Positions 1 to 64,000 of a stretch of DNA of 64,000 bases are shown here, one piece after another. The position numbers and the translations under genes are program-made. The stretch spans positions 1 to 64,000 of the forward strand of contig OZ241857.1 in NCBI GenBank assembly GCA_965203315.1, read 5' to 3'. The notes beneath the pieces are model-generated. The model was not told where the DNA came from. It ran no database searches and worked only from the letters and a program-made list of their open reading frames with translations. This DNA is from Nitrosopumilus sp. (GTDB lineage Archaea > Thermoproteota > Nitrososphaeria > Nitrososphaerales > Nitrosopumilaceae). Every line of letters starts with the position of its first letter. Within the stretch, counting starts at the first letter, position 1.

Positions 1-2
1 CT

Positions 3-1175
3 ATCGGACTAAACTTTGTATTTATGTACTACTTTTTAGACGACTCTGATACATCCTATGCACTATTTGGTACAACAGTTATTGGTATAATGCTAGTTCC
101 AATAATACAAAAGATTACAGATCGATACACAAACTACAAGTATAAACCCGTAAACGAGATCGCTGACTCGGCCAAGTGGGGATATGCATCATTGACTCTT
201 ATGGGGATAATCAAAGGGCTCCAGTCTACAGGCCCATTCATGATCGCACTCGTAGTCGCAATAATAGTGTCATACAGTATAGCATCAGCAGCTGCTCCTG
301 TAGGCGCCGATCCAGTACTCTATGGCATCTTTGGCACCTCGCTTACAGCAATGGCGATGTTGAGTCTTGCAGGAATTGTTCTAAGTATAGATGCATTTGG
401 ACCAATTGCAGATAATGCAGGCGGTATAGTTGAAATGACAAAGATGGGTGAAGAAAATCGTCGAATCACTGACGAGATCGATGCGGTGGGAAACACCACA
501 AAGGCTGTGACGAAAGGATTTGCAATAGCTAGTGCAGCTCTAGCTGCATTGGCCATGATTCAAGCATTCCAATACGAGGCTGCACACATCTTTGAAGGTG
601 TACTAGATCTAGACTATGGTTTGACAAATCCTGCTGTAATAGTTGGATTACTGGTAGGCGGTCTAATTCCATTTATTATTACTGGACAATTGATCAACGG
701 AGTATCGCGTGCAGCTGGCAAGATGGTTGACGAAGTAAGACGACAATTCAAAGCAGATCCAAACATACTCGAAGGTAAATCAAAACCAGACTATGCAAAA
801 TGTGTTGATATCGCAACAGTTGCGTCTATTAAAGAACTATGGAAGCCAGCAATCATAGCGATCATCGCTCCTATAATATTGGGCATACTTTTAGGTCCAA
901 CTGCTGTCGCTGGACTCTTGATGGGATCAGTGGTTACCGGCATCTTTCTTGCATACCATCTAGCAAATACTGGCGGAGCATGGGACAACGCAAAAAAGTT
1001 AGTCGAGATGAAAGGCTTGAAAGGATCTCAAGAACACAAGGTTGCTGTAGTGGGTGATATAATTGGCGATCCTTACAAAGATACAGCAGGCCCTGCACTA
1101 AACACTGTGATCAAACTACTCAATACTATTGCAATAGTATTTGTATCTGCATTTGTCGCAATCATCTCTCTTTGA
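3..1175 (+). CDS. hppA: Membrane-bound H+/Na+-translocating pyrophosphatase (5' truncated by window edge)
   Basis: Motifs DAFGPIADNAGGIVEM, DAVGNTTKAVTKGFAI, GGAWDNAKK, GDIIGDPYKDTAGP; frame is open back to position 3. Confidence 0.95.
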   Translation: MGLNFVFMYYFLDDSDTSYALFGTTVIGIMLVPIIQKITDRYTNYKYKPVNEIADSAKWGYASLTLMGIIKGLQSTGPFMIALVVAIIVSYSIASAAAPVGADPVLYGIFGTSLTAMAMLSLAGIVLSIDAFGPIADNAGGIVEMTKMGEENRRITDEIDAVGNTTKAVTKGFAIASAALAALAMIQAFQYEAAHIFEGVLDLDYGLTNPAVIVGLLVGGLIPFIITGQLINGVSRAAGKMVDEVRRQFKADPNILEGKSKPDYAKCVDIATVASIKELWKPAIIAIIAPIILGILLGPTAVAGLLMGSVVTGIFLAYHLANTGGAWDNAKKLVEMKGLKGSQEHKVAVVGDIIGDPYKDTAGPALNTVIKLLNTIAIVFVSAFVAIISL

Positions 1176-1344
1176 ATATGTGTGAGACTACTAAATTGGA
1201 GTTTACGCACCTAAACGAATCTGTTGGTGGTGCATCGGAATAGATATTCATATTCATAAGTCTGTCTCGACTATTCTACTTTAATCGCTAGTGTCTGCAA
1301 ACTAGTCAAGCAAGATATAAATGATGTTTGCCAAAATTCCAGTC

Positions 1345-1524
1345 ATGTCGTCTACTATTTCACTACCCACATGTGATTGTTGTAATCGACACATTATGCC
1401 AAACGACAAATGTGTCAAGTTTAATTGTCCTGACTGTGGCAAAAAGCTCATCTGGAGATGTCAGAGTTGTCGAGAGTCAGTTCGATCATATGTCTGCACT
1501 TTATGTAACTTTCATGGACCTTGA
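1345..1524 (+). CDS. Small zinc-ribbon protein (DUF1610/HVO_2753-like)
   Basis: Four CxxC pairs, FNCPDCG...IWRC..CR...Y.C..C.F.GP; usual position upstream of aEF-1beta. Confidence 0.85.
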   Translation: MSSTISLPTCDCCNRHIMPNDKCVKFNCPDCGKKLIWRCQSCRESVRSYVCTLCNFHGP

Positions 1525-1530
1525 GTAAAC

Positions 1531-1812
1531 ATGGCACAACTATTGTTAATCACAAAGATTCTTCCGCAAGGAATTGAGATCGATCTAGATGCTGTAGCCG
1601 GTGCCATAAAGACCAATCTCAAAGAGGGAATAGTCATGAAGCGACATGTTAAAGAGCCACTTGCTTTTGGATTAGAGTTTCTAAAGGCAGAGTTTATTCT
1701 AGATGACAAAGAAGGTCAGATGGATCTACTAGAAGAGTCGGTACGTTCAACGCCTGGCGTCAGCGAGTTTGAAGTCTTGAACATGAGCCGAATGTCTGTA
1801 GATATGAAGTAG
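1531..1812 (+). CDS. ef1b: Translation elongation factor aEF-1beta
   Basis: KILP...EPLAFGL motif, 93 aa. Confidence 0.92.
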
Positions 1813-1820
1813 GTGATTCG

Positions 1821-3992
1821 TTGGTACGCAAAGAAGGATCTTTGCAGATGCGTGTAGGCGAAGCAAAACAGCGCGACGTTGGTAAGAAACGCGCAAGAAT
1901 TGGACCTGACGCGATGGACTTTCTAAAGGCGACTCCAGGAGACATCATTGAGATAAATGGATTGAGTTCAAGCTGTGCTGTAGTATGGCCGGTTGATGAA
2001 GATGAAAAGTTTCAGGATATAATTAGAATCGATGGTCAGACTAGAAAAAATATCCGTGCAGCACTGAACGACAAGGTCCAAGTTAGATGTGTAACATCAA
2101 AGATGGCCAAATCGATATCCCTCGTTCCAGTACACGACTCTGTCGCAGTAGATAAAGAGTTTACAGACTTTGTAAAGAACAGGCTCAAGGGATTGCCGAT
2201 AATGGAGGGAGATGAGATATCGGTTATGATTCTGGGAAACTCTATGGACTTTAAGATCATAAAGTCTTCACCCAAAGGTGTCGTAAAGATAGATCGTTCC
2301 ACCACGTTAAACATATCTGCTGATGCCGAGATCGATCGCAAGGTTCATAGAGTCACATATGAGGAGGTTGGAGGACTAGGTGTAGAGGTCAAGGCGATGC
2401 GTGAAATAGTCGAGCTACCTCTCAAACACCCAGAGCTATTTGCAAGACTTGGCATCGAACCGCATAGTGGCATCTTGTTGTATGGGCCACCTGGTTGTGG
2501 AAAGACGCTACTTGCAAAGGTCTTGGCAAGCGAGTCTGAAGCAAACATGTTCTCGATAAATGGGCCAGAGATAATGAACAAGTATTATGGAGAGACAGAA
2601 GCCAAACTGCGCGATATGTTCAAAGAAGCTAAAGATCACTCCCCTAGTATAATATTCATTGATGAGATCGATGCAATAGCACCAAAACGTGAAGAGGCAT
2701 ATGGAGACGTAGAGAAACGTGTTGTAGCTCAATTACTCGCACTGATGGACGGATTGACCGATAGGGGCAACGTCATCGTACTGGGTGCTACAAATAGACC
2801 TGATAGCGTTGATCCTGCACTCAGGAGACCAGGTAGATTTGATCGAGAGTTCGAGATATCTGTCCCAAACGAAGACGGCAGATTGGATATCTTGTTGATT
2901 CATACACGAGGAATGCCTGTGAGTGATGAGATCGATCTAAAGGATCTCGCATCTGATCTACATGGGTATACTGGCGCTGATATCAAGTCATTATGTCGTG
3001 AAGCGGCCATGAAGTCGATACGGCGATATCTTCCAGAGATTGATCTAGAGACAGAAAAGATCTCATCCAACGTACTTCAGTCTATGCAGATCAGGTTAGT
3101 GGACTTTTATGATGCTATGCATGAAGTAGTTCCTACAGCAATGCGTGAGTTTTATGTAGAACGTCCCAAGATATGGTGGAGAGATGTTGGTGGACTATGC
3201 GATGTAAAAGATGCACTCACCGATAATCTGATCGCTGCGATCAAAGAACCGAGTCGATTTACAAAGATGGGAATCAAGCCCCCTCGTGGAGCTCTAATAT
3301 ATGGACCACCTGGCTGTGGAAAGACACTGCTTGCAAGAGCTCTCGCAACCGAGACCGGAGCAAACATGATTCTAGTTCGAGGTCCAGAGATATTGTCAAA
3401 ATGGATCGGCGAGTCAGAGAAGGCAGTACGTGAGATCTTTCGCAAGGCCAAATCATCTTCTCCATGTATCGTAGTCTTTGACGAACTAGACTCCCTAGCT
3501 CGAAACAAATCTGGTGAAGGAGGTGTAGGTGAGACTGTTCTGAGTCAACTCTTGACCGAGATCGAGGAAGGAATAACATCTCGTGTGGTTGTTGTAGGAA
3601 TCACGAATAGGCCTGATATCTTGGACAACTCACTCCTTAGGACCGGTCGACTTGATCTTACCTTGTATGTTCCACCTCCAGATGAACGAGGTAGATTGGA
3701 GATCATTGAGATCTTGACAAGAAAGATGCCGCTTGCCAAAGATATCAAACTACAAGAGATCGCATTCGCAACTCAAAATTATACGGGCGCCGATCTAGCT
3801 GCGTTATGTCGTGAGGCTGCTGTCCACGCAATGAAGAGTAACTCTACAAAGATCACTAGTCAAGACTTTGCAAATAGTCTGACTTTGATAAAACCATCTA
3901 TCACAAAAGAGATCGATCAGTGGTACACATCGGTAAAGGAAAGTATATCTAATGTCGTACCAAACTCAACAGATAGGACGTTTTACGGATAA
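1821..3992 (+). CDS. cdc48: Cdc48/VCP family AAA ATPase
   Basis: N-domain plus two AAA modules (two GPPGCGKT Walker A; IFIDEID and VVFDELD; RPGRFD). Confidence 0.95.
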   Translation: MVRKEGSLQMRVGEAKQRDVGKKRARIGPDAMDFLKATPGDIIEINGLSSSCAVVWPVDEDEKFQDIIRIDGQTRKNIRAALNDKVQVRCVTSKMAKSISLVPVHDSVAVDKEFTDFVKNRLKGLPIMEGDEISVMILGNSMDFKIIKSSPKGVVKIDRSTTLNISADAEIDRKVHRVTYEEVGGLGVEVKAMREIVELPLKHPELFARLGIEPHSGILLYGPPGCGKTLLAKVLASESEANMFSINGPEIMNKYYGETEAKLRDMFKEAKDHSPSIIFIDEIDAIAPKREEAYGDVEKRVVAQLLALMDGLTDRGNVIVLGATNRPDSVDPALRRPGRFDREFEISVPNEDGRLDILLIHTRGMPVSDEIDLKDLASDLHGYTGADIKSLCREAAMKSIRRYLPEIDLETEKISSNVLQSMQIRLVDFYDAMHEVVPTAMREFYVERPKIWWRDVGGLCDVKDALTDNLIAAIKEPSRFTKMGIKPPRGALIYGPPGCGKTLLARALATETGANMILVRGPEILSKWIGESEKAVREIFRKAKSSSPCIVVFDELDSLARNKSGEGGVGETVLSQLLTEIEEGITSRVVVVGITNRPDILDNSLLRTGRLDLTLYVPPPDERGRLEIIEILTRKMPLAKDIKLQEIAFATQNYTGADLAALCREAAVHAMKSNSTKITSQDFANSLTLIKPSITKEIDQWYTSVKESISNVVPNSTDRTFYG

Positions 3993-3994
3993 AG

Positions 3995-4291
3995 ATGGCT
4001 ATACCACTACGAAACATAATACTTGACAAGATCAAAGAGGCAGGATCTCTCACCGATGCTGAGCTCTTTAAGATGATCACAAAAGACGATCTAGTGGTAT
4101 CTAGTGCAAAATTTAACAAGATGCTTTTAGATTTGGAGATCTTGGGACTGATCAACGTTACATGGATGACCAAGGACGAAAAGCGAGTAGAGATAGCTGT
4201 GGTGGATAGTAGGGTAGATGATGTTGAGATGGAGAACAAAAAGATGCTAGAGAGAGACTACGAGTCTAGTTTTCCTGGATTTGAAGGATAG
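3995..4291 (+). CDS. Conserved hypothetical protein, winged-helix-like
   Basis: Starts 2 nt after the cdc48 stop; 98 aa with natural composition. Confidence 0.75.
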   Translation: MAIPLRNIILDKIKEAGSLTDAELFKMITKDDLVVSSAKFNKMLLDLEILGLINVTWMTKDEKRVEIAVVDSRVDDVEMENKKMLERDYESSFPGFEG

Positions 4292-5179
4292 TTAGTATAG
4301 ATTATAATGAAATGCTGCATCTAGCGCTACTGCTACAAATATTATCGTCAGATATGGTGCAGTAACCTTGTATGCCTTCCAAGCAAACTCGGACGTAGGA
4401 TTGTTTGTGAGTTTGTAATGGTATACGAGCATTAGTGAACCCGACGCTGCTGCAATTATTGTATACACTAGTCCCATACCATCTGGAATGAGTCCCAATA
4501 TCAGCGAATATGGCAGCAGTATTATTGTATTTGCGAGTATATACTTTGACGTCTTGTCCATACCAACCACCACTGGCAGCATTGGGACATTTGCTTGCGC
4601 ATACTCGTCCTTGATCTTCATTGCAAGGCACCAAAAGTGAGATGGCGTCCACACAAAGACCAAAAAGCCTACAAGAAACCCTAATAGATCCATGCTTGCC
4701 GTAGCTGCTGACCAACCGGCCCACGCAGCAGCACTGCCTGCAATTCCACCAATTACGATATTGGATGTGTTTAGTCGTTTTAACCATATCGTATAAATTA
4801 CAACATACGAGAATATGCCTACCGCTATAAAGAATGCCGATACTGGATTTAGTGCAACAAAGCCGTATACGACAGATATGCAACTCAGTATCATACCGTA
4901 CAGCAGTACATGCGTTGCAGATATTCGTCCAGAAGGAATCGGTCTAGTACTGGTTCTACTCATCTTTGGATCGATGTCTCTGTCATAGTAGTGATTGAGT
5001 GCGCTAGAACCTGCTGATGCGAGTGCGCCTGCTACAACTATGTGCAGATATGCCCAATAGTCTAACGGTGGTACATTTGGTACCAACATACTTGCAGCAA
5101 ACATAGAAGTAACTGCTGTTATGACCAACAGAACTACTATGCGTGGCTTTGATATCTCGATCAGTTCTTGGACTCCCAA
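4292..5179 (-). CDS. ctaB: Protoheme IX farnesyltransferase (heme O synthase, UbiA family)
   Basis: KPRIV, NHYYDRDIDPKMSRTSTRPIPSG, WTPSHFW motifs; many TM helices. Confidence 0.92.
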   Translation of the reverse strand: MGVQELIEISKPRIVVLLVITAVTSMFAASMLVPNVPPLDYWAYLHIVVAGALASAGSSALNHYYDRDIDPKMSRTSTRPIPSGRISATHVLLYGMILSCISVVYGFVALNPVSAFFIAVGIFSYVVIYTIWLKRLNTSNIVIGGIAGSAAAWAGWSAATASMDLLGFLVGFLVFVWTPSHFWCLAMKIKDEYAQANVPMLPVVVGMDKTSKYILANTIILLPYSLILGLIPDGMGLVYTIIAAASGSLMLVYHYKLTNNPTSEFAWKAYKVTAPYLTIIFVAVALDAAFHYNLY

Positions 5180-5291
5180 TCTGATATCGTCTCTCTTGGA
5201 GGCATTTAATTTGTTTCACTATCTAGAATCATGTGTCTTTGGCACCAAATTTCCAAAGGAATAAGTATATCGCTACTATCGCTACAGTTGT

Positions 5292-6089
5292 ATGAGTAAT
5301 TGGGATCTCATGATGCCAGGTATGGGACTCACTGCCATCGGTTTGGCTGGTCTCACTATATCATATGCAGATATTGCACACACCTTTATTGATGGAATGC
5401 ATGCCTTGACGGGCTTGACCATGTTTATAGGGCTGATTTTTTTGTCCGTCGGAATCTTGGACGGTGGTATCTCGACTAGCAATAGAGCCAAAGCCACAAC
5501 ATTGGTGATACTATCGATCGCATTAGGATTTGGAATGTTTGCGTTTACGATGAATACATCCAACTATACAGTAACACTAGCTGGAATATTGATGGCTATT
5601 GCATTTCCATCCATACTGATCGCATACGTTGCGATGAAACATCCAAAGTTTCTCAAACCTGTGGGATCTATTGCAGGCATTGCAGGCGCTACTGGCATAA
5701 TAGTGTGGGTTGCGTTTGGATTTGTGAGTCCAGATACATATATGATTCCACAAGCTATAGTAGTTCCTGAAGAACCACAAGAGATAGAGGTAGAGATAAT
5801 CGGTGAACTCTTTACAGTTGAGGTGCTCCCCGAATCGTCGATCAGTGGTAACCCTGGATATGATCCCGAAGATATTACCGTTGTACAAGGAGATGGGATC
5901 GAGTGGTTCAACAATGATACACTGGCTCACACTGTGACTAGCTTTGAGGACTTTGGTGAGACATTTGACTCTGGTCTGTTTGATGCAGGCGGGACATATA
6001 CACTAGTAACTACTGAGATGGATCCTATCACGTACGATTACTTTTGTAGCGTTCATCCATGGATGCGAGGAACTATAACGATCGAATAG
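5292..6089 (+). CDS. Membrane-anchored cupredoxin (blue copper) protein
   Basis: About 5 TM helices, then WFNND..AHTVT and YFCSVHPWM type-1 copper ligands. Confidence 0.88.
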   Translation: MSNWDLMMPGMGLTAIGLAGLTISYADIAHTFIDGMHALTGLTMFIGLIFLSVGILDGGISTSNRAKATTLVILSIALGFGMFAFTMNTSNYTVTLAGILMAIAFPSILIAYVAMKHPKFLKPVGSIAGIAGATGIIVWVAFGFVSPDTYMIPQAIVVPEEPQEIEVEIIGELFTVEVLPESSISGNPGYDPEDITVVQGDGIEWFNNDTLAHTVTSFEDFGETFDSGLFDAGGTYTLVTTEMDPITYDYFCSVHPWMRGTITIE

Positions 6090-6091
6090 TA

Positions 6092-6481
6092 TTGCAACTA
6101 GTAATATCTCCCAAACAGTGTGAACAGTTAAAGCAGCATGCCATGTCCCAAGCACCAAACGAATCATGTGCTCTTTTGTTTTGTCGCGGTGATATCATAC
6201 ATGATATATTTCTAACAGAGAATGTGTTGAACTCGTCGACTAGATTCAGTATATCTCTAGAGCAGTTACGTCTAGCATACAAAATTGCAGAGACACAAAG
6301 TTTTGATACGGTTGCAATATTTCACTCTCATCCAAACTCTATCGCGTATCCGTCAAAGACTGACGAACAGTTTATGTACGTCAATCCTGTTCCGTGGTTG
6401 ATATACTCTGGTGTTACTTGCAAGTTCAAGGCATTTATTCTAGATGTTGACGTATTGGAGATTCCACTTGTTGTATTATAG
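6092..6481 (+). CDS. JAMM/MPN (M67) metalloprotease
   Basis: PNESC and HSHP....PS.TD JAMM motif; start (TTG 6092) estimated. Confidence 0.85.
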   Translation: MQLVISPKQCEQLKQHAMSQAPNESCALLFCRGDIIHDIFLTENVLNSSTRFSISLEQLRLAYKIAETQSFDTVAIFHSHPNSIAYPSKTDEQFMYVNPVPWLIYSGVTCKFKAFILDVDVLEIPLVVL

Positions 6482-7197
6482 CGTACAAGTGTGATTTGTG
6501 TACTCTTGAGTTCTAGTACAACATATCAACGAAAAATAAGTTTCGACATAAATAACATGATCAAATCTTTATGAATCAAAATGTAAGGATCAAACTTTTT
6601 TTATATTTCAAGATGGAGTTTTTAATTAATCTATATCACAGTTGATCATACTGATTCATTGTTTGTGTCAGGACTCGTTTTTGGCGATATATTTTTTGAC
6701 ACATCTTTTAGCGTAAGTAACTCTAGCAATTCCAGATCTGTTCATTGCAGTTACAATAATCGATATAAAGTATACAGAACTGAGATTTTACCACACTCAC
6801 TATAATTCTCTGATAATGGAATTATCTAACCCAATAACCATTTTATGTAGACGTAATTTTCACAACTTTTCAACTCGTTCTAGTTTTCCTTTACTCTTTT
6901 ATCTCTAGATCTCTCATTTTGGAAATCCTTTAGATCTCTCTATTTCACCTAATTTGCGTAGTTTTGGAATAGATTTTGGGGGCAGGCTGTATTCTAGTTG
7001 GCAATGTAAGCTAGAGTTCAAGATTCTGGTAGACTACTTCAAAGCGGAAACCGATCATCTGGAATGCAGATTACATGTTCTACTCTTTTTGCTCAAAATC
7101 ATCAACTCTGTCAACATTTCAATTTTTTCAAAGTCTGAGATTCTACAGCGCTATAGTGGCGGATACAGTTTATTTATGCCATGGAATTAGGGTTATC

Positions 7198-7455
7198 ATG
7201 GAGATTCATGTATATGATACATACGTCAAGGCAGCTGACGGCCATACGATGCATTTTGATGTAATCACCGGTGAAAAAGACCATGAAAAAGCCATCCAAT
7301 ACGGTAAAGAATGGCTAAAGTCCATTGGTGAAGAGAATGCTACAATAACCCAGAATGAATGCCAATTCTGTCACTCACAAGGTGCCCCAGCTCCAGTTGA
7401 AGAGTCGATCAAGAGAGACGGCTACTTTATACAAAAGATGGAAGGTTGTCCATAA
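7198..7455 (+). CDS. DUF2024 family protein
   Basis: HVYDTYV....G.TMHFDV, CQFCHS and MEGC signature. Confidence 0.85.
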   Translation: MEIHVYDTYVKAADGHTMHFDVITGEKDHEKAIQYGKEWLKSIGEENATITQNECQFCHSQGAPAPVEESIKRDGYFIQKMEGCP

Positions 7456-7807
7456 TTTTTTAACCATTCTCTTTTTTTAGTTTTGGCAATTTATGGATAT
7501 TATACTTTATCCGATGAATATTTTGAGTTAGTGGTTTGGGATTTGTACATAAACATCTCTCAATCACACTAGTGGTGTGTTTCATTCGTGATTACAAACA
7601 TAATACTGTTATGTGCACATTTACAGCTCACAAACGTTATTGTTCAGATCCATAAATTTCTACAGTTGAGAGTAATGTATCTATTATGCCTAGCGAGAAA
7701 TTATAGACAAACGTAAAGTTAACCATGAGCGTAATTAAAACAGTCATACAAAAGTCTAATAAAAAATCGAACTGGGAAAGTACGTATAATTGATATCTGA
7801 CGTGAGA

Positions 7808-8899
7808 CTATGTGAAAATATCTTCTAGTCTATCCTCATTTTGTGCGCGACGTATCTCCATTGCTATGCGCCTTCCCACGCCAAATGTTGTTCCGTACTG
7901 GTACTTTGTATATGGAGTTGTAGTACCTACTATGGGATTTCCGGGAACACGTAATGATACATCATACACTACTAGATCTAGATCTTTGGTTATCACACTC
8001 TGTAGTGAGAATGGTCCAATTATGCCTGGTGGATACTCTCGTCTCACGGCGTCTACAAACTTTTCTCCCATCTTGAAGACTTTTTCTAAAAGTGACTCTC
8101 TAATACTAGCCGGAGTGTGCCCTACTTCTATATTTTGTATATCTATGTCTATCTGCTCTTGTTGTCTTGCTGGTAGTGCATTATAATCATGAATATTTGT
8201 CTGTAGTCTACGTTCTATGCCAATAAAATCTACATGATCAGATATTGGCGTATGAAAAAAGTTAAAGTTCATGTATGTACCTATTGCGAGTTCTTCAATG
8301 CTTGAATTATCTAGATCACTACGTGATATTGTACCGCTCTTTATCTTCATCTCTGATTGTTCCTTGTATTCCTTGTATGATGAGACTGTAAAGAATGCAC
8401 GTTCTAGTGGTCTGTTCTTCTCTTGGACTTTAACTATGCATGGTTTGTTGATCCTCTTTGGATCTTTTAAGATCTTTGGATACTTTATCTTTGCCTTCTT
8501 TAATAGATAGTACTGTCCCTTTTCTGCTGTTCTCTCTTCGGCCTGAAAGAGTCTTCTGTTACCAAAAATTGGAACTTGAAACGAGTCTTCGATAGTCTTG
8601 TACCCTACATATGCAGTAAGTGCACGATGTGGAATGATTACAGTGCTTGATTCACGCAATTGCTTTTGGATCTTTTGTGATGCAATATCTCGAAATTTAT
8701 CCAAGATCAGTATCTTGTCTGCAATTCTATCAAACCTCTGATATGGTGTCTCTCTTCCTCTTTGACAGATTACTGTAGTTTCAAAGTTCTCATCTTTGGC
8801 GCCATCCATAACTTCCAGTGCAGAGTGACTTCCGAGAACACCTATTCTAAGATCATTATATTTCGACAAGATGTCTCTGATCTTAGACCTTTGTATCAT
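7808..8899 (-). CDS. purP: PurP-family formate--AICAR ligase (ATP-grasp)
   Basis: IGVLGSHSAL, GAKDE, FGNR, GIIGPFSLQ, GRRIAMEI motifs. Confidence 0.9.
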   Translation of the reverse strand: MIQRSKIRDILSKYNDLRIGVLGSHSALEVMDGAKDENFETTVICQRGRETPYQRFDRIADKILILDKFRDIASQKIQKQLRESSTVIIPHRALTAYVGYKTIEDSFQVPIFGNRRLFQAEERTAEKGQYYLLKKAKIKYPKILKDPKRINKPCIVKVQEKNRPLERAFFTVSSYKEYKEQSEMKIKSGTISRSDLDNSSIEELAIGTYMNFNFFHTPISDHVDFIGIERRLQTNIHDYNALPARQQEQIDIDIQNIEVGHTPASIRESLLEKVFKMGEKFVDAVRREYPPGIIGPFSLQSVITKDLDLVVYDVSLRVPGNPIVGTTTPYTKYQYGTTFGVGRRIAMEIRRAQNEDRLEDIFT

Positions 8900-9514
8900 G
8901 TCTTGTGATGTGTGTATTGGATATAATATAGCTATTTATGTTTGGTTTAGAAGTATTTTTGTATTTTGCATAATATTTAGCAATTAAAGTGTAATTTAGC
9001 ATAAATGTTCGTGCCCACAACCCTAGGTTTTTGGTTATTTTGTATAGATGATGTAGCAATTGAAAATTTAATTCATATTTTAATTTTTAGATTTGAAAAA
9101 TATTTTTAAAAAATGGAAACAACATAGTTGCATATCAAAGATTCAAAAACACACTTTATCGATTGTAATGGAAAGACCTTGTTGCAGCAGTGAACACAAA
9201 CATGTTAATTCAATACTACAGTAATGTATTAAACAAGATCAAAAAACAAAATGAGATGGAATTAGGTGCAGAGTATATTGAATTAATAGATAATCTGTAC
9301 AGAAATAAGATCAAATTACACAATGGTATGACGTTAGGTCAACATATCGTTTAGGCACGAAAGATAAACTTTTTATCAAAGATCATGCATGACATCTATG
9401 ACAATCTAACATCATACCAATCCTTGTGGTGTTTCATCTTTTGAGCTAGCATCTTACAAATCACAGTATGTATAATACAAAAAGTATATATAATGATTCA
9501 ACATTATTATTATT

Positions 9515-9688
9515 ATGTCTGCTGTTATCATGACCGGTCAAAATGATCAATACGAATATCCGTCACCCCGACGTACTAATCTAGATCATATAAATGGGTA
9601 TTTGATCGAACTTGTCAAGTACAAAGAAATTAAATTAGAATCTAGACCATTGAATCATCTGATCCTTGTGTCCAAGACATTCAGATAG
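9515..9688 (+). CDS. Small hypothetical ORF (57 aa), possibly the 5' half of a frameshifted gene continuing into 9697-9885
   Basis: ATG 9515 follows AAAAGTATATATAA (BRE/TATA-like, about 9480-9493); translated by eye. Confidence 0.4.
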   Translation: MSAVIMTGQNDQYEYPSPRRTNLDHINGYLIELVKYKEIKLESRPLNHLILVSKTFR

Positions 9689-9696
9689 ATTATGCA

Positions 9697-9885
9697 GTGT
9701 TTAATCCTGTGTATGTAGAAAAACTTGATGATGATGAAGAACAGGTAATGTATGACTCAAATTATATGATTTTAAATAAACCGTATCATGTAGTTTGGAA
9801 TGGGAGGGACTTTTGGTTTATGAAAACCGAGTCTGGTTTAGAAGGATACAGAAATAATCCTGTGGGGCCTAAGCATGAAATTTAA
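9697..9885 (+). CDS. Hypothetical protein
   Basis: Overlaps next ORF; member of an AT-rich co-oriented cluster. Confidence 0.5.
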   Translation: MFNPVYVEKLDDDEEQVMYDSNYMILNKPYHVVWNGRDFWFMKTESGLEGYRNNPVGPKHEI

Positions 9886-10078
9886 AGCATCATTGCGGGA
9901 TCTTTCTATGGAACTCGAAACAGACAAAAACACTATTCATGAGTTTCGACCATGTCGGGGTATTTTATATGAAGAGAAGAGACTACTTCGTGATTCTATC
10001 ATCTATATAATTCATATGGGCAAAAATGGAAAACCTACTCGTCGTGAATTGAAGGTGAAAAATAATGTTAGCGCTTGA
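9875..10078 (+). CDS. Hypothetical protein
   Basis: Overlaps both neighbours, operon-like. Confidence 0.45.
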   Translation: MKFKASLRDLSMELETDKNTIHEFRPCRGILYEEKRLLRDSIIYIIHMGKNGKPTRRELKVKNNVSA

Positions 10079-10514
10079 TGAACCAACTAATCAAATTACA
10101 AATATGGGGTATATTGAAACTATTCCTCTTAAACCAATAATCCCTAGTTTTTACAAACTTGAAGACGGTACAATTATAAGCGTATTATGTAAACTCACTC
10201 ACATACTAAAAGCCAGTACTGGTACAAAACATATGAATTTAATAATTAATGATGAGGTTCATGTCTTCGTGCCTCCTGAAAAACGGATAGTACCTAACAA
10301 AATGTCAAAAAACCCCGACAATATTATTAGTAAAGATGTTACACATGTCCCAATAAAAGAAGAGTTTAATGTCTATGACATAAACGCCGACTTTACAATT
10401 AATGTTAAAACATTAGTGAGTCAAGTTGTTAAAACAAATCAAACCAATTTACGGGGAGAGCCAATTTATAAAGTGAATTTACACCCACTTATACAAATTA
10501 AACAAAAAGAATAA
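10065..10514 (+). CDS. Hypothetical protein with an internally duplicated beta-rich unit
   Basis: FYKLEDGTIISVLCKLTHILK resembles VYDINADFTINVKTLVSQVVK...GEPIY. Confidence 0.7.
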   Translation: MLALDEPTNQITNMGYIETIPLKPIIPSFYKLEDGTIISVLCKLTHILKASTGTKHMNLIINDEVHVFVPPEKRIVPNKMSKNPDNIISKDVTHVPIKEEFNVYDINADFTINVKTLVSQVVKTNQTNLRGEPIYKVNLHPLIQIKQKE

Positions 10515-10622
10515 TTTAGTTAGGCGATTACGTACATGTCTCCGCCGTGGTGCTCAGAAAAATAACTCTGGTCAAATTTTCTTAACACTGCATTGTATTG
10601 CTCAATTTCTATACAGAATACC

Positions 10623-10994
10623 ATGGTTCAAAAATACGAAGATCTCTTTCAGGCCTACAGAAGCAGTGAACGCAAACAGATACGTGATAAGATCATAGAT
10701 ATAAAGATGGTTTTGATTCACAAACACACAAAAGTACATGCGGCAGAAATCTTTGAGGTTAACGAACTAACAATTTACACTTGGATCAACAAGTACGACA
10801 AATATGGAATTATGGGTCTAAAAGACCAACCTCGTTCTGAAAGACCACCAAAAGTATCAGATGAAATACTCGAAAAGTTGATGGATGAACAAAAACCTAT
10901 ATTTCCGTTAGAGATGAAAAACATAGTCAAAAAAAAAAAGAGACAGGGTAGACTATCATGGAGATGGTTTACAATACAGGATGAAAAATCTTGA
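10623..10994 (+). pseudogene. IS630/Tc1-family transposase, N-terminal HTH fragment
   Basis: AAEIFEV...TIYTWINKY...GIMGLKDQPRSERPPKV; breaks at an A-run near 10930; no DDE domain follows. Confidence 0.8.
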
Positions 10995-11018
10995 TCGATC
11001 TCCCAAAGTTGTTTAAAC

Positions 11019-11131
11019 GAATCTCTTAGGTTTACGTGGTGTGGTATTTCACAAGACTCTTTCTGTATTTCCATTATGGGATCTTGTAGTGTTTTCTGTA
11101 ACCTTTCTATCCCACGTAAACCAAAAGATCC
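11019..11131. mobile_element. MITE family A, copy 1 (about 113 bp)
   Basis: TIRs ATCTCTTAGGTTTACGTGG ... CCACGTAAACCAAAAGAT; interior homologous to other A copies, reverse orientation. Confidence 0.85.
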
Positions 11132-11206
11132 AAACGATTTTTTGTACTACACGAGATCCAAATAATCAAGTAAACGATATATCTACAAAACATCCGAGAT
11201 AAGTAG

Positions 11207-12277
11207 ATGCGTGCCCTAGTTTATGATAAGTATAGTTTTGATGATGACTATGCCAAGATTCTAAATGTAGTTGATATTCCCGAACCGGAACCAGGTCCTG
11301 GAGAGGTAGTCTTTACCGTACGCGCAGCTGCTCTCAATTATGACGATATATGGGGAATGCGTGGCAAGCCTCTTGCTGTACCGTTACCACATATCTCTGG
11401 GACAGATGCTGCAGGTGAGGTCACTGCAGTGGGCAGTGATGTCCAAAATATCAAAGTGGGAGATCGAGTAGTATCTCATGGAAACATCTCTTGTCGAATA
11501 TGTAGAAATTGTACGTCTGGACGTGAGTTTGACTGTAGATCTAGAATGATCTGGGGATTTGAGACCGGTCCTCTCTGGGGCGGATACTGTGAAAAGACTC
11601 ATCTACCTGAAGTAAACGTAGTCAAGATTCCGGACAATATATCCTACGAGTCAGCTGCTGCGGCATCTATGACTTTATTGACTTCATGGCACATGCTGGT
11701 TGGTCGAGCAGAGATACGGCCTGGTCAAGTCATCTTGATAATGGGTGGTGGCTCTGGAGTGGGCAATTATGGAATACAGATAGCCAAACTCTTTGGTTGT
11801 ACTGTTATTGCTACTGCCAGCTCTGACAAACTAGATCAATGTATGCATCTTGGGGCAGACTATGCTGTGGATCATAGAAAGGATGACTGGCACAGTGCTG
11901 TACGCAGTATTGCAAAGAATATTCCGAAACCATATGGAGGCGTACGTGGAGTTGACGTCATCTTTGAGCATATTGGTGGTTCACATTGGAACAAAGGGCT
12001 TACACTACTCAACTATGGCGGAACCATAGTTACGACAGGTGCCACAACTGGATATGATGCATACACTGATCTACGTCATATATTCTTCAAAGGAATCAAT
12101 ATCTTTGGATCCACTCAAGGGACACGTGCTGAATTGGAGCAAGGTCTCTACTGGATGTCTCAAGGAAAGATACGATCTGTTATCGACTCTGAATATACAC
12201 TAGATCAAGCTGCTCTAGCTCATACGAGGATGCTAAGAGGTAAAGGCGTATTTGGCAAGATAATAATCAGACCATAA
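11207..12277 (+). CDS. Zinc-binding MDR-family dehydrogenase/reductase
   Basis: GroES-like domain, structural Zn CRICRNC...C, GGGSGVG Rossmann motif. Confidence 0.9.
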   Translation: MRALVYDKYSFDDDYAKILNVVDIPEPEPGPGEVVFTVRAAALNYDDIWGMRGKPLAVPLPHISGTDAAGEVTAVGSDVQNIKVGDRVVSHGNISCRICRNCTSGREFDCRSRMIWGFETGPLWGGYCEKTHLPEVNVVKIPDNISYESAAAASMTLLTSWHMLVGRAEIRPGQVILIMGGGSGVGNYGIQIAKLFGCTVIATASSDKLDQCMHLGADYAVDHRKDDWHSAVRSIAKNIPKPYGGVRGVDVIFEHIGGSHWNKGLTLLNYGGTIVTTGATTGYDAYTDLRHIFFKGINIFGSTQGTRAELEQGLYWMSQGKIRSVIDSEYTLDQAALAHTRMLRGKGVFGKIIIRP

Positions 12278-12572
12278 ACAAGAGTTATCTTGAAAGTTAA
12301 ATCTATGGCAAATCACCCATCTGATATCATCTTGACACAAAATCTTGATCGCATGACCAGTTCTTATGTAATGCGGAGAGTCACTTATCTGATATTCAAA
12401 GAGTTAGGATAGATACCCACAGTTTGACATGCAATAACAATGATAGTGTACGAGTTTACATCAATTGACGATATACGTGTAGAATGTGAATTCGTGTGAA
12501 GGTTGGACGAATCAAAAATACGATGCAATGTGCTAGAAAAGAAACGTCTACGTGAACAAATTGTTCATTAGG

Positions 12573-12580
12573 CTTAAATA
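12573..12580 (+). promoter_or_regulatory. Candidate TATA box (CTTAAATA) with no real gene downstream in this orientation
   Basis: Begins 35 nt upstream of the ATG embedded in the left repeat; the aEF-2 TATA lies 31 nt upstream of its ATG. Confidence 0.55.
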
Positions 12581-12585
12581 CAAAC

Positions 12586-12610
12586 TATTGATGTGAATAT
12601 CAATAACATG
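12586..12610 (+). repeat. Left copy of 25-bp inverted repeat flanking the S-layer gene (putative recombination site)
   Basis: TATTGAT-GTGAAT-ATCAATA-ACATG; exact reverse complement of 17724-17748. Confidence 0.9.
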
Positions 12611-12824
12611 TATAATTGTACAGGTTGTACAAGTGCTTGTAAAGTTATCTGACATGACCTTTTACAGTCTATTAGTCTACGTACCTACTTCACATCTCTT
12701 GTATCAAGTATCTTGTGAATGAGTAATATTGTATAATGCAAGAGTCAAGAATGAAGGAGTAGAGATCATCGTATATTGTCATTGACACTGTATGTAGATA
12801 TCACTATGCATAGTTGTATCATAT

Positions 12825-12840
12825 AAAAAAAGAAAAAAAA
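12825..12840 (-). terminator. Oligo-T terminator of the S-layer gene
   Basis: T8-C-T7 on the minus strand, 8 nt after the stop codon. Confidence 0.7.
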
Positions 12841-12848
12841 GGTTTGAA

Positions 12849-15800
12849 CTAGTTTACAGTTATTGTTGTTGTCTGTTGTGGAGATAGTGCAGTTGGTATA
12901 GTCAACGACTCCCATGCAAATACGGTAATTGTGTATTCACCGGATGCTGTTGGTATCCAAGACTGAGATGGACTAAACGACTGAGATGGTGTTAGTGAAC
13001 CATCAATCCAAGACAGAGATACTGTAACGCCATCGCTATCTTGAATTTGTACCAAGTATGCAAATGGCTGGTCTTTGTCTTGTGTGTTTGTCAAATCTGC
13101 AGTGATCTGGACTTGTTGATCTATTGATACTGTACTGAGTGTTGTACCTGTAGAGTCTACTATTCTCAACGACTCGATCTTTACTCGTTCTAGAGGAGGT
13201 ACTATTGTTCCTATTATGGTGGTTGCAGTGATGTCTTCAGAGTCGCCTGTATTGTATGGAGCAGGTAGAGTGTTGTCGCTGTACTTTGCAGTGACTGTGT
13301 CTCCTTCTTCTGTGGATAGTTTGTGACCGCCTGATTGGACAGAGAGTCCAAAGAATACAGTACCTTCAAAGATACCACTTGCTGGTTGAGTCTCTGTTAC
13401 TGTAAGGGTTATTCCACTAGGTGCACTAGAAGACCATACTTTGACCTCAAAGTTGTCTGCAGATTCTGGATTCAAGTTCATGTCGGGATCGATTACACGT
13501 AGTACGCCTGTAGCTGTAGCAGGATAACTTGCTTCTAGCCACTGAACCTCACCAATGTTCCAACGGATTAGAGCAGACTTGCGAACAGTCTCTTCGTCAG
13601 AGAACTCGAATGATACCTCGAGTCCGTCGTCGTTGTCTGTTGGTAATAGTCCATCGGTTGGTCCTTTACAGCTATCACATGTACGACCTGTGACGTCTTT
13701 ACCGTTCTCTCCTGTGGAATCATCACCGTCTGCGTCGTACGAGAATCCTGTCAGTATTACTTCACCTGTAAAGATACCAGTGTTTGTACCTGTCTCTACG
13801 AGTTTGTAGTTTTTAATGTCGTCGGATCTTGTAGCAACACGCACTGGATATGGATCCGCACCAATCTCGTCTACTTGGTTTGTGTTTAGGTTGTGATCAG
13901 GAGCTGTTACAGTAATGAATACCTTGTCGGTCCAACTGTATACGCTTTGATCTAGTTCTATTGTAGCACCAAAGTTTGATGTGAATACCGTTCTGTCGAT
14001 ATCTTCTGTATTATCACCTACAAAGTCTGCACCTGATGGTCCATAGTCGGTGTATTCTAGCTTGATCTCTTCACCACGCTCTAGTCTGTCGTTGTCTATG
14101 GCCTTGGGAACAGATATGACCACTTGGAAGATACCTGTGCTAGGACCAGTCTCTCGTAGAGAACCTGGTTCTGCATCGAATATACCTTCACTCAGATTCT
14201 TGGTACCTGCGTCCGAGTCCCACTTTATCAGATCAAGTGTGTATGTTTCGCGTGTACCGCTGTCTAGATCAAGGTCTGGATCGATGAGTGTTACGATCAT
14301 GTCCGAGCCTATCACATATACAGACTTGTCTGTCTGTAGAGCACCGTTTCGTAGATCAAAGGTAGCAGAGTCTGTGACTGTACGTGGGTTACCAGAAGCA
14401 TCTGTTGTATCGTTGTACTGTACGGTAAGGATATCACCTTGTAGGATGCATGTACGGCTTGTTGTACCGTCAGCTATTGTTCTACTTGGACAGTCACTGC
14501 CACTTGGCCCATCTATGTAAGATAGATCAAAGCTTACTTCGAACACTCCAGATTCAGGAGATGTCTCTGTTAGAGCACCAAACTTTGCTGGCTCTGGACA
14601 TTCACCACCACTATCTCGTGCATTAGTGTACTTTAACTCTGCCAAGAGATATGCTGTCTGTTTCGTTGTCTTTTCAGCGTCTGTAGCATCAGTATATGCC
14701 TGTAGTGCATCATCTCGTATCTGTTTTAACTTGCTGATTGCATCGCTTGCGTTTGAATCTTCGCCACCAGCATGACCTATTGCACACTCGTCACCACTGC
14801 GAGAGATCGTGACCTTTACTGGACCATTTCCGTCCTCGTCTTCGATCTTGTCCTCACCTGTAGGATTCAAGTTGTAATCTGGGTCGTTTACTTGAACATA
14901 GACTTTGACTGTACCTAGTGGAAGAGGTTCAGGAGGATTCTTCATGTCCAAGAATCCTGAAGAGCCTGGGTCTGTATCAGTGCCGTATGGAACTGGATAT
15001 ACAGTTCTATCTAGCGATACAGAGCCTGTACTTGCACCAATCGATGCAGAGTCACCAGCTGTGACTATCTGACCAGATGCATCTCTAAAGTCTAGATATG
15101 TTACGCCAATATCTTTGCCGCTTGTAGGTGTGTTAGGGTTTCTCGTGTTTACTGTATCGTCGTCATTAAAGTTGCATACTTGTTTTGGTATAGAAAATGA
15201 ACCTGTAAAGACTCCTGTACTGGATCCGGTCTCTTGTAGAGTGAATCCGGTTTTAGCGAGTCCGTTCTGAATGTTATTATCTAGGTCACATGCGCCAGAT
15301 TTCCATCTCTCACCACCAATGGTTACTTCGAGTAGCATTCCTAGTGATTTGCCACCTGGTAGTAGAGACTTGTACTTGATACCAGCTACATTGGTTACAC
15401 TCATGCCTACTTGATCTCTATCTGTGTCATTGTGGTTACTGTCCATCACTACCGTATAGGTATCAGCACGATCAGGATCTGTATTCAGATCAGAGTCCTC
15501 TAGTGTGATTACGACATTGCTGCCTACACTGTATGTCTCTGCGTTCAGAGATACCACACCACTAGAGGTTGCGATATCTTGTTGATCAGAGACCACAGCC
15601 ATGTTGCCGTTCGAGTCTATGTCTGCATAGTTTACTCGAGCATCAGAGCCTGTAATGTCCTCAAAGGCGATGAATTTGACTTCGTTGCCTATTGGGGTGA
15701 TGCTTTCGTATATGAAACCAGTTTTGATTAATTGCTTAGCTTCATTTTCAACGAATTGGTCATGTACCATAACATCAAGTTGGTTTACCATAACGTACTC

Positions 15801-17726
15801 TAGCGTTCCTGTAAAGGTGCTGGTGTTCTCGCCAGTCTCTTCTACCTCGACTCGTATAATCTGGTTTGCAACTCTCTCATCTGCTTGTGCACCATCATTA
15901 TAGAACCCATAGGAGAAGAAATCTGAAACTATTGGATATTCCTCGCCTCCTACAAATTTAAAGGGACTTGGGAAGTGTAGTGATAGTAGAAGTGGTGTAT
16001 TATCGTCTACGTTGACTTTATTTGATAGTTCTGCACCGGATATTGAAAAGTATGCACCCATATACCCACCACCACCAGCGGAATGAGCAGCTTGGACACC
16101 CCACGATGTCATGTCTCTGAGGTCATTAGTAAGAGAGTATGGGAAATCATTATTAGTAGAGCCCTTAAGAGATGCACCATAAATCACATTCCTGTCATTG
16201 TCGAGTAAGACAAGAGTGCCATCTATGCCATCTATACCAAAGATACTATAATCATAGTTGAATAGATTGCGACCTGTAAAGTTACCAACGCCGTTAAGCC
16301 CATCGTCATTGATTGATTTACGAAGATCTCCAAAAGTACCGAATGGAATAGCAACCGTGTTGACAGTAGTATTAGTAGCGACTGATATGATACCTCGGTG
16401 ACTATCATCGACGGTGTAATTTAGTACGTATATGCCACTTTGACTGGAATCTGTCGAATATGTTGGAGTGTTAATCGATCCAGTATTGTATCCATAGATT
16501 GTAATTGTATCAGTAGAACTGACACCGTCCTTTAGTGTATGTGGATCACCCGTCATGAATATTGGAATTCTTGCGTCTGGATTGGTTATCGTTTGATCGT
16601 CTTCTGCATCACTGTTGAGGTTTTGATCTGCATCGACTATGGTTAGGTCTATCTTTTCACCAGAGTTCCATGTACCGTCCTTGATATCGAGGTCTACTGT
16701 AGCAGTTGTGAGTCGTACGTTTACAGATACAGTTTCATCACTATACGTGATTTGAGTATTTTGACCGCGTGGTGCATTATCTTGAACCATTATGGGAGAC
16801 TTGTCATCGTTGGTGATGGTAAATACGCCCGTGTTCGGACCAGTCTCTTCAAAGATGTAATTTGTAGTACCCGATTCTAGTTGTAGTAGATCATTAGTGT
16901 CACTAGATCCTATGTCATCTATGCTAAAGCTACACTTGTCATCTTTACAACCAAGATTGGTACTAGTTGGCATGATCGGTCGCTTTTCAGATTCACGAAT
17001 CTTGCTAGAATTATTATCGTACATGTATGTTGGAACACCACCATCTACTGCATATCTCCAGACATCTTTAGTTGTCGGATCTATGTTTAGTATATGGTCA
17101 GTTATCTTTACGTGTACGTGAGAGTTTCTCGGATATGATGTTCTGTCTAGTGTAAGATCATTGTTTACAGAGTCATCATATGTGATCGATATTGTTTGTG
17201 GCGATCCAGCCTTGTGATACACTATGTTAAAGGTATCATCGAGTTCAAAAGACTTTACTATATCAGTGGCGTTTCCAGTCTTCTCGCCAATAGTAATGCC
17301 TGCTTGCCTAACGATATTTTTCACTTTAGGCTGACCATCATCAGTAGAATGCCACAAATTCTGGGCATCGTCAAATGAAGGAGTATTGCCATCAGGATCA
17401 TCAACCGCTCTAAAGTACCCATACCAATTGCCATCAGTGTGTCTATGCATCTTTAGCGTTGTGTCATCAACAGTTACACGAGGCTCAGCATCGTCTGCAT
17501 CACGGATCAACGGATCATTTACAATTACTTGCACTATCTGTAGTCCACCAAAGGTGTTCTCGAACCTAGAGCCATATCCATTTGGATCAGCAGCTGAGAC
17601 GTATAGGTTTGGTGTCGACTGGGCGTAAACTGGCTCCATGCTCGGCATAGCAAAGGTCAGTCCGCCTGCGACCATTATTGTCATTAGTATTAAACTAGTT
17701 GTTTTTCGTCCTATTTCGTTATTCAT
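12849..17726 (-). CDS. Thaumarchaeal S-layer protein (about 1625 aa, tandem Ig-like domains)
   Basis: Signal peptide MNNEIGRKTTSLILMTIM, NLYVSA, repeated ETG.NTG.F.G and D.D.N motifs, C-terminal QPFAYLVQIQD...WIP...FAWES; start moved to ATG 17726. Confidence 0.9.
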   Translation of the reverse strand: MNNEIGRKTTSLILMTIMVAGGLTFAMPSMEPVYAQSTPNLYVSAADPNGYGSRFENTFGGLQIVQVIVNDPLIRDADDAEPRVTVDDTTLKMHRHTDGNWYGYFRAVDDPDGNTPSFDDAQNLWHSTDDGQPKVKNIVRQAGITIGEKTGNATDIVKSFELDDTFNIVYHKAGSPQTISITYDDSVNNDLTLDRTSYPRNSHVHVKITDHILNIDPTTKDVWRYAVDGGVPTYMYDNNSSKIRESEKRPIMPTSTNLGCKDDKCSFSIDDIGSSDTNDLLQLESGTTNYIFEETGPNTGVFTITNDDKSPIMVQDNAPRGQNTQITYSDETVSVNVRLTTATVDLDIKDGTWNSGEKIDLTIVDADQNLNSDAEDDQTITNPDARIPIFMTGDPHTLKDGVSSTDTITIYGYNTGSINTPTYSTDSSQSGIYVLNYTVDDSHRGIISVATNTTVNTVAIPFGTFGDLRKSINDDGLNGVGNFTGRNLFNYDYSIFGIDGIDGTLVLLDNDRNVIYGASLKGSTNNDFPYSLTNDLRDMTSWGVQAAHSAGGGGYMGAYFSISGAELSNKVNVDDNTPLLLSLHFPSPFKFVGGEEYPIVSDFFSYGFYNDGAQADERVANQIIRVEVEETGENTSTFTGTLEYVMVNQLDVMVHDQFVENEAKQLIKTGFIYESITPIGNEVKFIAFEDITGSDARVNYADIDSNGNMAVVSDQQDIATSSGVVSLNAETYSVGSNVVITLEDSDLNTDPDRADTYTVVMDSNHNDTDRDQVGMSVTNVAGIKYKSLLPGGKSLGMLLEVTIGGERWKSGACDLDNNIQNGLAKTGFTLQETGSSTGVFTGSFSIPKQVCNFNDDDTVNTRNPNTPTSGKDIGVTYLDFRDASGQIVTAGDSASIGASTGSVSLDRTVYPVPYGTDTDPGSSGFLDMKNPPEPLPLGTVKVYVQVNDPDYNLNPTGEDKIEDEDGNGPVKVTISRSGDECAIGHAGGEDSNASDAISKLKQIRDDALQAYTDATDAEKTTKQTAYLLAELKYTNARDSGGECPEPAKFGALTETSPESGVFEVSFDLSYIDGPSGSDCPSRTIADGTTSRTCILQGDILTVQYNDTTDASGNPRTVTDSATFDLRNGALQTDKSVYVIGSDMIVTLIDPDLDLDSGTRETYTLDLIKWDSDAGTKNLSEGIFDAEPGSLRETGPSTGIFQVVISVPKAIDNDRLERGEEIKLEYTDYGPSGADFVGDNTEDIDRTVFTSNFGATIELDQSVYSWTDKVFITVTAPDHNLNTNQVDEIGADPYPVRVATRSDDIKNYKLVETGTNTGIFTGEVILTGFSYDADGDDSTGENGKDVTGRTCDSCKGPTDGLLPTDNDDGLEVSFEFSDEETVRKSALIRWNIGEVQWLEASYPATATGVLRVIDPDMNLNPESADNFEVKVWSSSAPSGITLTVTETQPASGIFEGTVFFGLSVQSGGHKLSTEEGDTVTAKYSDNTLPAPYNTGDSEDITATTIIGTIVPPLERVKIESLRIVDSTGTTLSTVSIDQQVQITADLTNTQDKDQPFAYLVQIQDSDGVTVSLSWIDGSLTPSQSFSPSQSWIPTASGEYTITVFAWESLTIPTALSPQQTTTITVN

Positions 17727-17748
17727 GTTATTGATATTCACATCAATA
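17724..17748 (-). repeat. Right copy of 25-bp inverted repeat; contains the S-layer start codon
   Basis: Plus strand CATGTTATTGATATTCACATCAATA. Confidence 0.9.
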
Positions 17749-18016
17749 CCTTGCAAGTTGGACGTGATTACTTATTTCAGGCACTTGCATGTGGGTTCAG
17801 TTAATCAAATTGTCCCTTTTTGAACAAGTCAATACAATGCTGGTTGTTAGAGATATCATGTTCCCAAGCTTGCTGATTGATAATACGTATCATATGTGAT
17901 GCTTATTAGCAGCAACATATCCATTCATGGCTTCTACCAATCACTCAATAAAAGTTTGGGAGCTCCATATCCCTAATCACCATCATAAAATGTACACAAC
18001 TGAAAAGTTTGATAGT

Positions 18017-18313
18017 CTAGAACTCTGGCGGTCTTTGGATGAACACATTACATACTAGAGCATCAGTCTTTGTATCTCTATACTGAACATTGCATGATAC
18101 GAATTTTCCTTTTAGTGCCTGTTCCAACTGTTCTGGTGTGGTCTCTTTGTATTCCGGACTATTGGGATTATCGATCTTGGAAATAATGATCTTTTCAATC
18201 TTGCCATATTCATCATTGTTGTCTTTGCGTACATGACTTATCATCATCTCAAATACATCTCCTCCAAGTATCTGTAAAACAGGTCCGCCAATACCGTCGC
18301 CCATAAAACACAC
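18017..18313 (-). CDS. Conserved hypothetical protein
   Basis: Directly follows mqnD on the same strand. Confidence 0.65.
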   Translation of the reverse strand: MCFMGDGIGGPVLQILGGDVFEMMISHVRKDNNDEYGKIEKIIISKIDNPNSPEYKETTPEQLEQALKGKFVSCNVQYRDTKTDALVCNVFIQRPPEF

Positions 18314-18316
18314 TAC

Positions 18317-19141
18317 TCATTTTGCTATGCGTAAATCAAATTTTGGAACAAGACCTTGTTTTTGTCCCATCTCAAAGAGTCGTCTTATGGATTCGTTACC
18401 TGAATCTCCCATGTTTACCGTGACCTTGTTTACGTACATTCTTACAAACCTTTCTATCAGATCTTTTGGTTTTCCACGTGAATACTGCATAGCGTATTCC
18501 AGAGCCGCATCCTCGTGGTCTAACCCAAACTGTATAGACTCTTGCAGATATCTATCAAACTTTTGTATTGTGGCATCACCGAGGTCGGTTCTTATTACAT
18601 TTACACCGAGCGGAACAGGAAGACCTCCTGTCTCTTTATTCCACCACTGACCGACATCTAGAATCTTTGTATTTCCTTCTTGATTGTAAGACAATTGTGT
18701 CTCGTGAATTACTAGCCCTGCATCAACAGTACCTTCTCTTACTGCTTTTGGGATCTCACTAAAGTTCATCTCAATATAATCAAATTTACCAATCATCAGC
18801 TGTAATAGCAAGAACGCAGACGTCATCTTGCCTGGTATAGCTATACGCGAACGCGATAGATCATTTCTACTGATATTGCTTCTTGCTGTCACTATTGGTC
18901 CATAACCTAAACCAAAACTTCCACCACTATTCAAAATTGTATATCCTGTAATATACGCGCAAGCGTGGACAGATACTGCTGTTACATCCAACTCTGGACT
19001 CATAGCCTTTTTATTCAAATGTTCGATATCTTGGATCACATGTCGTACCGTGAAATCGGGCGACGTGACTTTGCCTGTAAACATTCCATAAAACATAAAC
19101 GCGTCATCCGAGTCTGGTGTGTGTCCTACAGTTAATTGCAT
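18317..19141 (-). CDS. mqnD: 1,4-dihydroxy-6-naphthoate synthase (futalosine menaquinone pathway)
   Basis: GHTPDSDDAFMF, GYGPIV, AGLVIHE, GLPVPLG, MYVN motifs. Confidence 0.88.
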   Translation of the reverse strand: MQLTVGHTPDSDDAFMFYGMFTGKVTSPDFTVRHVIQDIEHLNKKAMSPELDVTAVSVHACAYITGYTILNSGGSFGLGYGPIVTARSNISRNDLSRSRIAIPGKMTSAFLLLQLMIGKFDYIEMNFSEIPKAVREGTVDAGLVIHETQLSYNQEGNTKILDVGQWWNKETGGLPVPLGVNVIRTDLGDATIQKFDRYLQESIQFGLDHEDAALEYAMQYSRGKPKDLIERFVRMYVNKVTVNMGDSGNESIRRLFEMGQKQGLVPKFDLRIAK

Positions 19142-19240
19142 CTGATCATATACTCTTGCCTCGTAATAAAAGTCAAAAACATGATTCGCGTAAATATGTT
19201 AATGCTATATGTGATGTGAATACAAGAGTAGAACAATATC

Positions 19241-20164
19241 ATGAATGATACAAGCAGTGTTCCAACTAGCATCGATGCGTTTGAACTCGAGATCAAATTA
19301 CAGGGTGAATTAGAATCGTGGCTTAAACTCCCAGAACCCATACCGTCTCTACAGCATAATGACGTATGTTTTGCAGGAAGTGGAGACTCGTTTGTAGCTG
19401 CAATGTTGGCTGATGTCTTTTCAAACAGCAAGATACAGTCTATGGATCCTCGTGATCTATATGACAACAGCCATCTAATTGAATCGAGACATCTTTATGT
19501 GGTCTCTGTATCTGGAAATACCATTGCAAATATCAGAGCTGCAAGTCTTGCAAAGCGTTTAACTGTTATCACAGCAGATCCACATAGTAGGCTGGCTAAG
19601 CTAACCGATGAGATCATATTGTCTAAACCTCCGGTCTTGGGTACATCCACTGCTGGTAGTGTTACATTTCTCTCTAATGCACTAGTGTGTATGTCTCTTG
19701 CAACAGAGATATCTATTCCCAAGATATCTTGCCTACTAGATATCGCAAAGCGCACGAGCCAATACGTTGTATCGCCTAGTATATTCATTTTAGGTAATTT
19801 GATCACGTTTCCTATAGCGATGTATTGTGCTGCAAAGTTTTATGAGGTTTTAGGATATAATGTACACTATTGTAGAACCGAGCAGTTTGCTCACATGGAA
19901 CTCTTTGCTGCGAGGTCAGGTGATACTGTAATAATATTTGAAAGAAAAACTCCGTATATTGATAACTTGATTCACGATCTATCTACTGCTGGCATCAATG
20001 TCATATGTCCTGACTTGCCTAAATCAAGTATAGATCAAGTGATATACTGTACACTTTTTTCACAGTTTATTACATTGTATCAAGCACGCAGGGCTGGTTT
20101 AGATGAATGCTTTTTTATATCTTCTCCAAATCGCCAGATCAGTAATCATATCATCTATCCTTGA
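19241..20164 (+). CDS. SIS-domain sugar isomerase-like protein
   Basis: FAGSGDS, VSVSGNT, EQFAH motifs. Confidence 0.8.
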   Translation: MNDTSSVPTSIDAFELEIKLQGELESWLKLPEPIPSLQHNDVCFAGSGDSFVAAMLADVFSNSKIQSMDPRDLYDNSHLIESRHLYVVSVSGNTIANIRAASLAKRLTVITADPHSRLAKLTDEIILSKPPVLGTSTAGSVTFLSNALVCMSLATEISIPKISCLLDIAKRTSQYVVSPSIFILGNLITFPIAMYCAAKFYEVLGYNVHYCRTEQFAHMELFAARSGDTVIIFERKTPYIDNLIHDLSTAGINVICPDLPKSSIDQVIYCTLFSQFITLYQARRAGLDECFFISSPNRQISNHIIYP

Positions 20165-20443
20165 TGATGACGTTTGAGCCATCGTCTTCATATGACGATG
20201 ATGGTTTTATTCATCTATTGCGGTTCTTTTGACCGTTGTTAACTATCCATCTTCAAAACGCATATGAGTAAATTCAACGATGAGGTAATTTGCATGAACA
20301 CACTTGTGTTGGAATCTGGGCGTGATCTTGAGAGTTTGTGATGTTGTTCATTATTTCCAGATTAAAAGAATTTGTTAATCATCTAGAGTTTTTGAGAATT
20401 ATGCATAGTTCATCAGCACATAAAATGGAGCACAAGGCTAAGG

Positions 20444-20450
20444 TTTAATA
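20444..20450 (+). promoter_or_regulatory. TATA box of aEF-2
   Basis: TTTAATA 31 nt upstream of ATG. Confidence 0.6.
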
Positions 20451-20474
20451 GCTCAACACTAAAGGTGCTGAAAT

Positions 20475-22667
20475 ATGGCAAAATTCAAATCCACGACAGA
20501 GGTTATGAAGATCATCAAAAACAAAGAGAATATTCGTAACTTTGGCGTCATCGCACATGTAGATCATGGTAAGACTACTATGAGCGACAGTCTCTTGGCA
20601 TACTCTGGGATAATTGCCCCATCAGCTGCAGGTAAGGCACTTGCCATGGACTTTGACAAAGAGGAACAGCAACGTGGAATTACAATATATCAAGCGAATG
20701 TAACACTACTCTTCTCGCAGGGTGATCGTGAATATGTCATAAATATGATCGATACTCCTGGACACGTAGACTTTAGTGGTCGAGTTATTCGTAGCTTGCG
20801 GGCTATAGATGGCGCAGTAGTGGTGTGTGATGCAGTCGAAGGAATCATGACTCAAACAGAGACGGTAACTCGTATGGCTCTAGAGGAACGGGTGAAGCCT
20901 GTCCTGTTCATAAACAAAGTGGATCGACTCATCAAAGAACTACGACTGACTCCAGAAAAGATGCAACAACAGCTAGCAGAAGTGGTGTCTAACTTTAACC
21001 AATTGATCGATACATATGGTGAAGAAGAGTATAAAGACAAGTGGAAAGTCTCTATACAAAACGCCAGCGTAACTTTTGGCTCGGCAAAAGATCGTTGGGC
21101 GATAAATATAGATCTGATGAAAGAGCGTGGCATAACATTCAAAGATGTTATTGATGCATACGAGAATGGTACTGTATCCAATCTAGTGGAGCGTGCCCCG
21201 TTGGCAGATGCTGTTCTTGGAATGGTAGTAAAACACCATCCTACTCCTCAAGAAGCAGTAAAGTATAGAATTCCTCAGATCTGGAAAGGTGATCTAGACT
21301 CTGATGTGGGTCGAGCGCTGCTTGCATGTAGTGACGATGGTCCGACTATAATGATGATCGTGAATATGGTTCTAGATCCAGCTGCAGGTCCTGTCGCAAT
21401 AGGAAGACTGTTCTCTGGAACCGTAAAAGACGGCCAAACAATAAACATAATAGATGAGAGGCGTGAGGGTCGAATTCAATCTGTAAACTTTTTCATGGGT
21501 AATCAGCGAGAGCAAGTAGGTGAACTCGGAGCTGGAAATATTCCTGCTCTACTTGGACTAACAGATGCACGAGCTGGCAACACAGTGTCGTCGATCAAGA
21601 ATATCCCTGTCTTTGAAGGTGTAAAATACGTCTCTGAACCTGTAGTTCAGATTGCGATAGAGCCCAAGCATCCAAAAGATCTACCAAAACTGGTCGATGT
21701 TCTAAAACAACTTACCATAGAAGATCCAAATCTAATAGTCAAGATAGATGAGGAGAGTGGTGAGACAATAGTTGCAGGTATGGGTGTCTTGCACTTGGAT
21801 GTTGCGACACATCGAATTCAAGACGCAAAGGTCGAGATCGTAACATCTGAACCATTGATCAACTATCGTGAGACCGTCAAAGCTCCTTGTGAGCCGGTCA
21901 TGGCCAAGTCTCCAAACCGACACAATAAGATATTCATGCGTGTGGAGCCACTAGAACCAGAGATCGCTAATATGTTACGTACTGGCGAGATCAGTGATAT
22001 GAAAGACAAAAAGGTCGTATCTGATCTACTCAAAGGTGCTGGCTGGGATACTGATACAATAAAACGTGTAATGAAGTTTGACTCACGCGGCAATGTATTG
22101 ATCAATGGAACAAAAGGTGTTCAATTTGTTCAAGAGTCTACTGACTCGATCAACTCTGGATTTGACGAAATGATGAAAGAAGGACCTCTATGTAAAGAGC
22201 AGATGCGAGACTGTAAATTCATATTCACTCACTTTGTCCCACACGAAGATACAGCTCATAGAGGACTATCGCAACTTGGACCTGCCTCTAGACGCGCATG
22301 CGCTGGTGCACTATTGACTGCAGGTACAACTGTTCTAGAACCTACACTCGCAATTGAGGTCAGAGTTCCTACAGACTTGGTAGGAAACGTTGCAACTGTG
22401 TTGTCTGGTAAACGTGGTAAAGTGATAGATATGTCTCAAAAGGGAGCATCAAGTATAGTTACCGGCGAGATTCCAGCATCTGAGACATTTACTCTCTCTG
22501 AAGAGATGCGAGGTCAGACTGCTGGACGTGCAACATGGAATACATCGTTTAAGGAATGGACAGAGATACCAAAATCGCTATTATCATCTGCAATATCTGA
22601 TATTCGCAAGAGGAAGGGTCTTGCTCCCGATCCGCCTAGCGCTAACGAGTTTATTGACAAAGAATAG
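20475..22667 (+). CDS. fusA: Translation elongation factor aEF-2
   Basis: AHVDHGKTT, RGITI, DTPGH, NKVD, diphthamide loop HEDTAHRG. Confidence 0.97.
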   Translation: MAKFKSTTEVMKIIKNKENIRNFGVIAHVDHGKTTMSDSLLAYSGIIAPSAAGKALAMDFDKEEQQRGITIYQANVTLLFSQGDREYVINMIDTPGHVDFSGRVIRSLRAIDGAVVVCDAVEGIMTQTETVTRMALEERVKPVLFINKVDRLIKELRLTPEKMQQQLAEVVSNFNQLIDTYGEEEYKDKWKVSIQNASVTFGSAKDRWAINIDLMKERGITFKDVIDAYENGTVSNLVERAPLADAVLGMVVKHHPTPQEAVKYRIPQIWKGDLDSDVGRALLACSDDGPTIMMIVNMVLDPAAGPVAIGRLFSGTVKDGQTINIIDERREGRIQSVNFFMGNQREQVGELGAGNIPALLGLTDARAGNTVSSIKNIPVFEGVKYVSEPVVQIAIEPKHPKDLPKLVDVLKQLTIEDPNLIVKIDEESGETIVAGMGVLHLDVATHRIQDAKVEIVTSEPLINYRETVKAPCEPVMAKSPNRHNKIFMRVEPLEPEIANMLRTGEISDMKDKKVVSDLLKGAGWDTDTIKRVMKFDSRGNVLINGTKGVQFVQESTDSINSGFDEMMKEGPLCKEQMRDCKFIFTHFVPHEDTAHRGLSQLGPASRRACAGALLTAGTTVLEPTLAIEVRVPTDLVGNVATVLSGKRGKVIDMSQKGASSIVTGEIPASETFTLSEEMRGQTAGRATWNTSFKEWTEIPKSLLSSAISDIRKRKGLAPDPPSANEFIDKE

Positions 22668-22707
22668 ATGCACTAGTATTTATTCTAGTTGTGTATTGTA
22701 AGGTGTT

Positions 22708-22944
22708 ATGGGGCTCTTGTACACAAAATTCTACATAGACTTTGATGAGACTGAGTGGAGACAGTTATCTAATGATCCGCTAGTATTTGAGACCGTTAAA
22801 GAAGATGTCAGTCTCGAGATTGAAGACTCGGCACATAAATCCTATCGCCTCACATTCAAAAAACATGGCAAGATCAAAGTCCTTCGAGTTGCTGGCAAGT
22901 TTCGTCTCATGTGGGATAATGATGATCTCTCAACATCACATTGA
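22708..22944 (+). CDS. Conserved hypothetical protein
   Basis: 78-aa ORF with a TATA-like TTTATT upstream. Confidence 0.7.
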   Translation: MGLLYTKFYIDFDETEWRQLSNDPLVFETVKEDVSLEIEDSAHKSYRLTFKKHGKIKVLRVAGKFRLMWDNDDLSTSH

Positions 22945-22955
22945 TATCATATGTG

Positions 22956-23126
22956 GGTTCTATTCATTTAACGAGGGTTGACATCTTCTGCACAAAATTC
23001 TCGAAACTTTACAAAATATGGAAACGGTCTCATATCGGTCATCGTAAATTGCTGATGTTTTGAGTCTCGTATTGTACTTTGAGATAACGTCATCACGATC
23101 TCAACCCCCGTCAATTGAACAGAACC
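22956..23126. mobile_element. MITE family C, copy 1 (171 bp)
   Basis: About 30-bp imperfect TIR GGTTCTATTCATTTAACGAGGGTTGACATC vs GGTTCTGTTCAATTGACGGGGGTTGAGATC; second copy at 51192. Confidence 0.88.
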
Positions 23127-23216
23127 ATGGGTACACATACGCAATAAATTCAAATCAATTTCATCTCTAGTCGATTCTATAAACTAGTGACAAAGCAGAG
23201 TACAAAAGCATGAGCT

Positions 23217-23654
23217 TTATCTTGATGGTACTAATTCAAACTCTTGTATGCGTTTAACTGCTGTCTCGATGGATGGCAACAATGCTGTCGCATCTGCTAG
23301 ATCCCCTACTAGGTTGACAAAGTATTCATGGCCTGTATCTCGAGCTTTGCATATATCTGCCTCGTAACATCTCAATGCTTTTTCCAAGAATGGAGCCTTG
23401 TCTACAAGATTGGTTATGGGTTCCACTCCTGTCAAACATGATTTGATCGTGTTTATAGTCTCATCGATCTCTGGAATGGTCTTGTTTGCTTGTTGTGTCA
23501 AGACAGCCGCAAACATTGCTGCAGAGTCTTTGAGCTCTGGACTAGACGCAATAGTTCTTAATCGATCTCTGTAATGTTTCAGCGCATCAAATACCAATGT
23601 GTACCCTCCTTCATCTTTAAGAAAGATTGAACCTAGCCATACTCGAGTGGTCAA
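23217..23654 (-). CDS. Conserved hypothetical helical protein
   Basis: 145-aa ORF with natural composition. Confidence 0.7.
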   Translation of the reverse strand: MTTRVWLGSIFLKDEGGYTLVFDALKHYRDRLRTIASSPELKDSAAMFAAVLTQQANKTIPEIDETINTIKSCLTGVEPITNLVDKAPFLEKALRCYEADICKARDTGHEYFVNLVGDLADATALLPSIETAVKRIQEFELVPSR

Positions 23655-23696
23655 TTATGTTCTAGTCAATGTTCGGATCTAATAGTTCTTTGCTTT

Positions 23697-23927
23697 TCAT
23701 GTTCCGTCTGCGTCTATGCGCTTCAACTCTTCATTCTTGCTGATCAAGTGTAATAGTCCTCCTCCCAACACAGCTCCTATGCCGATCAAACCCACAAAAG
23801 TACTTGTATTTTTGACTAGACGCAATACCGGATCGATCTCTCCAAGCTCGATGGAATAAAATAATGTTAATCCTACTACAAACATGATCGCTCCACTGAT
23901 CACAAAAAGCAGACTGAACTGAATCAT
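23697..23927 (-). CDS. Small two-TM membrane protein
   Basis: Two hydrophobic segments. Confidence 0.65.
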   Translation of the reverse strand: MIQFSLLFVISGAIMFVVGLTLFYSIELGEIDPVLRLVKNTSTFVGLIGIGAVLGGGLLHLISKNEELKRIDADGT

Positions 23928-24146
23928 CGAGATTTCTGTGATTTGTTTTAATTATATCTCTTGAGTCTCTACCAATCAAAGACCTGTCTGTGGTTTGTAT
24001 GTTGTACACCGATATCTTGTACACTGCGTTAAAAATGGTATAGATGCTCGATATGTATATCGCCAATATCGCGCTGTGTAGAAAATTGCATATATGATCT
24101 GTTTATACGATCTAGATGATATTTGGTTATGTCTAGTTATGTTGCC

Positions 24147-24428
24147 TCAAGAGATCACTTGTACGCCGTTCCAGAATGCTACCATTCCCTGTATCTTTGC
24201 GGCAGCGTCATTTGGGTTGGCATAGTACCAAGCACAGTTCTCGTTGATCTTGTCGCCTATCACAATAGAGTAATAGTTTGCAGTACCTTTCCAACCACAA
24301 AAACTGGTCATATCTGTCTCTTCAAAGTACTCTTTTTTTAACGACTCTGGTGGAAAGTAATGATTTCCTTCAACGACTATGGTGTCATTGCTCTCTGCAA
24401 CTATGGTATCATTCCATACTGCTTTCAT
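24147..24428 (-). CDS. DUF427 family protein
   Basis: VEGNHYFP, CGWKGTANYY, AWYY motifs. Confidence 0.9.
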   Translation of the reverse strand: MKAVWNDTIVAESNDTIVVEGNHYFPPESLKKEYFEETDMTSFCGWKGTANYYSIVIGDKINENCAWYYANPNDAAAKIQGMVAFWNGVQVIS

Positions 24429-25872
24429 CTGATTCATCTCCTTTCATCTCTCTCCGACTTTTAAACTTTGGCGTAATACCAAGTGATGTGTAATCCCCGG
24501 TAGAACAGGTAAAACACATCGAGTCTCGATGTATACCTACCGCTGCTGATAGATTCTCTGCATCGTTATACCCAAGAAAGTCTGCACCTATATTCTCTCG
24601 TACCATCTCGATCATTTGATGTGTATCTATCTCATCTTTTGAGAATGTTGCAAGCTCTTCCTGTGAAGGAAAATCGATTCCTGCATAACATGGATATGTG
24701 ATTGGAGGATATGTGATGAGCATGCTTATCTTTTTAGCACCTGCACGTCTCAACGCTTTGATTATCGCTTTAGAGCTAGTGCCACGAACTAGACTGTCAT
24801 CGATCACAACTACATGCTTGTCTCTGATGATCTCACTGATTGGAATTATCCATCTATTGATCTCTATTCGATCTGTCTGATGCGGTTCGATAAAACTGCG
24901 TAATGGACCCTTCTTACTATATCTGTCTTTGAGCAAGCCTTCATCAAATGATATTCCGAGCTCTTGTGCATAACCCAACGCAGCTGGTCGTGCAGAGTCT
25001 GGGACTGGTATGACCAAATCGGCATCATGCATGGGAAATTTCTTTGCGAGAAATCTGCCAATGTTCTTTCGTGCAACATAGATGTTGGTTCCCTCCATCT
25101 TGCTAGATGGATGAGCAAAGTATGTGAACTCGAAAGAGCAGTGCGCTCTCGATCGATCATCTGAGAACATCTCGGTCTCTATGCCTCGCTTGCTGAGACA
25201 GATCAACTCTCCTGGTGTTACATTGCGTTCTAGTCTTGCGCCTACTGCAGATATAGCCGAAGATTCAGATGCAATGATGTATGTCTCGTCACTCTCTTTG
25301 TATCCTAGAACCATGGGTCTAAATCCCTTGGGGTCACGTGCCGCATACACCGAGTCGTCATCGGATATAAAAGTAAAGCAATACGATCCGACTATCTCGT
25401 TCTTTAGTACCGATAATGCTTTGCCGATATTTCCACGTTCGGAGATGAGCGATACCAATCTCTGCGCAGCTATGAGTGTATCACTTACGTTCTGTGGTGT
25501 AAAGGTACATCCACCAACTAGGTTTGCAAGCTCTTTGGCATTGGCGATCGTACCGTTATGACCTATACATAGATCTCGCACTTTGAGTGGTTGTGCATTC
25601 TCGAGTGAACTTTGGCCCATGGTAGAGTATCGAACATGTCCTATTACGGAAGATGATGCATATTCGGATGTGATCTTTTTAAAATCAGACGCAGCATTTG
25701 ATACTAGTCCCAATCTTTTAATGGGATCACGTCTGGGAACTGCTATTCCCCAAGCTTCTTGACCGCGATGTTGAAGAGCACGTAATGCATCTATGGCCAT
25801 GGGAACTACATTTACTCCACTTTGACTAAATATTCCTACAACTCCACAGTTCTCCTTGGGCACATCATCCAT
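24409..25872 (-). CDS. purF: Amidophosphoribosyltransferase
   Basis: E.CGVVG, LQHRGQE, GHVRYST, DDSLVRGT. Confidence 0.96.
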   Translation of the reverse strand: MDDVPKENCGVVGIFSQSGVNVVPMAIDALRALQHRGQEAWGIAVPRRDPIKRLGLVSNAASDFKKITSEYASSSVIGHVRYSTMGQSSLENAQPLKVRDLCIGHNGTIANAKELANLVGGCTFTPQNVSDTLIAAQRLVSLISERGNIGKALSVLKNEIVGSYCFTFISDDDSVYAARDPKGFRPMVLGYKESDETYIIASESSAISAVGARLERNVTPGELICLSKRGIETEMFSDDRSRAHCSFEFTYFAHPSSKMEGTNIYVARKNIGRFLAKKFPMHDADLVIPVPDSARPAALGYAQELGISFDEGLLKDRYSKKGPLRSFIEPHQTDRIEINRWIIPISEIIRDKHVVVIDDSLVRGTSSKAIIKALRRAGAKKISMLITYPPITYPCYAGIDFPSQEELATFSKDEIDTHQMIEMVRENIGADFLGYNDAENLSAAVGIHRDSMCFTCSTGDYTSLGITPKFKSRREMKGDESDESSME

Positions 25873-28024
25873 AATGAATCAGGTCCTTCAATGAGTTTAT
25901 CCACGTATTTAGTGCCTTATCAATTCTTAGATGTACTATTGTGTTATCTTGTCTCAAAAACTTGATCGAATCTCCTCCAAATATACCGATCTCGGCAAAG
26001 ACGATGTTATGAAGATTTAACATGTCTCTGAGACCGGCAATATCATCTTGGCGTACCGCCAAGAGATATCTCGAATGACTCTCTGCAAAGAGCAACAGAT
26101 CGTCACAAGATAGTTCAGACGGTACCTTGTCTAGGTGTACAGTACATCCGATCTCTCTTGACATACACATCTCTGTGATAGACACACTCAGTCCACCCTT
26201 TGAGCAGTCGTGGGTAAATTTACTCATGCCCGAGTTTACGATATCTAGTACGGCAGACATGTTTGACTTTGATGTGGCAAGATCAACTCTGGGACATCTG
26301 CCACCAACTATGTTGTGTATGTACTCATAATACTCGGAACCACCCATCTCATCTCGTGTATATCCTATGATCACAAGTACATCACCTTCTGTGATCATGT
26401 GTGGTGGTGGCAACTTGTCAGATATACCCAAGACTCCTATGATCGGCGTTGGTTTTATTGGGCCTGCCAAAGTCTCGTTGTACAAACTGACCTTTCCACC
26501 TATACATGGAATGTTCATGTATCTGGCATAGTCACCTAAACCACGTATGGACTCTAGGAACGTCCAAAAGATCTCTGGATCGTTTGGATTACCAAACTGA
26601 AGATGATCTAACATTCCAATGGGTCTTGCTCCTGTACAGACTATGTTTCGGCACGCCTCTTCAAAACAACCTATTACACCTTCGCGTGGGTTGATGTAGC
26701 AGTGTTTCGGATTTCCATCTATGGTTGCCGCAAGAAATCGTCCATTATCGAGTCGCAAGAGAGCGGCATCGTATCCTGGTCTAACTATTGTTCTGATCCC
26801 TACTTCGTGATCATACTGTTCATAGATCCATCGTTTACTTGCAATGTTGGGATCTGCCAAAAGATTCAAGAGAACCGTCGATAGATCATGTATACTCGTA
26901 TGTGTTCTGGTCTCGATATCTGATAGATATGATGGCTTTGTAGCCGGTAGATCGAGTAGTGGCGCATTTGCGACAATGTTTACAAGCATGTTGGCGACTG
27001 TCTTGTCACCATATTTGATATGCATATGTCTGTTAGATGTTACTCTGCCTATTATCGAACAAGCTAGTGAGAACTTTGTACATATATCTCGTAATGCATC
27101 GAGTTTGGCATTGTCGGTTATCAATAACATCCGTTCTTGCGATTCGGATACCATTATCTCTTCAGGACTCATATCGCCTTCTCTAGTATGTACTTTGGTC
27201 AAATCGATCTCCATTCCTACACCTAGAGCATCACCTGTCTCCGATATGGCACAAGAGAGTCCACCACCACCGAGATCCTTCAATGCATGTATGAGTCTTG
27301 CACGTCGGGCTTCGATTATGACCTCGATGATGAGTTTCTCCGCAAACGGATCTGGAATCTGAACTGCAGATCGATCTTGGACCTCTAATGCATCAGATGC
27401 AAACTGTGATCCTCCTATGCCATCTCGACCTGTTGGCCCACCAACCAGTACAACTAGATCACCTTCTTTAGCATGATTCTTGACTAGATCACTCTTCTTA
27501 CCAAATCCAATTGCAGCTACATCCACTAGTGCATAATTTGTATAACATTTATCAAATTCGATCTCGCCACCTATAGTGGGGATGCCAAGACAATTACCAT
27601 AATCAGCAATTCCTGCAACTGCATTCTTGAATAACCATCTTGCTTGTGAATCATCAATAATGTTGCCGAATCTCAACCCATCTAATATCGCAATGGGTCT
27701 GGTTCCGGCAGACAGTATGTCTCGGATTACACCGCCAACACCAGTTGCTGCACCACCGTAAGGTTCTACTGCAGATGGGTGATTATGACTCTCGATATGT
27801 GCAGTGATCACATACCCATCACCGACATCTAGTACGCCTGAATCGTACCCCTTCTCTTTGATGACGTGCGGTCCATCCATTGGTAATGTCTTGAGATGGA
27901 TCTTTGATGACTTGTACGAACAGTGCTCTGACCACTCTGCTGCAACTATCTGTAACTCTATTGGAGTTGGCTCACGTTCTAGTCTAGCTCGGAGTTGGAC
28001 AAGTTCTTGCGGATCTAGACTCAA
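25865..28024 (-). CDS. purL: FGAM synthase subunit PurL
   Basis: WSEHCSYKSS, ESHNHPS, DLGGGGL, GGKVSLYNE; start estimated. Confidence 0.96.
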   Translation of the reverse strand: MSLDPQELVQLRARLEREPTPIELQIVAAEWSEHCSYKSSKIHLKTLPMDGPHVIKEKGYDSGVLDVGDGYVITAHIESHNHPSAVEPYGGAATGVGGVIRDILSAGTRPIAILDGLRFGNIIDDSQARWLFKNAVAGIADYGNCLGIPTIGGEIEFDKCYTNYALVDVAAIGFGKKSDLVKNHAKEGDLVVLVGGPTGRDGIGGSQFASDALEVQDRSAVQIPDPFAEKLIIEVIIEARRARLIHALKDLGGGGLSCAISETGDALGVGMEIDLTKVHTREGDMSPEEIMVSESQERMLLITDNAKLDALRDICTKFSLACSIIGRVTSNRHMHIKYGDKTVANMLVNIVANAPLLDLPATKPSYLSDIETRTHTSIHDLSTVLLNLLADPNIASKRWIYEQYDHEVGIRTIVRPGYDAALLRLDNGRFLAATIDGNPKHCYINPREGVIGCFEEACRNIVCTGARPIGMLDHLQFGNPNDPEIFWTFLESIRGLGDYARYMNIPCIGGKVSLYNETLAGPIKPTPIIGVLGISDKLPPPHMITEGDVLVIIGYTRDEMGGSEYYEYIHNIVGGRCPRVDLATSKSNMSAVLDIVNSGMSKFTHDCSKGGLSVSITEMCMSREIGCTVHLDKVPSELSCDDLLLFAESHSRYLLAVRQDDIAGLRDMLNLHNIVFAEIGIFGGDSIKFLRQDNTIVHLRIDKALNTWINSLKDLIHYG

Positions 28025-28692
28025 TGCGTAGCACCTGCGCATAGTGATTGGAATATCTGAGACGCCAAAGGATCAATTGGATTGATCTCTGACTCTGCCG
28101 CTCTTTCTGGATGTGGCATCATCCCGACTATGTTCTTCTCTTTGTTACATACGCCTGCAATCATATCTGATGAACCATTTACGGATGTCTTGTAACGAAA
28201 GACGATCTGATTATTCCTCTCTAACATCTCTAGTGTTGCATCGTCTACATAGTATCGACCTTGACTGTTTGCAATTGGAATTGGAATCTCTTGTTCTAGA
28301 TCAAAGTTGCGAGTAAATGGAGTCTGATTGTTCTTCACTGTTATTCTGGTCCATCGACACATGAAATTTAACGAATCGTTCATCAATAATGCGCCAGGCA
28401 GTAGCCCAGCTTCGACTAAAATTTGGAACCCGTTACATATTCCAAGTATAGGTACTCCTGATTCGGCGAGTTCGCTGACTTTCTCGATTGCCGGACTGTG
28501 TGCCGCAATTGCCCCGGCTCGAAGACGATCACCGTACGAAAATCCTCCTGGGAGTACTAGTGCATCTATGTTGCCGGGGATTGAGTCGTTGTGCCAGATG
28601 TATGTGGTATCAAACCCGATCACATCACGGAGTACATGGTATACATCCCGATCACAGTTACTTCCAGGAAATACGACTATCCCGACCTTCAC
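28021..28692 (-). CDS. purQ: FGAM synthase glutaminase subunit
   Basis: FPGSNCD, GGFSYGD, GICNGFQ, MPHPER. Confidence 0.96.
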   Translation of the reverse strand: MKVGIVVFPGSNCDRDVYHVLRDVIGFDTTYIWHNDSIPGNIDALVLPGGFSYGDRLRAGAIAAHSPAIEKVSELAESGVPILGICNGFQILVEAGLLPGALLMNDSLNFMCRWTRITVKNNQTPFTRNFDLEQEIPIPIANSQGRYYVDDATLEMLERNNQIVFRYKTSVNGSSDMIAGVCNKEKNIVGMMPHPERAAESEINPIDPLASQIFQSLCAGATH

Positions 28693-28752
28693 AGTATCTT
28701 TTATGCTTGGAGATATTTAATTTGAATATATCGAGTTTTCATCTCATATTCG

Positions 28753-29004
28753 TCAGACAACATTGACAGTTATCTTGCTTACTTGTGGATTGTATATCCG
28801 TAGTTCTTCACAGATCCTTGTGACTTGTTGACGTGCAGACTTGGAGTCTTCTTCGTTTACTGTAAACTTTAACATCTTTGCAGTTCTGATCTGTGAGATC
28901 GTTTTACATGTCCCTTTTAGGACTAGATCGTCTAGAATCGTCTGTCCTTCTGGATCGCTGATGCCTGGCTTGTTCTCAATTGTTACGTGTACCTCAAATG
29001 CCAA
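28753..29004 (-). CDS. purS: FGAM synthase subunit PurS
   Basis: KPGISDPEG, YNP; first gene of purSQLF. Confidence 0.9.
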   Translation of the reverse strand: MAFEVHVTIENKPGISDPEGQTILDDLVLKGTCKTISQIRTAKMLKFTVNEEDSKSARQQVTRICEELRIYNPQVSKITVNVV

Positions 29005-29166
29005 TAAAGTATAATATATCTCAAGTTTAATCTATCTTTCTAGATGCTTGTCTTATCAATTCTGTTATCCATATATGTATCATAGATGCGTAATAGCTAA
29101 AAGATATTCTGGATCTCAAGTTGTAAGGTATTGGGTTTAAAAATTTATGACCTTGATATACTGATC

Positions 29167-29278
29167 GGATCTTTTTGATTTACAAGTGGTGTACTTTTTA
29201 CAGAAAAATACTGAGCTTTATAGAGACATTTTGGGAAAAAGTCATCTTAAAAAACCACCAAATAAATCGAAAATATCT
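29167..29278. mobile_element. MITE family A, copy 2 (degenerate)
   Basis: GGATCTTTTTGATTTAC ... TTACAGAAAAAT ... GAAAAAG ... TAAATCGAAAATATC. Confidence 0.6.
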
Positions 29279-29333
29279 TGCCCTGTGGAAACACAATTCT
29301 TGCGATATAGTATTTGTCTATTGGTGTATACAC

Positions 29334-31298
29334 CTAATGTGTATCACTTGTACGTCTCTCAAACCGCTCATCGTACAAGGTATTGTGTTGTTCTTTAAAA
29401 AATCCCTCCCTACTCAATGCAGTATCTTGTGGATTAAAGAATAGTCCAGTATCCACACTAAATATTGCTCGTCTAACTCGTTCACTAATTGAAATATCTG
29501 AATGTTCGTATCGATCATTTGCTAACTGTGCCATCTTTGGAGTCATTCTAGTAACATATCCGGCAGGACTGATCACATATTGGATAGTATCTGATCTATA
29601 GTGTAACTTGCCATACTCTACCTCCATCTGTACATTGATATCATCTTCCCGCAAGATTGGTAGTAAATAGTGGGTATCGGCATAAATCCATCTACGCACA
29701 AGCTGACCTGATTTCCTACTGGATGATAATACTATTGGCATATCCCTTGAATTTGTTTTGATTACAATACTCGGAAATCCACAGAACATCTTTATATTTT
29801 CATTTTTAAAGCCCCATGCACTCGTGCCTGTCATTGCTTTTGACTGTTCTGGATTAAAATCTGCAACTTTTTGCATACTGTTATGCAAGTTATCGTCTTG
29901 GACAAACCATATCCCTTTTTTACCATCATACCAACAGTTGTTATGAATATATCTTTCATCAATATTATCCGGAGCTGAAAAGTTTGCAAGCGTCTCTCGA
30001 TTTTTATTTCGTAGTGTTAGACTATTTTGTAGATCATTTATGCAAACACATCTCATGTCTAAAGGTTCACGTCTTCTAGGCGTATCTAACTCTTTTAAGA
30101 GATACAAGATCCACTTGTCATCATACTCGTTTTCAAATTTCTTTGTTTTATTGTCCTTGCACCATTCTTTGTATAGCATCATAACTCGTTTATCATAGTA
30201 TATCATAGCGCTAGCACGAATTCTATTGGTGCAATGTTCCGGTACTATGGGTATTATGCCGTTATTGATTAAGGTTTCTTCTCGTTTTAATCTTCTATAT
30301 TCAGGATCTTGTTCTATCTTTCTACTAGATCTACGTAAACCTGATCTCTTGGATTCTCGTATCTTTTCCTCATGTTTGCTTATCTTGCTCATCACGTTTA
30401 AGATCTGTTGATACTTTCTAGCAAAATTACGTGCAAATACCTCTTTTTGCGTTAAAATTGAGATCATGTTGATATCCCATTTGTGTAACTTGCATGCTAG
30501 CATTAATTCTTTTTCTGCCCTTGAAAACTCTGGACATATGGGTCCAAAAGTGAATCTCGAATGAGTTAAAAGATAGTCGTAAAGATCTACATCTCCATTT
30601 TTTGCTAGATCATAAATGGCATCAGAATCTATACTTGCATAATACGAGTCCAACTTTGTGAATTTAGACTTTAACAATGGATCACGATCTGTGAGTTGTT
30701 CTTTAATTATCGTGTATAGTGAATCACGCTCAGTGTTGTTTTCTAAATTTAAGTTATAAGAAAAAGTAAAACCGATTAGCGCGGCACTGTGTGGACCCCA
30801 ATCAATAATTAACTTTTTTTCTTTAGGCTTTCTAATAGAGATCATTTGTTTGTAGTACATTTCTCCACTCACCCCATTTTTCGTTTCATGAGCGATTCTA
30901 AGGTCTGTAATGTACAACTGCCCATATTTTCCACCTGCATTGATGTTAGGAAATATAGCAATAACATGTTCGTTCGATTTAATGAACAGTGAACCTTTAT
31001 CGTTTCTACGAATTGCACCCAACCTTATAAATTCGTCATAAATTTTGTTACACACTTGCAACTGTGTGAGCCCAGATTCGTTATGAATATATGTTACTTC
31101 TTCATGGTCATTTGGATGTGGTGCTTCAACACCTTCATTATAACGTACACAAATTTGGCGCGTATATATTGGCTTAATTGAGAGAATCTTTTCTATCGGT
31201 ACGGTTAAATTATGATATCCATCATCCCTGGAAACTCTGATTCCTTTTTGAGTGACCTCCATAATTTGACCCATTAATTTAATGTTCATTTCAAACAC
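29334..31298 (-). CDS. Large hypothetical protein, possible N-terminal PH-like domains
   Basis: 654-aa AT-rich ORF; GQLYITDLRIAHE and MEVTQKGIRV...LTVPIEKILSI resemble prokaryotic PH-fold patterns. Confidence 0.75.
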   Translation of the reverse strand: MFEMNIKLMGQIMEVTQKGIRVSRDDGYHNLTVPIEKILSIKPIYTRQICVRYNEGVEAPHPNDHEEVTYIHNESGLTQLQVCNKIYDEFIRLGAIRRNDKGSLFIKSNEHVIAIFPNINAGGKYGQLYITDLRIAHETKNGVSGEMYYKQMISIRKPKEKKLIIDWGPHSAALIGFTFSYNLNLENNTERDSLYTIIKEQLTDRDPLLKSKFTKLDSYYASIDSDAIYDLAKNGDVDLYDYLLTHSRFTFGPICPEFSRAEKELMLACKLHKWDINMISILTQKEVFARNFARKYQQILNVMSKISKHEEKIRESKRSGLRRSSRKIEQDPEYRRLKREETLINNGIIPIVPEHCTNRIRASAMIYYDKRVMMLYKEWCKDNKTKKFENEYDDKWILYLLKELDTPRRREPLDMRCVCINDLQNSLTLRNKNRETLANFSAPDNIDERYIHNNCWYDGKKGIWFVQDDNLHNSMQKVADFNPEQSKAMTGTSAWGFKNENIKMFCGFPSIVIKTNSRDMPIVLSSSRKSGQLVRRWIYADTHYLLPILREDDINVQMEVEYGKLHYRSDTIQYVISPAGYVTRMTPKMAQLANDRYEHSDISISERVRRAIFSVDTGLFFNPQDTALSREGFFKEQHNTLYDERFERRTSDTH

Positions 31299-31435
31299 TG
31301 CCTCTAGTTGACACTAAAATAGATGTGCCATATGTTTACTTAAACTTTCTGGAACCTATACATCACAAAGTTATAATTGAATCTGGAAGCAAATAAATAA
31401 CTAGGTGATGATCTTTTTATCTTGTCTATTTGTAC

Positions 31436-31549
31436 GAATTTTCAGTTTACGTGGAATGAACGATTACAGAAAAAATTACTACTAGATTCCATGAGGAAAA
31501 ATTATGAAAAAGCCTTGGAAAAACCATTTCATGTAAATCGAATAGATCC
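31436..31549. mobile_element. MITE family A, copy 3
   Basis: TTTTCAGTTTACGTGG ... TTACAGAAAAA ... GAAAAAGCCTT ... CATGTAAATCGAATAGATCC. Confidence 0.8.
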
Positions 31550-31943
31550 TATCCGAACACAAATCTAGAAGCACCGTCTAGATGAGCGATTAACTGTCTG
31601 CCATTAGACAGTTGTTTCTAGTCTACACGCCCTAGAGTTGGAGTGTTTGTGTTCATATCGCGCAAATAAGTTGACTTTTATGTTGTTTTAGTTGGACATT
31701 CATCTCACAATATCTCATACACCGTGCATCGTGGAGTGTTTATTTCTAGATGCTCTACTAGATCGCGCTTGAGATTTGCAGATCCTTGTCGTGTTGTAAC
31801 ACGTAGTGTTAGAATAAGAGTGCTCTGGTATACTGGCCATGCTCTTCTTGATTCTACTATGGATCTTGGATATGTCGTCTAGTTTAGTTCTATGTTATTG
31901 TATGATATATTGGAATTTATAGCCTAGATGATCCTAGTTAACT

Positions 31944-32411
31944 ATGGCAAAGGGACGTGCTAGATACTGGAAACTTGAACCAAACGAGTTAGACACATTC
32001 CATTATGATGATACCAAGCTACTCAATTGGGAGATAAAGGGAGTGAGAGAACCAGAGAGTGCAGCCCAGTTTATTGGTATATTCTTGTATAGGAATGGGA
32101 CGGCGTTCGACTACGAGTCAGTCAAAGGGGTATGTTATTATCATAACAATATAGATAGGAATGAACTGCCAAAGATCACTGACTTTTTGCAGAAGAGGTT
32201 TAATGGCAAGTCTATGGAGAAGGGCGAACGTGTATTTCTAAAAGACTCTAAAGAGATCTATACTGGTAGTGAGATATGCAAACTTGCACAAGAGTTTGAG
32301 ATCGAGTTTAACGTAAAGGCGATCATATCATTAGAGTTTGAAGGACTGACACAAGACGAACTAAAGTCGGCAGGTCTGCCTGAAGCAAAGCTGTTGCCAA
32401 TTCCTACATGA
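31944..32411 (+). CDS. Conserved hypothetical protein
   Basis: 155 aa, TTTATA upstream, co-oriented with tatC. Confidence 0.8.
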   Translation: MAKGRARYWKLEPNELDTFHYDDTKLLNWEIKGVREPESAAQFIGIFLYRNGTAFDYESVKGVCYYHNNIDRNELPKITDFLQKRFNGKSMEKGERVFLKDSKEIYTGSEICKLAQEFEIEFNVKAIISLEFEGLTQDELKSAGLPEAKLLPIPT

Positions 32412-32438
32412 TTGATATACGACTAGAGACCATAATAT

Positions 32439-33221
32439 TTGATGTCAGAACTAGAAGCATTTAGTAAGCATCTCGAAGAGTTACGACGGAGACTATTGAG
32501 AATAGTCTTAGCAGTTGGAATAATCACAGTAATACTATTGACATTTCATCTAGAGCCACTCTATCTGGACAGTATAACTCTATACTATATTGTCCCTGAA
32601 CCACTAAACAACATTGCGGCCCAGATAACAAACTACATGAAGGCTGAACTAGTTCCAGACGGTGTCCAGCTGATTCAAACTGCGCCAGGCCAAGCATTCT
32701 TTGCACAGATATACATTGCAGCTCTCGTCGGCATCTCGATCGGAATGCCAATAATTGTACGAGAGTTGGTTGGGTTTATCAAACCTGCCCTCAAGGATAC
32801 GGAGATAAACATCAGCAGAAATATATCGATTCCATGTATTGGACTGTTTGCTACGGGTTGCATCTTTTCTTATGTGCTTGTGATTCCGTACATCTTGGAT
32901 TTTCTGTACCAGTATGGTGAGTCATCTGGTCTTGTGACCTTTCTAAACGTGATAGATTTTGTAACCTTTGTACTACAGTTTCTGTTGGCGTTTGGCTTTG
33001 CGTTTCAGCTGCCTATGATCATGTATGCAATATCGATGTCAGGAATGGTTGGGAATAATTTTTGGAAGAATAATATGCGTTATGCGATCGTGGGCATTGT
33101 AATATTTGGTGCTATAATCACACCTGATGGTAGTGGCGTAACGATGTGGTTTATTGCGGGACCAATGATCGCACTATACTTTGCAGGCATGTTTGTACTC
33201 AAACACAAATTGAAGACTTAA
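32439..33221 (+). CDS. tatC: Twin-arginine translocase TatC
   Basis: HLEELRRRL, FIKPAL, AFQLP, IITPD. Confidence 0.95.
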   Translation: MMSELEAFSKHLEELRRRLLRIVLAVGIITVILLTFHLEPLYLDSITLYYIVPEPLNNIAAQITNYMKAELVPDGVQLIQTAPGQAFFAQIYIAALVGISIGMPIIVRELVGFIKPALKDTEINISRNISIPCIGLFATGCIFSYVLVIPYILDFLYQYGESSGLVTFLNVIDFVTFVLQFLLAFGFAFQLPMIMYAISMSGMVGNNFWKNNMRYAIVGIVIFGAIITPDGSGVTMWFIAGPMIALYFAGMFVLKHKLKT

Positions 33222-33244
33222 ATGTAATATGTGAGAATGATGTA

Positions 33245-33448
33245 ATGATGTTTGGTTTACTGTCTAACTTTATTGCTGGTCAAGAGTGGATTATCATTAT
33301 AGTAATAGCCGTGATACTGATATTTGGAGCAAAAAAGATTCCCGAGCTTGCAAAGACTTTTGGCAAGGCCAAGGGCGAGTTTGAGAAAGGCAAGATCGAA
33401 GGTGAGAAAGAGCTCAAAGATTTTAAGGATAAAGCAAAGACAGACTAG
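33245..33448 (+). CDS. tatA: Twin-arginine translocase TatA
   Basis: TM helix then FGAKKIPELAKTFGKA.GEF. Confidence 0.93.
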   Translation: MMFGLLSNFIAGQEWIIIIVIAVILIFGAKKIPELAKTFGKAKGEFEKGKIEGEKELKDFKDKAKTD

Positions 33449-33858
33449 ACTCTAAACATCTCGTCTAGTATTGCACTATACAGCACATCATATCTGTTGC
33501 GCATATGACGTATCTGTGATATGATGCCGAGTTTTAGTTCAAACCTGATTCTCACTTTGGTACCATGTTGTACCGGCATGAATTGAGCTCTAATCTGTGA
33601 GCCCTTGCAGTCTCCACCAACAAAAAAGATATTGTGCGAGTTGGGTCTGTCTGATACATGCTTTGCTGTATATGTCAACTCTTGTTTACCGAGTTTCATA
33701 TGTGTCTCGACGATAGCAACATCTCCTCGTCTAGATCGAGGCCGAATTGATGGAAAGTGGCGTGGCATGCGACTCTGATGTGTGGTATAATCAGCGAATG
33801 CTGTAAATACATCATCGAGATCTGCATGAACAGTTCTCTCGATCAATAGTTTGGGCAA
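33445..33858 (-). CDS. SRPBCC/polyketide cyclase-like protein
   Basis: ERTVHA...VF...ADY......P pattern. Confidence 0.7.
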   Translation of the reverse strand: MPKLLIERTVHADLDDVFTAFADYTTHQSRMPRHFPSIRPRSRRGDVAIVETHMKLGKQELTYTAKHVSDRPNSHNIFFVGGDCKGSQIRAQFMPVQHGTKVRIRFELKLGIISQIRHMRNRYDVLYSAILDEMFRV

Positions 33859-33867
33859 CGAATGAGA

Positions 33868-34419
33868 CTACCTCCATCTGGGATATAATGTATGGTCGAT
33901 ATCAAACTGATCAAGACATTTACCGACACCGTGATCTATTATATCGTTTATTGTTTTGGGTTTTGTATAAAACTCTGTAACTGGTGGGAGTATCACCACT
34001 CCCAGTCTCGCCAACTTTAACATGTTCTCTAGATGGATAGATGATAACGGTGTCTCACGTACCATCAATACTAGTTTACGTGACTCTTTGATCGTTACAC
34101 CTGCTGCTCGTGCAACCAATGTATCGTCATATCCATTTGCAATAGCCGAGAGAGTCTTCATACTACACGGCGCGACGATCATTCCGTCTACGCGATGTGT
34201 GCCACTTGAGATACTTGCTGCCATGTTCTGTTCATCAGAGAATACGGTCGCGAGTCTCTGTATCTCATCGATGGTATAATCAGTCTCCATCTTGATGCAC
34301 TTTTGACCCCAAGATGATACTATTAGATGAGTCTCTACTCCTACATCTCTGAGAACTTGGATCAGTCTAACTCCATAGATGACTCCTGTACTGCCTGTGA
34401 TCCCGACTATTAGCTTCAA
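33868..34419 (-). CDS. ubiX: Flavin prenyltransferase
   Basis: GITGSTG, ISSG, APCSMKTL, RETPL. Confidence 0.95.
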   Translation of the reverse strand: MKLIVGITGSTGVIYGVRLIQVLRDVGVETHLIVSSWGQKCIKMETDYTIDEIQRLATVFSDEQNMAASISSGTHRVDGMIVAPCSMKTLSAIANGYDDTLVARAAGVTIKESRKLVLMVRETPLSSIHLENMLKLARLGVVILPPVTEFYTKPKTINDIIDHGVGKCLDQFDIDHTLYPRWR

Positions 34420-34474
34420 TGATCTATATTCATATCTCTCTGTATTTTATGTATTAGATTTGTTATTCAATACT

Positions 34475-34615
34475 AGACTGTATGCGTATTTCTTGTATCT
34501 TATGCACATTTTAACGTACAATAAAACACAGGCATGATTTCTAGAGGCAAATCGATTCATTGTTGTCATGTTTGATGATTGGACATGTGCACTCTTAATA
34601 ACACGCATACAGTCT
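34475..34615. mobile_element. MITE family B, copy 1 (141 bp)
   Basis: TIR AGACTGTATGCGT ... ACGCATACAGTCT; 3-bp target duplication ACT. Confidence 0.92.
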
Positions 34616-35014
34616 ACTGTTTATTATGTTGGAAAAAACATAGGCTGAATACATTACCATGTACACCTGACTAGGATCGTACTATACTCAAAACAAAATT
34701 TGATAAAGAGATATCTAGGACACGGATGAAGATTATTCCACAAGGAGGCTAGTGAAATACCATATGGCCATCTCTGTGTGTCTAAATTGTACGCACAATT
34801 TAGTCACTTGCTCATATTTTGTTAGTGTGTTATATTCATCAACTTTGAGATGAATCTTTGAGTGGCTATGTTTCACGAATTAGTGCAAAACTACATTTAG
34901 TAACTTGTCATAATATTCTTACACAAATCATAAACTAATCAACATACCAAAATATCCGTCAAATAGATCCTTGAGTTTTCAAAGCTTTATAAGAACTTGG
35001 GCGAGGGTGTGAGT

Positions 35015-35476
35015 ATGAGCACGCCTACATCTAGTCACGCCTATGGGATTGGGGCGATCGCGTTGATTGTTGGATTGTCAGTTACGGTTGTATACTATAC
35101 ATCATTTTATCTTCCAGAATCACTAGCAAAACCGAGTGTTGATCCACACATACTCGAACCAGAGAAAGTGTTTACCATAAGCATTCCTATAGATGCATCG
35201 ATAGAAGGAAATGAGCCTTACTCGCCAGATGATGCCACTGTATTGTTGAGCATAGACAACAAAGTCATCTGGGTAAACGACGACGGTACAGGTCATACGG
35301 TTACTCCTGATCATCGACATGCTGACAGTTATAGTGGCGACTTTGGTTCAGAAGGCGTTTTACAGCCTGGTGATACATACGAGTTTATCTTTACCGAACC
35401 TCAAGTTATCACATATCATTGTACGCCTCATCCGTGGATGAAAGGTACCATAACTGTAGAAAAGAGCAGATTCTGA
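35015..35476 (+). CDS. Membrane-anchored plastocyanin-like cupredoxin
   Basis: N-terminal TM, WVNDD..GHTVT, YHCTPHPWM. Confidence 0.9.
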   Translation: MSTPTSSHAYGIGAIALIVGLSVTVVYYTSFYLPESLAKPSVDPHILEPEKVFTISIPIDASIEGNEPYSPDDATVLLSIDNKVIWVNDDGTGHTVTPDHRHADSYSGDFGSEGVLQPGDTYEFIFTEPQVITYHCTPHPWMKGTITVEKSRF

Positions 35477-35707
35477 CCTCCAGACGAGATCTGAGATTGA
35501 ATTGCATTCAAAACATGTTATTCTGATTCAGATATGGGCAACAAACGACATATCTGTATCATTTAATATGAGATGCAGTCTAGATCGTTATCTCGAGACC
35601 GATTAAATTTTTGTTGCTAAAGTGATCCTTGATTGTGGATGATCTGTTGTGTACTCACACTAGATTAATTTACATATACGATCTGTCGTTTGAATTAGAG
35701 AATCATC

Positions 35708-36076
35708 TTACAAATATTTCGCAAAGATGATCTGGCTCTCGATCTCTTTATGTTGTTCTATGATCGATGCTCTAAATTTTATCTCATGTTGCTTAGATGT
35801 CTCAAAGTTGATCACAGCTGTGAATACAGCCTGATTCTCAGGCATGGATTCTCTGCTTATGAATAATCTAGATACATTTTGAGATATCTCTTTACCGTTA
35901 TAAGATTTGTAGATGATATGTTGGTTTGAGTCTAAAATCTGCGTGTTTACTACTATTCCGTCATATCTGCCGGGATAGTTCACAGATATACTACCTTTTA
36001 TCTCTGTATCTCGATGAATCTCGATTGGTTGTATTACAAACACAATATCTTTCATACCTGCGTCAAAACCTTGCAA
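35708..36076 (-). CDS. Conserved hypothetical protein
   Basis: Beta-rich ORF downstream of the tRNA; true start is probably the later ATG (MKDIVF). Confidence 0.7.
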   Translation of the reverse strand: MQGFDAGMKDIVFVIQPIEIHRDTEIKGSISVNYPGRYDGIVVNTQILDSNQHIIYKSYNGKEISQNVSRLFISRESMPENQAVFTAVINFETSKQHEIKFRASIIEQHKEIESQIIFAKYL

Positions 36077-36098
36077 GATAAATAATTTTATTTTTGAG

Positions 36099-36173
36099 CG
36101 GACCCAAAGGGCTTCGATCCCTTGACCATTGGATTAGAAGTCCAACACTCTATCCATGCTGAGCTATGGGTCC
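36099..36173 (-). tRNA. tRNA-Arg(TCT)
   Basis: GGACCCA acceptor stem, TAGCTCAG D-arm, TTGGA-CT-TCT-AA-TCCAA anticodon arm, AAGGG-ATCGAAG-CCCTT T-arm; no intron; CCA not encoded. Confidence 0.93.
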
Positions 36174-36445
36174 AATGATCCAAAAGATTATGATCATTTT
36201 AAGGGTTACATTTTTGATTTATGTGATCTGTACATGCAGAGTTAATTCTTAATTAGATGTGCGTATTATGATAATCATAAAGAATCAAAGCAAAATAACA
36301 TTTGTCTATCATTACCTGACTCTGATAACTGTACGCCCTTGAATTATAAAGTTGGGTTATATGTTTGAGTTGGCGGTCTATGTAGATTACACACGTGCGC
36401 TTTTTAGTTATGAATCTAAATGTGAAAGATCTTTTGGTTTTAGAA

Positions 36446-37411
36446 CTATCTTTTTCGTGCGAGAATTGCTATCTGGAGTGCGACTATAATGCCAATTGAT
36501 GCAATTATTGGAAATAGCAATGAGTTTAGTTGCGATGATGCTTCACTGATAAACTGTACAGATTTAGTTATGGTGTTGGTACTTTGATCGATCTTACTGC
36601 TTGCTGTACCTAATGTATCTCCGAAACCCTTTATCTCGGATTTTAGAGTATCTAGTTCTTTAGATGTTACATCTAGTATGGTGTTTAATCTCAATATCTC
36701 ATCAGAGATTCCACCCAAGTCTTGACTCAATACATTGGTGGCAGCAGAAGCATGTGAAGTAGTGCCTTGACTAAATGCCACTACGTGAAATACATACGTT
36801 CCTTCTTCGATTGGTGTATAATCTACATAGTATAGCCCTTGATGGAGCGATTTGAATTCGTCTGTTAGGGGGACCGTTTGGCCTGATGGTAGGTGTACAT
36901 GTGTAGTAGATAACAACTGTGTTGGATCACTCCCTATTAAGAGACCATCACTAGTGGTTTGAACAAAGACACGTATGGGTTGTTCTACTGCAGCAGTCTC
37001 TGGCGCAAATACTAGTATGCTTACTTGTCGTTGTACAGGTACATTTGTGAGGTCGGTAGTAGTAGCGAACGAGACGTCGGTGCTCTGTGATGTGCCTCTT
37101 TGGGTAGTGCTAATTATCTCCACCGTGTATGTGCCTAAAGGAAAGTTTGTAGAAGGTTCGGGCCATGTTAATGGCGAATAGTTGAATGTTCCATCTGCTT
37201 CGGTCTTTATCTGATCAAACTTTATGATCGACTGATCTGGAGCATATATTCGAATGATCAGATCTTCATTGGGTAGTCCAACCCCGTATATCTGAAGATT
37301 GTGATCTGGCGCATAGACTTTGCTGTTTGTCAATAGTTCAAGCTCTGCATATGCTGGTAGCACAGATACGTACATTGTTATAGCTACTAGTAGCAACACC
37401 GCTAGTCTCAT
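36446..37411 (-). CDS. Exported protein: signal peptide, Ig-like domains, coiled coil, C-terminal TM anchor
   Basis: MRLAVLLLV...AYA signal, beta-rich middle, heptad region, LLFPII...LARKR. Confidence 0.8.
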   Translation of the reverse strand: MRLAVLLLVAITMYVSVLPAYAELELLTNSKVYAPDHNLQIYGVGLPNEDLIIRIYAPDQSIIKFDQIKTEADGTFNYSPLTWPEPSTNFPLGTYTVEIISTTQRGTSQSTDVSFATTTDLTNVPVQRQVSILVFAPETAAVEQPIRVFVQTTSDGLLIGSDPTQLLSTTHVHLPSGQTVPLTDEFKSLHQGLYYVDYTPIEEGTYVFHVVAFSQGTTSHASAATNVLSQDLGGISDEILRLNTILDVTSKELDTLKSEIKGFGDTLGTASSKIDQSTNTITKSVQFISEASSQLNSLLFPIIASIGIIVALQIAILARKR

Positions 37412-37530
37412 TTTCAATGGTTGTATGCATGCTCTAATAGATATTGCTTCTGTACGTTCTGACATGTTTCGAATCAAGATATCTGATATAGTACAGGAAT
37501 ATGTTTGATGCTAGTTTCACCATGTATATT

Positions 37531-37544
37531 GGGGGGGGGGGGGG
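37531..37544 (+). repeat. Poly-G tract (G14)
   Basis: Direct read. Confidence 0.9.
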
Positions 37545-37916
37545 ATCAAACTAGTAGATTATCTCTAAAGCAAATGTCACAGTAACACAAGATCGAGTTA
37601 AATCTAACCTCATGTCACGACATACTATGCTGTATCACTTTGAACTACAGATGGCAGGAATAATATTGCTGGGCGCCATGATCGCAGGCGCTATATCACT
37701 ATGGCTGAAGCGTAGGAAGAACAAGATTGAAGAGATGAGTTCGAGTGACGGGTCTGACTTGTAGCTCTTTGATTCCTGCCATGTCAACATCAAGAGTTAG
37801 CGAAACAGAATGTTGACTGGTTCATGAGCATGTGTGCCAATTTATCCTTCAACTAACTAGTGATAATGGCTTGAATCTAACAGATCGATTTTTGAAGTGT
37901 CTAAAACATTTTAATA

Positions 37917-38023
37917 GGATCTTTTGAATTACATGAGATAGCACTCCTAGAAAAAATACTAGTGAACTTTATGGATTTTAGAGCAGTCTTCCAAAGTTTT
38001 ATCTAACGTAAATCAACAAGCTC
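37917..38023. mobile_element. MITE family A, copy 4 (degenerate)
   Basis: GGATCTTTTGAATTACATG ... AGAAAAAATACTAG ... ACGTAAATCAACAAGCTC. Confidence 0.55.
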
Positions 38024-38350
38024 GTCTTTTTTGTTATGTTTTAATCATGTGTGTCGCATGTATTGTTAGTATGCTTGTCAAATAGATTCCATCAAATGAT
38101 TATTTTGAGATATTACTCTGTTTGGGTTTGCGATATTTGGTCATCTATATAATTTAATAATTTTATGTTTATGGTCATGTGCAGAAATAACTTTACAGTA
38201 TTTCACAATTTCTTGATGTCGAATATTTTTTACTACTCTAATCTAGTAAAGAGTTTGTGAACTGTTAATCGAGAGCAGTCTTGATCTATAAATACAAACG
38301 TAACTTGTTTTTGTACGTGACTATAATCATAGTGTAAAGTTTATTGAATG

Positions 38351-38466
38351 GGGTCTTTTCGGTTTACATGTGATGCCATTTAGCACGCGTTTTCCATAAT
38401 TTTCACTTATGACATCTAGTGGTGCTTTTTCTGCAACAATTCATTTTACGTAAACCTAAAAGATCT
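38351..38466. mobile_element. MITE family A, copy 5
   Basis: GGGTCTTTTCGGTTTACATG ... ACGTAAACCTAAAAGATC, reverse orientation. Confidence 0.8.
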
Positions 38467-38474
38467 ACTTGAAT

Positions 38475-38615
38475 AGACTGTATGCGTATTTTTTACATCA
38501 TACGCACATTTTAAGGTACAATAAAACGCAGATGTAATTTCTAGAGGCAAATTGATTCATTCTTATCGTGTTTGATGATTGGGCATGGGCACTCTCAATA
38601 ATACGCATACAGTCT
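38475..38615. mobile_element. MITE family B, copy 2 (141 bp)
   Basis: Perfect 16-bp TIR AGACTGTATGCGTATT; TSD AAT. Confidence 0.92.
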
Positions 38616-38943
38616 AATGCTAGATCGAGCGCCTTGTCATACATTGCCAGAAATTATAACACACACTAAAAACTAGATATCAAGTTTCTGCTTCTACCAA
38701 CAACAGTACCATAACTTAATGCAATCGAAGAGTATTGACAACAACTAGAAAGAAAGTTGACACATATTATGAGAAATTTGAATATATGAAAGACACTGCC
38801 TCGGATTATATAAAAATACACAACACCGTCTAGACATTTTAAAGTATTTCCAGAGCGATAATAGATTAAAGTTATTTATTCAGAGCATTATGAGTCTAGC
38901 TTTAAACTCAAGACTTTTAATCTACAGTTGTCAACAACCAATA

Positions 38944-39345
38944 ATGTTTCAGTTTTTTACCATTAGTGAAGCAAATGATCTCTTGCCAGACATTATAAAA
39001 AAGTATGAATATGTGATGGCAAAACGTGACGATGTACAAAAGATTGAACATAGTATACAGACTAGTATGATCGCCGACAAGTCGCTTCAAGGATATGTTG
39101 AGATGAAGCAACAACTCAATACAGCTATAACAAAACTGTATGAATCAATCGAGATCTTGGAGGACACTGGTATTGTCATAAAGAGTCTTGAACAAGGGTT
39201 ACTCGACTTTCCATCCAAGAGATTTAACGATGAGATATGGCTATGTTGGAAGTATGGTGAGACTGAAGTAAAGTTTTGGCACGAACTCGACTCTGGATTC
39301 ATGGGCCGTAAGCCAATCTCTGTAAGTGACGAATCTCTAGTATGA
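38944..39345 (+). CDS. DUF2203 family protein
   Basis: FTI.EAN.LLP, GLLDFP, LCWKYGE...FWH....GF.GR. Confidence 0.9.
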   Translation: MFQFFTISEANDLLPDIIKKYEYVMAKRDDVQKIEHSIQTSMIADKSLQGYVEMKQQLNTAITKLYESIEILEDTGIVIKSLEQGLLDFPSKRFNDEIWLCWKYGETEVKFWHELDSGFMGRKPISVSDESLV

Positions 39346-39530
39346 TTCAAACTATATCTTACTAGTACTCTTAATTCATCTTTAGAGATCGCCTCTTTCA
39401 GATATGCTCATGATGCATTTTTTGATACCTGTGTGATTTGATAATCTCGTGACTATGTCGATCTATAGTAAACTGTGTAATAGATCGCTTATGTGGAAGA
39501 TTAATTTAGGCTTTGATGTTTTGTGATGTG

Positions 39531-40097
39531 ATGTCATACACTAAAGACACACACGTTGGTATAATAATGGGATCGAGATCTGATTCTCGAGTTATGCAAG
39601 GTGCTGCAGAAATGTTGGACAAGTTTGGTATAAAACACGAAGATCAAATTATATCGGCACACAGAACACCGTCTCGTCTAGTCGAGTACACAAAACATGC
39701 TGAAGAGTCTAAACTTAATGTGATTATAGCGGGGGCAGGAGGTGCCGCTCATCTGCCAGGAATGATTGCGTCATTTACCACCATTCCGGTGATCGGAGTA
39801 CCAATTCTAGTATACAATGACAAACACTCACAAGATTCCAAGTTGAGATCATCTGCGTTTGGTGGTTTGGATTCACTCTTGTCGATAACAGAGATGCCAT
39901 CAGGTTCTCCTGTAGTTGCAGTTGGAGTAAACAAAGCTACAAACGCAGGTATCTATGCGGTAAAGATACTTGCAAACAGATACCCAGAACTTGTAGACGT
40001 GTTAAAGAGATACAAAAATGAACAATACCATTCTGTCTTGGAAGAGTCTGCAAAGATGAAAGAGCAAGGATTGGTAGATTTTGCTAAACACCTCTGA
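39531..40097 (+). CDS. purE: N5-CAIR mutase
   Basis: IMGS.SD, SAHRTP, AGAGGAAHLPG, MPSG.PV. Confidence 0.96.
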   Translation: MSYTKDTHVGIIMGSRSDSRVMQGAAEMLDKFGIKHEDQIISAHRTPSRLVEYTKHAEESKLNVIIAGAGGAAHLPGMIASFTTIPVIGVPILVYNDKHSQDSKLRSSAFGGLDSLLSITEMPSGSPVVAVGVNKATNAGIYAVKILANRYPELVDVLKRYKNEQYHSVLEESAKMKEQGLVDFAKHL

Positions 40098-41357
40098 TTA
40101 TGTCATCAACTTGAATTGAATCTTGTTGCGAGTAAATGATTCGATTATCTGTTCTGCTTGTTCTTTGCCTTGTGTCTCGAGACTGAGAATTACTCTAGCA
40201 GATCCTGCCGCAACATCTGAACTTAATCTATCATGAACCACTTCGACGATATTGGCATTAGCTCGTGAGACTTCGTCTACTATATCTTTGAATGCACCAG
40301 GTCTATCTGGGAGCAAGATCGATAGTTTCAGTAAACGTCCCATAGCTGCTAGACCTTTGTCTACTATCTGACCCAGTAGATACATGTCGACATTTCCTCC
40401 TGCGAGCACTACAGCAACACGTTTACCTGGAGCGGGTCTCTTTGATATTAGGTATGCTAGACTTGCTGCACCTGCTGGTTCCACCACAAACTTCATTCGT
40501 TCCATGAGTAAGAACATCGCGTTTATGATCTCCGTATCATCCACCAGTACAATATCGTCTATCAGTCTGTTGATTATTGAATACGTTATTTTTCCTGGGT
40601 TTTTAACAGATATGCCATCAGCTATGGTTCTGCTACCTCCAGATGATTGAATCTTGCCTTCTTTGAACGATTTGTACAATGCAGGAAATGAACTCGACTG
40701 AACGCCGATCACTCTGACGTTGGGATTGTTATGTTTTACAGCAATGAGTATCCCAGCTGCTAGGCCACCACCTCCTATAGGCAGATATATCTCGTCGATA
40801 TTGGGCATCTCGTCTAGGATCTCAAGACCTATCACGCCTTGAGCTGCAATGATCTGTGGATCGTCAAACGCATGAATCATAGTGGCGCCTGTATCTCGAG
40901 CAATCTCTTTTGCTTTTGTCGATGATTGATCATAGTTTATTCCTTCCAATATTACGTTGGCTCCGTATCCTCTCGTTGCAGCTACTTTGGCAGGAGATGC
41001 GTTCTTTGGCATCACGATGGTACATGGTATGGACTCTAGAGATGAGGCTAACGCAACACCTTGGGCATGATTTCCAGCTGATGCTGCAACAACTCCATTA
41101 CGTTTCTCTGTGGCAGATAACGAACGTATCTTATAATACGCTCCACGTATCTTGAATGAGCCAGTCTTTTGTCGAAACTCTGCCTTTAGGAATATCTCTG
41201 AACCTGTAATCCTACTAAACGTCGGTGAATGTATCAGCGGTGTGCGTTTTATCTGATCGCCGCGCTTTACGTTGGCATCTTTGATGTCCTCATACTTTGG
41301 CTCTGATACTCTATTGTTCTGTTCCATGTCTATGCTCTTGTCACCTCTTGATTCCAT
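40098..41357 (-). CDS. ilvA: Threonine ammonia-lyase with ACT domain
   Basis: QKTGSFKIRGA, SAGNHAQG, PIGGGGL, DRPG; start uncertain. Confidence 0.93.
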   Translation of the reverse strand: MESRGDKSIDMEQNNRVSEPKYEDIKDANVKRGDQIKRTPLIHSPTFSRITGSEIFLKAEFRQKTGSFKIRGAYYKIRSLSATEKRNGVVAASAGNHAQGVALASSLESIPCTIVMPKNASPAKVAATRGYGANVILEGINYDQSSTKAKEIARDTGATMIHAFDDPQIIAAQGVIGLEILDEMPNIDEIYLPIGGGGLAAGILIAVKHNNPNVRVIGVQSSSFPALYKSFKEGKIQSSGGSRTIADGISVKNPGKITYSIINRLIDDIVLVDDTEIINAMFLLMERMKFVVEPAGAASLAYLISKRPAPGKRVAVVLAGGNVDMYLLGQIVDKGLAAMGRLLKLSILLPDRPGAFKDIVDEVSRANANIVEVVHDRLSSDVAAGSARVILSLETQGKEQAEQIIESFTRNKIQFKLMT

Positions 41358-41525
41358 TGGAGTTGTTGGTAAAGTTGGTTATTAAGTGCTATTCTAAAAC
41401 TGTTGTGGGATATCTAGCCAACATATTGCTCACATCTCAGATATGTGTTCAAACACGAGGATGTTGTTTCAGTCTTACGATCAATCATCATTAGATATTT
41501 TTAATCCATGATTAAGCTACAAGTG

Positions 41526-42662
41526 ATGGGTAAAGTTCTTGGCATAATTGGCGGTGGGCAGCTGGGAATGATGTTGACCGAAGCGGCTAAAAACTTTCCC
41601 GAGATATCAGAAATAGTTGTGCTCGATCCTACTCCAAACTGTCCTGCAACTCAGGTAGGTGCAAGACATCTGATTGGGGATTTTAAGAGTAAGGAACATA
41701 TCATACAACTCGCAAACCAATCAGACATAATCACATACGAGATAGAATCTGGAGATAGCGATGTGTTGGAGTTGGCGCAACAGTATGCAGAGATCAATCC
41801 CTTGCCTAGTACACTCAAAGTGATCCAAGACAAATTACTGCAAAAACAGTTTCTGCAAACACATGATATTCCGGTTCCAGACTTTGTCCAGATAGATACA
41901 CTAGAGGATCTCAGATCTGGTCTTGATAAATTTGGTTATCCTGCACTCCTAAAGATAAGACGAGATGCATATGATGGAAGAGGAAACTACAAGATCGATA
42001 CTCCTAATGATCTTGAAGTCGCATTCAACAGTTTCAATGGAAGATTGTTCCTTGAACGATTCATCAACTTTAAACTCGAGATATCGGTGATTGCAGCAAG
42101 AAATACCCTTGGTGAGATAAGTACATATCCGCCTGTTGAGAACATCCACGAGTCAAATATACTGCGCCAGACCATTGCGCCAGCAAGAATAGATGATATC
42201 ACCACACAGCGAGCAATAGATGTTGCATATGCTACGATGAGCATTCTAAAAGGCGCAGGAGTCTTTGGGATCGAGATGTTTGTCACGCAGGAAGATTCTA
42301 TTCTGATAAACGAGATCGCGCCACGAGTTCACAACTCTGGACACCACTCACTACAATCGAGTCTCACATCACAATTCGAACAACATTTACGTGCTATACT
42401 CGGTAAGAATCTCGGTAGTACAAAGCTAATTCATAACACTATAATGTATAATATTCTAGGATCGCACGAGTTTCAGGGTCGGTACAAACCGCCGGTAATA
42501 TCAACACCGAACATATTTCTAAAGATGTATGGTAAAGAGATATCAAAGCCGATGCGCAAGCTCGGACATTTGAATATTGTAGGGACCAACGGCGAGACGA
42601 TCGATGACTTGTTGAAGGTAATGGATAAGATCAAAACAGAGGCACTAGTTCACCCTGTCTGA
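41526..42662 (+). CDS. purK: N5-CAIR synthetase
   Basis: GIIGGGQLG.M, YDGRG, NEIAPRVHNSGH, RKLGH. Confidence 0.96.
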   Translation: MGKVLGIIGGGQLGMMLTEAAKNFPEISEIVVLDPTPNCPATQVGARHLIGDFKSKEHIIQLANQSDIITYEIESGDSDVLELAQQYAEINPLPSTLKVIQDKLLQKQFLQTHDIPVPDFVQIDTLEDLRSGLDKFGYPALLKIRRDAYDGRGNYKIDTPNDLEVAFNSFNGRLFLERFINFKLEISVIAARNTLGEISTYPPVENIHESNILRQTIAPARIDDITTQRAIDVAYATMSILKGAGVFGIEMFVTQEDSILINEIAPRVHNSGHHSLQSSLTSQFEQHLRAILGKNLGSTKLIHNTIMYNILGSHEFQGRYKPPVISTPNIFLKMYGKEISKPMRKLGHLNIVGTNGETIDDLLKVMDKIKTEALVHPV

Positions 42663-42696
42663 TTAGGTTTATTATGTATGATGCGAGATATTGTTC

Positions 42697-43074
42697 ATGG
42701 CACTAATTGTATCACTAATTTTGGTTGGAATCTCTATAGTACTGTTAGCTATATACGGTGCGGACGTCGCAGTCGGCATCTCTAATGATGGTGAAGGTTT
42801 TATTCCGTTTGATCACAGAACGCGCGGTCTAGGGCTGGGTCTTCCTGCTCTCATTCTTCCATTTATTGCGTTCTTTATATCTAGGAGTGAGCCATCTAAG
42901 GGGCTAGGCATAATGATCATTATTGCTGGAGCATTGATCGTCATTGGCGGTATAGCTGTTATTGGGAATGCTGATCCCGACTCGGAGCGAAATGTATTTG
43001 CCGAATCAGTACCACTAGTAGTTGCAGGTGCCATACAGATCGGCCTCGGTGGCTACAAGATTCGTTCATCATAA
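42697..43074 (+). CDS. Four-TM hypothetical membrane protein
   Basis: Hydrophobic segments; TTTATT upstream. Confidence 0.75.
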   Translation: MALIVSLILVGISIVLLAIYGADVAVGISNDGEGFIPFDHRTRGLGLGLPALILPFIAFFISRSEPSKGLGIMIIIAGALIVIGGIAVIGNADPDSERNVFAESVPLVVAGAIQIGLGGYKIRSS

Positions 43075-43076
43075 TC

Positions 43077-43199
43077 ATGGCTATCTGCGCAAAGTGCCAA
43101 AGTGATGTTAAACGAGTATATGACTGCGAACACACCGACTATAAAGAATACTGTGTAGAGTGTTACACCGAACTACACTATCATCTCACAAATACATGA
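43077..43199 (+). CDS. 40-aa zinc-finger-like microprotein (absent from ORF track)
   Basis: MAICAKCQSDVKRVYDCEHTDYKEYCVECYTELHYHLTNT; starts 2 nt after the upstream stop. Confidence 0.7.
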   Translation: MAICAKCQSDVKRVYDCEHTDYKEYCVECYTELHYHLTNT

Positions 43200-43585
43200 T
43201 TATATCTACAGATATGTGGAATTTTACATTCACCGATAGATTCTCCTTGTCAAGAGTGGAATTAAGGAATCTCAATAAATTCCAAAAGGTGATTCATGCA
43301 TTGTACATTGCATGCTGTGTATTGTGTAGAGTACTCGGTACTCTAGAATATTATGGTGTGTTATGTGTGGCAAAATGTTTGACCTGATTGTTGGCAGAGA
43401 TTCATGTCTAACCGTGACAAACACTAGATAAACTCCACGAGACAGATTGTCTGTGTACCCGTACGTGTAGACTAGACGATATGCACATGCTGCTAATGTT
43501 GTCCAAAAACGAATTACAAAGACGCTTGACATTACTACATACCTGGCAATCAATTTACATATATCGTATACAAAGATGAATGTGA

Positions 43586-44251
43586 TTGGACGTAATAATT
43601 CTTGCAGGTGGTCAAGGTAAGCGACTTCGACCACTGACCGATTATATCCCAAAACCACTAATTCCAATAAACAATATCCCGATAATCGACTGGCAGATCC
43701 GTTATCTGTCACAGTTTGGCGTAAAACATGTGATCATATCTACCGGATTCAAGTCTGAGATGATACACCATTATCTTGAGACGAGAGATTTAGATATCGA
43801 GATCACACTATGTGCAGAACCTAGTCCCTTTGGAACTGGGGGTGCAATCAAGTTTGCAGCACAGTACATTGGCGAACAATCTGTATTCGTGATGAATGGC
43901 GATATCATAACCGATCTAGATATGCAACAACTTGGACCAGACTCTATTGCTGCTGTACCTCTACGTACAAAGTTTGGCATCTTGGATATTACAGACTCGC
44001 ACGTTGTTGCGTTTCATGAAAAACAAGTTTTGTACGATACATGGATGAATGCAGGCATATACCACTTGACCGAAGAGTTGATATCTGAACTACCCGACAA
44101 GGGCAACATTGAGGATACTATATTCCCAAAATACGCAAGTGAGAAGAGGCTACATGTTGTACAGTATGGGGATGCAAGGTGGCACTCGATCGACTCTATC
44201 AAAGACATCGAAACAGTCTCGACCGAGATCGACTCTATCATCGAGTACTAG
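43586..44251 (+). CDS. Sugar-phosphate nucleotidyltransferase
   Basis: ILAGGQGKRLRPLT..PKPL, GTGGAI, NGD. Confidence 0.92.
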   Translation: MDVIILAGGQGKRLRPLTDYIPKPLIPINNIPIIDWQIRYLSQFGVKHVIISTGFKSEMIHHYLETRDLDIEITLCAEPSPFGTGGAIKFAAQYIGEQSVFVMNGDIITDLDMQQLGPDSIAAVPLRTKFGILDITDSHVVAFHEKQVLYDTWMNAGIYHLTEELISELPDKGNIEDTIFPKYASEKRLHVVQYGDARWHSIDSIKDIETVSTEIDSIIEY

Positions 44252-44462
44252 GCACCTGTGCGATGGAGCGTAACCATCATGTAAGCAACCTCGTCCAAGA
44301 ACAAATCATCTTGAACAGTAGATACATACTTTGTTACATCGCTCCAAAAACTCGTCTTGTTTTGCATCTGTATAATTTACAGATCAAACTCATAACTACT
44401 ATAACATCAATCAATCTTTACCTATTGCTAAAACTGATAAACCAAATATTTGCACTATTGGT

Positions 44463-45431
44463 ATGCGCGTTGGCTGTAGTTTGGGTTCACTTTTGTCTAT
44501 ATCTGATATTCTGAGGTGTGCTCGATATCTCTCCAAGACTAGTGTCGATACCGTGTGGATTCCAGAGACGTGGGGTATGGAGTCCTTTTCGATCTTGAGC
44601 GCTGTGGCAGATCTATTGCCACAAAATATGGGTACATCAATAGTGAACATCTACTCTCGTAGCCCATCTCTGATCGCAATGGCGTCGGCCACTGTAGATA
44701 CAATATCGAATGGTCGACTAGTATTGGGACTAGGTACGAGTAGCCTCCCTATTGTACAAGACTTTCATGGAATGCGATTTGAGCGACCTGTACTAAGAAT
44801 GAGAGAGTACGTCGAGATAATTCGTCTATTATTACAAGGTGGCAAGATCAACTATTCTGGCACGATGTTCACGTTACAAAACTTTGAACTGCTTGTCAAA
44901 TCACCACGAGATAAAATCCCAATATATCTCGCTGCCATAAATAGCAAGATGATCGATCTGACGTGGGAGATTGCAGATGGCACTATACTGTATCTACGAC
45001 CTAAACATGAGATGAGATCTATGATCAAGACACAACAATCACGACGTGAGATAGATGTGACATGTCAGATCATAACATCGGTCTCCAATGACTCTGACAT
45101 GGCAGACACTCGTGCAAAGAAGACACTTGCATTTTATATCGCAGTGGGAGAGATATATCGAAGATTTCTAGCAGATAACGGATACAGAAATGTATGTGAT
45201 TCTGTCTATTCACAATACAAAGAGTCTGGCTTGAAATACATACACGAATTAATTCCGGATGGCATGTTAAACGATCTATGTATATCTGGTACACCTACAA
45301 CATGTAGGGAGAGACTAGCAAGCTTTGCAGATACAGGTATAGACATGCCGATACTACAGTTTAATCCTGTAGATAACACTCACGAGTCGTTTGATCTATT
45401 CTGTTCTACATTTCTGGAGTGCAAGGCATGA
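44463..45431 (+). CDS. LLM-class (probably F420-dependent) oxidoreductase
   Basis: VWIPETWG, GTSIVNIYSRSP, SNGRLVLGLG. Confidence 0.9.
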   Translation: MRVGCSLGSLLSISDILRCARYLSKTSVDTVWIPETWGMESFSILSAVADLLPQNMGTSIVNIYSRSPSLIAMASATVDTISNGRLVLGLGTSSLPIVQDFHGMRFERPVLRMREYVEIIRLLLQGGKINYSGTMFTLQNFELLVKSPRDKIPIYLAAINSKMIDLTWEIADGTILYLRPKHEMRSMIKTQQSRREIDVTCQIITSVSNDSDMADTRAKKTLAFYIAVGEIYRRFLADNGYRNVCDSVYSQYKESGLKYIHELIPDGMLNDLCISGTPTTCRERLASFADTGIDMPILQFNPVDNTHESFDLFCSTFLECKA

Positions 45432-46531
45432 GGGTAGGCATCGTCTCATATGGCATGACAAAGTTCTCACAACGCGATCAAGATATAGAACTAGTGATAC
45501 TCGAGTCGATACGAGATCTATTGGAGTCAAACTCGTCTATAGACAGAAGAGAGATAGATGCAGTACTGGTATCTACAAACAGCAATGAAAAGTATCTTGC
45601 AGCTGTATCTTCTGAGATGATCGGTATCGCACCCAAGATATCTCATACTGTTGAGAGTCTATGCAACTCTGGCACAAATGCTATCTCTACAGGGTACTCG
45701 TATATTGCAGCAGGTTTGGCTGATCTGGTTCTAGTATGTGGTGCTGAGAGATACGATAGTCCTGGTCAAGTACTGACGTGGGACAAAGCGAGAGGTGAGT
45801 TTATGCATCCGATCTTTTGGGCATCCCTCTTCACACAAGCATATACATCAAAGTACCAGATAAAGCCAGAACAACTCGCACTGGTCGCGGTCAAGAACAA
45901 TCATCAAGCAAAGTATAATCCATATGCATTTGATCCGAGATCTCTGGATGTTGATGATGTTCTTGGTTCTAGGCAGTTAACACAAGATCTACGCCTATAC
46001 GAGTGTTCTAGACCTTGTACTGGTAGCGCTACTATACTCTTGGCTGCAGAGTCGATTGCACACAAGATATCTGATGATATCACGTGGATAACCGGAATAG
46101 GACAAAAGACCATCTCTGGCGGATTCACAAAAAATGAATCACTGACCTGTATAGAATCAACTAGGATTGCGGGTCAATCTGCATTAGCGATGGCGGGACA
46201 CACAATTGACAAAGTAGACGTTGCAGAGATACATGACGCATTTGCTGTATGCGAGCCTATGATACTGGAGTCATTGGGATTTGCTACGGCTGGACACGGT
46301 GTGTCTCTGGTTGACGAGTTGTACAGCACCCAAGACTTTAAGATAAATCCTCGAGGCGGACTTTTAGGCTCAGGTCATCCACTCGGCGCAACAGGTATTG
46401 CACAGACGATCGAGATTGCGACACAACTCGGATCCAAAGCAGGTAAACGACAGATAGATGCAGAGATCGGTCTAGTTCAAAACATGGCAGCTGCAGCAAC
46501 ATCATCTACAGTGCTGGTGTTGGAGCGATGA
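45428..46531 (+). CDS. Thiolase family protein
   Basis: CNSG, AEIHDAF, NPRGGLL..GHPLGATG. Confidence 0.92.
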   Translation: MRVGIVSYGMTKFSQRDQDIELVILESIRDLLESNSSIDRREIDAVLVSTNSNEKYLAAVSSEMIGIAPKISHTVESLCNSGTNAISTGYSYIAAGLADLVLVCGAERYDSPGQVLTWDKARGEFMHPIFWASLFTQAYTSKYQIKPEQLALVAVKNNHQAKYNPYAFDPRSLDVDDVLGSRQLTQDLRLYECSRPCTGSATILLAAESIAHKISDDITWITGIGQKTISGGFTKNESLTCIESTRIAGQSALAMAGHTIDKVDVAEIHDAFAVCEPMILESLGFATAGHGVSLVDELYSTQDFKINPRGGLLGSGHPLGATGIAQTIEIATQLGSKAGKRQIDAEIGLVQNMAAAATSSTVLVLER

Positions 46532-46836
46532 GCTTTGAATCTGATCTCACAAAGGGAGTATTTTCTATTCCTAGGTGCGCATCCTGCAACAAAGTTTCAT
46601 GGCCACCTGCTCAATTCTGTAGTCTCTGTTTTGGAGAGATCAAATTACAACAAGGACAATTTAGTGGCAAGATACTAGCATACTCGCGCAAAGATGATGA
46701 ATACTTTTGTATGGTTGAGATAGAGCCGGGAATGACGTTGTTGGCCAAGGCACTTAATCCTCCCAAGGTCGGACAAATTGTAAAGATAGTGAACTGTGGT
46801 ATCAAGAACCATGGTTACTTTTTTGATGTGATCTGA
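46528..46836 (+). CDS. DUF35 Zn-ribbon/OB-fold protein
   Basis: CASC...WPP...CSLC; overlaps the thiolase stop. Confidence 0.85.
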   Translation: MSFESDLTKGVFSIPRCASCNKVSWPPAQFCSLCFGEIKLQQGQFSGKILAYSRKDDEYFCMVEIEPGMTLLAKALNPPKVGQIVKIVNCGIKNHGYFFDVI

Positions 46837-47638
46837 ATCTAGTATAAATAAAAGGCGTGTTGTGTATCTGATCAAATGTCCAAACTGTGGGCAAGCTCAA
46901 TACAGATTGTATCTCTAGATCATGTTTTGTAATCAATGGACTCCATCCCCCATCTCTGTTGTTTGCTGATAAGGCTCTCTTGGATATCGTTCCCGCAAAT
47001 ACGATTCCGGTGTCTTGCATTCTCTCGCGTATCTTTGATATAAGATCAGATGCCAACACATCTCCACCCATTTGAGGTAGTCCACCAACAAAGAATATTG
47101 GTCTCTTTAGATCTAGATTATAATCAAACGTTAATGCGTCAGCACATATTGCCCCAAAGTCTAGCTTTGTTGCTTTGGATATTGTATTCTGTAGTTCAAC
47201 TAGTCCCTCATCGATCTCTATGCTGTACGATCTAAGTCCCAACACACTTGCACAGAATGATATTCGACCGTCGCCTGAACCTACATCAACTAGTTCAGCA
47301 TATCCGAGTGATCTGGCAAGGCTTGCCATCAAGTATGCTGATACTATCCATGTCGGATAAAATGGTTGACAACTAGATCCGTGCTTTATACTGTCTAGCC
47401 AGTACTGATTGATATCGCCTTCGTATACAGTACACTCTACATCTGCAAACTTTTCTTGATAGTGGTTGTAGTATATCGGATTACTCTGTGCAAAAGCGTG
47501 TAGATATTCTAGATATGTGTGATCTATCTGAGGGTCTAGAGATAAAGGTATGATCTCTTGAATGTGCGCACGTCCTGTGTACCGCCTGGCAAACTCTTCT
47601 TTGATCTTGCATAGCGTATATGCTGCATCACATATCAT
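46802..47638 (-). CDS. Class I SAM-dependent methyltransferase-like protein
   Basis: LVDVGSGDGR, SIEID, CADAL. Confidence 0.75.
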   Translation of the reverse strand: MICDAAYTLCKIKEEFARRYTGRAHIQEIIPLSLDPQIDHTYLEYLHAFAQSNPIYYNHYQEKFADVECTVYEGDINQYWLDSIKHGSSCQPFYPTWIVSAYLMASLARSLGYAELVDVGSGDGRISFCASVLGLRSYSIEIDEGLVELQNTISKATKLDFGAICADALTFDYNLDLKRPIFFVGGLPQMGGDVLASDLISKIRERMQDTGIVFAGTISKRALSANNRDGGWSPLITKHDLEIQSVLSLPTVWTFDQIHNTPFIYTRFRSHQKSNHGS

Positions 47639-47778
47639 ATATGAGTAGATTCGATGTGGTTTGATAAATGATTGTCATGGTATGTGTTTTGAGATGATAT
47701 CTTGTTGATCGATCAAGAGTTTGCATGAAACAGTATCTGACAAGTTGTTTTACACTCTGAATCACTTGGGTATGATTT

Positions 47779-48480
47779 ATGCAGGATTCTCTACAAATCA
47801 TCATAAATGTGGATGGGTTATTACGTAATAACCCCCATCTTATATACTCTAAATTAAATACATTAGAGATGAGTCAAATCGATCAGATAGGTGCCATTCA
47901 AATATCAAAAACCATGCCTCCATCTAGTGATACAAAGTTGAGATATATCTCATATTCTACACAACACAAGACACCTGTAGATATCTCTGTGGCAAATAGA
48001 CATTCTGCTCGTACTAGTCGGCAACGTGGATATGGGTGGGAAGACACTATTGTAAAACGATTCAATGCACTACGATATTGGCATGCTTTTAGACTAGGTT
48101 CTCCTAGTGTTGGATTGCCAGACGTGTTGGCAATCAACCGTAAAATTCATACTCTATATACCATTGAAGCCAAGTCTGGTACTGGAACAACATTATCTGT
48201 ACCATATGATCAGATCGATCGTTGTCTTTTATGGGCAAAGACATTTGATCTATACGATGCTCATGTCTTACTTGCATTCAAGTTTTTATCAAAGAAGCGA
48301 GTGGGCGGTGGCAGATATACGCATAGACCATTACATGAGTTCTTTAAAGCTTGGCCTAAATCTAAAAAAGCAACTGATTGTATCTGTAGCTATGATGGAA
48401 CTCTATATACTAATGTTGGCGGTCACCGTAGAGAGATCATGGCTGAGGATGCTGTGTTGCCCTTTAAGATAAGACACTAG
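47779..48480 (+). CDS. Hjc-like PD-(D/E)XK nuclease (resolvase family); true start probably later
   Basis: RGYGWE, LPDVLA, IEAKS. Confidence 0.75.
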   Translation: MQDSLQIIINVDGLLRNNPHLIYSKLNTLEMSQIDQIGAIQISKTMPPSSDTKLRYISYSTQHKTPVDISVANRHSARTSRQRGYGWEDTIVKRFNALRYWHAFRLGSPSVGLPDVLAINRKIHTLYTIEAKSGTGTTLSVPYDQIDRCLLWAKTFDLYDAHVLLAFKFLSKKRVGGGRYTHRPLHEFFKAWPKSKKATDCICSYDGTLYTNVGGHRREIMAEDAVLPFKIRH

Positions 48481-48599
48481 TGGACATGCGTCTACATATC
48501 GTGCATACGGTAATCACAATTGGTGGATATTATATGTGCAAATAATCTATGTGGCACATATTACAAACTGATTTATACTGTACAGTGTATTATCTGTGT

Positions 48600-48710
48600 A
48601 TGGTTGAAAGCGAAGAACTATCAGAAGAGAAGAGAAAGTTCCTGATCGAGTCAGTGGAAGAATGCCTTAGAGACTATAAGGAGATCTTTGATGAATTGGA
48701 CAAGGTCTGA
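48600..48710 (+). CDS. Putative 36-aa antitoxin 1 (absent from ORF track)
   Basis: MVESEELSEEKRKFLIESVEECLRDYKEIFDELDKV; TGATG coupling to doc. Confidence 0.8.
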   Translation: MVESEELSEEKRKFLIESVEECLRDYKEIFDELDKV

Positions 48711-49132
48711 TGTCTAGTATAACCATAAAAGAAATCATTTCAATACACTCGCGAATTGCAAAAGAGTATGGTATTTCTACAGCCATCTTGAATAGAGGAT
48801 CACTCGAATCTATCGCTAGTAAACCAGATTTGCATATTCGTGACAAGGCTGTCTATGATGATATCTTTAAAAAAGCAGCATGTTTGATAGAAGGTATACT
48901 TAGATTGCATCCGTTTGTAGATGGAAACAAAAGAACAGGTTTTGCCAGTGCGTACTATTTTTTAGAAGAGCATGGATATCTTCTCACACTCACGCCAGAT
49001 ACTACACCGTATGCTGTAGATATAGCTCGAAATCTCGATACTGAACCATCTGCAACTGAAACACTGATCTCGGATATTGCAACATGGTTAGAGGCTCGTT
49101 CTAAAAAGATGGAAGAGTTCTTAAATTCTTAG
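48710..49132 (+). CDS. doc: Doc/Fic family toxin 1
   Basis: HPFVDGNKRTG motif, IHS, G.LES. Confidence 0.92.
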   Translation: MSSITIKEIISIHSRIAKEYGISTAILNRGSLESIASKPDLHIRDKAVYDDIFKKAACLIEGILRLHPFVDGNKRTGFASAYYFLEEHGYLLTLTPDTTPYAVDIARNLDTEPSATETLISDIATWLEARSKKMEEFLNS

Positions 49133-49336
49133 ATGATCCTGTGTGGGCAGTGATGAAAATGTTGGTGGCTTTGTAATGTGCTGTCATGCTTAGACACGAT
49201 CAAGCTTGTCCTTAGAATTAGATGTGGGGTTGTCGCTAACATGTTGTACGTTAGTTTTATGGAGTCATAATGCCGTATACGTGCACTCGTTTTGTTTTAC
49301 TGTTCATATGTGCCATATCTCTTTTCTGTTGCGTCT

Positions 49337-49450
49337 GATCTTTTCGGTTTACGTGGGACTAACGGTTACAGAAAAATCACGGCAAGATTTTATATGGAAG
49401 GATTGGAAAAAGCCTTACGAAATACCATCCCACGTAAACTGAAAATGTCC
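49337..49450. mobile_element. MITE family A, copy 6
   Basis: TTTTCGGTTTACGTGGGA ... TCCCACGTAAACTGAAAA. Confidence 0.88.
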
Positions 49451-49524
49451 GTACGGCGCTATATATGATCGCATATCTGATGCTTAACCAAATCTATTTA
49501 TGCTAGTAAGTACTTAATATCTAT

Positions 49525-49635
49525 ATGGTCGAAAATGAAGAACTATCCGAAGAGACAAAAGAGTTTGTAATCCGATCTGTGAAAAAAACCCTTGAAGAAT
49601 ATAAAGAGATCTTTGATGAACTGGACAAGGTCTAA
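49525..49635 (+). CDS. Putative 36-aa antitoxin 2 (absent from ORF track)
   Basis: MVENEELSEETKEFVIRSVKKTLEEYKEIFDELDKV; TAATG coupling to doc. Confidence 0.8.
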   Translation: MVENEELSEETKEFVIRSVKKTLEEYKEIFDELDKV

Positions 49636-50042
49636 TGCCTAACATAACTGTTGAATATATTATTTTGGCACAATCCGAGATCGCAAACCAGTATGATATA
49701 CCAACAACTATCATAAACCGAGGAGCGCTTGAATCTATAGCAGAAAAGCCAAATTCAAATTTCTACGGCAAAGCCATATATGATGATATCTTTAAAAAAG
49801 CAGCATGTTTGATTGAAGGCATCATTAGATTTCATCCATTTATTGATGGGAATAAAAGAACTGCATTTGCAGTTGCTTGTTCTTTTTTAGATAGCTGTGG
49901 ATACACTCTCACACTCACACCGGATACTACACAGTATGCTGTAGATATAGCTCAAAATCTCGATACTGAACCATCTGCAACTGAAACACTGATCTCTGAT
50001 ATTGCAACATGGTTAGAGGCTCGTTCTAAAAAGATGGAATAA
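49635..50042 (+). CDS. doc: Doc/Fic family toxin 2
   Basis: HPFIDGNKRTA; paralog of 48710-49132. Confidence 0.92.
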   Translation: MPNITVEYIILAQSEIANQYDIPTTIINRGALESIAEKPNSNFYGKAIYDDIFKKAACLIEGIIRFHPFIDGNKRTAFAVACSFLDSCGYTLTLTPDTTQYAVDIAQNLDTEPSATETLISDIATWLEARSKKME

Positions 50043-50603
50043 AGTTCTTGTTCTTTGATTGTATGTTTGTCACCATCTCATATCATATGAGATCTATGCT
50101 TGTCAATTGTTCTGCCATTTAAGTCGTCATATTTGATCGTAATGGTTACAAACGATCATAAATGTTGATTCTAGTATCTATCTGGTCGACACATACAATC
50201 ACTTGTTTTGTGTTTAGCATATTTCGTGTTGGAACAAAAGTATGGTAATTCAATCACGTGCCTGCAACGTATGCAGTAAATAATCACTGTCTACAAAACA
50301 CAACTCGAATCACAATTGTTCAAAATCATCTATAATCTATTCGACTCGTGTAAAACAATCAATAAAAAAGTACAGAATGTTTAGACGTACACTATCAATA
50401 ACGTTACGAGTTCATCTTTTTCTACATTGCTGACACAATTATGATCTAGTGGCTTTCATTATGTGTGCCACTAGCCGAGACTTGCATTCTCGCAAACCAT
50501 CGTACTAATTATTATCTTGATTATTGTAAACATATTCTGTATCGGTGCCAAGGCTAGACTAGAATCTAAAATCCTTTAATATGGTCATGGTGTATATGAT
50601 ATT

Positions 50604-51044
50604 ATGGACAAAGACAGTGATATCTCTGAAGTATCTTCAGAGTCTCTACTCGAGTCCGTCTCTGACGCTGAGGTAAATTCTAGGATAAGTTTTGAGGCAT
50701 TTACAGACGAACGTACACTAATCAGTCATGACGCCTTTGGCAAAAAACAGATGAAGATCAAGGTCTTGGAGGTGTCTGATGAGATACCTCCTGTAAAGTG
50801 GAAGTTTGGTGATCGAGTCAAAGTCACAAAGATTCTTGTAACTATAAAGCATCTGACAACACAGGAGGTCGAGGAAGGCGAGTTTGATATTGAAGCGATA
50901 GAACGTGAACTGCAAGAGACGCGCCATTACACATCAACCAATAGGTGGATTCCAGCAAGCGATATCAAAAATGGTTATGTTGTAGGCTCCAAGCATACGC
51001 GCCTGATCAGTGATGCATCTGCTCTCGATTACATTGTATTTTGA
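50604..51044 (+). CDS. Conserved hypothetical protein
   Basis: 146 aa, TTTAATA upstream. Confidence 0.75.
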   Translation: MDKDSDISEVSSESLLESVSDAEVNSRISFEAFTDERTLISHDAFGKKQMKIKVLEVSDEIPPVKWKFGDRVKVTKILVTIKHLTTQEVEEGEFDIEAIERELQETRHYTSTNRWIPASDIKNGYVVGSKHTRLISDASALDYIVF

Positions 51045-51191
51045 GATTACTATTCCTATTTTAGACATCTCTAGTGCGTTTAGCATCAATCTTTACAAGT
51101 ATCTATTTCGATTAATTGAAAGTTTAGAATTTGTGACTGTATCGCAATCATCTACTCAAATCTAGTTTGGTGCTTGTTTATCAGAATATCT

Positions 51192-51367
51192 GGTTCTGTT
51201 CATTTAACTGGGGATTGGCATTTTCTGCTCAAAATTCTCGAAACTTTGCAAAATATGGAAACTATCTCATATCGGTTATCGTAAATTGCTGTTGTTTTGA
51301 GTATCATATTGTACGTTCTTTGAGATAATGTCATCACGAACTCAACTCCTGTCAATTGAACCGAACC
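51192..51367. mobile_element. MITE family C, copy 2
   Basis: GGTTCTGTTCATTTAAC ... GTCAATTGAACCGAACC; collinear with 22956-23126. Confidence 0.88.
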
Positions 51368-51494
51368 CAATTTGTAGACGTGACTGAGAATTGATATGCA
51401 TATTTCAAATACTATGTGACCACAACCGACTAGATGATACGATCTATACGGTAATGTCTGTAAAACGTTATAAACCAAAGAATTTGAGAATTGT

Positions 51495-51812
51495 GTGTTG
51501 AGTTCAAAGGAATTTCAAGTGAATGGAATCGATTACAAACTAGTTCTGACAGATCATATAGTGGGTCAGATAAAGAACCTCAAAAACCTGTACAACGTAG
51601 CATATGAGGATCCAGAGAGTTTTGAGGATATTAGTGCCGAGATCTCTAGTATCATAAACGATGTCGCCAGTGAGATCGAGCCGTCTGCACGAGACAATGA
51701 TCTAGATGGTCTGATCCAGGCGATAATACAAGTAGTTGACAGTAAAACCGAAGCAATTGAGAAAGAGATGCAAGATAGTGAAAAGCAGTCTCGTCGTAAG
51801 ACAAAACGATGA
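51495..51812 (+). CDS. Conserved hypothetical protein
   Basis: 105 aa, TTATAAA upstream. Confidence 0.75.
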   Translation: MLSSKEFQVNGIDYKLVLTDHIVGQIKNLKNLYNVAYEDPESFEDISAEISSIINDVASEIEPSARDNDLDGLIQAIIQVVDSKTEAIEKEMQDSEKQSRRKTKR

Positions 51813-51867
51813 TCCTGAGATTTAGATATTGAGAATACATTATATTCAAATGTCATCTAGTATACTC

Positions 51868-51987
51868 ATGCCTAGTTGCGAATGTGGAATATGTGGTCAT
51901 CATAACGAATCTGAGTGTATCAAACTTGAATGCAAGTGTTGTATAAACTTCCATCTCCGCTCAGGTCCCAAATCTACTCAGACTTGA
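51868..51987 (+). CDS. 39-aa Cys/His-rich microprotein (absent from ORF track)
   Basis: MPSCECGICGHHNESECIKLECKCCINFHLRSGPKSTQT; TTATAT about 28 nt upstream. Confidence 0.65.
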   Translation: MPSCECGICGHHNESECIKLECKCCINFHLRSGPKSTQT

Positions 51988-52068
51988 AACAACTACATTG
52001 CTTTGCAACGTGTCGACTACATCCAAATATACGATGATCTTGGCAACCACAGATCACACAGTGCCTAG

Positions 52069-52443
52069 TCATAACTCTTCGATCATATCTCTGATCTCCT
52101 CCATCATCTTCTTGCCTTCTAGAGCTTCTAAAATCTTTAACCGCATATTCTTTATCCGATTTGTGTCGTTTGCATACAAAGGTCCCATCGTCTCAATCTC
52201 TTTCTCAAAAAAGTAACTATCTATATAATGTGACATCTTGTTCTGTATCTTTACAAAGTTAGAGAGCTGTATATCCTTGGGCTCGATCTTTGTGATGATC
52301 ACTTTTAACATGCCATTTATCTTTAGTAGCGATTTATTGATCATATCAAGATCTCCCGGCTTGTCTGTCATCTCATCAAGTTCTCTATATGTCTCGTATA
52401 TCTGAGTCATGACGCTCTTGAGATACTCTCTATATGTTACCAT
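52069..52443 (-). CDS. Conserved hypothetical helical protein
   Basis: 124-aa ORF. Confidence 0.75.
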   Translation of the reverse strand: MVTYREYLKSVMTQIYETYRELDEMTDKPGDLDMINKSLLKINGMLKVIITKIEPKDIQLSNFVKIQNKMSHYIDSYFFEKEIETMGPLYANDTNRIKNMRLKILEALEGKKMMEEIRDMIEEL

Positions 52444-52488
52444 AGTTTGTCATACTCTTGATACAATCTAAATATCATCATATACACA

Positions 52489-54030
52489 GGAGTTCATGCG
52501 AAAGTCATTTTCAGGCACATATGATGTGTGATGGGTCAAATCTGACTAAATTCTCCGAGTTATTGCGGGTTTCGTGTATGTGAGGAGGAGTAAAAAATTA
52601 ACCAAAAATAGAATACGCAACAAGACAATTTTTTAAGACACTCTATGGTAAATACCAATTTGAATAAACAAGAGTATGGCTAACTCGAACAAGGAACTAG
52701 TGCTTGAACAACGACTCAAAGCAGCCGAAGAACGTGCAGATATAGCAGAAGAACAGCTCAAAGCAGCAAAAAAAGAACTCGAGCTCCCTCCATGTAAGAA
52801 TATCCTTAGCAATGAAAAGACTCTATGGGAGCATACAAAGCTGGATTTTGACATGTTTAACTTTTTGCTCGGCCTGTTTATAGAATGGATACCGGCAGCA
52901 GATGTTCACAGACAGTTTCGTAATGTTCTCATAGTACGTGGAAGAATATCCAAACTAACTCCCGAGTATGCCATGCTCTTGGCAATTCTGAGACTGGTAA
53001 GTGGTCACAGTCAATGCCATCTTGCCAGTAGATTTGGTATAGATCAGAGTAATGTGTCCCGGTACTGTACATACATGAATCAGTTTTTTCAGAGTTTGGG
53101 TTTTTCGCCAGACGAGTTGGCAAATGCGATAAGTAAATGCAAGACAAAGAAAGAGCTTGCAAAATGGGTAAAGGATCACACATTCTTGTTCGATGGATCA
53201 CACACTCGTGTTCCAACACCCGTAGATAGAGAGATACGCAATGACTACAAATCAGGCAAAAAAAAAGATGCATACGGTAAATACGCTATTGATGTGTACA
53301 AAAGAGAGACTGATAGTACATGTGTCTCCTACGTTTCCTGGTAAGACACATGATTTCAGCATATTCAAAGAGCTCAAACTGAATCTTGGCAAGTGGTCCA
53401 TGTCGTTAACAGATCCAAACACTCCACTTCGCCAAAGACTGTACATTCTAGTAGATCTGGGATTCCTAGGGATTCGAGATATCTTTGTAGGTGCCAAGAT
53501 AGGCATAAAATACAAGAAACCCAAAGGTGGGCAACTCACAAAAGAACAAGAGATATACAACAAAAAGATAGACAGTGAACGCGCCACAGTAGAACACGTA
53601 GTTGGATGTGTAAAGCAGTTTAAACTCTTGTTCAACATGTTCCGAGGAGATGACGACCAATACAACGATGCCTTCAAGATGGCATCTACACTGGTCAACT
53701 ATCACGTTCTTTGGGATCATGAACACGGCAGACCTAGTCCTAGATTAGAAGAGCTTGTTGCAGCATGGAGAGTAAAGATAAACCGTAAAAAACAGGCTAA
53801 ACTAAAAAAGATGAAATTATCTCACCGCATAGTTGCGTAAATAATACGCACCAACATTGTGATTTATAGAATGATATTGTAAGATATCAAGGTATAATTC
53901 ACTGTTTTGACTCTGCGTACATGCATAATCGTACAATTCCACAGATCACAAACCTGAGATCACTTTATAATTTGGAATGTCTTTGTTGCTAGATGTCCAG
54001 AGTCTTCAAAACGACTTTCGCATGAACTCC
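52489..54030 (+). mobile_element. IS5-family (ISL2/Harbinger-like, DDE_Tnp_4) insertion sequence, 1542 bp
   Basis: 18-bp perfect TIR GGAGTTCATGCGAAAGTC; flanked by ACACA on both sides (TSD of 3 or 5 bp). Confidence 0.92.
52676..53840 (+). pseudogene. DDE transposase split by a frameshift at A9 (53258-53266)
   Basis: HTH (LASRFGIDQSNVSR), FDGSH, SGKKK in ORF1; HD, VDLGF, R..VEH in ORF2; removing one A fuses them. Confidence 0.88.
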
Positions 54031-54491
54031 ACACATTTGCATCTAGTTTGTATTGCATTCTAATCCTGTTGCTAAAAATATGCATATTTTAATAAACTAT
54101 GTGTCTATTATTCACATTCGTTAATAATCGAATGTTATGCCTATTTTTTAACCATGTTTGGACAAAATTTAGAACGTATGTTTGGATATGTTGTGGACTA
54201 TACGTCTGCTGCCGAGTCGGTGACTAGTTTACACAATGCAACACAGACGCAAGTATGATGTCTAAGATATCTGTGATTACTCTAGTACGTGTAGCATGGA
54301 ATTTGTTGTGACGATGTATGTATCTTTGATTAGAACTAGATATGTTGTAATTATCTCAATGGTTCTATACCTTGTAATTAAAACGTCTTAAATGAACTCC
54401 TAGCCCTATCAATCTACTGTGTATTTTTTTGCCCTTTTGTCAATTTGTAGTCACTAGACTACTTTAACAAACTCTATTACCACAAATTATC

Positions 54492-55298
54492 GTGGCAAAA
54501 AAGTACAACTCTCCGATAGAGTATAAGTTGAGAAAGATACCCATAGAAAGCGTCCATGTCTGGAGCGATGCCCAAGCAAGAAAGCTTGATCGAGAAGGAA
54601 TTACCGAACTCGCACGTTCGATAAAGGCAGATGGTCTACAAAACCCTCCAATGGTACAACGCGATGGTCGAAATCGCTATCTGTTGATGTCTGGACAACG
54701 AAGACTCGCGGCTCTAAAACGACTTGGTGCAAAAATTATACCCGCGTTGGTATTGACGAATGCAACGAAGCATGATCTCAAAGGAGCAAGAGCTGCGTCT
54801 GTAGTCGAGAACCTTCACCGAAACAAGATGAGTACTAAAGATATGACTAGTGCATGTCTATCTCTCACTGAAGATCTCGGCAAAACGAAAGCAGCAAAGT
54901 ATCTGGGCATATCTACGCCTACGCTCAACAAGTACCTGGGATTTGCGGCCGTTCCTGAAAAGCTGAAGCGCTTTGTCCCAAAAGAGTTATCGCGCGACGA
55001 TGCAGTTAGACTCTATCAGGCTACACCAACAATAGCTCGTGCTGAAAAGATCGCAGCAAAGATAATTCCACTAGATAGGAAACTACGTCGTGAGTATCTT
55101 AAAGCACTACTGCGAACTCCGAACGCAACGCATCAGAAACTACTCAAAAAAGCAAAGGCTCGAACACTTCAAAGACGTCTAGTCCTAACACTAAACAAGA
55201 CAAACGCGACGAAACTCAAGAGACTTGCTGATAGACGTGATCTTGATGTACTAGATACAGCAACTAAAATCCTAGCAGATTATCTACGAAAACACTAG
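54492..55298 (+). CDS. ParB/Srx N-terminal domain protein with HTH
   Basis: LARSI...GLQNP, SGQRRL.A, SVVENLHR. Confidence 0.88.
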   Translation: MAKKYNSPIEYKLRKIPIESVHVWSDAQARKLDREGITELARSIKADGLQNPPMVQRDGRNRYLLMSGQRRLAALKRLGAKIIPALVLTNATKHDLKGARAASVVENLHRNKMSTKDMTSACLSLTEDLGKTKAAKYLGISTPTLNKYLGFAAVPEKLKRFVPKELSRDDAVRLYQATPTIARAEKIAAKIIPLDRKLRREYLKALLRTPNATHQKLLKKAKARTLQRRLVLTLNKTNATKLKRLADRRDLDVLDTATKILADYLRKH

Positions 55299-55413
55299 AT
55301 GCATCAAACTCTTTTTTTAGATATCATGTTGACGAGTCTATCTCGCGCCTAAATACAATTCTCTAATATTATCTATAACGCTTTAAATTATGAATCTATC
55401 TCGTGTCATAGTG

Positions 55414-56745
55414 ATGCAATCTGCGGCATATCTCAAATGTATAGATCCACAGTGTGGTCTAGAATATCCTATATCTGTTACACAAGTACAATGTACAGCT
55501 GGACACCTGCTTGATGTTATGTATGCTGACACTCCATCTACAAAACTCAAAGAGAGATTTTACCAACGTCGTAACCATCGCGGCAGTATATTCAACGAGA
55601 GTGGTGTGTGGAGATTTCGTGAACTATTGAATTTTCCTCAGATAGATACAGAAGATATTCACTCTTGTGCCAAGTACCTGGTATCTCTTGATGGTGCTGA
55701 AGGCAGACAGTCTAAGCCCTATCATATGTCCAAAGTAGCCGAGTTTGTCGGTATTGACAATTACCATTTGTGGTTACAACCAGAGGGATACAATCCTAGT
55801 GGATCGTTTAAAGATAACGGAATGGTTACGGCAGTGACTCATGCAAAGATGGTCTCTGCAACAAAGATCGTCTGTGCATCGACTGGAAACACATCTGCGT
55901 CAGCTGGCATGTTTGCAGCAAATGAAGGCATAAAATGTGATGTGTACATTCCTGCAGGACAGATTGCACCTGGGAAACTCAGTCAAGCATATCAATTTGG
56001 CGCACAGATAGTAGAAGTCAATGGCAACTTTGATGATGCATTAAAACAATCTCTAGACGAAGCAAATAGACATGGCGGTTATACAGTAAACTCGATAAAT
56101 CCATTCCGAATTGAGGGTCAAAAGACTATACCGTTCAGAGCATTGGAGCATCTTGAATGGGAACCACCTGACTGGATCGTATACCCTGGCGGCGCGTTGG
56201 GAAACACATCTAGTTGTGGCAAGGCTCTCATCGAACTATACAAGTGGGGCTGGATCAAAAAGATTCCACGAATAGCAGTGATCAACGCAGAGGGTGCGAG
56301 CACACTGTATGATCTATGTGGTGGTCAAGGAGAGAAGAGACTAGAGTGGAATAACGGAAAACCTGATACTGATATGATATCTGAATACTATAAACAACTC
56401 GCTGCAGAGGGTCGGCTACCAAAGACCAAAGCTACCGCAATTCAGATAGGCAAGCCAGCAAACATTCTCAAAGGTTTACGTGCATTGGACTTTACAGATG
56501 GTGTTGTAACTACAGTATCTGATGCAGAGATGTTGGATGGCATGGCTGTAGTTGGCCTAAACGGATTTGACTGCGAGATGGCGTCTGGGGCAACTGTGGC
56601 AGGTATACGCAAGCTCGTATCTGACGAAGTGATAAAATCTGACGACACTGTTGTTGGTATACTTACTGGTCGCCAAAAAGACGCAATGATTCCAGTAGAG
56701 TACCATCGTGACTCTAGTAACCGATTTGCACGACCACCTGTGTGA
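55414..56745 (+). CDS. thrC: Threonine synthase
   Basis: NPSGSFKD, CASTGNTSAS, NSINPFRIEGQKT. Confidence 0.93.
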   Translation: MQSAAYLKCIDPQCGLEYPISVTQVQCTAGHLLDVMYADTPSTKLKERFYQRRNHRGSIFNESGVWRFRELLNFPQIDTEDIHSCAKYLVSLDGAEGRQSKPYHMSKVAEFVGIDNYHLWLQPEGYNPSGSFKDNGMVTAVTHAKMVSATKIVCASTGNTSASAGMFAANEGIKCDVYIPAGQIAPGKLSQAYQFGAQIVEVNGNFDDALKQSLDEANRHGGYTVNSINPFRIEGQKTIPFRALEHLEWEPPDWIVYPGGALGNTSSCGKALIELYKWGWIKKIPRIAVINAEGASTLYDLCGGQGEKRLEWNNGKPDTDMISEYYKQLAAEGRLPKTKATAIQIGKPANILKGLRALDFTDGVVTTVSDAEMLDGMAVVGLNGFDCEMASGATVAGIRKLVSDEVIKSDDTVVGILTGRQKDAMIPVEYHRDSSNRFARPPV

Positions 56746-57032
56746 TGTCGTACTCTTCTACTTTGTCTATAGTTTGCTCACTTATTGTGTATGTCTTTGT
56801 TATGAAATTACATTGACACATCATAGTTCCAAAAGCTAGAGTTGTTATAGAAAACATCTTGATCTGATGTCTCGACCGCATCGTAATATACATCATATCA
56901 AGATGAACAGCACCTCTCGTCTAGATTATGAATTCTCTTGACATTGAGCCAATTGTAAACATGTTCTTTAAGATTCTATGTGGCTAGTTGTCAGGCAGCG
57001 AGTTTACGTGATTGATTCTCTCATTCTATTAT

Positions 57033-57172
57033 AGACTGTATGCATATTTCTTATATCTTACGCACATTTAACGTACAATAAAACACAGGCGTAATTTCTA
57101 AGGGCAAATTGATTCATTGTTGTCATGTTTGATGATTGGACATGGGCACTCCTAATAATACGCATACCGTCT
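57033..57172. mobile_element. MITE family B, copy 3 (140 bp)
   Basis: AGACTGTATGCATATT ... AATACGCATACCGTCT; TSD TAT. Confidence 0.9.
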
Positions 57173-57411
57173 TATGTTGTTACTGCACGGTAAGAGTGTG
57201 TTGTTCTCCGATATTCATCCTGTAGACTCTGGACCGATCAAGATATTTGGATTCGATAAATGACTAGTATTGTATGTGATTTGTGGTAAGGCATATTGTC
57301 ACTTGCGTGTGTGAGGAAAGTGATCTTGTGGTTTTGGCAAGTGATCTCTAGGCAGAGATCGAGATAGTCTAGATCGCATATATATTATATGTGTCTGTGT
57401 ATATTGTGCTC

Positions 57412-57882
57412 ATGAATAAACGACTACCAAATAGAGCTTGGTTTTATTTCAGAATGGGTTGGAGTACATACCTGGTGTTCCTGTTTGCTGCTATCAATAC
57501 GCTAGTTGTCACATATTATTTAGCAATAGAAAAGATACCTGCACTCGCGTCGATATTTCCGTCGTTTACACACTATGCAAGTATTGCTGTGATTATTGTA
57601 ATACCATTATCTGTCGCGATCGGTTATGTACATTTTAAACGAAGTCTAATCTTTTCATCAGAGGTTGACGTACATGCAGAATCAAACCCGTACAACTTTA
57701 AACTTGTACCAGGACACACTATAGAGGTATTTTATCCTATATTGTCTGAGATGGTAGATTTTTTGATCAGAGAGTATGAACAGACAGGCAACGCGGACAA
57801 GGTCAAGAGACTAAAAGCTCTGCAAGAGAAGGCTAACACATTGATCAGTGGTGGAACTGTAGGTACTAGTAGAACATTCTAA
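57412..57882 (+). CDS. Hypothetical two-TM membrane protein
   Basis: Two hydrophobic segments followed by a helical tail. Confidence 0.75.
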   Translation: MNKRLPNRAWFYFRMGWSTYLVFLFAAINTLVVTYYLAIEKIPALASIFPSFTHYASIAVIIVIPLSVAIGYVHFKRSLIFSSEVDVHAESNPYNFKLVPGHTIEVFYPILSEMVDFLIREYEQTGNADKVKRLKALQEKANTLISGGTVGTSRTF

Positions 57883-57962
57883 GTCTTAACCATGAATATG
57901 ATCTTGATCTAATCCAATCCATTGTTGTTTTAGTCAAGATGTATGGCTTTGGTCGAATGATG

Positions 57963-59213
57963 TTATTGAATCTTTTCTATGCGTATCTTTTGTGGAATAC
58001 GTTTAACTACCTTTTCGACTATGATGCGCAGTTCTCCAATCACGATCTTGTCGCCTTCTTGTGGAATGTCTTGAAGGCGTTCGTGTAACAGACCATTCAG
58101 AGACGCATAGTCATCCCCTTCAGGAATCCGTGTATCAAATATAGAATTTATCTCATCGATCTCGATATCGCCATTGGTTACGATTGTATCTCGACCGATC
58201 TTTTCGTATCTCGACGATGGAATGGCATCCGTCTCGTCTTCGATCTCACCTACGATCTCTTCTAGCAGATCCTCAAGTGTCACCAATCCCTCTACTCCAC
58301 CATGTTCGTCAACCACAATCGCCATGTGCGTCTTGCGACCTTTCATCTCTTTGAGTAAAGAGCTGACCATCTTTTCTTGTGATGCGAATACGGGTTTTCG
58401 CGCAATCTGCTCTAACGTAACGACTCGATTATCGTGCTCCAACTCTTTTAGAACGTCACGTGCATGGACAAATCCGACAATGTCGTCACGATTATTTCGA
58501 TATATTGGGATGCGTGAATGTCCACTCTGATTTATTTGCGGTAGTGCTTCAAACAATAACATCTTTGCATTTAGTGTAAACATTTTTGTTCTCGGTGTCA
58601 TCACAGATCGTATTACGGTATCATCAAACTTTAGCGCACCGTGAAGTAACTCCATCTCTTCACGCTCTATTGCTTTATCCTCCATGCCTTGATCAACAAC
58701 TCCTTTGATCTCTTCCTCTGTAATGGGTGGAGGGAGATAGTCACTTCCTGTGAGTTTTACCACGCCCTTTGTAATCACTTCAAAGAATTTGACTACCGGA
58801 TAGAATACATAACTAAACGTCAAGAGAACCGGCGCAAAGCGAAGTGCAATCTTTGTAGAGTTTGCATTACAGTATGTCTTTGGGGTAATCTCTCCAAATA
58901 CCAATATTAGAAACGTCATTATTCCTATTGCTATACCCAATCCATCAGATCCAAATATGCGTAGAGAGACACTGGTTGCCAGAGCTGACGCCCCCACGTT
59001 GACTAGATTGTTACCTAGATTAACACTGGCCATCATCCAGCTAGGGTTCGTCTTTAATTTGTGTAGTGCCTTGGAGCCCTTTCTTTTTTCGTCGAGTAGC
59101 TGGATTACTTTTGATTTGCGCACACCAACTAGTGCTACCTCTAGACCACTAAAGAACCCAGATAGTCCTATCAATACAGATAGGGCTAGCATCTCGACCC
59201 ACAGTTCTACCAT
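57963..59213 (-). CDS. CNNM/CorB-type (DUF21 + 2 CBS + CorC) metal transporter, 'hemolysin' family
   Basis: SGFFSG.E.A, LVFGEITPK, VMTPR, VDEHGG..GLVTLEDLLEEIVGEI.DE. Confidence 0.92.
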   Translation of the reverse strand: MVELWVEMLALSVLIGLSGFFSGLEVALVGVRKSKVIQLLDEKRKGSKALHKLKTNPSWMMASVNLGNNLVNVGASALATSVSLRIFGSDGLGIAIGIMTFLILVFGEITPKTYCNANSTKIALRFAPVLLTFSYVFYPVVKFFEVITKGVVKLTGSDYLPPPITEEEIKGVVDQGMEDKAIEREEMELLHGALKFDDTVIRSVMTPRTKMFTLNAKMLLFEALPQINQSGHSRIPIYRNNRDDIVGFVHARDVLKELEHDNRVVTLEQIARKPVFASQEKMVSSLLKEMKGRKTHMAIVVDEHGGVEGLVTLEDLLEEIVGEIEDETDAIPSSRYEKIGRDTIVTNGDIEIDEINSIFDTRIPEGDDYASLNGLLHERLQDIPQEGDKIVIGELRIIVEKVVKRIPQKIRIEKIQ

Positions 59214-59603
59214 GATTCTCCTCCGAAGAATTCAGAATGGATTTCATTCATTTAGTATATTTGCACCATCTCTTTGGTAGTGTTTGTTAGAAATAACTTG
59301 AATTTAAGGATTAATATTCAAAGCTCGTAATGTGGGATCCGGAAAGTAGTTCGCCCCTAGTTTGATGTGGTATTCTTTTACGCGTCATCGATTTCTACTC
59401 TTGGCGATTGTTTGCTGATAGACGCTATCATAATGTAAAGTGACTGATCTGTACCTTTTGATTCATAAGGATTTGATCATGCTATTTGTGTCAAAACTTG
59501 TGTCCGTTGGTATATTCAACTTTTCATATCTTTGAAGACGTTTTTGACTAGACTCGGAACTTACGCCCTTGACTAAGGGGTGAATGTTTTTTGTACTAGA
59601 AAT

Positions 59604-60647
59604 TCAGACTTTTGCAAAATGAGATTCGAGTTTGTGTTTCTTTTCACGCATATGGAATATAGACTCTGTATGTACTACTGCATCAGTATATGATCTACCA
59701 TACAACATTGCTTGAAGCAGCATATGGTTCTCTGGAATAACAATTCCTGTCTGGTCGTCAGAGTACATCATTTGAAGCGTATCTCCAATCCTTCTAGTCA
59801 TGTTTGCATGTATGTGGATCATGTTTGTATCTGTAAAATTAAATCCCATCGTACTTGCATACTCTCGAATCTCTCTAGTACCTTTTGCTGTCCACAGTAC
59901 AGCTACTCCTAGCTCATCTGCAAAGAGATCGTGAACTTTGGATAGTTCTACAACCACATCACGAAAACGAATATCCATTATGTGTAGATGCATCTGTCTG
60001 GTAGGTACCTTTATTGCACGAACGTACAATGGAGCATCTCTCCCAAAGTATCTCTTTACGTCGTCTCCATGATGTGGTGATTCAGTCAACTCTATGGTGT
60101 CTGGAACATCTTTTGCTTGCTCGATATCGGCCCAACGCCTCACCAAGGTTACATCAAATCGTACCAGTCTGTCTCCAAACTTTGCACGTAGCGGTTCTAG
60201 GACTCGACCCATACCCGTAACGTTACAACTACCTTGCATCACATGTTCTCTGTCTATCGCCTGTTCGTAGTTTGATCTAGAGTTGAAGATGATATCAGAT
60301 ACTGCTGTAGATCCAACCACAGACTCGCCTCCTTGATATATCGCACATATGCCTCTCGGTTCGTAGAGTTCTCTCTTGTTCTTGTAACCACAACCCCCGG
60401 GTGAAGCATCGATCACTAGATCACAATCATTTAGTGCAGATTCGATCGTCCCAGAGATATCATATTCTGCAAAATCACCCAATATCTCTTGTGGTACATA
60501 GACATCGAGACCTCTGGATCGTGGCACATCTATATTATTTCTAGAGTGTTTACCTACCCCGATTATCTTTATCTCTGGATCATCTGACAAGAAGGCTGTG
60601 ATCCTACTGCCGATAGAACCATAACCGTTTACAAAGATCTTTTTCAC
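59604..60647 (-). CDS. gap: Archaeal type II glyceraldehyde-3-phosphate dehydrogenase
   Basis: VNGYGSIG.R, YQGGE, SCNVTG, IVIPEN. Confidence 0.92.
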   Translation of the reverse strand: MKKIFVNGYGSIGSRITAFLSDDPEIKIIGVGKHSRNNIDVPRSRGLDVYVPQEILGDFAEYDISGTIESALNDCDLVIDASPGGCGYKNKRELYEPRGICAIYQGGESVVGSTAVSDIIFNSRSNYEQAIDREHVMQGSCNVTGMGRVLEPLRAKFGDRLVRFDVTLVRRWADIEQAKDVPDTIELTESPHHGDDVKRYFGRDAPLYVRAIKVPTRQMHLHIMDIRFRDVVVELSKVHDLFADELGVAVLWTAKGTREIREYASTMGFNFTDTNMIHIHANMTRRIGDTLQMMYSDDQTGIVIPENHMLLQAMLYGRSYTDAVVHTESIFHMREKKHKLESHFAKV

Positions 60648-61075
60648 GTAAAACTAGCAATATTCATCATTTATTTAAATTCATATTGCCTCTTATTTGC
60701 TGGTGTGCTTTGTATTCTAGTTGATACTAGAACACACTGATGCTTATCGTACATGGTTTAGTATATTCTGATCTCTAGACACTTCACATGTTTGCATTGG
60801 TATTGAATATTCGAGACTGTTGGAGTGGTGACAACATTTGACTCTATAGTCACGAACGGAATTGTTTTCCTGTTTACTTCCACACATGTGTGGTCAGAGA
60901 CGGAATTTACCTCTGGCAGAACATATGACACTAAATTGTGATACTAAGCACTAGGAAAATTATTATGTTAATGACTATTCGATGGTTTACTCGTGGTTGG
61001 AACATAAATCGAAAAGTCATCTCTAGTATGAGCAATCGAAAAGGACTAAATTTGTTGATATTGATAAAAATCTCA

Positions 61076-61744
61076 ATGAATAGGTACTTGTTATCGGCGC
61101 TGATTATGGTGCCCGTCGTGATGTTCTTTGTAGGGACAGGAGGTTTTCCTCTATACGAAGAGTCTAAAACAGAGGTTTCTACAGTCACAAATCCTATTAC
61201 GACTCTATTGTTAAATAACGGTTCGCCATTTTTGGGTGATTCTAGCGCGCCTATAACTCTGGTCGAGTTTGGTGATTATCAGTGCCACTTTTGTAATGTC
61301 TTTTTTCACACTACTAAGGATATACTCTTTGAAGAATATATTGAGACAGGAAAAGTCAAGATGATCTTCAAAGACTATAATATAATCGGGCCAGATTCTA
61401 TAACTGCGTCACATGCTGCGCACTGCGCTAATGATCAAGGTCTTTTTTGGGAATATCATGATGTGCTGTACTCGAACTGGACTGGTGAGAACAACGGTTG
61501 GGCATCTTTTGAGAATCTAGTCGTCTTTGCGGAAGAGATTGGACTAGATATGCAAGAGTGGCGACAGTGTATGGCGGACAAACCGCATGCCGATATCATC
61601 ACAGCTAGCAATCAAGACGCGAGAGCGTTGAGCCTTACGGGGACGCCTGCGTTCTTTGTAATAGGTCCTGATGGCGACCACACAAAAATCCATGGAGCGC
61701 AACCCTTTGAGGTATTTGAACGAGTCTTTGACAGTTATACTTGA
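61076..61744 (+). CDS. DsbA-family thioredoxin-fold protein
   Basis: N-terminal anchor, EFGDYQCHFC, GTPAFF, GAQP. Confidence 0.9.
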   Translation: MNRYLLSALIMVPVVMFFVGTGGFPLYEESKTEVSTVTNPITTLLLNNGSPFLGDSSAPITLVEFGDYQCHFCNVFFHTTKDILFEEYIETGKVKMIFKDYNIIGPDSITASHAAHCANDQGLFWEYHDVLYSNWTGENNGWASFENLVVFAEEIGLDMQEWRQCMADKPHADIITASNQDARALSLTGTPAFFVIGPDGDHTKIHGAQPFEVFERVFDSYT

Positions 61745-61917
61745 TGATTCATTGATCTATAATCACCTGCCATGAGATTTCCAATAATTTCCAATTTTCT
61801 ACAAAATTTCGTGAATTCTATGATGATATACGCTAAATTTTGTAGCATTGTATTTAAACCATGAAATATGTGACTTTTTAGTCTAGTGTTGTGCTATCAT
61901 AAATTCAAAACATCTTG

Positions 61918-63634
61918 GTAAGCGGTTAGGCTGACAACGATTCTTGCTGTGTGTTGAGCATTTAGGATATTGATGGATTATTTACATGACATACGAACTT
62001 ACTATCTAGTACGTCTCTTCAGCAGCCTTTGCCGTGAGAATTCTCAACAATTCGTCTCTAATGCTCAGCCCACGTTTACGACATGTAAAGAAGAACGTAA
62101 ACAAGATAGACCACGCATCCATGCCGCGCTGCGATGTAAAGTGCAGCGAAATGTTGCGATGTATTGCAATTGGCCGCATGTACAGTTCTGTCTCGTTGTT
62201 CGTGGGATCCATTCCAGGATGGTTCACGAATGTAAAGAGATTGGGAGCAGCATTACGCAGCGTCGTCGCAAATTTCTTGTTGCCGAGCTTTTCGTGCTGA
62301 TCTACAACATCTAATACCTGTGCTATTAAATCAGACACATCTCCCGGTGGTCGTCCCTTGGCTATGTGAAATATCTTTTGTAGTCTTTCGTGCAATATTG
62401 TAGTTTCATGGCAATATAGGGCAGTCTTCATTGCATGTTTTGAATCGATCAATATGTGTGACCAACATCTCTGCGTGTCATCATCCGTCTCGTAACCGCA
62501 ATATCCATCAACAGTCTTGCATTTGTTTTTAAACGGTTTGAAATATTCATCTAAAACCCTCGATCCTCGTGTATCTGTTACACGAACGAGAACTGCATCA
62601 TCTGTGACACATGTCCACACATATCCACGTTTGCCTGGTACTTTATGTGGCGTTTCGTCAAATTTGACATTTTCAGAACTTTCAGCTGCTTTCCAGATGC
62701 CTGAAACATCGTCTTCTATTGCGTTAACGAGTGCAAATGTAGCGTTGTTTATGGTTGCTTTAGATGGACGGTAATCAAAAAACTCTAATTGTTTTTGAAT
62801 CATTCCTTGTGACATGTTGTTGAATAGTGAAATTCCATGATGGACTAGCATGTTTATGCTCATCTCTGTACCCTTGATCTTGGGAATCTTTTTACTAGTA
62901 TCCCACTCGTATCCGCAACCATTACACGTATGTTTATATCCAACATGCGTATTTATCTCGGTTTTTGGCAGAGGTACATCACGAATCCTACACTGATATG
63001 ATTTGTTGTACGTGATATCTATGCCATGGCAGCCTGGACACGCTGAATCTATGTACGGGACAGTACCTGCTGATTTGTCCGTCTGCGATACTCCTACGTG
63101 ATTCTCTTTTTGGCCTACTTTATTGTAATCCTTTGGATCTATATACGCTGCTATTCTTTCTTGCATTGTAGGTATGCTGTTCTTGGATGATGGATTAAAC
63201 GGACTCTCATAGTATGGCATCTTTTGTTGTAACTCTTGATTCTCTTTTGCGTGTGTACATGTCTCTGGTTCACATTGATCTGAATGACCACCTAGTTGTT
63301 GTTCAAGTTTACGTTCCAGTTCTGCAGTTCGCAGTTCTCCTCGTAATATGACGCCTCCCTGCCATTCAATCATATCTAGTGCAATGCGAATTATCTCGTC
63401 TTTGTCATCGAGTTGTGTATGCAACATTGCGATCTCCTCTCGAAGTATCTTCATCTCTGATTGAGGCATGACATTCATAGTTATGTACTAGTATTTACAC
63501 AGATCAAAAAATAAAGTTGACACAATGGTAAGCCAAACTAAACACTAATTTTTTCTAATCATGCAGATCGACATGAATTGCATACGTTATCTTGCTCAAA
63601 ACACCACAAGATCGTTGTCAGCCTAACCGCTTAC
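61918..63634 (-). mobile_element. IS66-family (single-gene, ISBst12-like) insertion sequence, 1717 bp
   Basis: 24-bp perfect TIR GTAAGCGGTTAGGCTGACAACGAT; perfect 8-bp TSD ACATCTTG (61910-61917 and 63635-63642). Confidence 0.95.
62006..63478 (-). CDS. tnpC: IS66 transposase TnpC
   Basis: Coiled coil, CPGC...C.GC zinc finger, DET, DGY, QRCWSH, PTNN..E. Confidence 0.92.
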   Translation of the reverse strand: MNVMPQSEMKILREEIAMLHTQLDDKDEIIRIALDMIEWQGGVILRGELRTAELERKLEQQLGGHSDQCEPETCTHAKENQELQQKMPYYESPFNPSSKNSIPTMQERIAAYIDPKDYNKVGQKENHVGVSQTDKSAGTVPYIDSACPGCHGIDITYNKSYQCRIRDVPLPKTEINTHVGYKHTCNGCGYEWDTSKKIPKIKGTEMSINMLVHHGISLFNNMSQGMIQKQLEFFDYRPSKATINNATFALVNAIEDDVSGIWKAAESSENVKFDETPHKVPGKRGYVWTCVTDDAVLVRVTDTRGSRVLDEYFKPFKNKCKTVDGYCGYETDDDTQRCWSHILIDSKHAMKTALYCHETTILHERLQKIFHIAKGRPPGDVSDLIAQVLDVVDQHEKLGNKKFATTLRNAAPNLFTFVNHPGMDPTNNETELYMRPIAIHRNISLHFTSQRGMDAWSILFTFFFTCRKRGLSIRDELLRILTAKAAEETY

Positions 63635-63683
63635 ACATCTTGCTTCTAAAGCCTTATTAGTGAATTTTTCAACATTGCAAAAT

Positions 63684-64000
63684 ATGGCAGCAGGTATAGA
63701 CGATATTGCGATATATATTCCGCGACTCTATGTAGACGCATCTGACTTTGCAAATGCTCGGGGCTTGGATCCTATAAAGCTACAAAAGGGACTTGGAATA
63801 TCTCAGATGGCTATAGTCGACGCCAATCAAGATCCTGCAATTCTTGCCGCAAATGCATGTTTGAGGATCATGCAACGAAACAAACTCTCTCCTGAAGATA
63901 TTGGAAGGCTCTATGTCTCTACCGAGTCTTCGTTTGACGAATCAAAGGCCATGAACTCTTATGTTGTAGGGATGTTGGAACAGGTCTATGGCCACGGCGC
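63684..64000 (+). CDS. Hydroxymethylglutaryl-CoA synthase (3' truncated by window edge)
   Basis: MAAGIDDIAIYIPRLY...KGLG...AANA...IGRLYVSTESSFDESK, translated by eye. Confidence 0.9.
   Translation, partial: MAAGIDDIAIYIPRLYVDASDFANARGLDPIKLQKGLGISQMAIVDANQDPAILAANACLRIMQRNKLSPEDIGRLYVSTESSFDESKAMNSYVVGMLEQVYGHG

Follow-up and report, generated by a model that had tools for sequence, protein, structure and literature searches.

The S-layer gene in the window analysed here, 64,000 nt of Nitrosopumilus sp. DNA (GCA_965203315.1, contig OZ241857.1, positions 1 to 64,000, forward strand), is one of eight cassettes bracketed by an inverted repeat, each of which would probably be turned ON or OFF by inversion relative to a fixed promoter. 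The family is a strong candidate for an inversion switch operating at many loci, which would be new for archaea. The architecture of the cassettes is directly visible, and comparison of the paralogs strongly suggests that they have flipped repeatedly in the history of the family. In the mechanism that we propose, recombination between the two repeat copies would flip a cassette, and the fixed promoter would then drive either the S-layer gene (ON) or a 14-codon stub (OFF); locus A (12573-17748), the cassette in the window, would be OFF and three other loci ON. An earlier, sequence-only reading of this DNA had called the gene a candidate for phase variation, i.e. for fast and reversible switching: repeated inversion in the evolution of the gene family is upheld by the paralogs, whereas rapid, reversible switching is something that we infer.

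The S-layer locus in the window

A repeat search identified two inverted arms that are 91% complementary (32 of 35 bp) and lie 5103 nt apart (Table 1), with a perfect 25-mer at 12586-12610 (+) and 17724-17748 (-). This 25-mer has two matches in the window against 0 expected, and 0/100 shuffles gave any, so the inverted repeat that had been noticed around the S-layer gene is not one expected by chance. Each copy ends in an ATG: the left one, at 12608, opens the stub, and the right one opens the S-layer protein (MNNEIGRKTTSL...), whose N-terminus is the same as that encoded by the S-layer genes of relatives.

The protein has full-length homology to the structurally solved S-layer protein of Nitrosopumilus maritimus (PDB 8c8k_A, 1734 aa; E=0, 1196 bits, 4 stretches), which supports the identification of the gene at locus A as an S-layer gene, as had been proposed; 8C8K is named among the S-layer models in the data-availability passage of the N. 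maritimus report, and the protein is Nmar_1547 (PMC11153153). This homology, the signal peptide and the conserved MNNEIGRK start, with the same first residues in three relatives (L010-L012), place it among the NmSLP-type proteins. No match was found in Pfam, and the sole match in NCBIfam, to an anammox S-layer family, was sub-threshold. The gene ends in a TAG stop codon (12851-12849) followed by an oligo-T terminator, and relatives have a similar T-run past the S-layer stop. The other ORFs of at least 50 aa inside the cassette are all of 50-156 aa and all overlap the S-layer CDS, and an Rfam search of 12000-18400 gave no match.

The TATA box to which the sequence-only reading had drawn attention outside the left repeat copy proved to be the true ancestral S-layer promoter. 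Upstream of MNNEIGRK, 3/3 relatives with the gene start in the fetched locus have the palindrome, the TATA box and a ...ATCAATAACATG leader; a GGACAATTyGTyCA element precedes the S-layer gene in L010-L012, and the relatives' TATA box, which reads CTTAAATA or CTTTTATA, is likewise 27 nt away from the S-layer ATG, as counted by hand on the sequences. Their leader is half-palindromic (TTAAG-N6-ATCAATAACATG), and an inverted copy of it downstream of the S-layer gene is absent in the same 3/3 relatives. At locus A the position outside the right copy that is equivalent to the TATA box reads CCAACTTG, without TATA, and the promoter faces the 14-codon stub, so that the S-layer gene is in the OFF arrangement. 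The orientation of the repeat-bracketed segment couples or uncouples promoter and gene, as in an inverton, and flipping it would, as had been predicted, restore the canonical promoter-gene order, which is present at three sister loci.

The stub ORF is probably not a real gene. It carries a self-complementary motif (TTGTACA-GG-TTGTACAA) and is conserved as DNA at the stub end of other cassettes; in copies that are not bracketed by the repeat (the 3' end of I, and J), homology ends at window position 12821.

Table 1. Coordinates of the features of locus A and of the contig divergence point, in window positions.
Feature	Position	Strand	Remarks
Palindrome TGAACAAATTGTTCA, upstream element of S-layer promoter (P flank)	12553..12567	+	also in relatives
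TATA box CTTAAATA	12573..12580	+	adjoins left copy, 27 nt upstream of ATG 12608
Left inverted-repeat arm	12581..12615	+	35 nt; core TATTGAT-GTGAAT-ATCAATA, ATG at end
14-codon Cys-rich stub ORF MYNCTGCTSACKVI*	12608..12652	+	opened by left ATG
Stub module of ~210 nt, repeat to S-layer terminator	12611..12824		repeat-bracketed cassettes only
Oligo-T terminator (T8-C-T7)	12825..12840	-	8 nt past S-layer stop, within bracketed segment
S-layer protein gene	12849..17726	-	1625 aa, signal peptide
Right inverted-repeat arm	17719..17753	-	35 nt; ATG 17726-17724 = S-layer start codon
C1/C5 divergence point	17740..17756		first differences 17740 and 17741, in repeat spacer
N flank, decayed TATA-less relative of promoter flank (CCAACTTGCAAGGTA)	17754..17790	-	homologous to locus G N flank

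Eight cassettes and their history

The genome holds 16 matches to the 25-mer at up to 3 mismatches, against 0 for a reversed control, and inverted pairs of these matches lie 5.0-5.3 kb apart. The further copies for which the sequence-only reading had suggested a scan thus exist: there are 18 repeat sites at about 9 loci, each adjoining an S-layer start or a stub. Eight cassettes of about 5.1 kb, each with S-layer CDS, terminator and 210-nt stub module, are bracketed by inverted TTGAT-N6-ATCAATAACATG copies. One side of a cassette has the canonical S-layer promoter, made up of the palindrome and, at 27 nt from the ATG, a TATA box; the other has a TATA-less remnant. The promoter leads into the S-layer gene at three of them (D, F and G) and into the stub at five (A, B, C, E and H/I). 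Every cassette has a promoter copy of its own, and the alternative behind that promoter is the 14-codon stub; no promoter common to at least two full-length S-layer genes, as in Campylobacter fetus or Lactobacillus acidophilus, was found. A search within 7 kb of the cassettes found no recurrent neighbour genes.

The flanks of the cassettes point to past inversions. From one locus to another, homologous promoter (P) flanks are found next to opposite ends of the cassette, and so are homologous N flanks: the right P flank of C (toward the stub) and the left P flank of G (toward the gene) are 36/36 identical, the right N flanks of A (toward the gene) and G (toward the stub) 26/36, and the left N flanks of D (stub) and I (gene) 25/36, where the random maximum in 20000 draws was 21/36. 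A tree built from the 3' 2.9 kb groups every ON locus with OFF loci as its sisters, which calls for at least three changes of state. All eight bracketed ORFs are intact (1591-1675 aa) and under purifying selection, dN/dS in OFF-OFF pairs (0.23-0.48) being similar to that in ON-ON pairs (0.20-0.39).

The repeats themselves resemble core sites of tyrosine recombinases, with a TATTGAT-N6-ATCAATA organization and arms shorter than those of classical sites. The arms are near-invariant (TTGAT in 15/17 sites, ATCAATAACATG in 17/17) and are intact at 3/3 ends at which an N flank meets the stub, ends free of promoter or gene constraint. The 6-nt spacer is the same in both copies at 6/8 loci, the exceptions being the ON loci D and G, and varies from locus to locus, a pattern of within-locus matching attained in only 2 of 40320 permutations. 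We suggest that the repeats may be sites of a trans-acting site-specific recombinase, and that the 7-6-7 palindromic core with its locus-specific spacers could keep recombination within each locus.

Homologous recombination between the paralogs clearly occurs as well. Their C-terminal halves are homogenised, dS being 0.11-0.24 there and about 0.5-2.0 in the N-terminal half, and loci H and I have probably undergone an inversion of the 40 kb between them. The identity profile shows a variable N-terminal and a conserved C-terminal half; in N. maritimus the N-terminal half is the outermost, glycosylated part of the S-layer protein, according to passages of its structural description (PMC11153153).

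Recombinases, reads and other explanations

No recombinase was found beside locus A or any other cassette. Searches found no serine recombinase and nothing above cut-off for XerA. Two tyrosine recombinases are encoded elsewhere in the genome, both of which look like mobile-element integrases. The first, of 542 aa (C1:1467141-1468769), is found with HerA and NurA, downstream of a copied S-layer-type promoter and of a site resembling the repeat; the second lies at C1:412064-413701. Homologs occur in 15/60 genomes of the genus without the repeat system, and a search for mobile-element boundaries revealed no tRNA genes near either (rec1 or rec2). Among transposases, 14 IS110/DEDD matches were found in the genome. 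IS110 (Piv-like) transposases were considered as the invertase and set aside; one subfamily targets a poly-G promoter element and not the repeat. Locus C has an IS110 copy some 460 nt away, which on a rough estimate is compatible with chance. The genome also contains 38 homopolymeric G/C tracts, mostly directly 3' of TATA-like boxes and several of them upstream of large secreted proteins.

Part of the stretch occurs in 7/11 public runs listed, with no RNA run among these 7, and four of the 11 (X1, X3, X4 and X5, from three studies) were examined as Logan contigs. The sequence-only reading had looked to reads for both orientations of locus A. At the right junction these contigs, which drop rare variants, show the assembled orientation alone in 4/4 runs, and none is a joint or strand-switching contig for the alternative orientation. 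Coming from the right flank, they carry the N flank and the locus-specific spacer and run through the repeat into S-layer-type sequence, of which they cover 14 nt only (the bridging threshold being 31 letters). The left-flank contigs end at 12582, presumably because the assembly breaks there at a 30-mer that other promoter flanks share. The flanks of all run contigs match the window at 100% identity, and the four runs may thus derive from the same culture.

The sequence-only reading had also stated that an assembly join at a repeat would refute it, a concern that is partly borne out: contigs C5 and C1 are identical for bases 1-17739 and part company within the right repeat, which makes this repeat an assembly fork. 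A further contig, C4, is unplaced and cassette-internal. In 40 relatives the repeat motif gave single scattered matches only, in 6 genomes, and a wider scan of genome contigs, which possibly did not include the source genome, gave 1 chance match, in a Legionellales MAG. A metagenome search with the neighbouring ADH gene had a best match of 81% aa identity, and in none of 47 metagenome loci longer than 9 kb did the S-layer gene, Mqn, SIS, EF-2 or orf149 lie beside ADH.

The inverted architecture could be an evolutionary relic, in which an inverted duplication of promoter and leader was followed by rare accidental inversions through homologous recombination and none takes place today. The presence of the assembled orientation alone in the contigs of 4/4 runs, the lack of a recombinase adjoining the cassettes and the evident recombination between paralogs (homogenised C-terminal halves, the apparent H/I inversion) are all in line with such a history. 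OFF cassettes would on this account be transcribed by read-through, which is possible at locus A because the two genes upstream of the S-layer gene share its strand, or by weak promoters in the N flanks, or would act as gene-conversion donors only. We nevertheless find the relic unlikely, and these fates of the OFF cassettes equally so. It sits poorly with repeat arms that are intact at three ends lacking promoter or gene, though the adjoining N flanks have diverged, with at least three state changes among the eight loci, and with OFF ORFs that are intact throughout and under purifying selection; moreover, spacers that are locus-specific and identical within a locus, at 6/8 loci, require repeated interaction of both copies.

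If TTGAT-N6-ATCAA were only a regulatory palindrome, a transcription-factor operator between TATA box and start, the inverted pairing would be a by-product. The half-palindromic leader of the relatives would agree with this, as would the promoter and palindrome-like elements before two non-S-layer genes (C1:1467044 and C5:289125). An operator leaves unexplained, however, that the same P- and N-flank subtypes sit at opposite cassette ends, that a perfect site is kept at TATA-less, stub-only ends, and that spacers co-vary within a locus, and we judge it very improbable. Hardly credible at all is a mis-assembly of the orientations, or a 5.1-kb transposon with terminal inverted repeats that inserted either way round, even with the C1/C5 fork, the unplaced C4 and about 9 dispersed copies with inverted-repeat bounds in its favour. 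Short-read contigs of 4/4 runs independently match the right junction, if only for 14 nt past the repeat, and homology between loci runs on outside the repeat, for about 35-45 nt at the promoter end and about 15-30 nt at the N end, so the repeats are not the ends of the repeated unit, as they would be in a transposon with its transposase inside. The remaining ORFs of at least 50 aa in the cassette are short and lie across the S-layer CDS; one IS110 subfamily inserts at a target other than the repeat.

Relation to known switches and significance

The inversion switch that we favour has partial counterparts in bacteria. In L. acidophilus, inversion of about 5-6 kb relative to a fixed promoter switches an S-layer gene (slpA/slpB) between expressed and silent states. 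The orientation of an S-layer gene toward a fixed promoter and the size of the segment are similar here; there, however, two opposed genes swap behind one promoter at a single locus of a bacterium, whereas here eight loci of an archaeon each have a promoter and a stub as the alternative, and the repeats are of 25-35 bp with a palindromic core instead of long homologous 5' gene regions. The sap system of C. fetus comprises about eight S-layer paralogs with one conserved and one variable half, much like the present family, and DNA inversion picks the expressed gene, through largely RecA-dependent recombination over long conserved 5' regions. In C. fetus a single promoter rides on the invertible segment, while here the promoter would be fixed and the gene would flip, and each cassette has its own promoter, so that more than one can be ON at the same time (three are in this assembly).

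The capsular-polysaccharide promoters of Bacteroides fragilis are dispersed invertible switches under trans control by the serine recombinase Mpi. They share with the S-layer cassettes a multitude of dispersed loci with ON and OFF arrangements for surface structures and the lack of a recombinase beside the individual loci, implying an enzyme that acts in trans; they differ in that short promoter segments flip between repeats that are similar at all loci, where here a whole 5.1-kb gene with locus-specific spacers would flip, and in their use of a serine recombinase, a class not found in this genome. Variants of lox and FRT, core sites of tyrosine recombinases, have heterospecific spacers and arms of 11-13 bp. 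Inverted arms around a 6-nt spacer that is shared by partners and differs between loci are likewise seen here, but the arms of these putative sites measure 5-7 bp, and the right arm doubles as the conserved leader and start-codon region. In archaea, programmed inversions are described as almost unexplored; a long-read screen of 42 archaeal data sets reported 12 putative invertons, in Euryarchaeota and Crenarchaeota only, and the portion of its text available to us mentions neither an S-layer gene nor an ammonia oxidizer (10.1101/2023.03.11.532203). In literature listings and the openings of abstracts, S-layer inversion was not reported for any ammonia-oxidizing archaeon.

The Nitrosopumilus S-layer is both the outermost barrier of the cell and a lattice that gathers ammonium, and its outward, glycosylated N-terminal domains have been suggested to shield against phages, according to passages of one report (PMC11153153). 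Switching of the cassettes may be ongoing and may serve surface variation, for example against viruses. A more far-reaching proposal is tentative, and we regard it as possible but on balance doubtful: programmed multi-locus antigenic variation of the S-layer, in which eight independent flips with heterospecific spacers would be carried out by a single trans-acting recombinase (the 542-aa enzyme being the best candidate), as part of a 'contingency genome' that would include the G/C tracts, probably driven by viruses at the outward N-terminal domains. If true, eight switchable S-layer variants would amount to surface variation of the type known from bacterial pathogens in a free-living or enrichment-grown archaeon, and the locus-specific spacers would be a natural experiment that may show how many recombination sites one chromosome can tolerate without being scrambled.

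The S-layer locus of the window and its promoter

The repeat-bracketed gene of the window (locus A) encodes an S-layer protein, as the sequence-only reading had supposed: its product hits PDB 8c8k, a 1734-aa 'cell surface protein', at E=0 and 1196 bits, with no Pfam match and only a sub-threshold NCBIfam match. Passages of PMC11153153 give the S-layer protein as Nmar_1547, list 8C8K among the deposited S-layer models, and describe a polypeptide running from the outside at its N-terminus to the membrane at its C-terminus, with N-terminal domains 1, 2 and 4 outermost and glycosylated. A repeat search of the window returned inverted arms of 35 nt, 91% complementary, which contain the perfect 25-mer TATTGATGTGAATATCAATAACATG; the window has exactly two copies of it, and 0/100 shuffled controls gave a match. 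Both copies contain the 7-6-7 palindrome TATTGAT-GTGAAT-ATCAATA and terminate in ATG, the right one being the S-layer start and the left one facing a 14-codon ORF (the stub). The S-layer terminator is inside the bracketed segment, and there is a TATA box outside the left copy and none at the equivalent position on the right, all as originally described.

Five S-layer loci from the same genus were compared, three of which (L010, L011 and L012) include the gene start. All three have a GGACAATTyGTyCA palindrome followed by TTAGG or TTAGC, a TATA box (CTTAAATA or CTTTTATA) and a 27-nt leader ending in ...A(T)CAATAAC (spacing counted by eye), directly upstream of MNNEIGRK, and in none of them does an inverted leader copy follow the gene. 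Because the same layout precedes MNNEIGRK in these relatives, the element outside the left repeat of the window can be recognized by its sequence as the canonical, ancestral S-layer promoter, which here faces the stub and not the gene. From what is generally known of archaeal promoters, this 27-nt distance between TATA box and ATG would point to an mRNA that is nearly leaderless, with the repeat lying between TATA box and start.

Features of locus A, states of the bracketed loci, and related elements elsewhere in the genome
Feature	Location	Strand	Remark
Palindrome TGAACAAATTGTTCA	window 12553-12567	+	upstream of TATA box
TATA box CTTAAATA	window 12573-12580	+	outside left repeat copy
Left inverted arm	window 12581-12615
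Left 25-mer	window 12586-12610	+
Stub, MYNCTGCTSACKVI then stop	window, ATG at 12608	+	opened by left repeat copy
Terminator	window 12840-12825	-	T8-C-T7, past S-layer stop
S-layer stop codon	window 12851-12849	-	terminator next
Right inverted arm	window 17719-17753
Right 25-mer	window 17724-17748	-
S-layer ORF, 1625 aa	window, ATG 17726-17724	-	N-terminus MNNEIGRKTTSL
Loci A, B, C, E, H/I			OFF (P to stub, N to gene)
Locus D	C1:825965-831022		ON (P to gene, N to stub)
Locus F	C5:36352-41559		ON (P to gene, N to stub)
Locus G	C5:50325-55472		ON (P to gene, N to stub)
S-layer copy H	C1:1810513-1810570	-	third promoter type
S-layer copy J	C6:25060-25112	+	third promoter type
Tyrosine recombinase, 542 aa	C1:1467141-1468769		candidate
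Tyrosine recombinase, 545 aa	C1:412064-413701		candidate

A family of cassettes in two orientations

The proposal that further copies of the 25-mer might lie at other S-layer paralogs proved correct. At up to 3 mismatches it occurs in 16 places in the genome (7 contigs, 2.47 Mb, the window being C1:1-64000; reversed control 0), and a looser repeat search gave 26 matches, of which 18 adjoin an S-layer start or stub (a count that includes the duplicate on contig C5), four are the same palindromes on the opposite strand and four are unrelated. The sites pair inversely, 5.0-5.3 kb apart. The genome has about 12 long S-layer paralogs (tblastn) and eight repeat-bracketed cassettes with intact ORFs of 1591-1675 aa, namely A to G and the pair H/I. 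Every locus has one promoter-type flank (P), with the signature GAACAAATyGTTCA...TTAAATACAAACT, and one TATA-less flank (N), more diverged than P. Flipping the segment would indeed set the gene behind the TATA box: in the ON arrangement (D, F and G) the promoter-to-ATG spacing is exactly that of the relatives. Among 40 relatives, the motif has many copies in this genome alone (18 at up to 1 mismatch) and single matches in six others, and the motif plus WATAA gave one, unrelated, match across 185,579 species representatives. Homologs of the S-layer protein occur in 54 of the 60 other genomes of the genus. Because the motif is multicopy only here and these homologs are at best 50-67% identical over the matched parts, the S-layer expansion and its repeats are lineage-specific among the genomes searched. 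The ADH gene next to the locus is without a close relative in the metagenome collection (best 81% aa identity), and the ADH neighbourhoods are not syntenic with the window.

Both arrangements could also have arisen if the cassettes had begun with two equal promoters and each had lost one of them independently. Against such differential decay, the N flanks form a homologous family of their own that adjoins opposite cassette ends at different loci: the right flanks of A (N to gene) and G (N to stub) are identical at 26/36 positions and the left flanks of D (N to stub) and I (N to gene) at 25/36, compared with a mean of 9.5 and a maximum of 21 in 20000 draws of random 36-mers, and with 7-19 of 36 between N and P flanks. 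The right flank of C (P to stub) and the left flank of G (P to gene) are identical at 36/36. In a tree built from the conserved 3' 2.9 kb of the cassettes (6/7 inner branches starred), D groups as the sister of an OFF-type clade, F as that of C and G as that of E. Because the three ON cassettes are each sister to OFF cassettes, the tree, which gene conversion between paralogs can distort, requires at least three changes of state in the family.

The 6-nt spacer of the palindrome is the same in both copies at six of the eight loci and differs between them (A, GTGAAT; B, GGAAAT; C, GAGAAT; E, AGAAAC; F, GAGATT; H/I, GATAAT). Six matches were reached by only 2/40320 permutations; with H/I left out, spacers match in 5/7 loci, reached by 2/5040. 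Since the loci share stub and N flank, they descend from one bracketed ancestor, which, together with the matching locus-specific spacers, implies that the two copies within a locus have exchanged sequence repeatedly. In the arms, ATCAATAACATG is invariant in 17/17 sites and TTGAT is present in 15/17, and all three N-to-stub sites have intact arms, though neither promoter nor gene constrains them. The GATAAT spacers stand at C1:1804964 (promoter-stub) and C1:1845277 (N flank-gene), on the same strand and 40 kb apart. The best explanation is a 40-kb inversion in which two opposed S-layer genes underwent homologous recombination across their conserved 3' halves, because the 3' parts are tree sisters and locus I has a 3' end of the non-bracketed type. 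Both the architecture of the cassettes and a history of repeated inversion have good support.

Present-day orientation and candidate recombinases

The idea of an invertible, phase-variable S-layer gene is thus partly supported, as to architecture and, from flanks and tree, past inversion; in the contigs of public runs, only the assembled state was seen. Seven public runs, none of them RNA, contain part of the window, and the Logan contigs of four, from three studies, include no joint or strand-switching contig at locus A, Logan contigs being a product from which rare variants are dropped. In 4/4 runs the right-flank contig passes the repeat with the locus-specific spacer and stops at 17710, reaching 14 nt into S-layer-type and not stub-type sequence, below the 31-letter bridging bar. 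The left-flank contigs stop at 12582 in 4/4 runs, which is read as a graph break because the 30-mer there also occurs in two other P flanks. The flanks of the run contigs match the window with 0 differences, so that the runs may not come from a source independent of that of the assembly.

An assembly join at either repeat had been named as evidence against inversion, and a fork does lie inside the right repeat: C5:1-17756 matches C1:1-17756 at 99.977%, the two are the same through 17739, their first differences (17740 and 17741) fall within the spacer, and they are unrelated beyond 17756, where C5 has otherwise unique sequence. This is either an assembler artefact, plausible because contig C4 (6.7 kb, unplaced, an S-layer cassette with an IS66 copy inserted in it) is 97-98% identical to parts of cassette A, or a population variant recombined at the repeat. 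The overall conclusion holds whatever the nature of this join, since the architecture recurs at seven other loci.

Recombination within the 25-35 bp repeat would flip the 5.1-kb cassette. The palindromic core and within-locus matched spacers resemble a tyrosine-recombinase site, which the repeat likely is by analogy, and heterospecific spacers would stop the 16 sites on one chromosome from recombining with each other; alternatively, general machinery may perform short-homology recombination between the copies. In the genome we found no serine recombinase, no XerA above the cut-off, and two candidate tyrosine recombinases, 39% identical to each other. The 542-aa enzyme is preceded by a NERD-domain gene and followed by HerA (DUF87) and NurA genes (C1:1467044-1470422), and about 70 nt upstream of it lie an S-layer promoter copy and degenerate repeat (51 nt, 90% identity with locus E across P flank and repeat), an element absent upstream of its homologs in 3/3 relatives inspected by eye. 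It may simply be a mobile-element integrase, because homologs occur in 15/60 other genus genomes without the repeat system. Another such promoter copy lies ahead of an ORF of 371 aa at C5:289125-290323. The IS110/DEDD family, to which the Moraxella invertase Piv belongs, has 14 transposase matches in the genome; the only subfamily with readable ends targets a sequence other than the repeat.

Known systems and the S-layer paralogs

In mechanism the cassettes come closest to two bacterial S-layer systems, slpA/slpB inversion in L. acidophilus and sap in C. fetus, and their multi-locus, putatively trans-acting layout is like the invertible promoters of B. fragilis. The defining feature of sap and slp is a single promoter for alternative genes; here, in contrast, each cassette has its own. 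A transposon with terminal inverted repeats is ruled out because inter-locus homology continues past the repeats. In the partial texts covered by our literature search, the only report of archaeal inversions found was of 12 putative invertons in Euryarchaeota and Crenarchaeota (preprint 10.1101/2023.03.11.532203), with no relevant report of S-layer inversion in Nitrosopumilus or archaea.

Other S-layer copies differ in their 5' regions. Paralog K (C1:738658-743100, minus strand), just downstream of an IS66 copy, has a different signal peptide with an internal G12 tract (C1:743037-743048); its ATG frame and 1589-aa main frame are one base apart, and G11 would align them (by eye). In copies H and J the promoter is CTTTATATGGCAC-(G)9-11-ATAAATTAATAACATG and the left repeat arm is missing; their ORFs are broken near codon 134-137, that of J by an IS1595-type transposase insertion. 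Homopolymeric tracts of G or C, 9-17 nt long, number 38 in this genome despite its 39% GC (for example window 37531-37544, C1:110477, C1:568990, C1:1793541 and C5:81629), most of them immediately 3' of a TATA-like box, in a small set of recurrent contexts, and several upstream of large secreted proteins (506 to 2280 aa). They are candidate slipped-strand 'contingency' promoters, some of whose lengths could be homopolymer assembly errors. The genome is IS-rich: two families lie in the window (52479-54030 and 61917-63635), one IS5-like (DDE_Tnp_4, apparently frameshifted; ~12 genome copies, 96-99% identity) and one IS66-like (~6 copies), with a further IS66-like family (~10 copies) and an IS110 family (~13 matches) outside it. 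A direct repeat of ~520 bp (80% identity) occupies window 48599-49114 and 49524-50039, 925 bp apart.

The protein alignment of the paralogs is mosaic (columns 100-800 versus 800-1779), with mean identity of 32-71% and dS of about 0.5-2.0 in the N-terminal half, and 74-99% identity and dS of 0.11-0.24 in the C-terminal half. The far lower divergence of the latter suggests that gene conversion homogenises the membrane-facing half. In the N- and C-terminal halves, respectively, dN/dS is 0.24-0.48 and 0.23-0.33 for OFF-OFF pairs, similar to ON-ON pairs (0.28-0.39 and 0.20-0.35), so that the 'silent' cassettes have been maintained as working genes.
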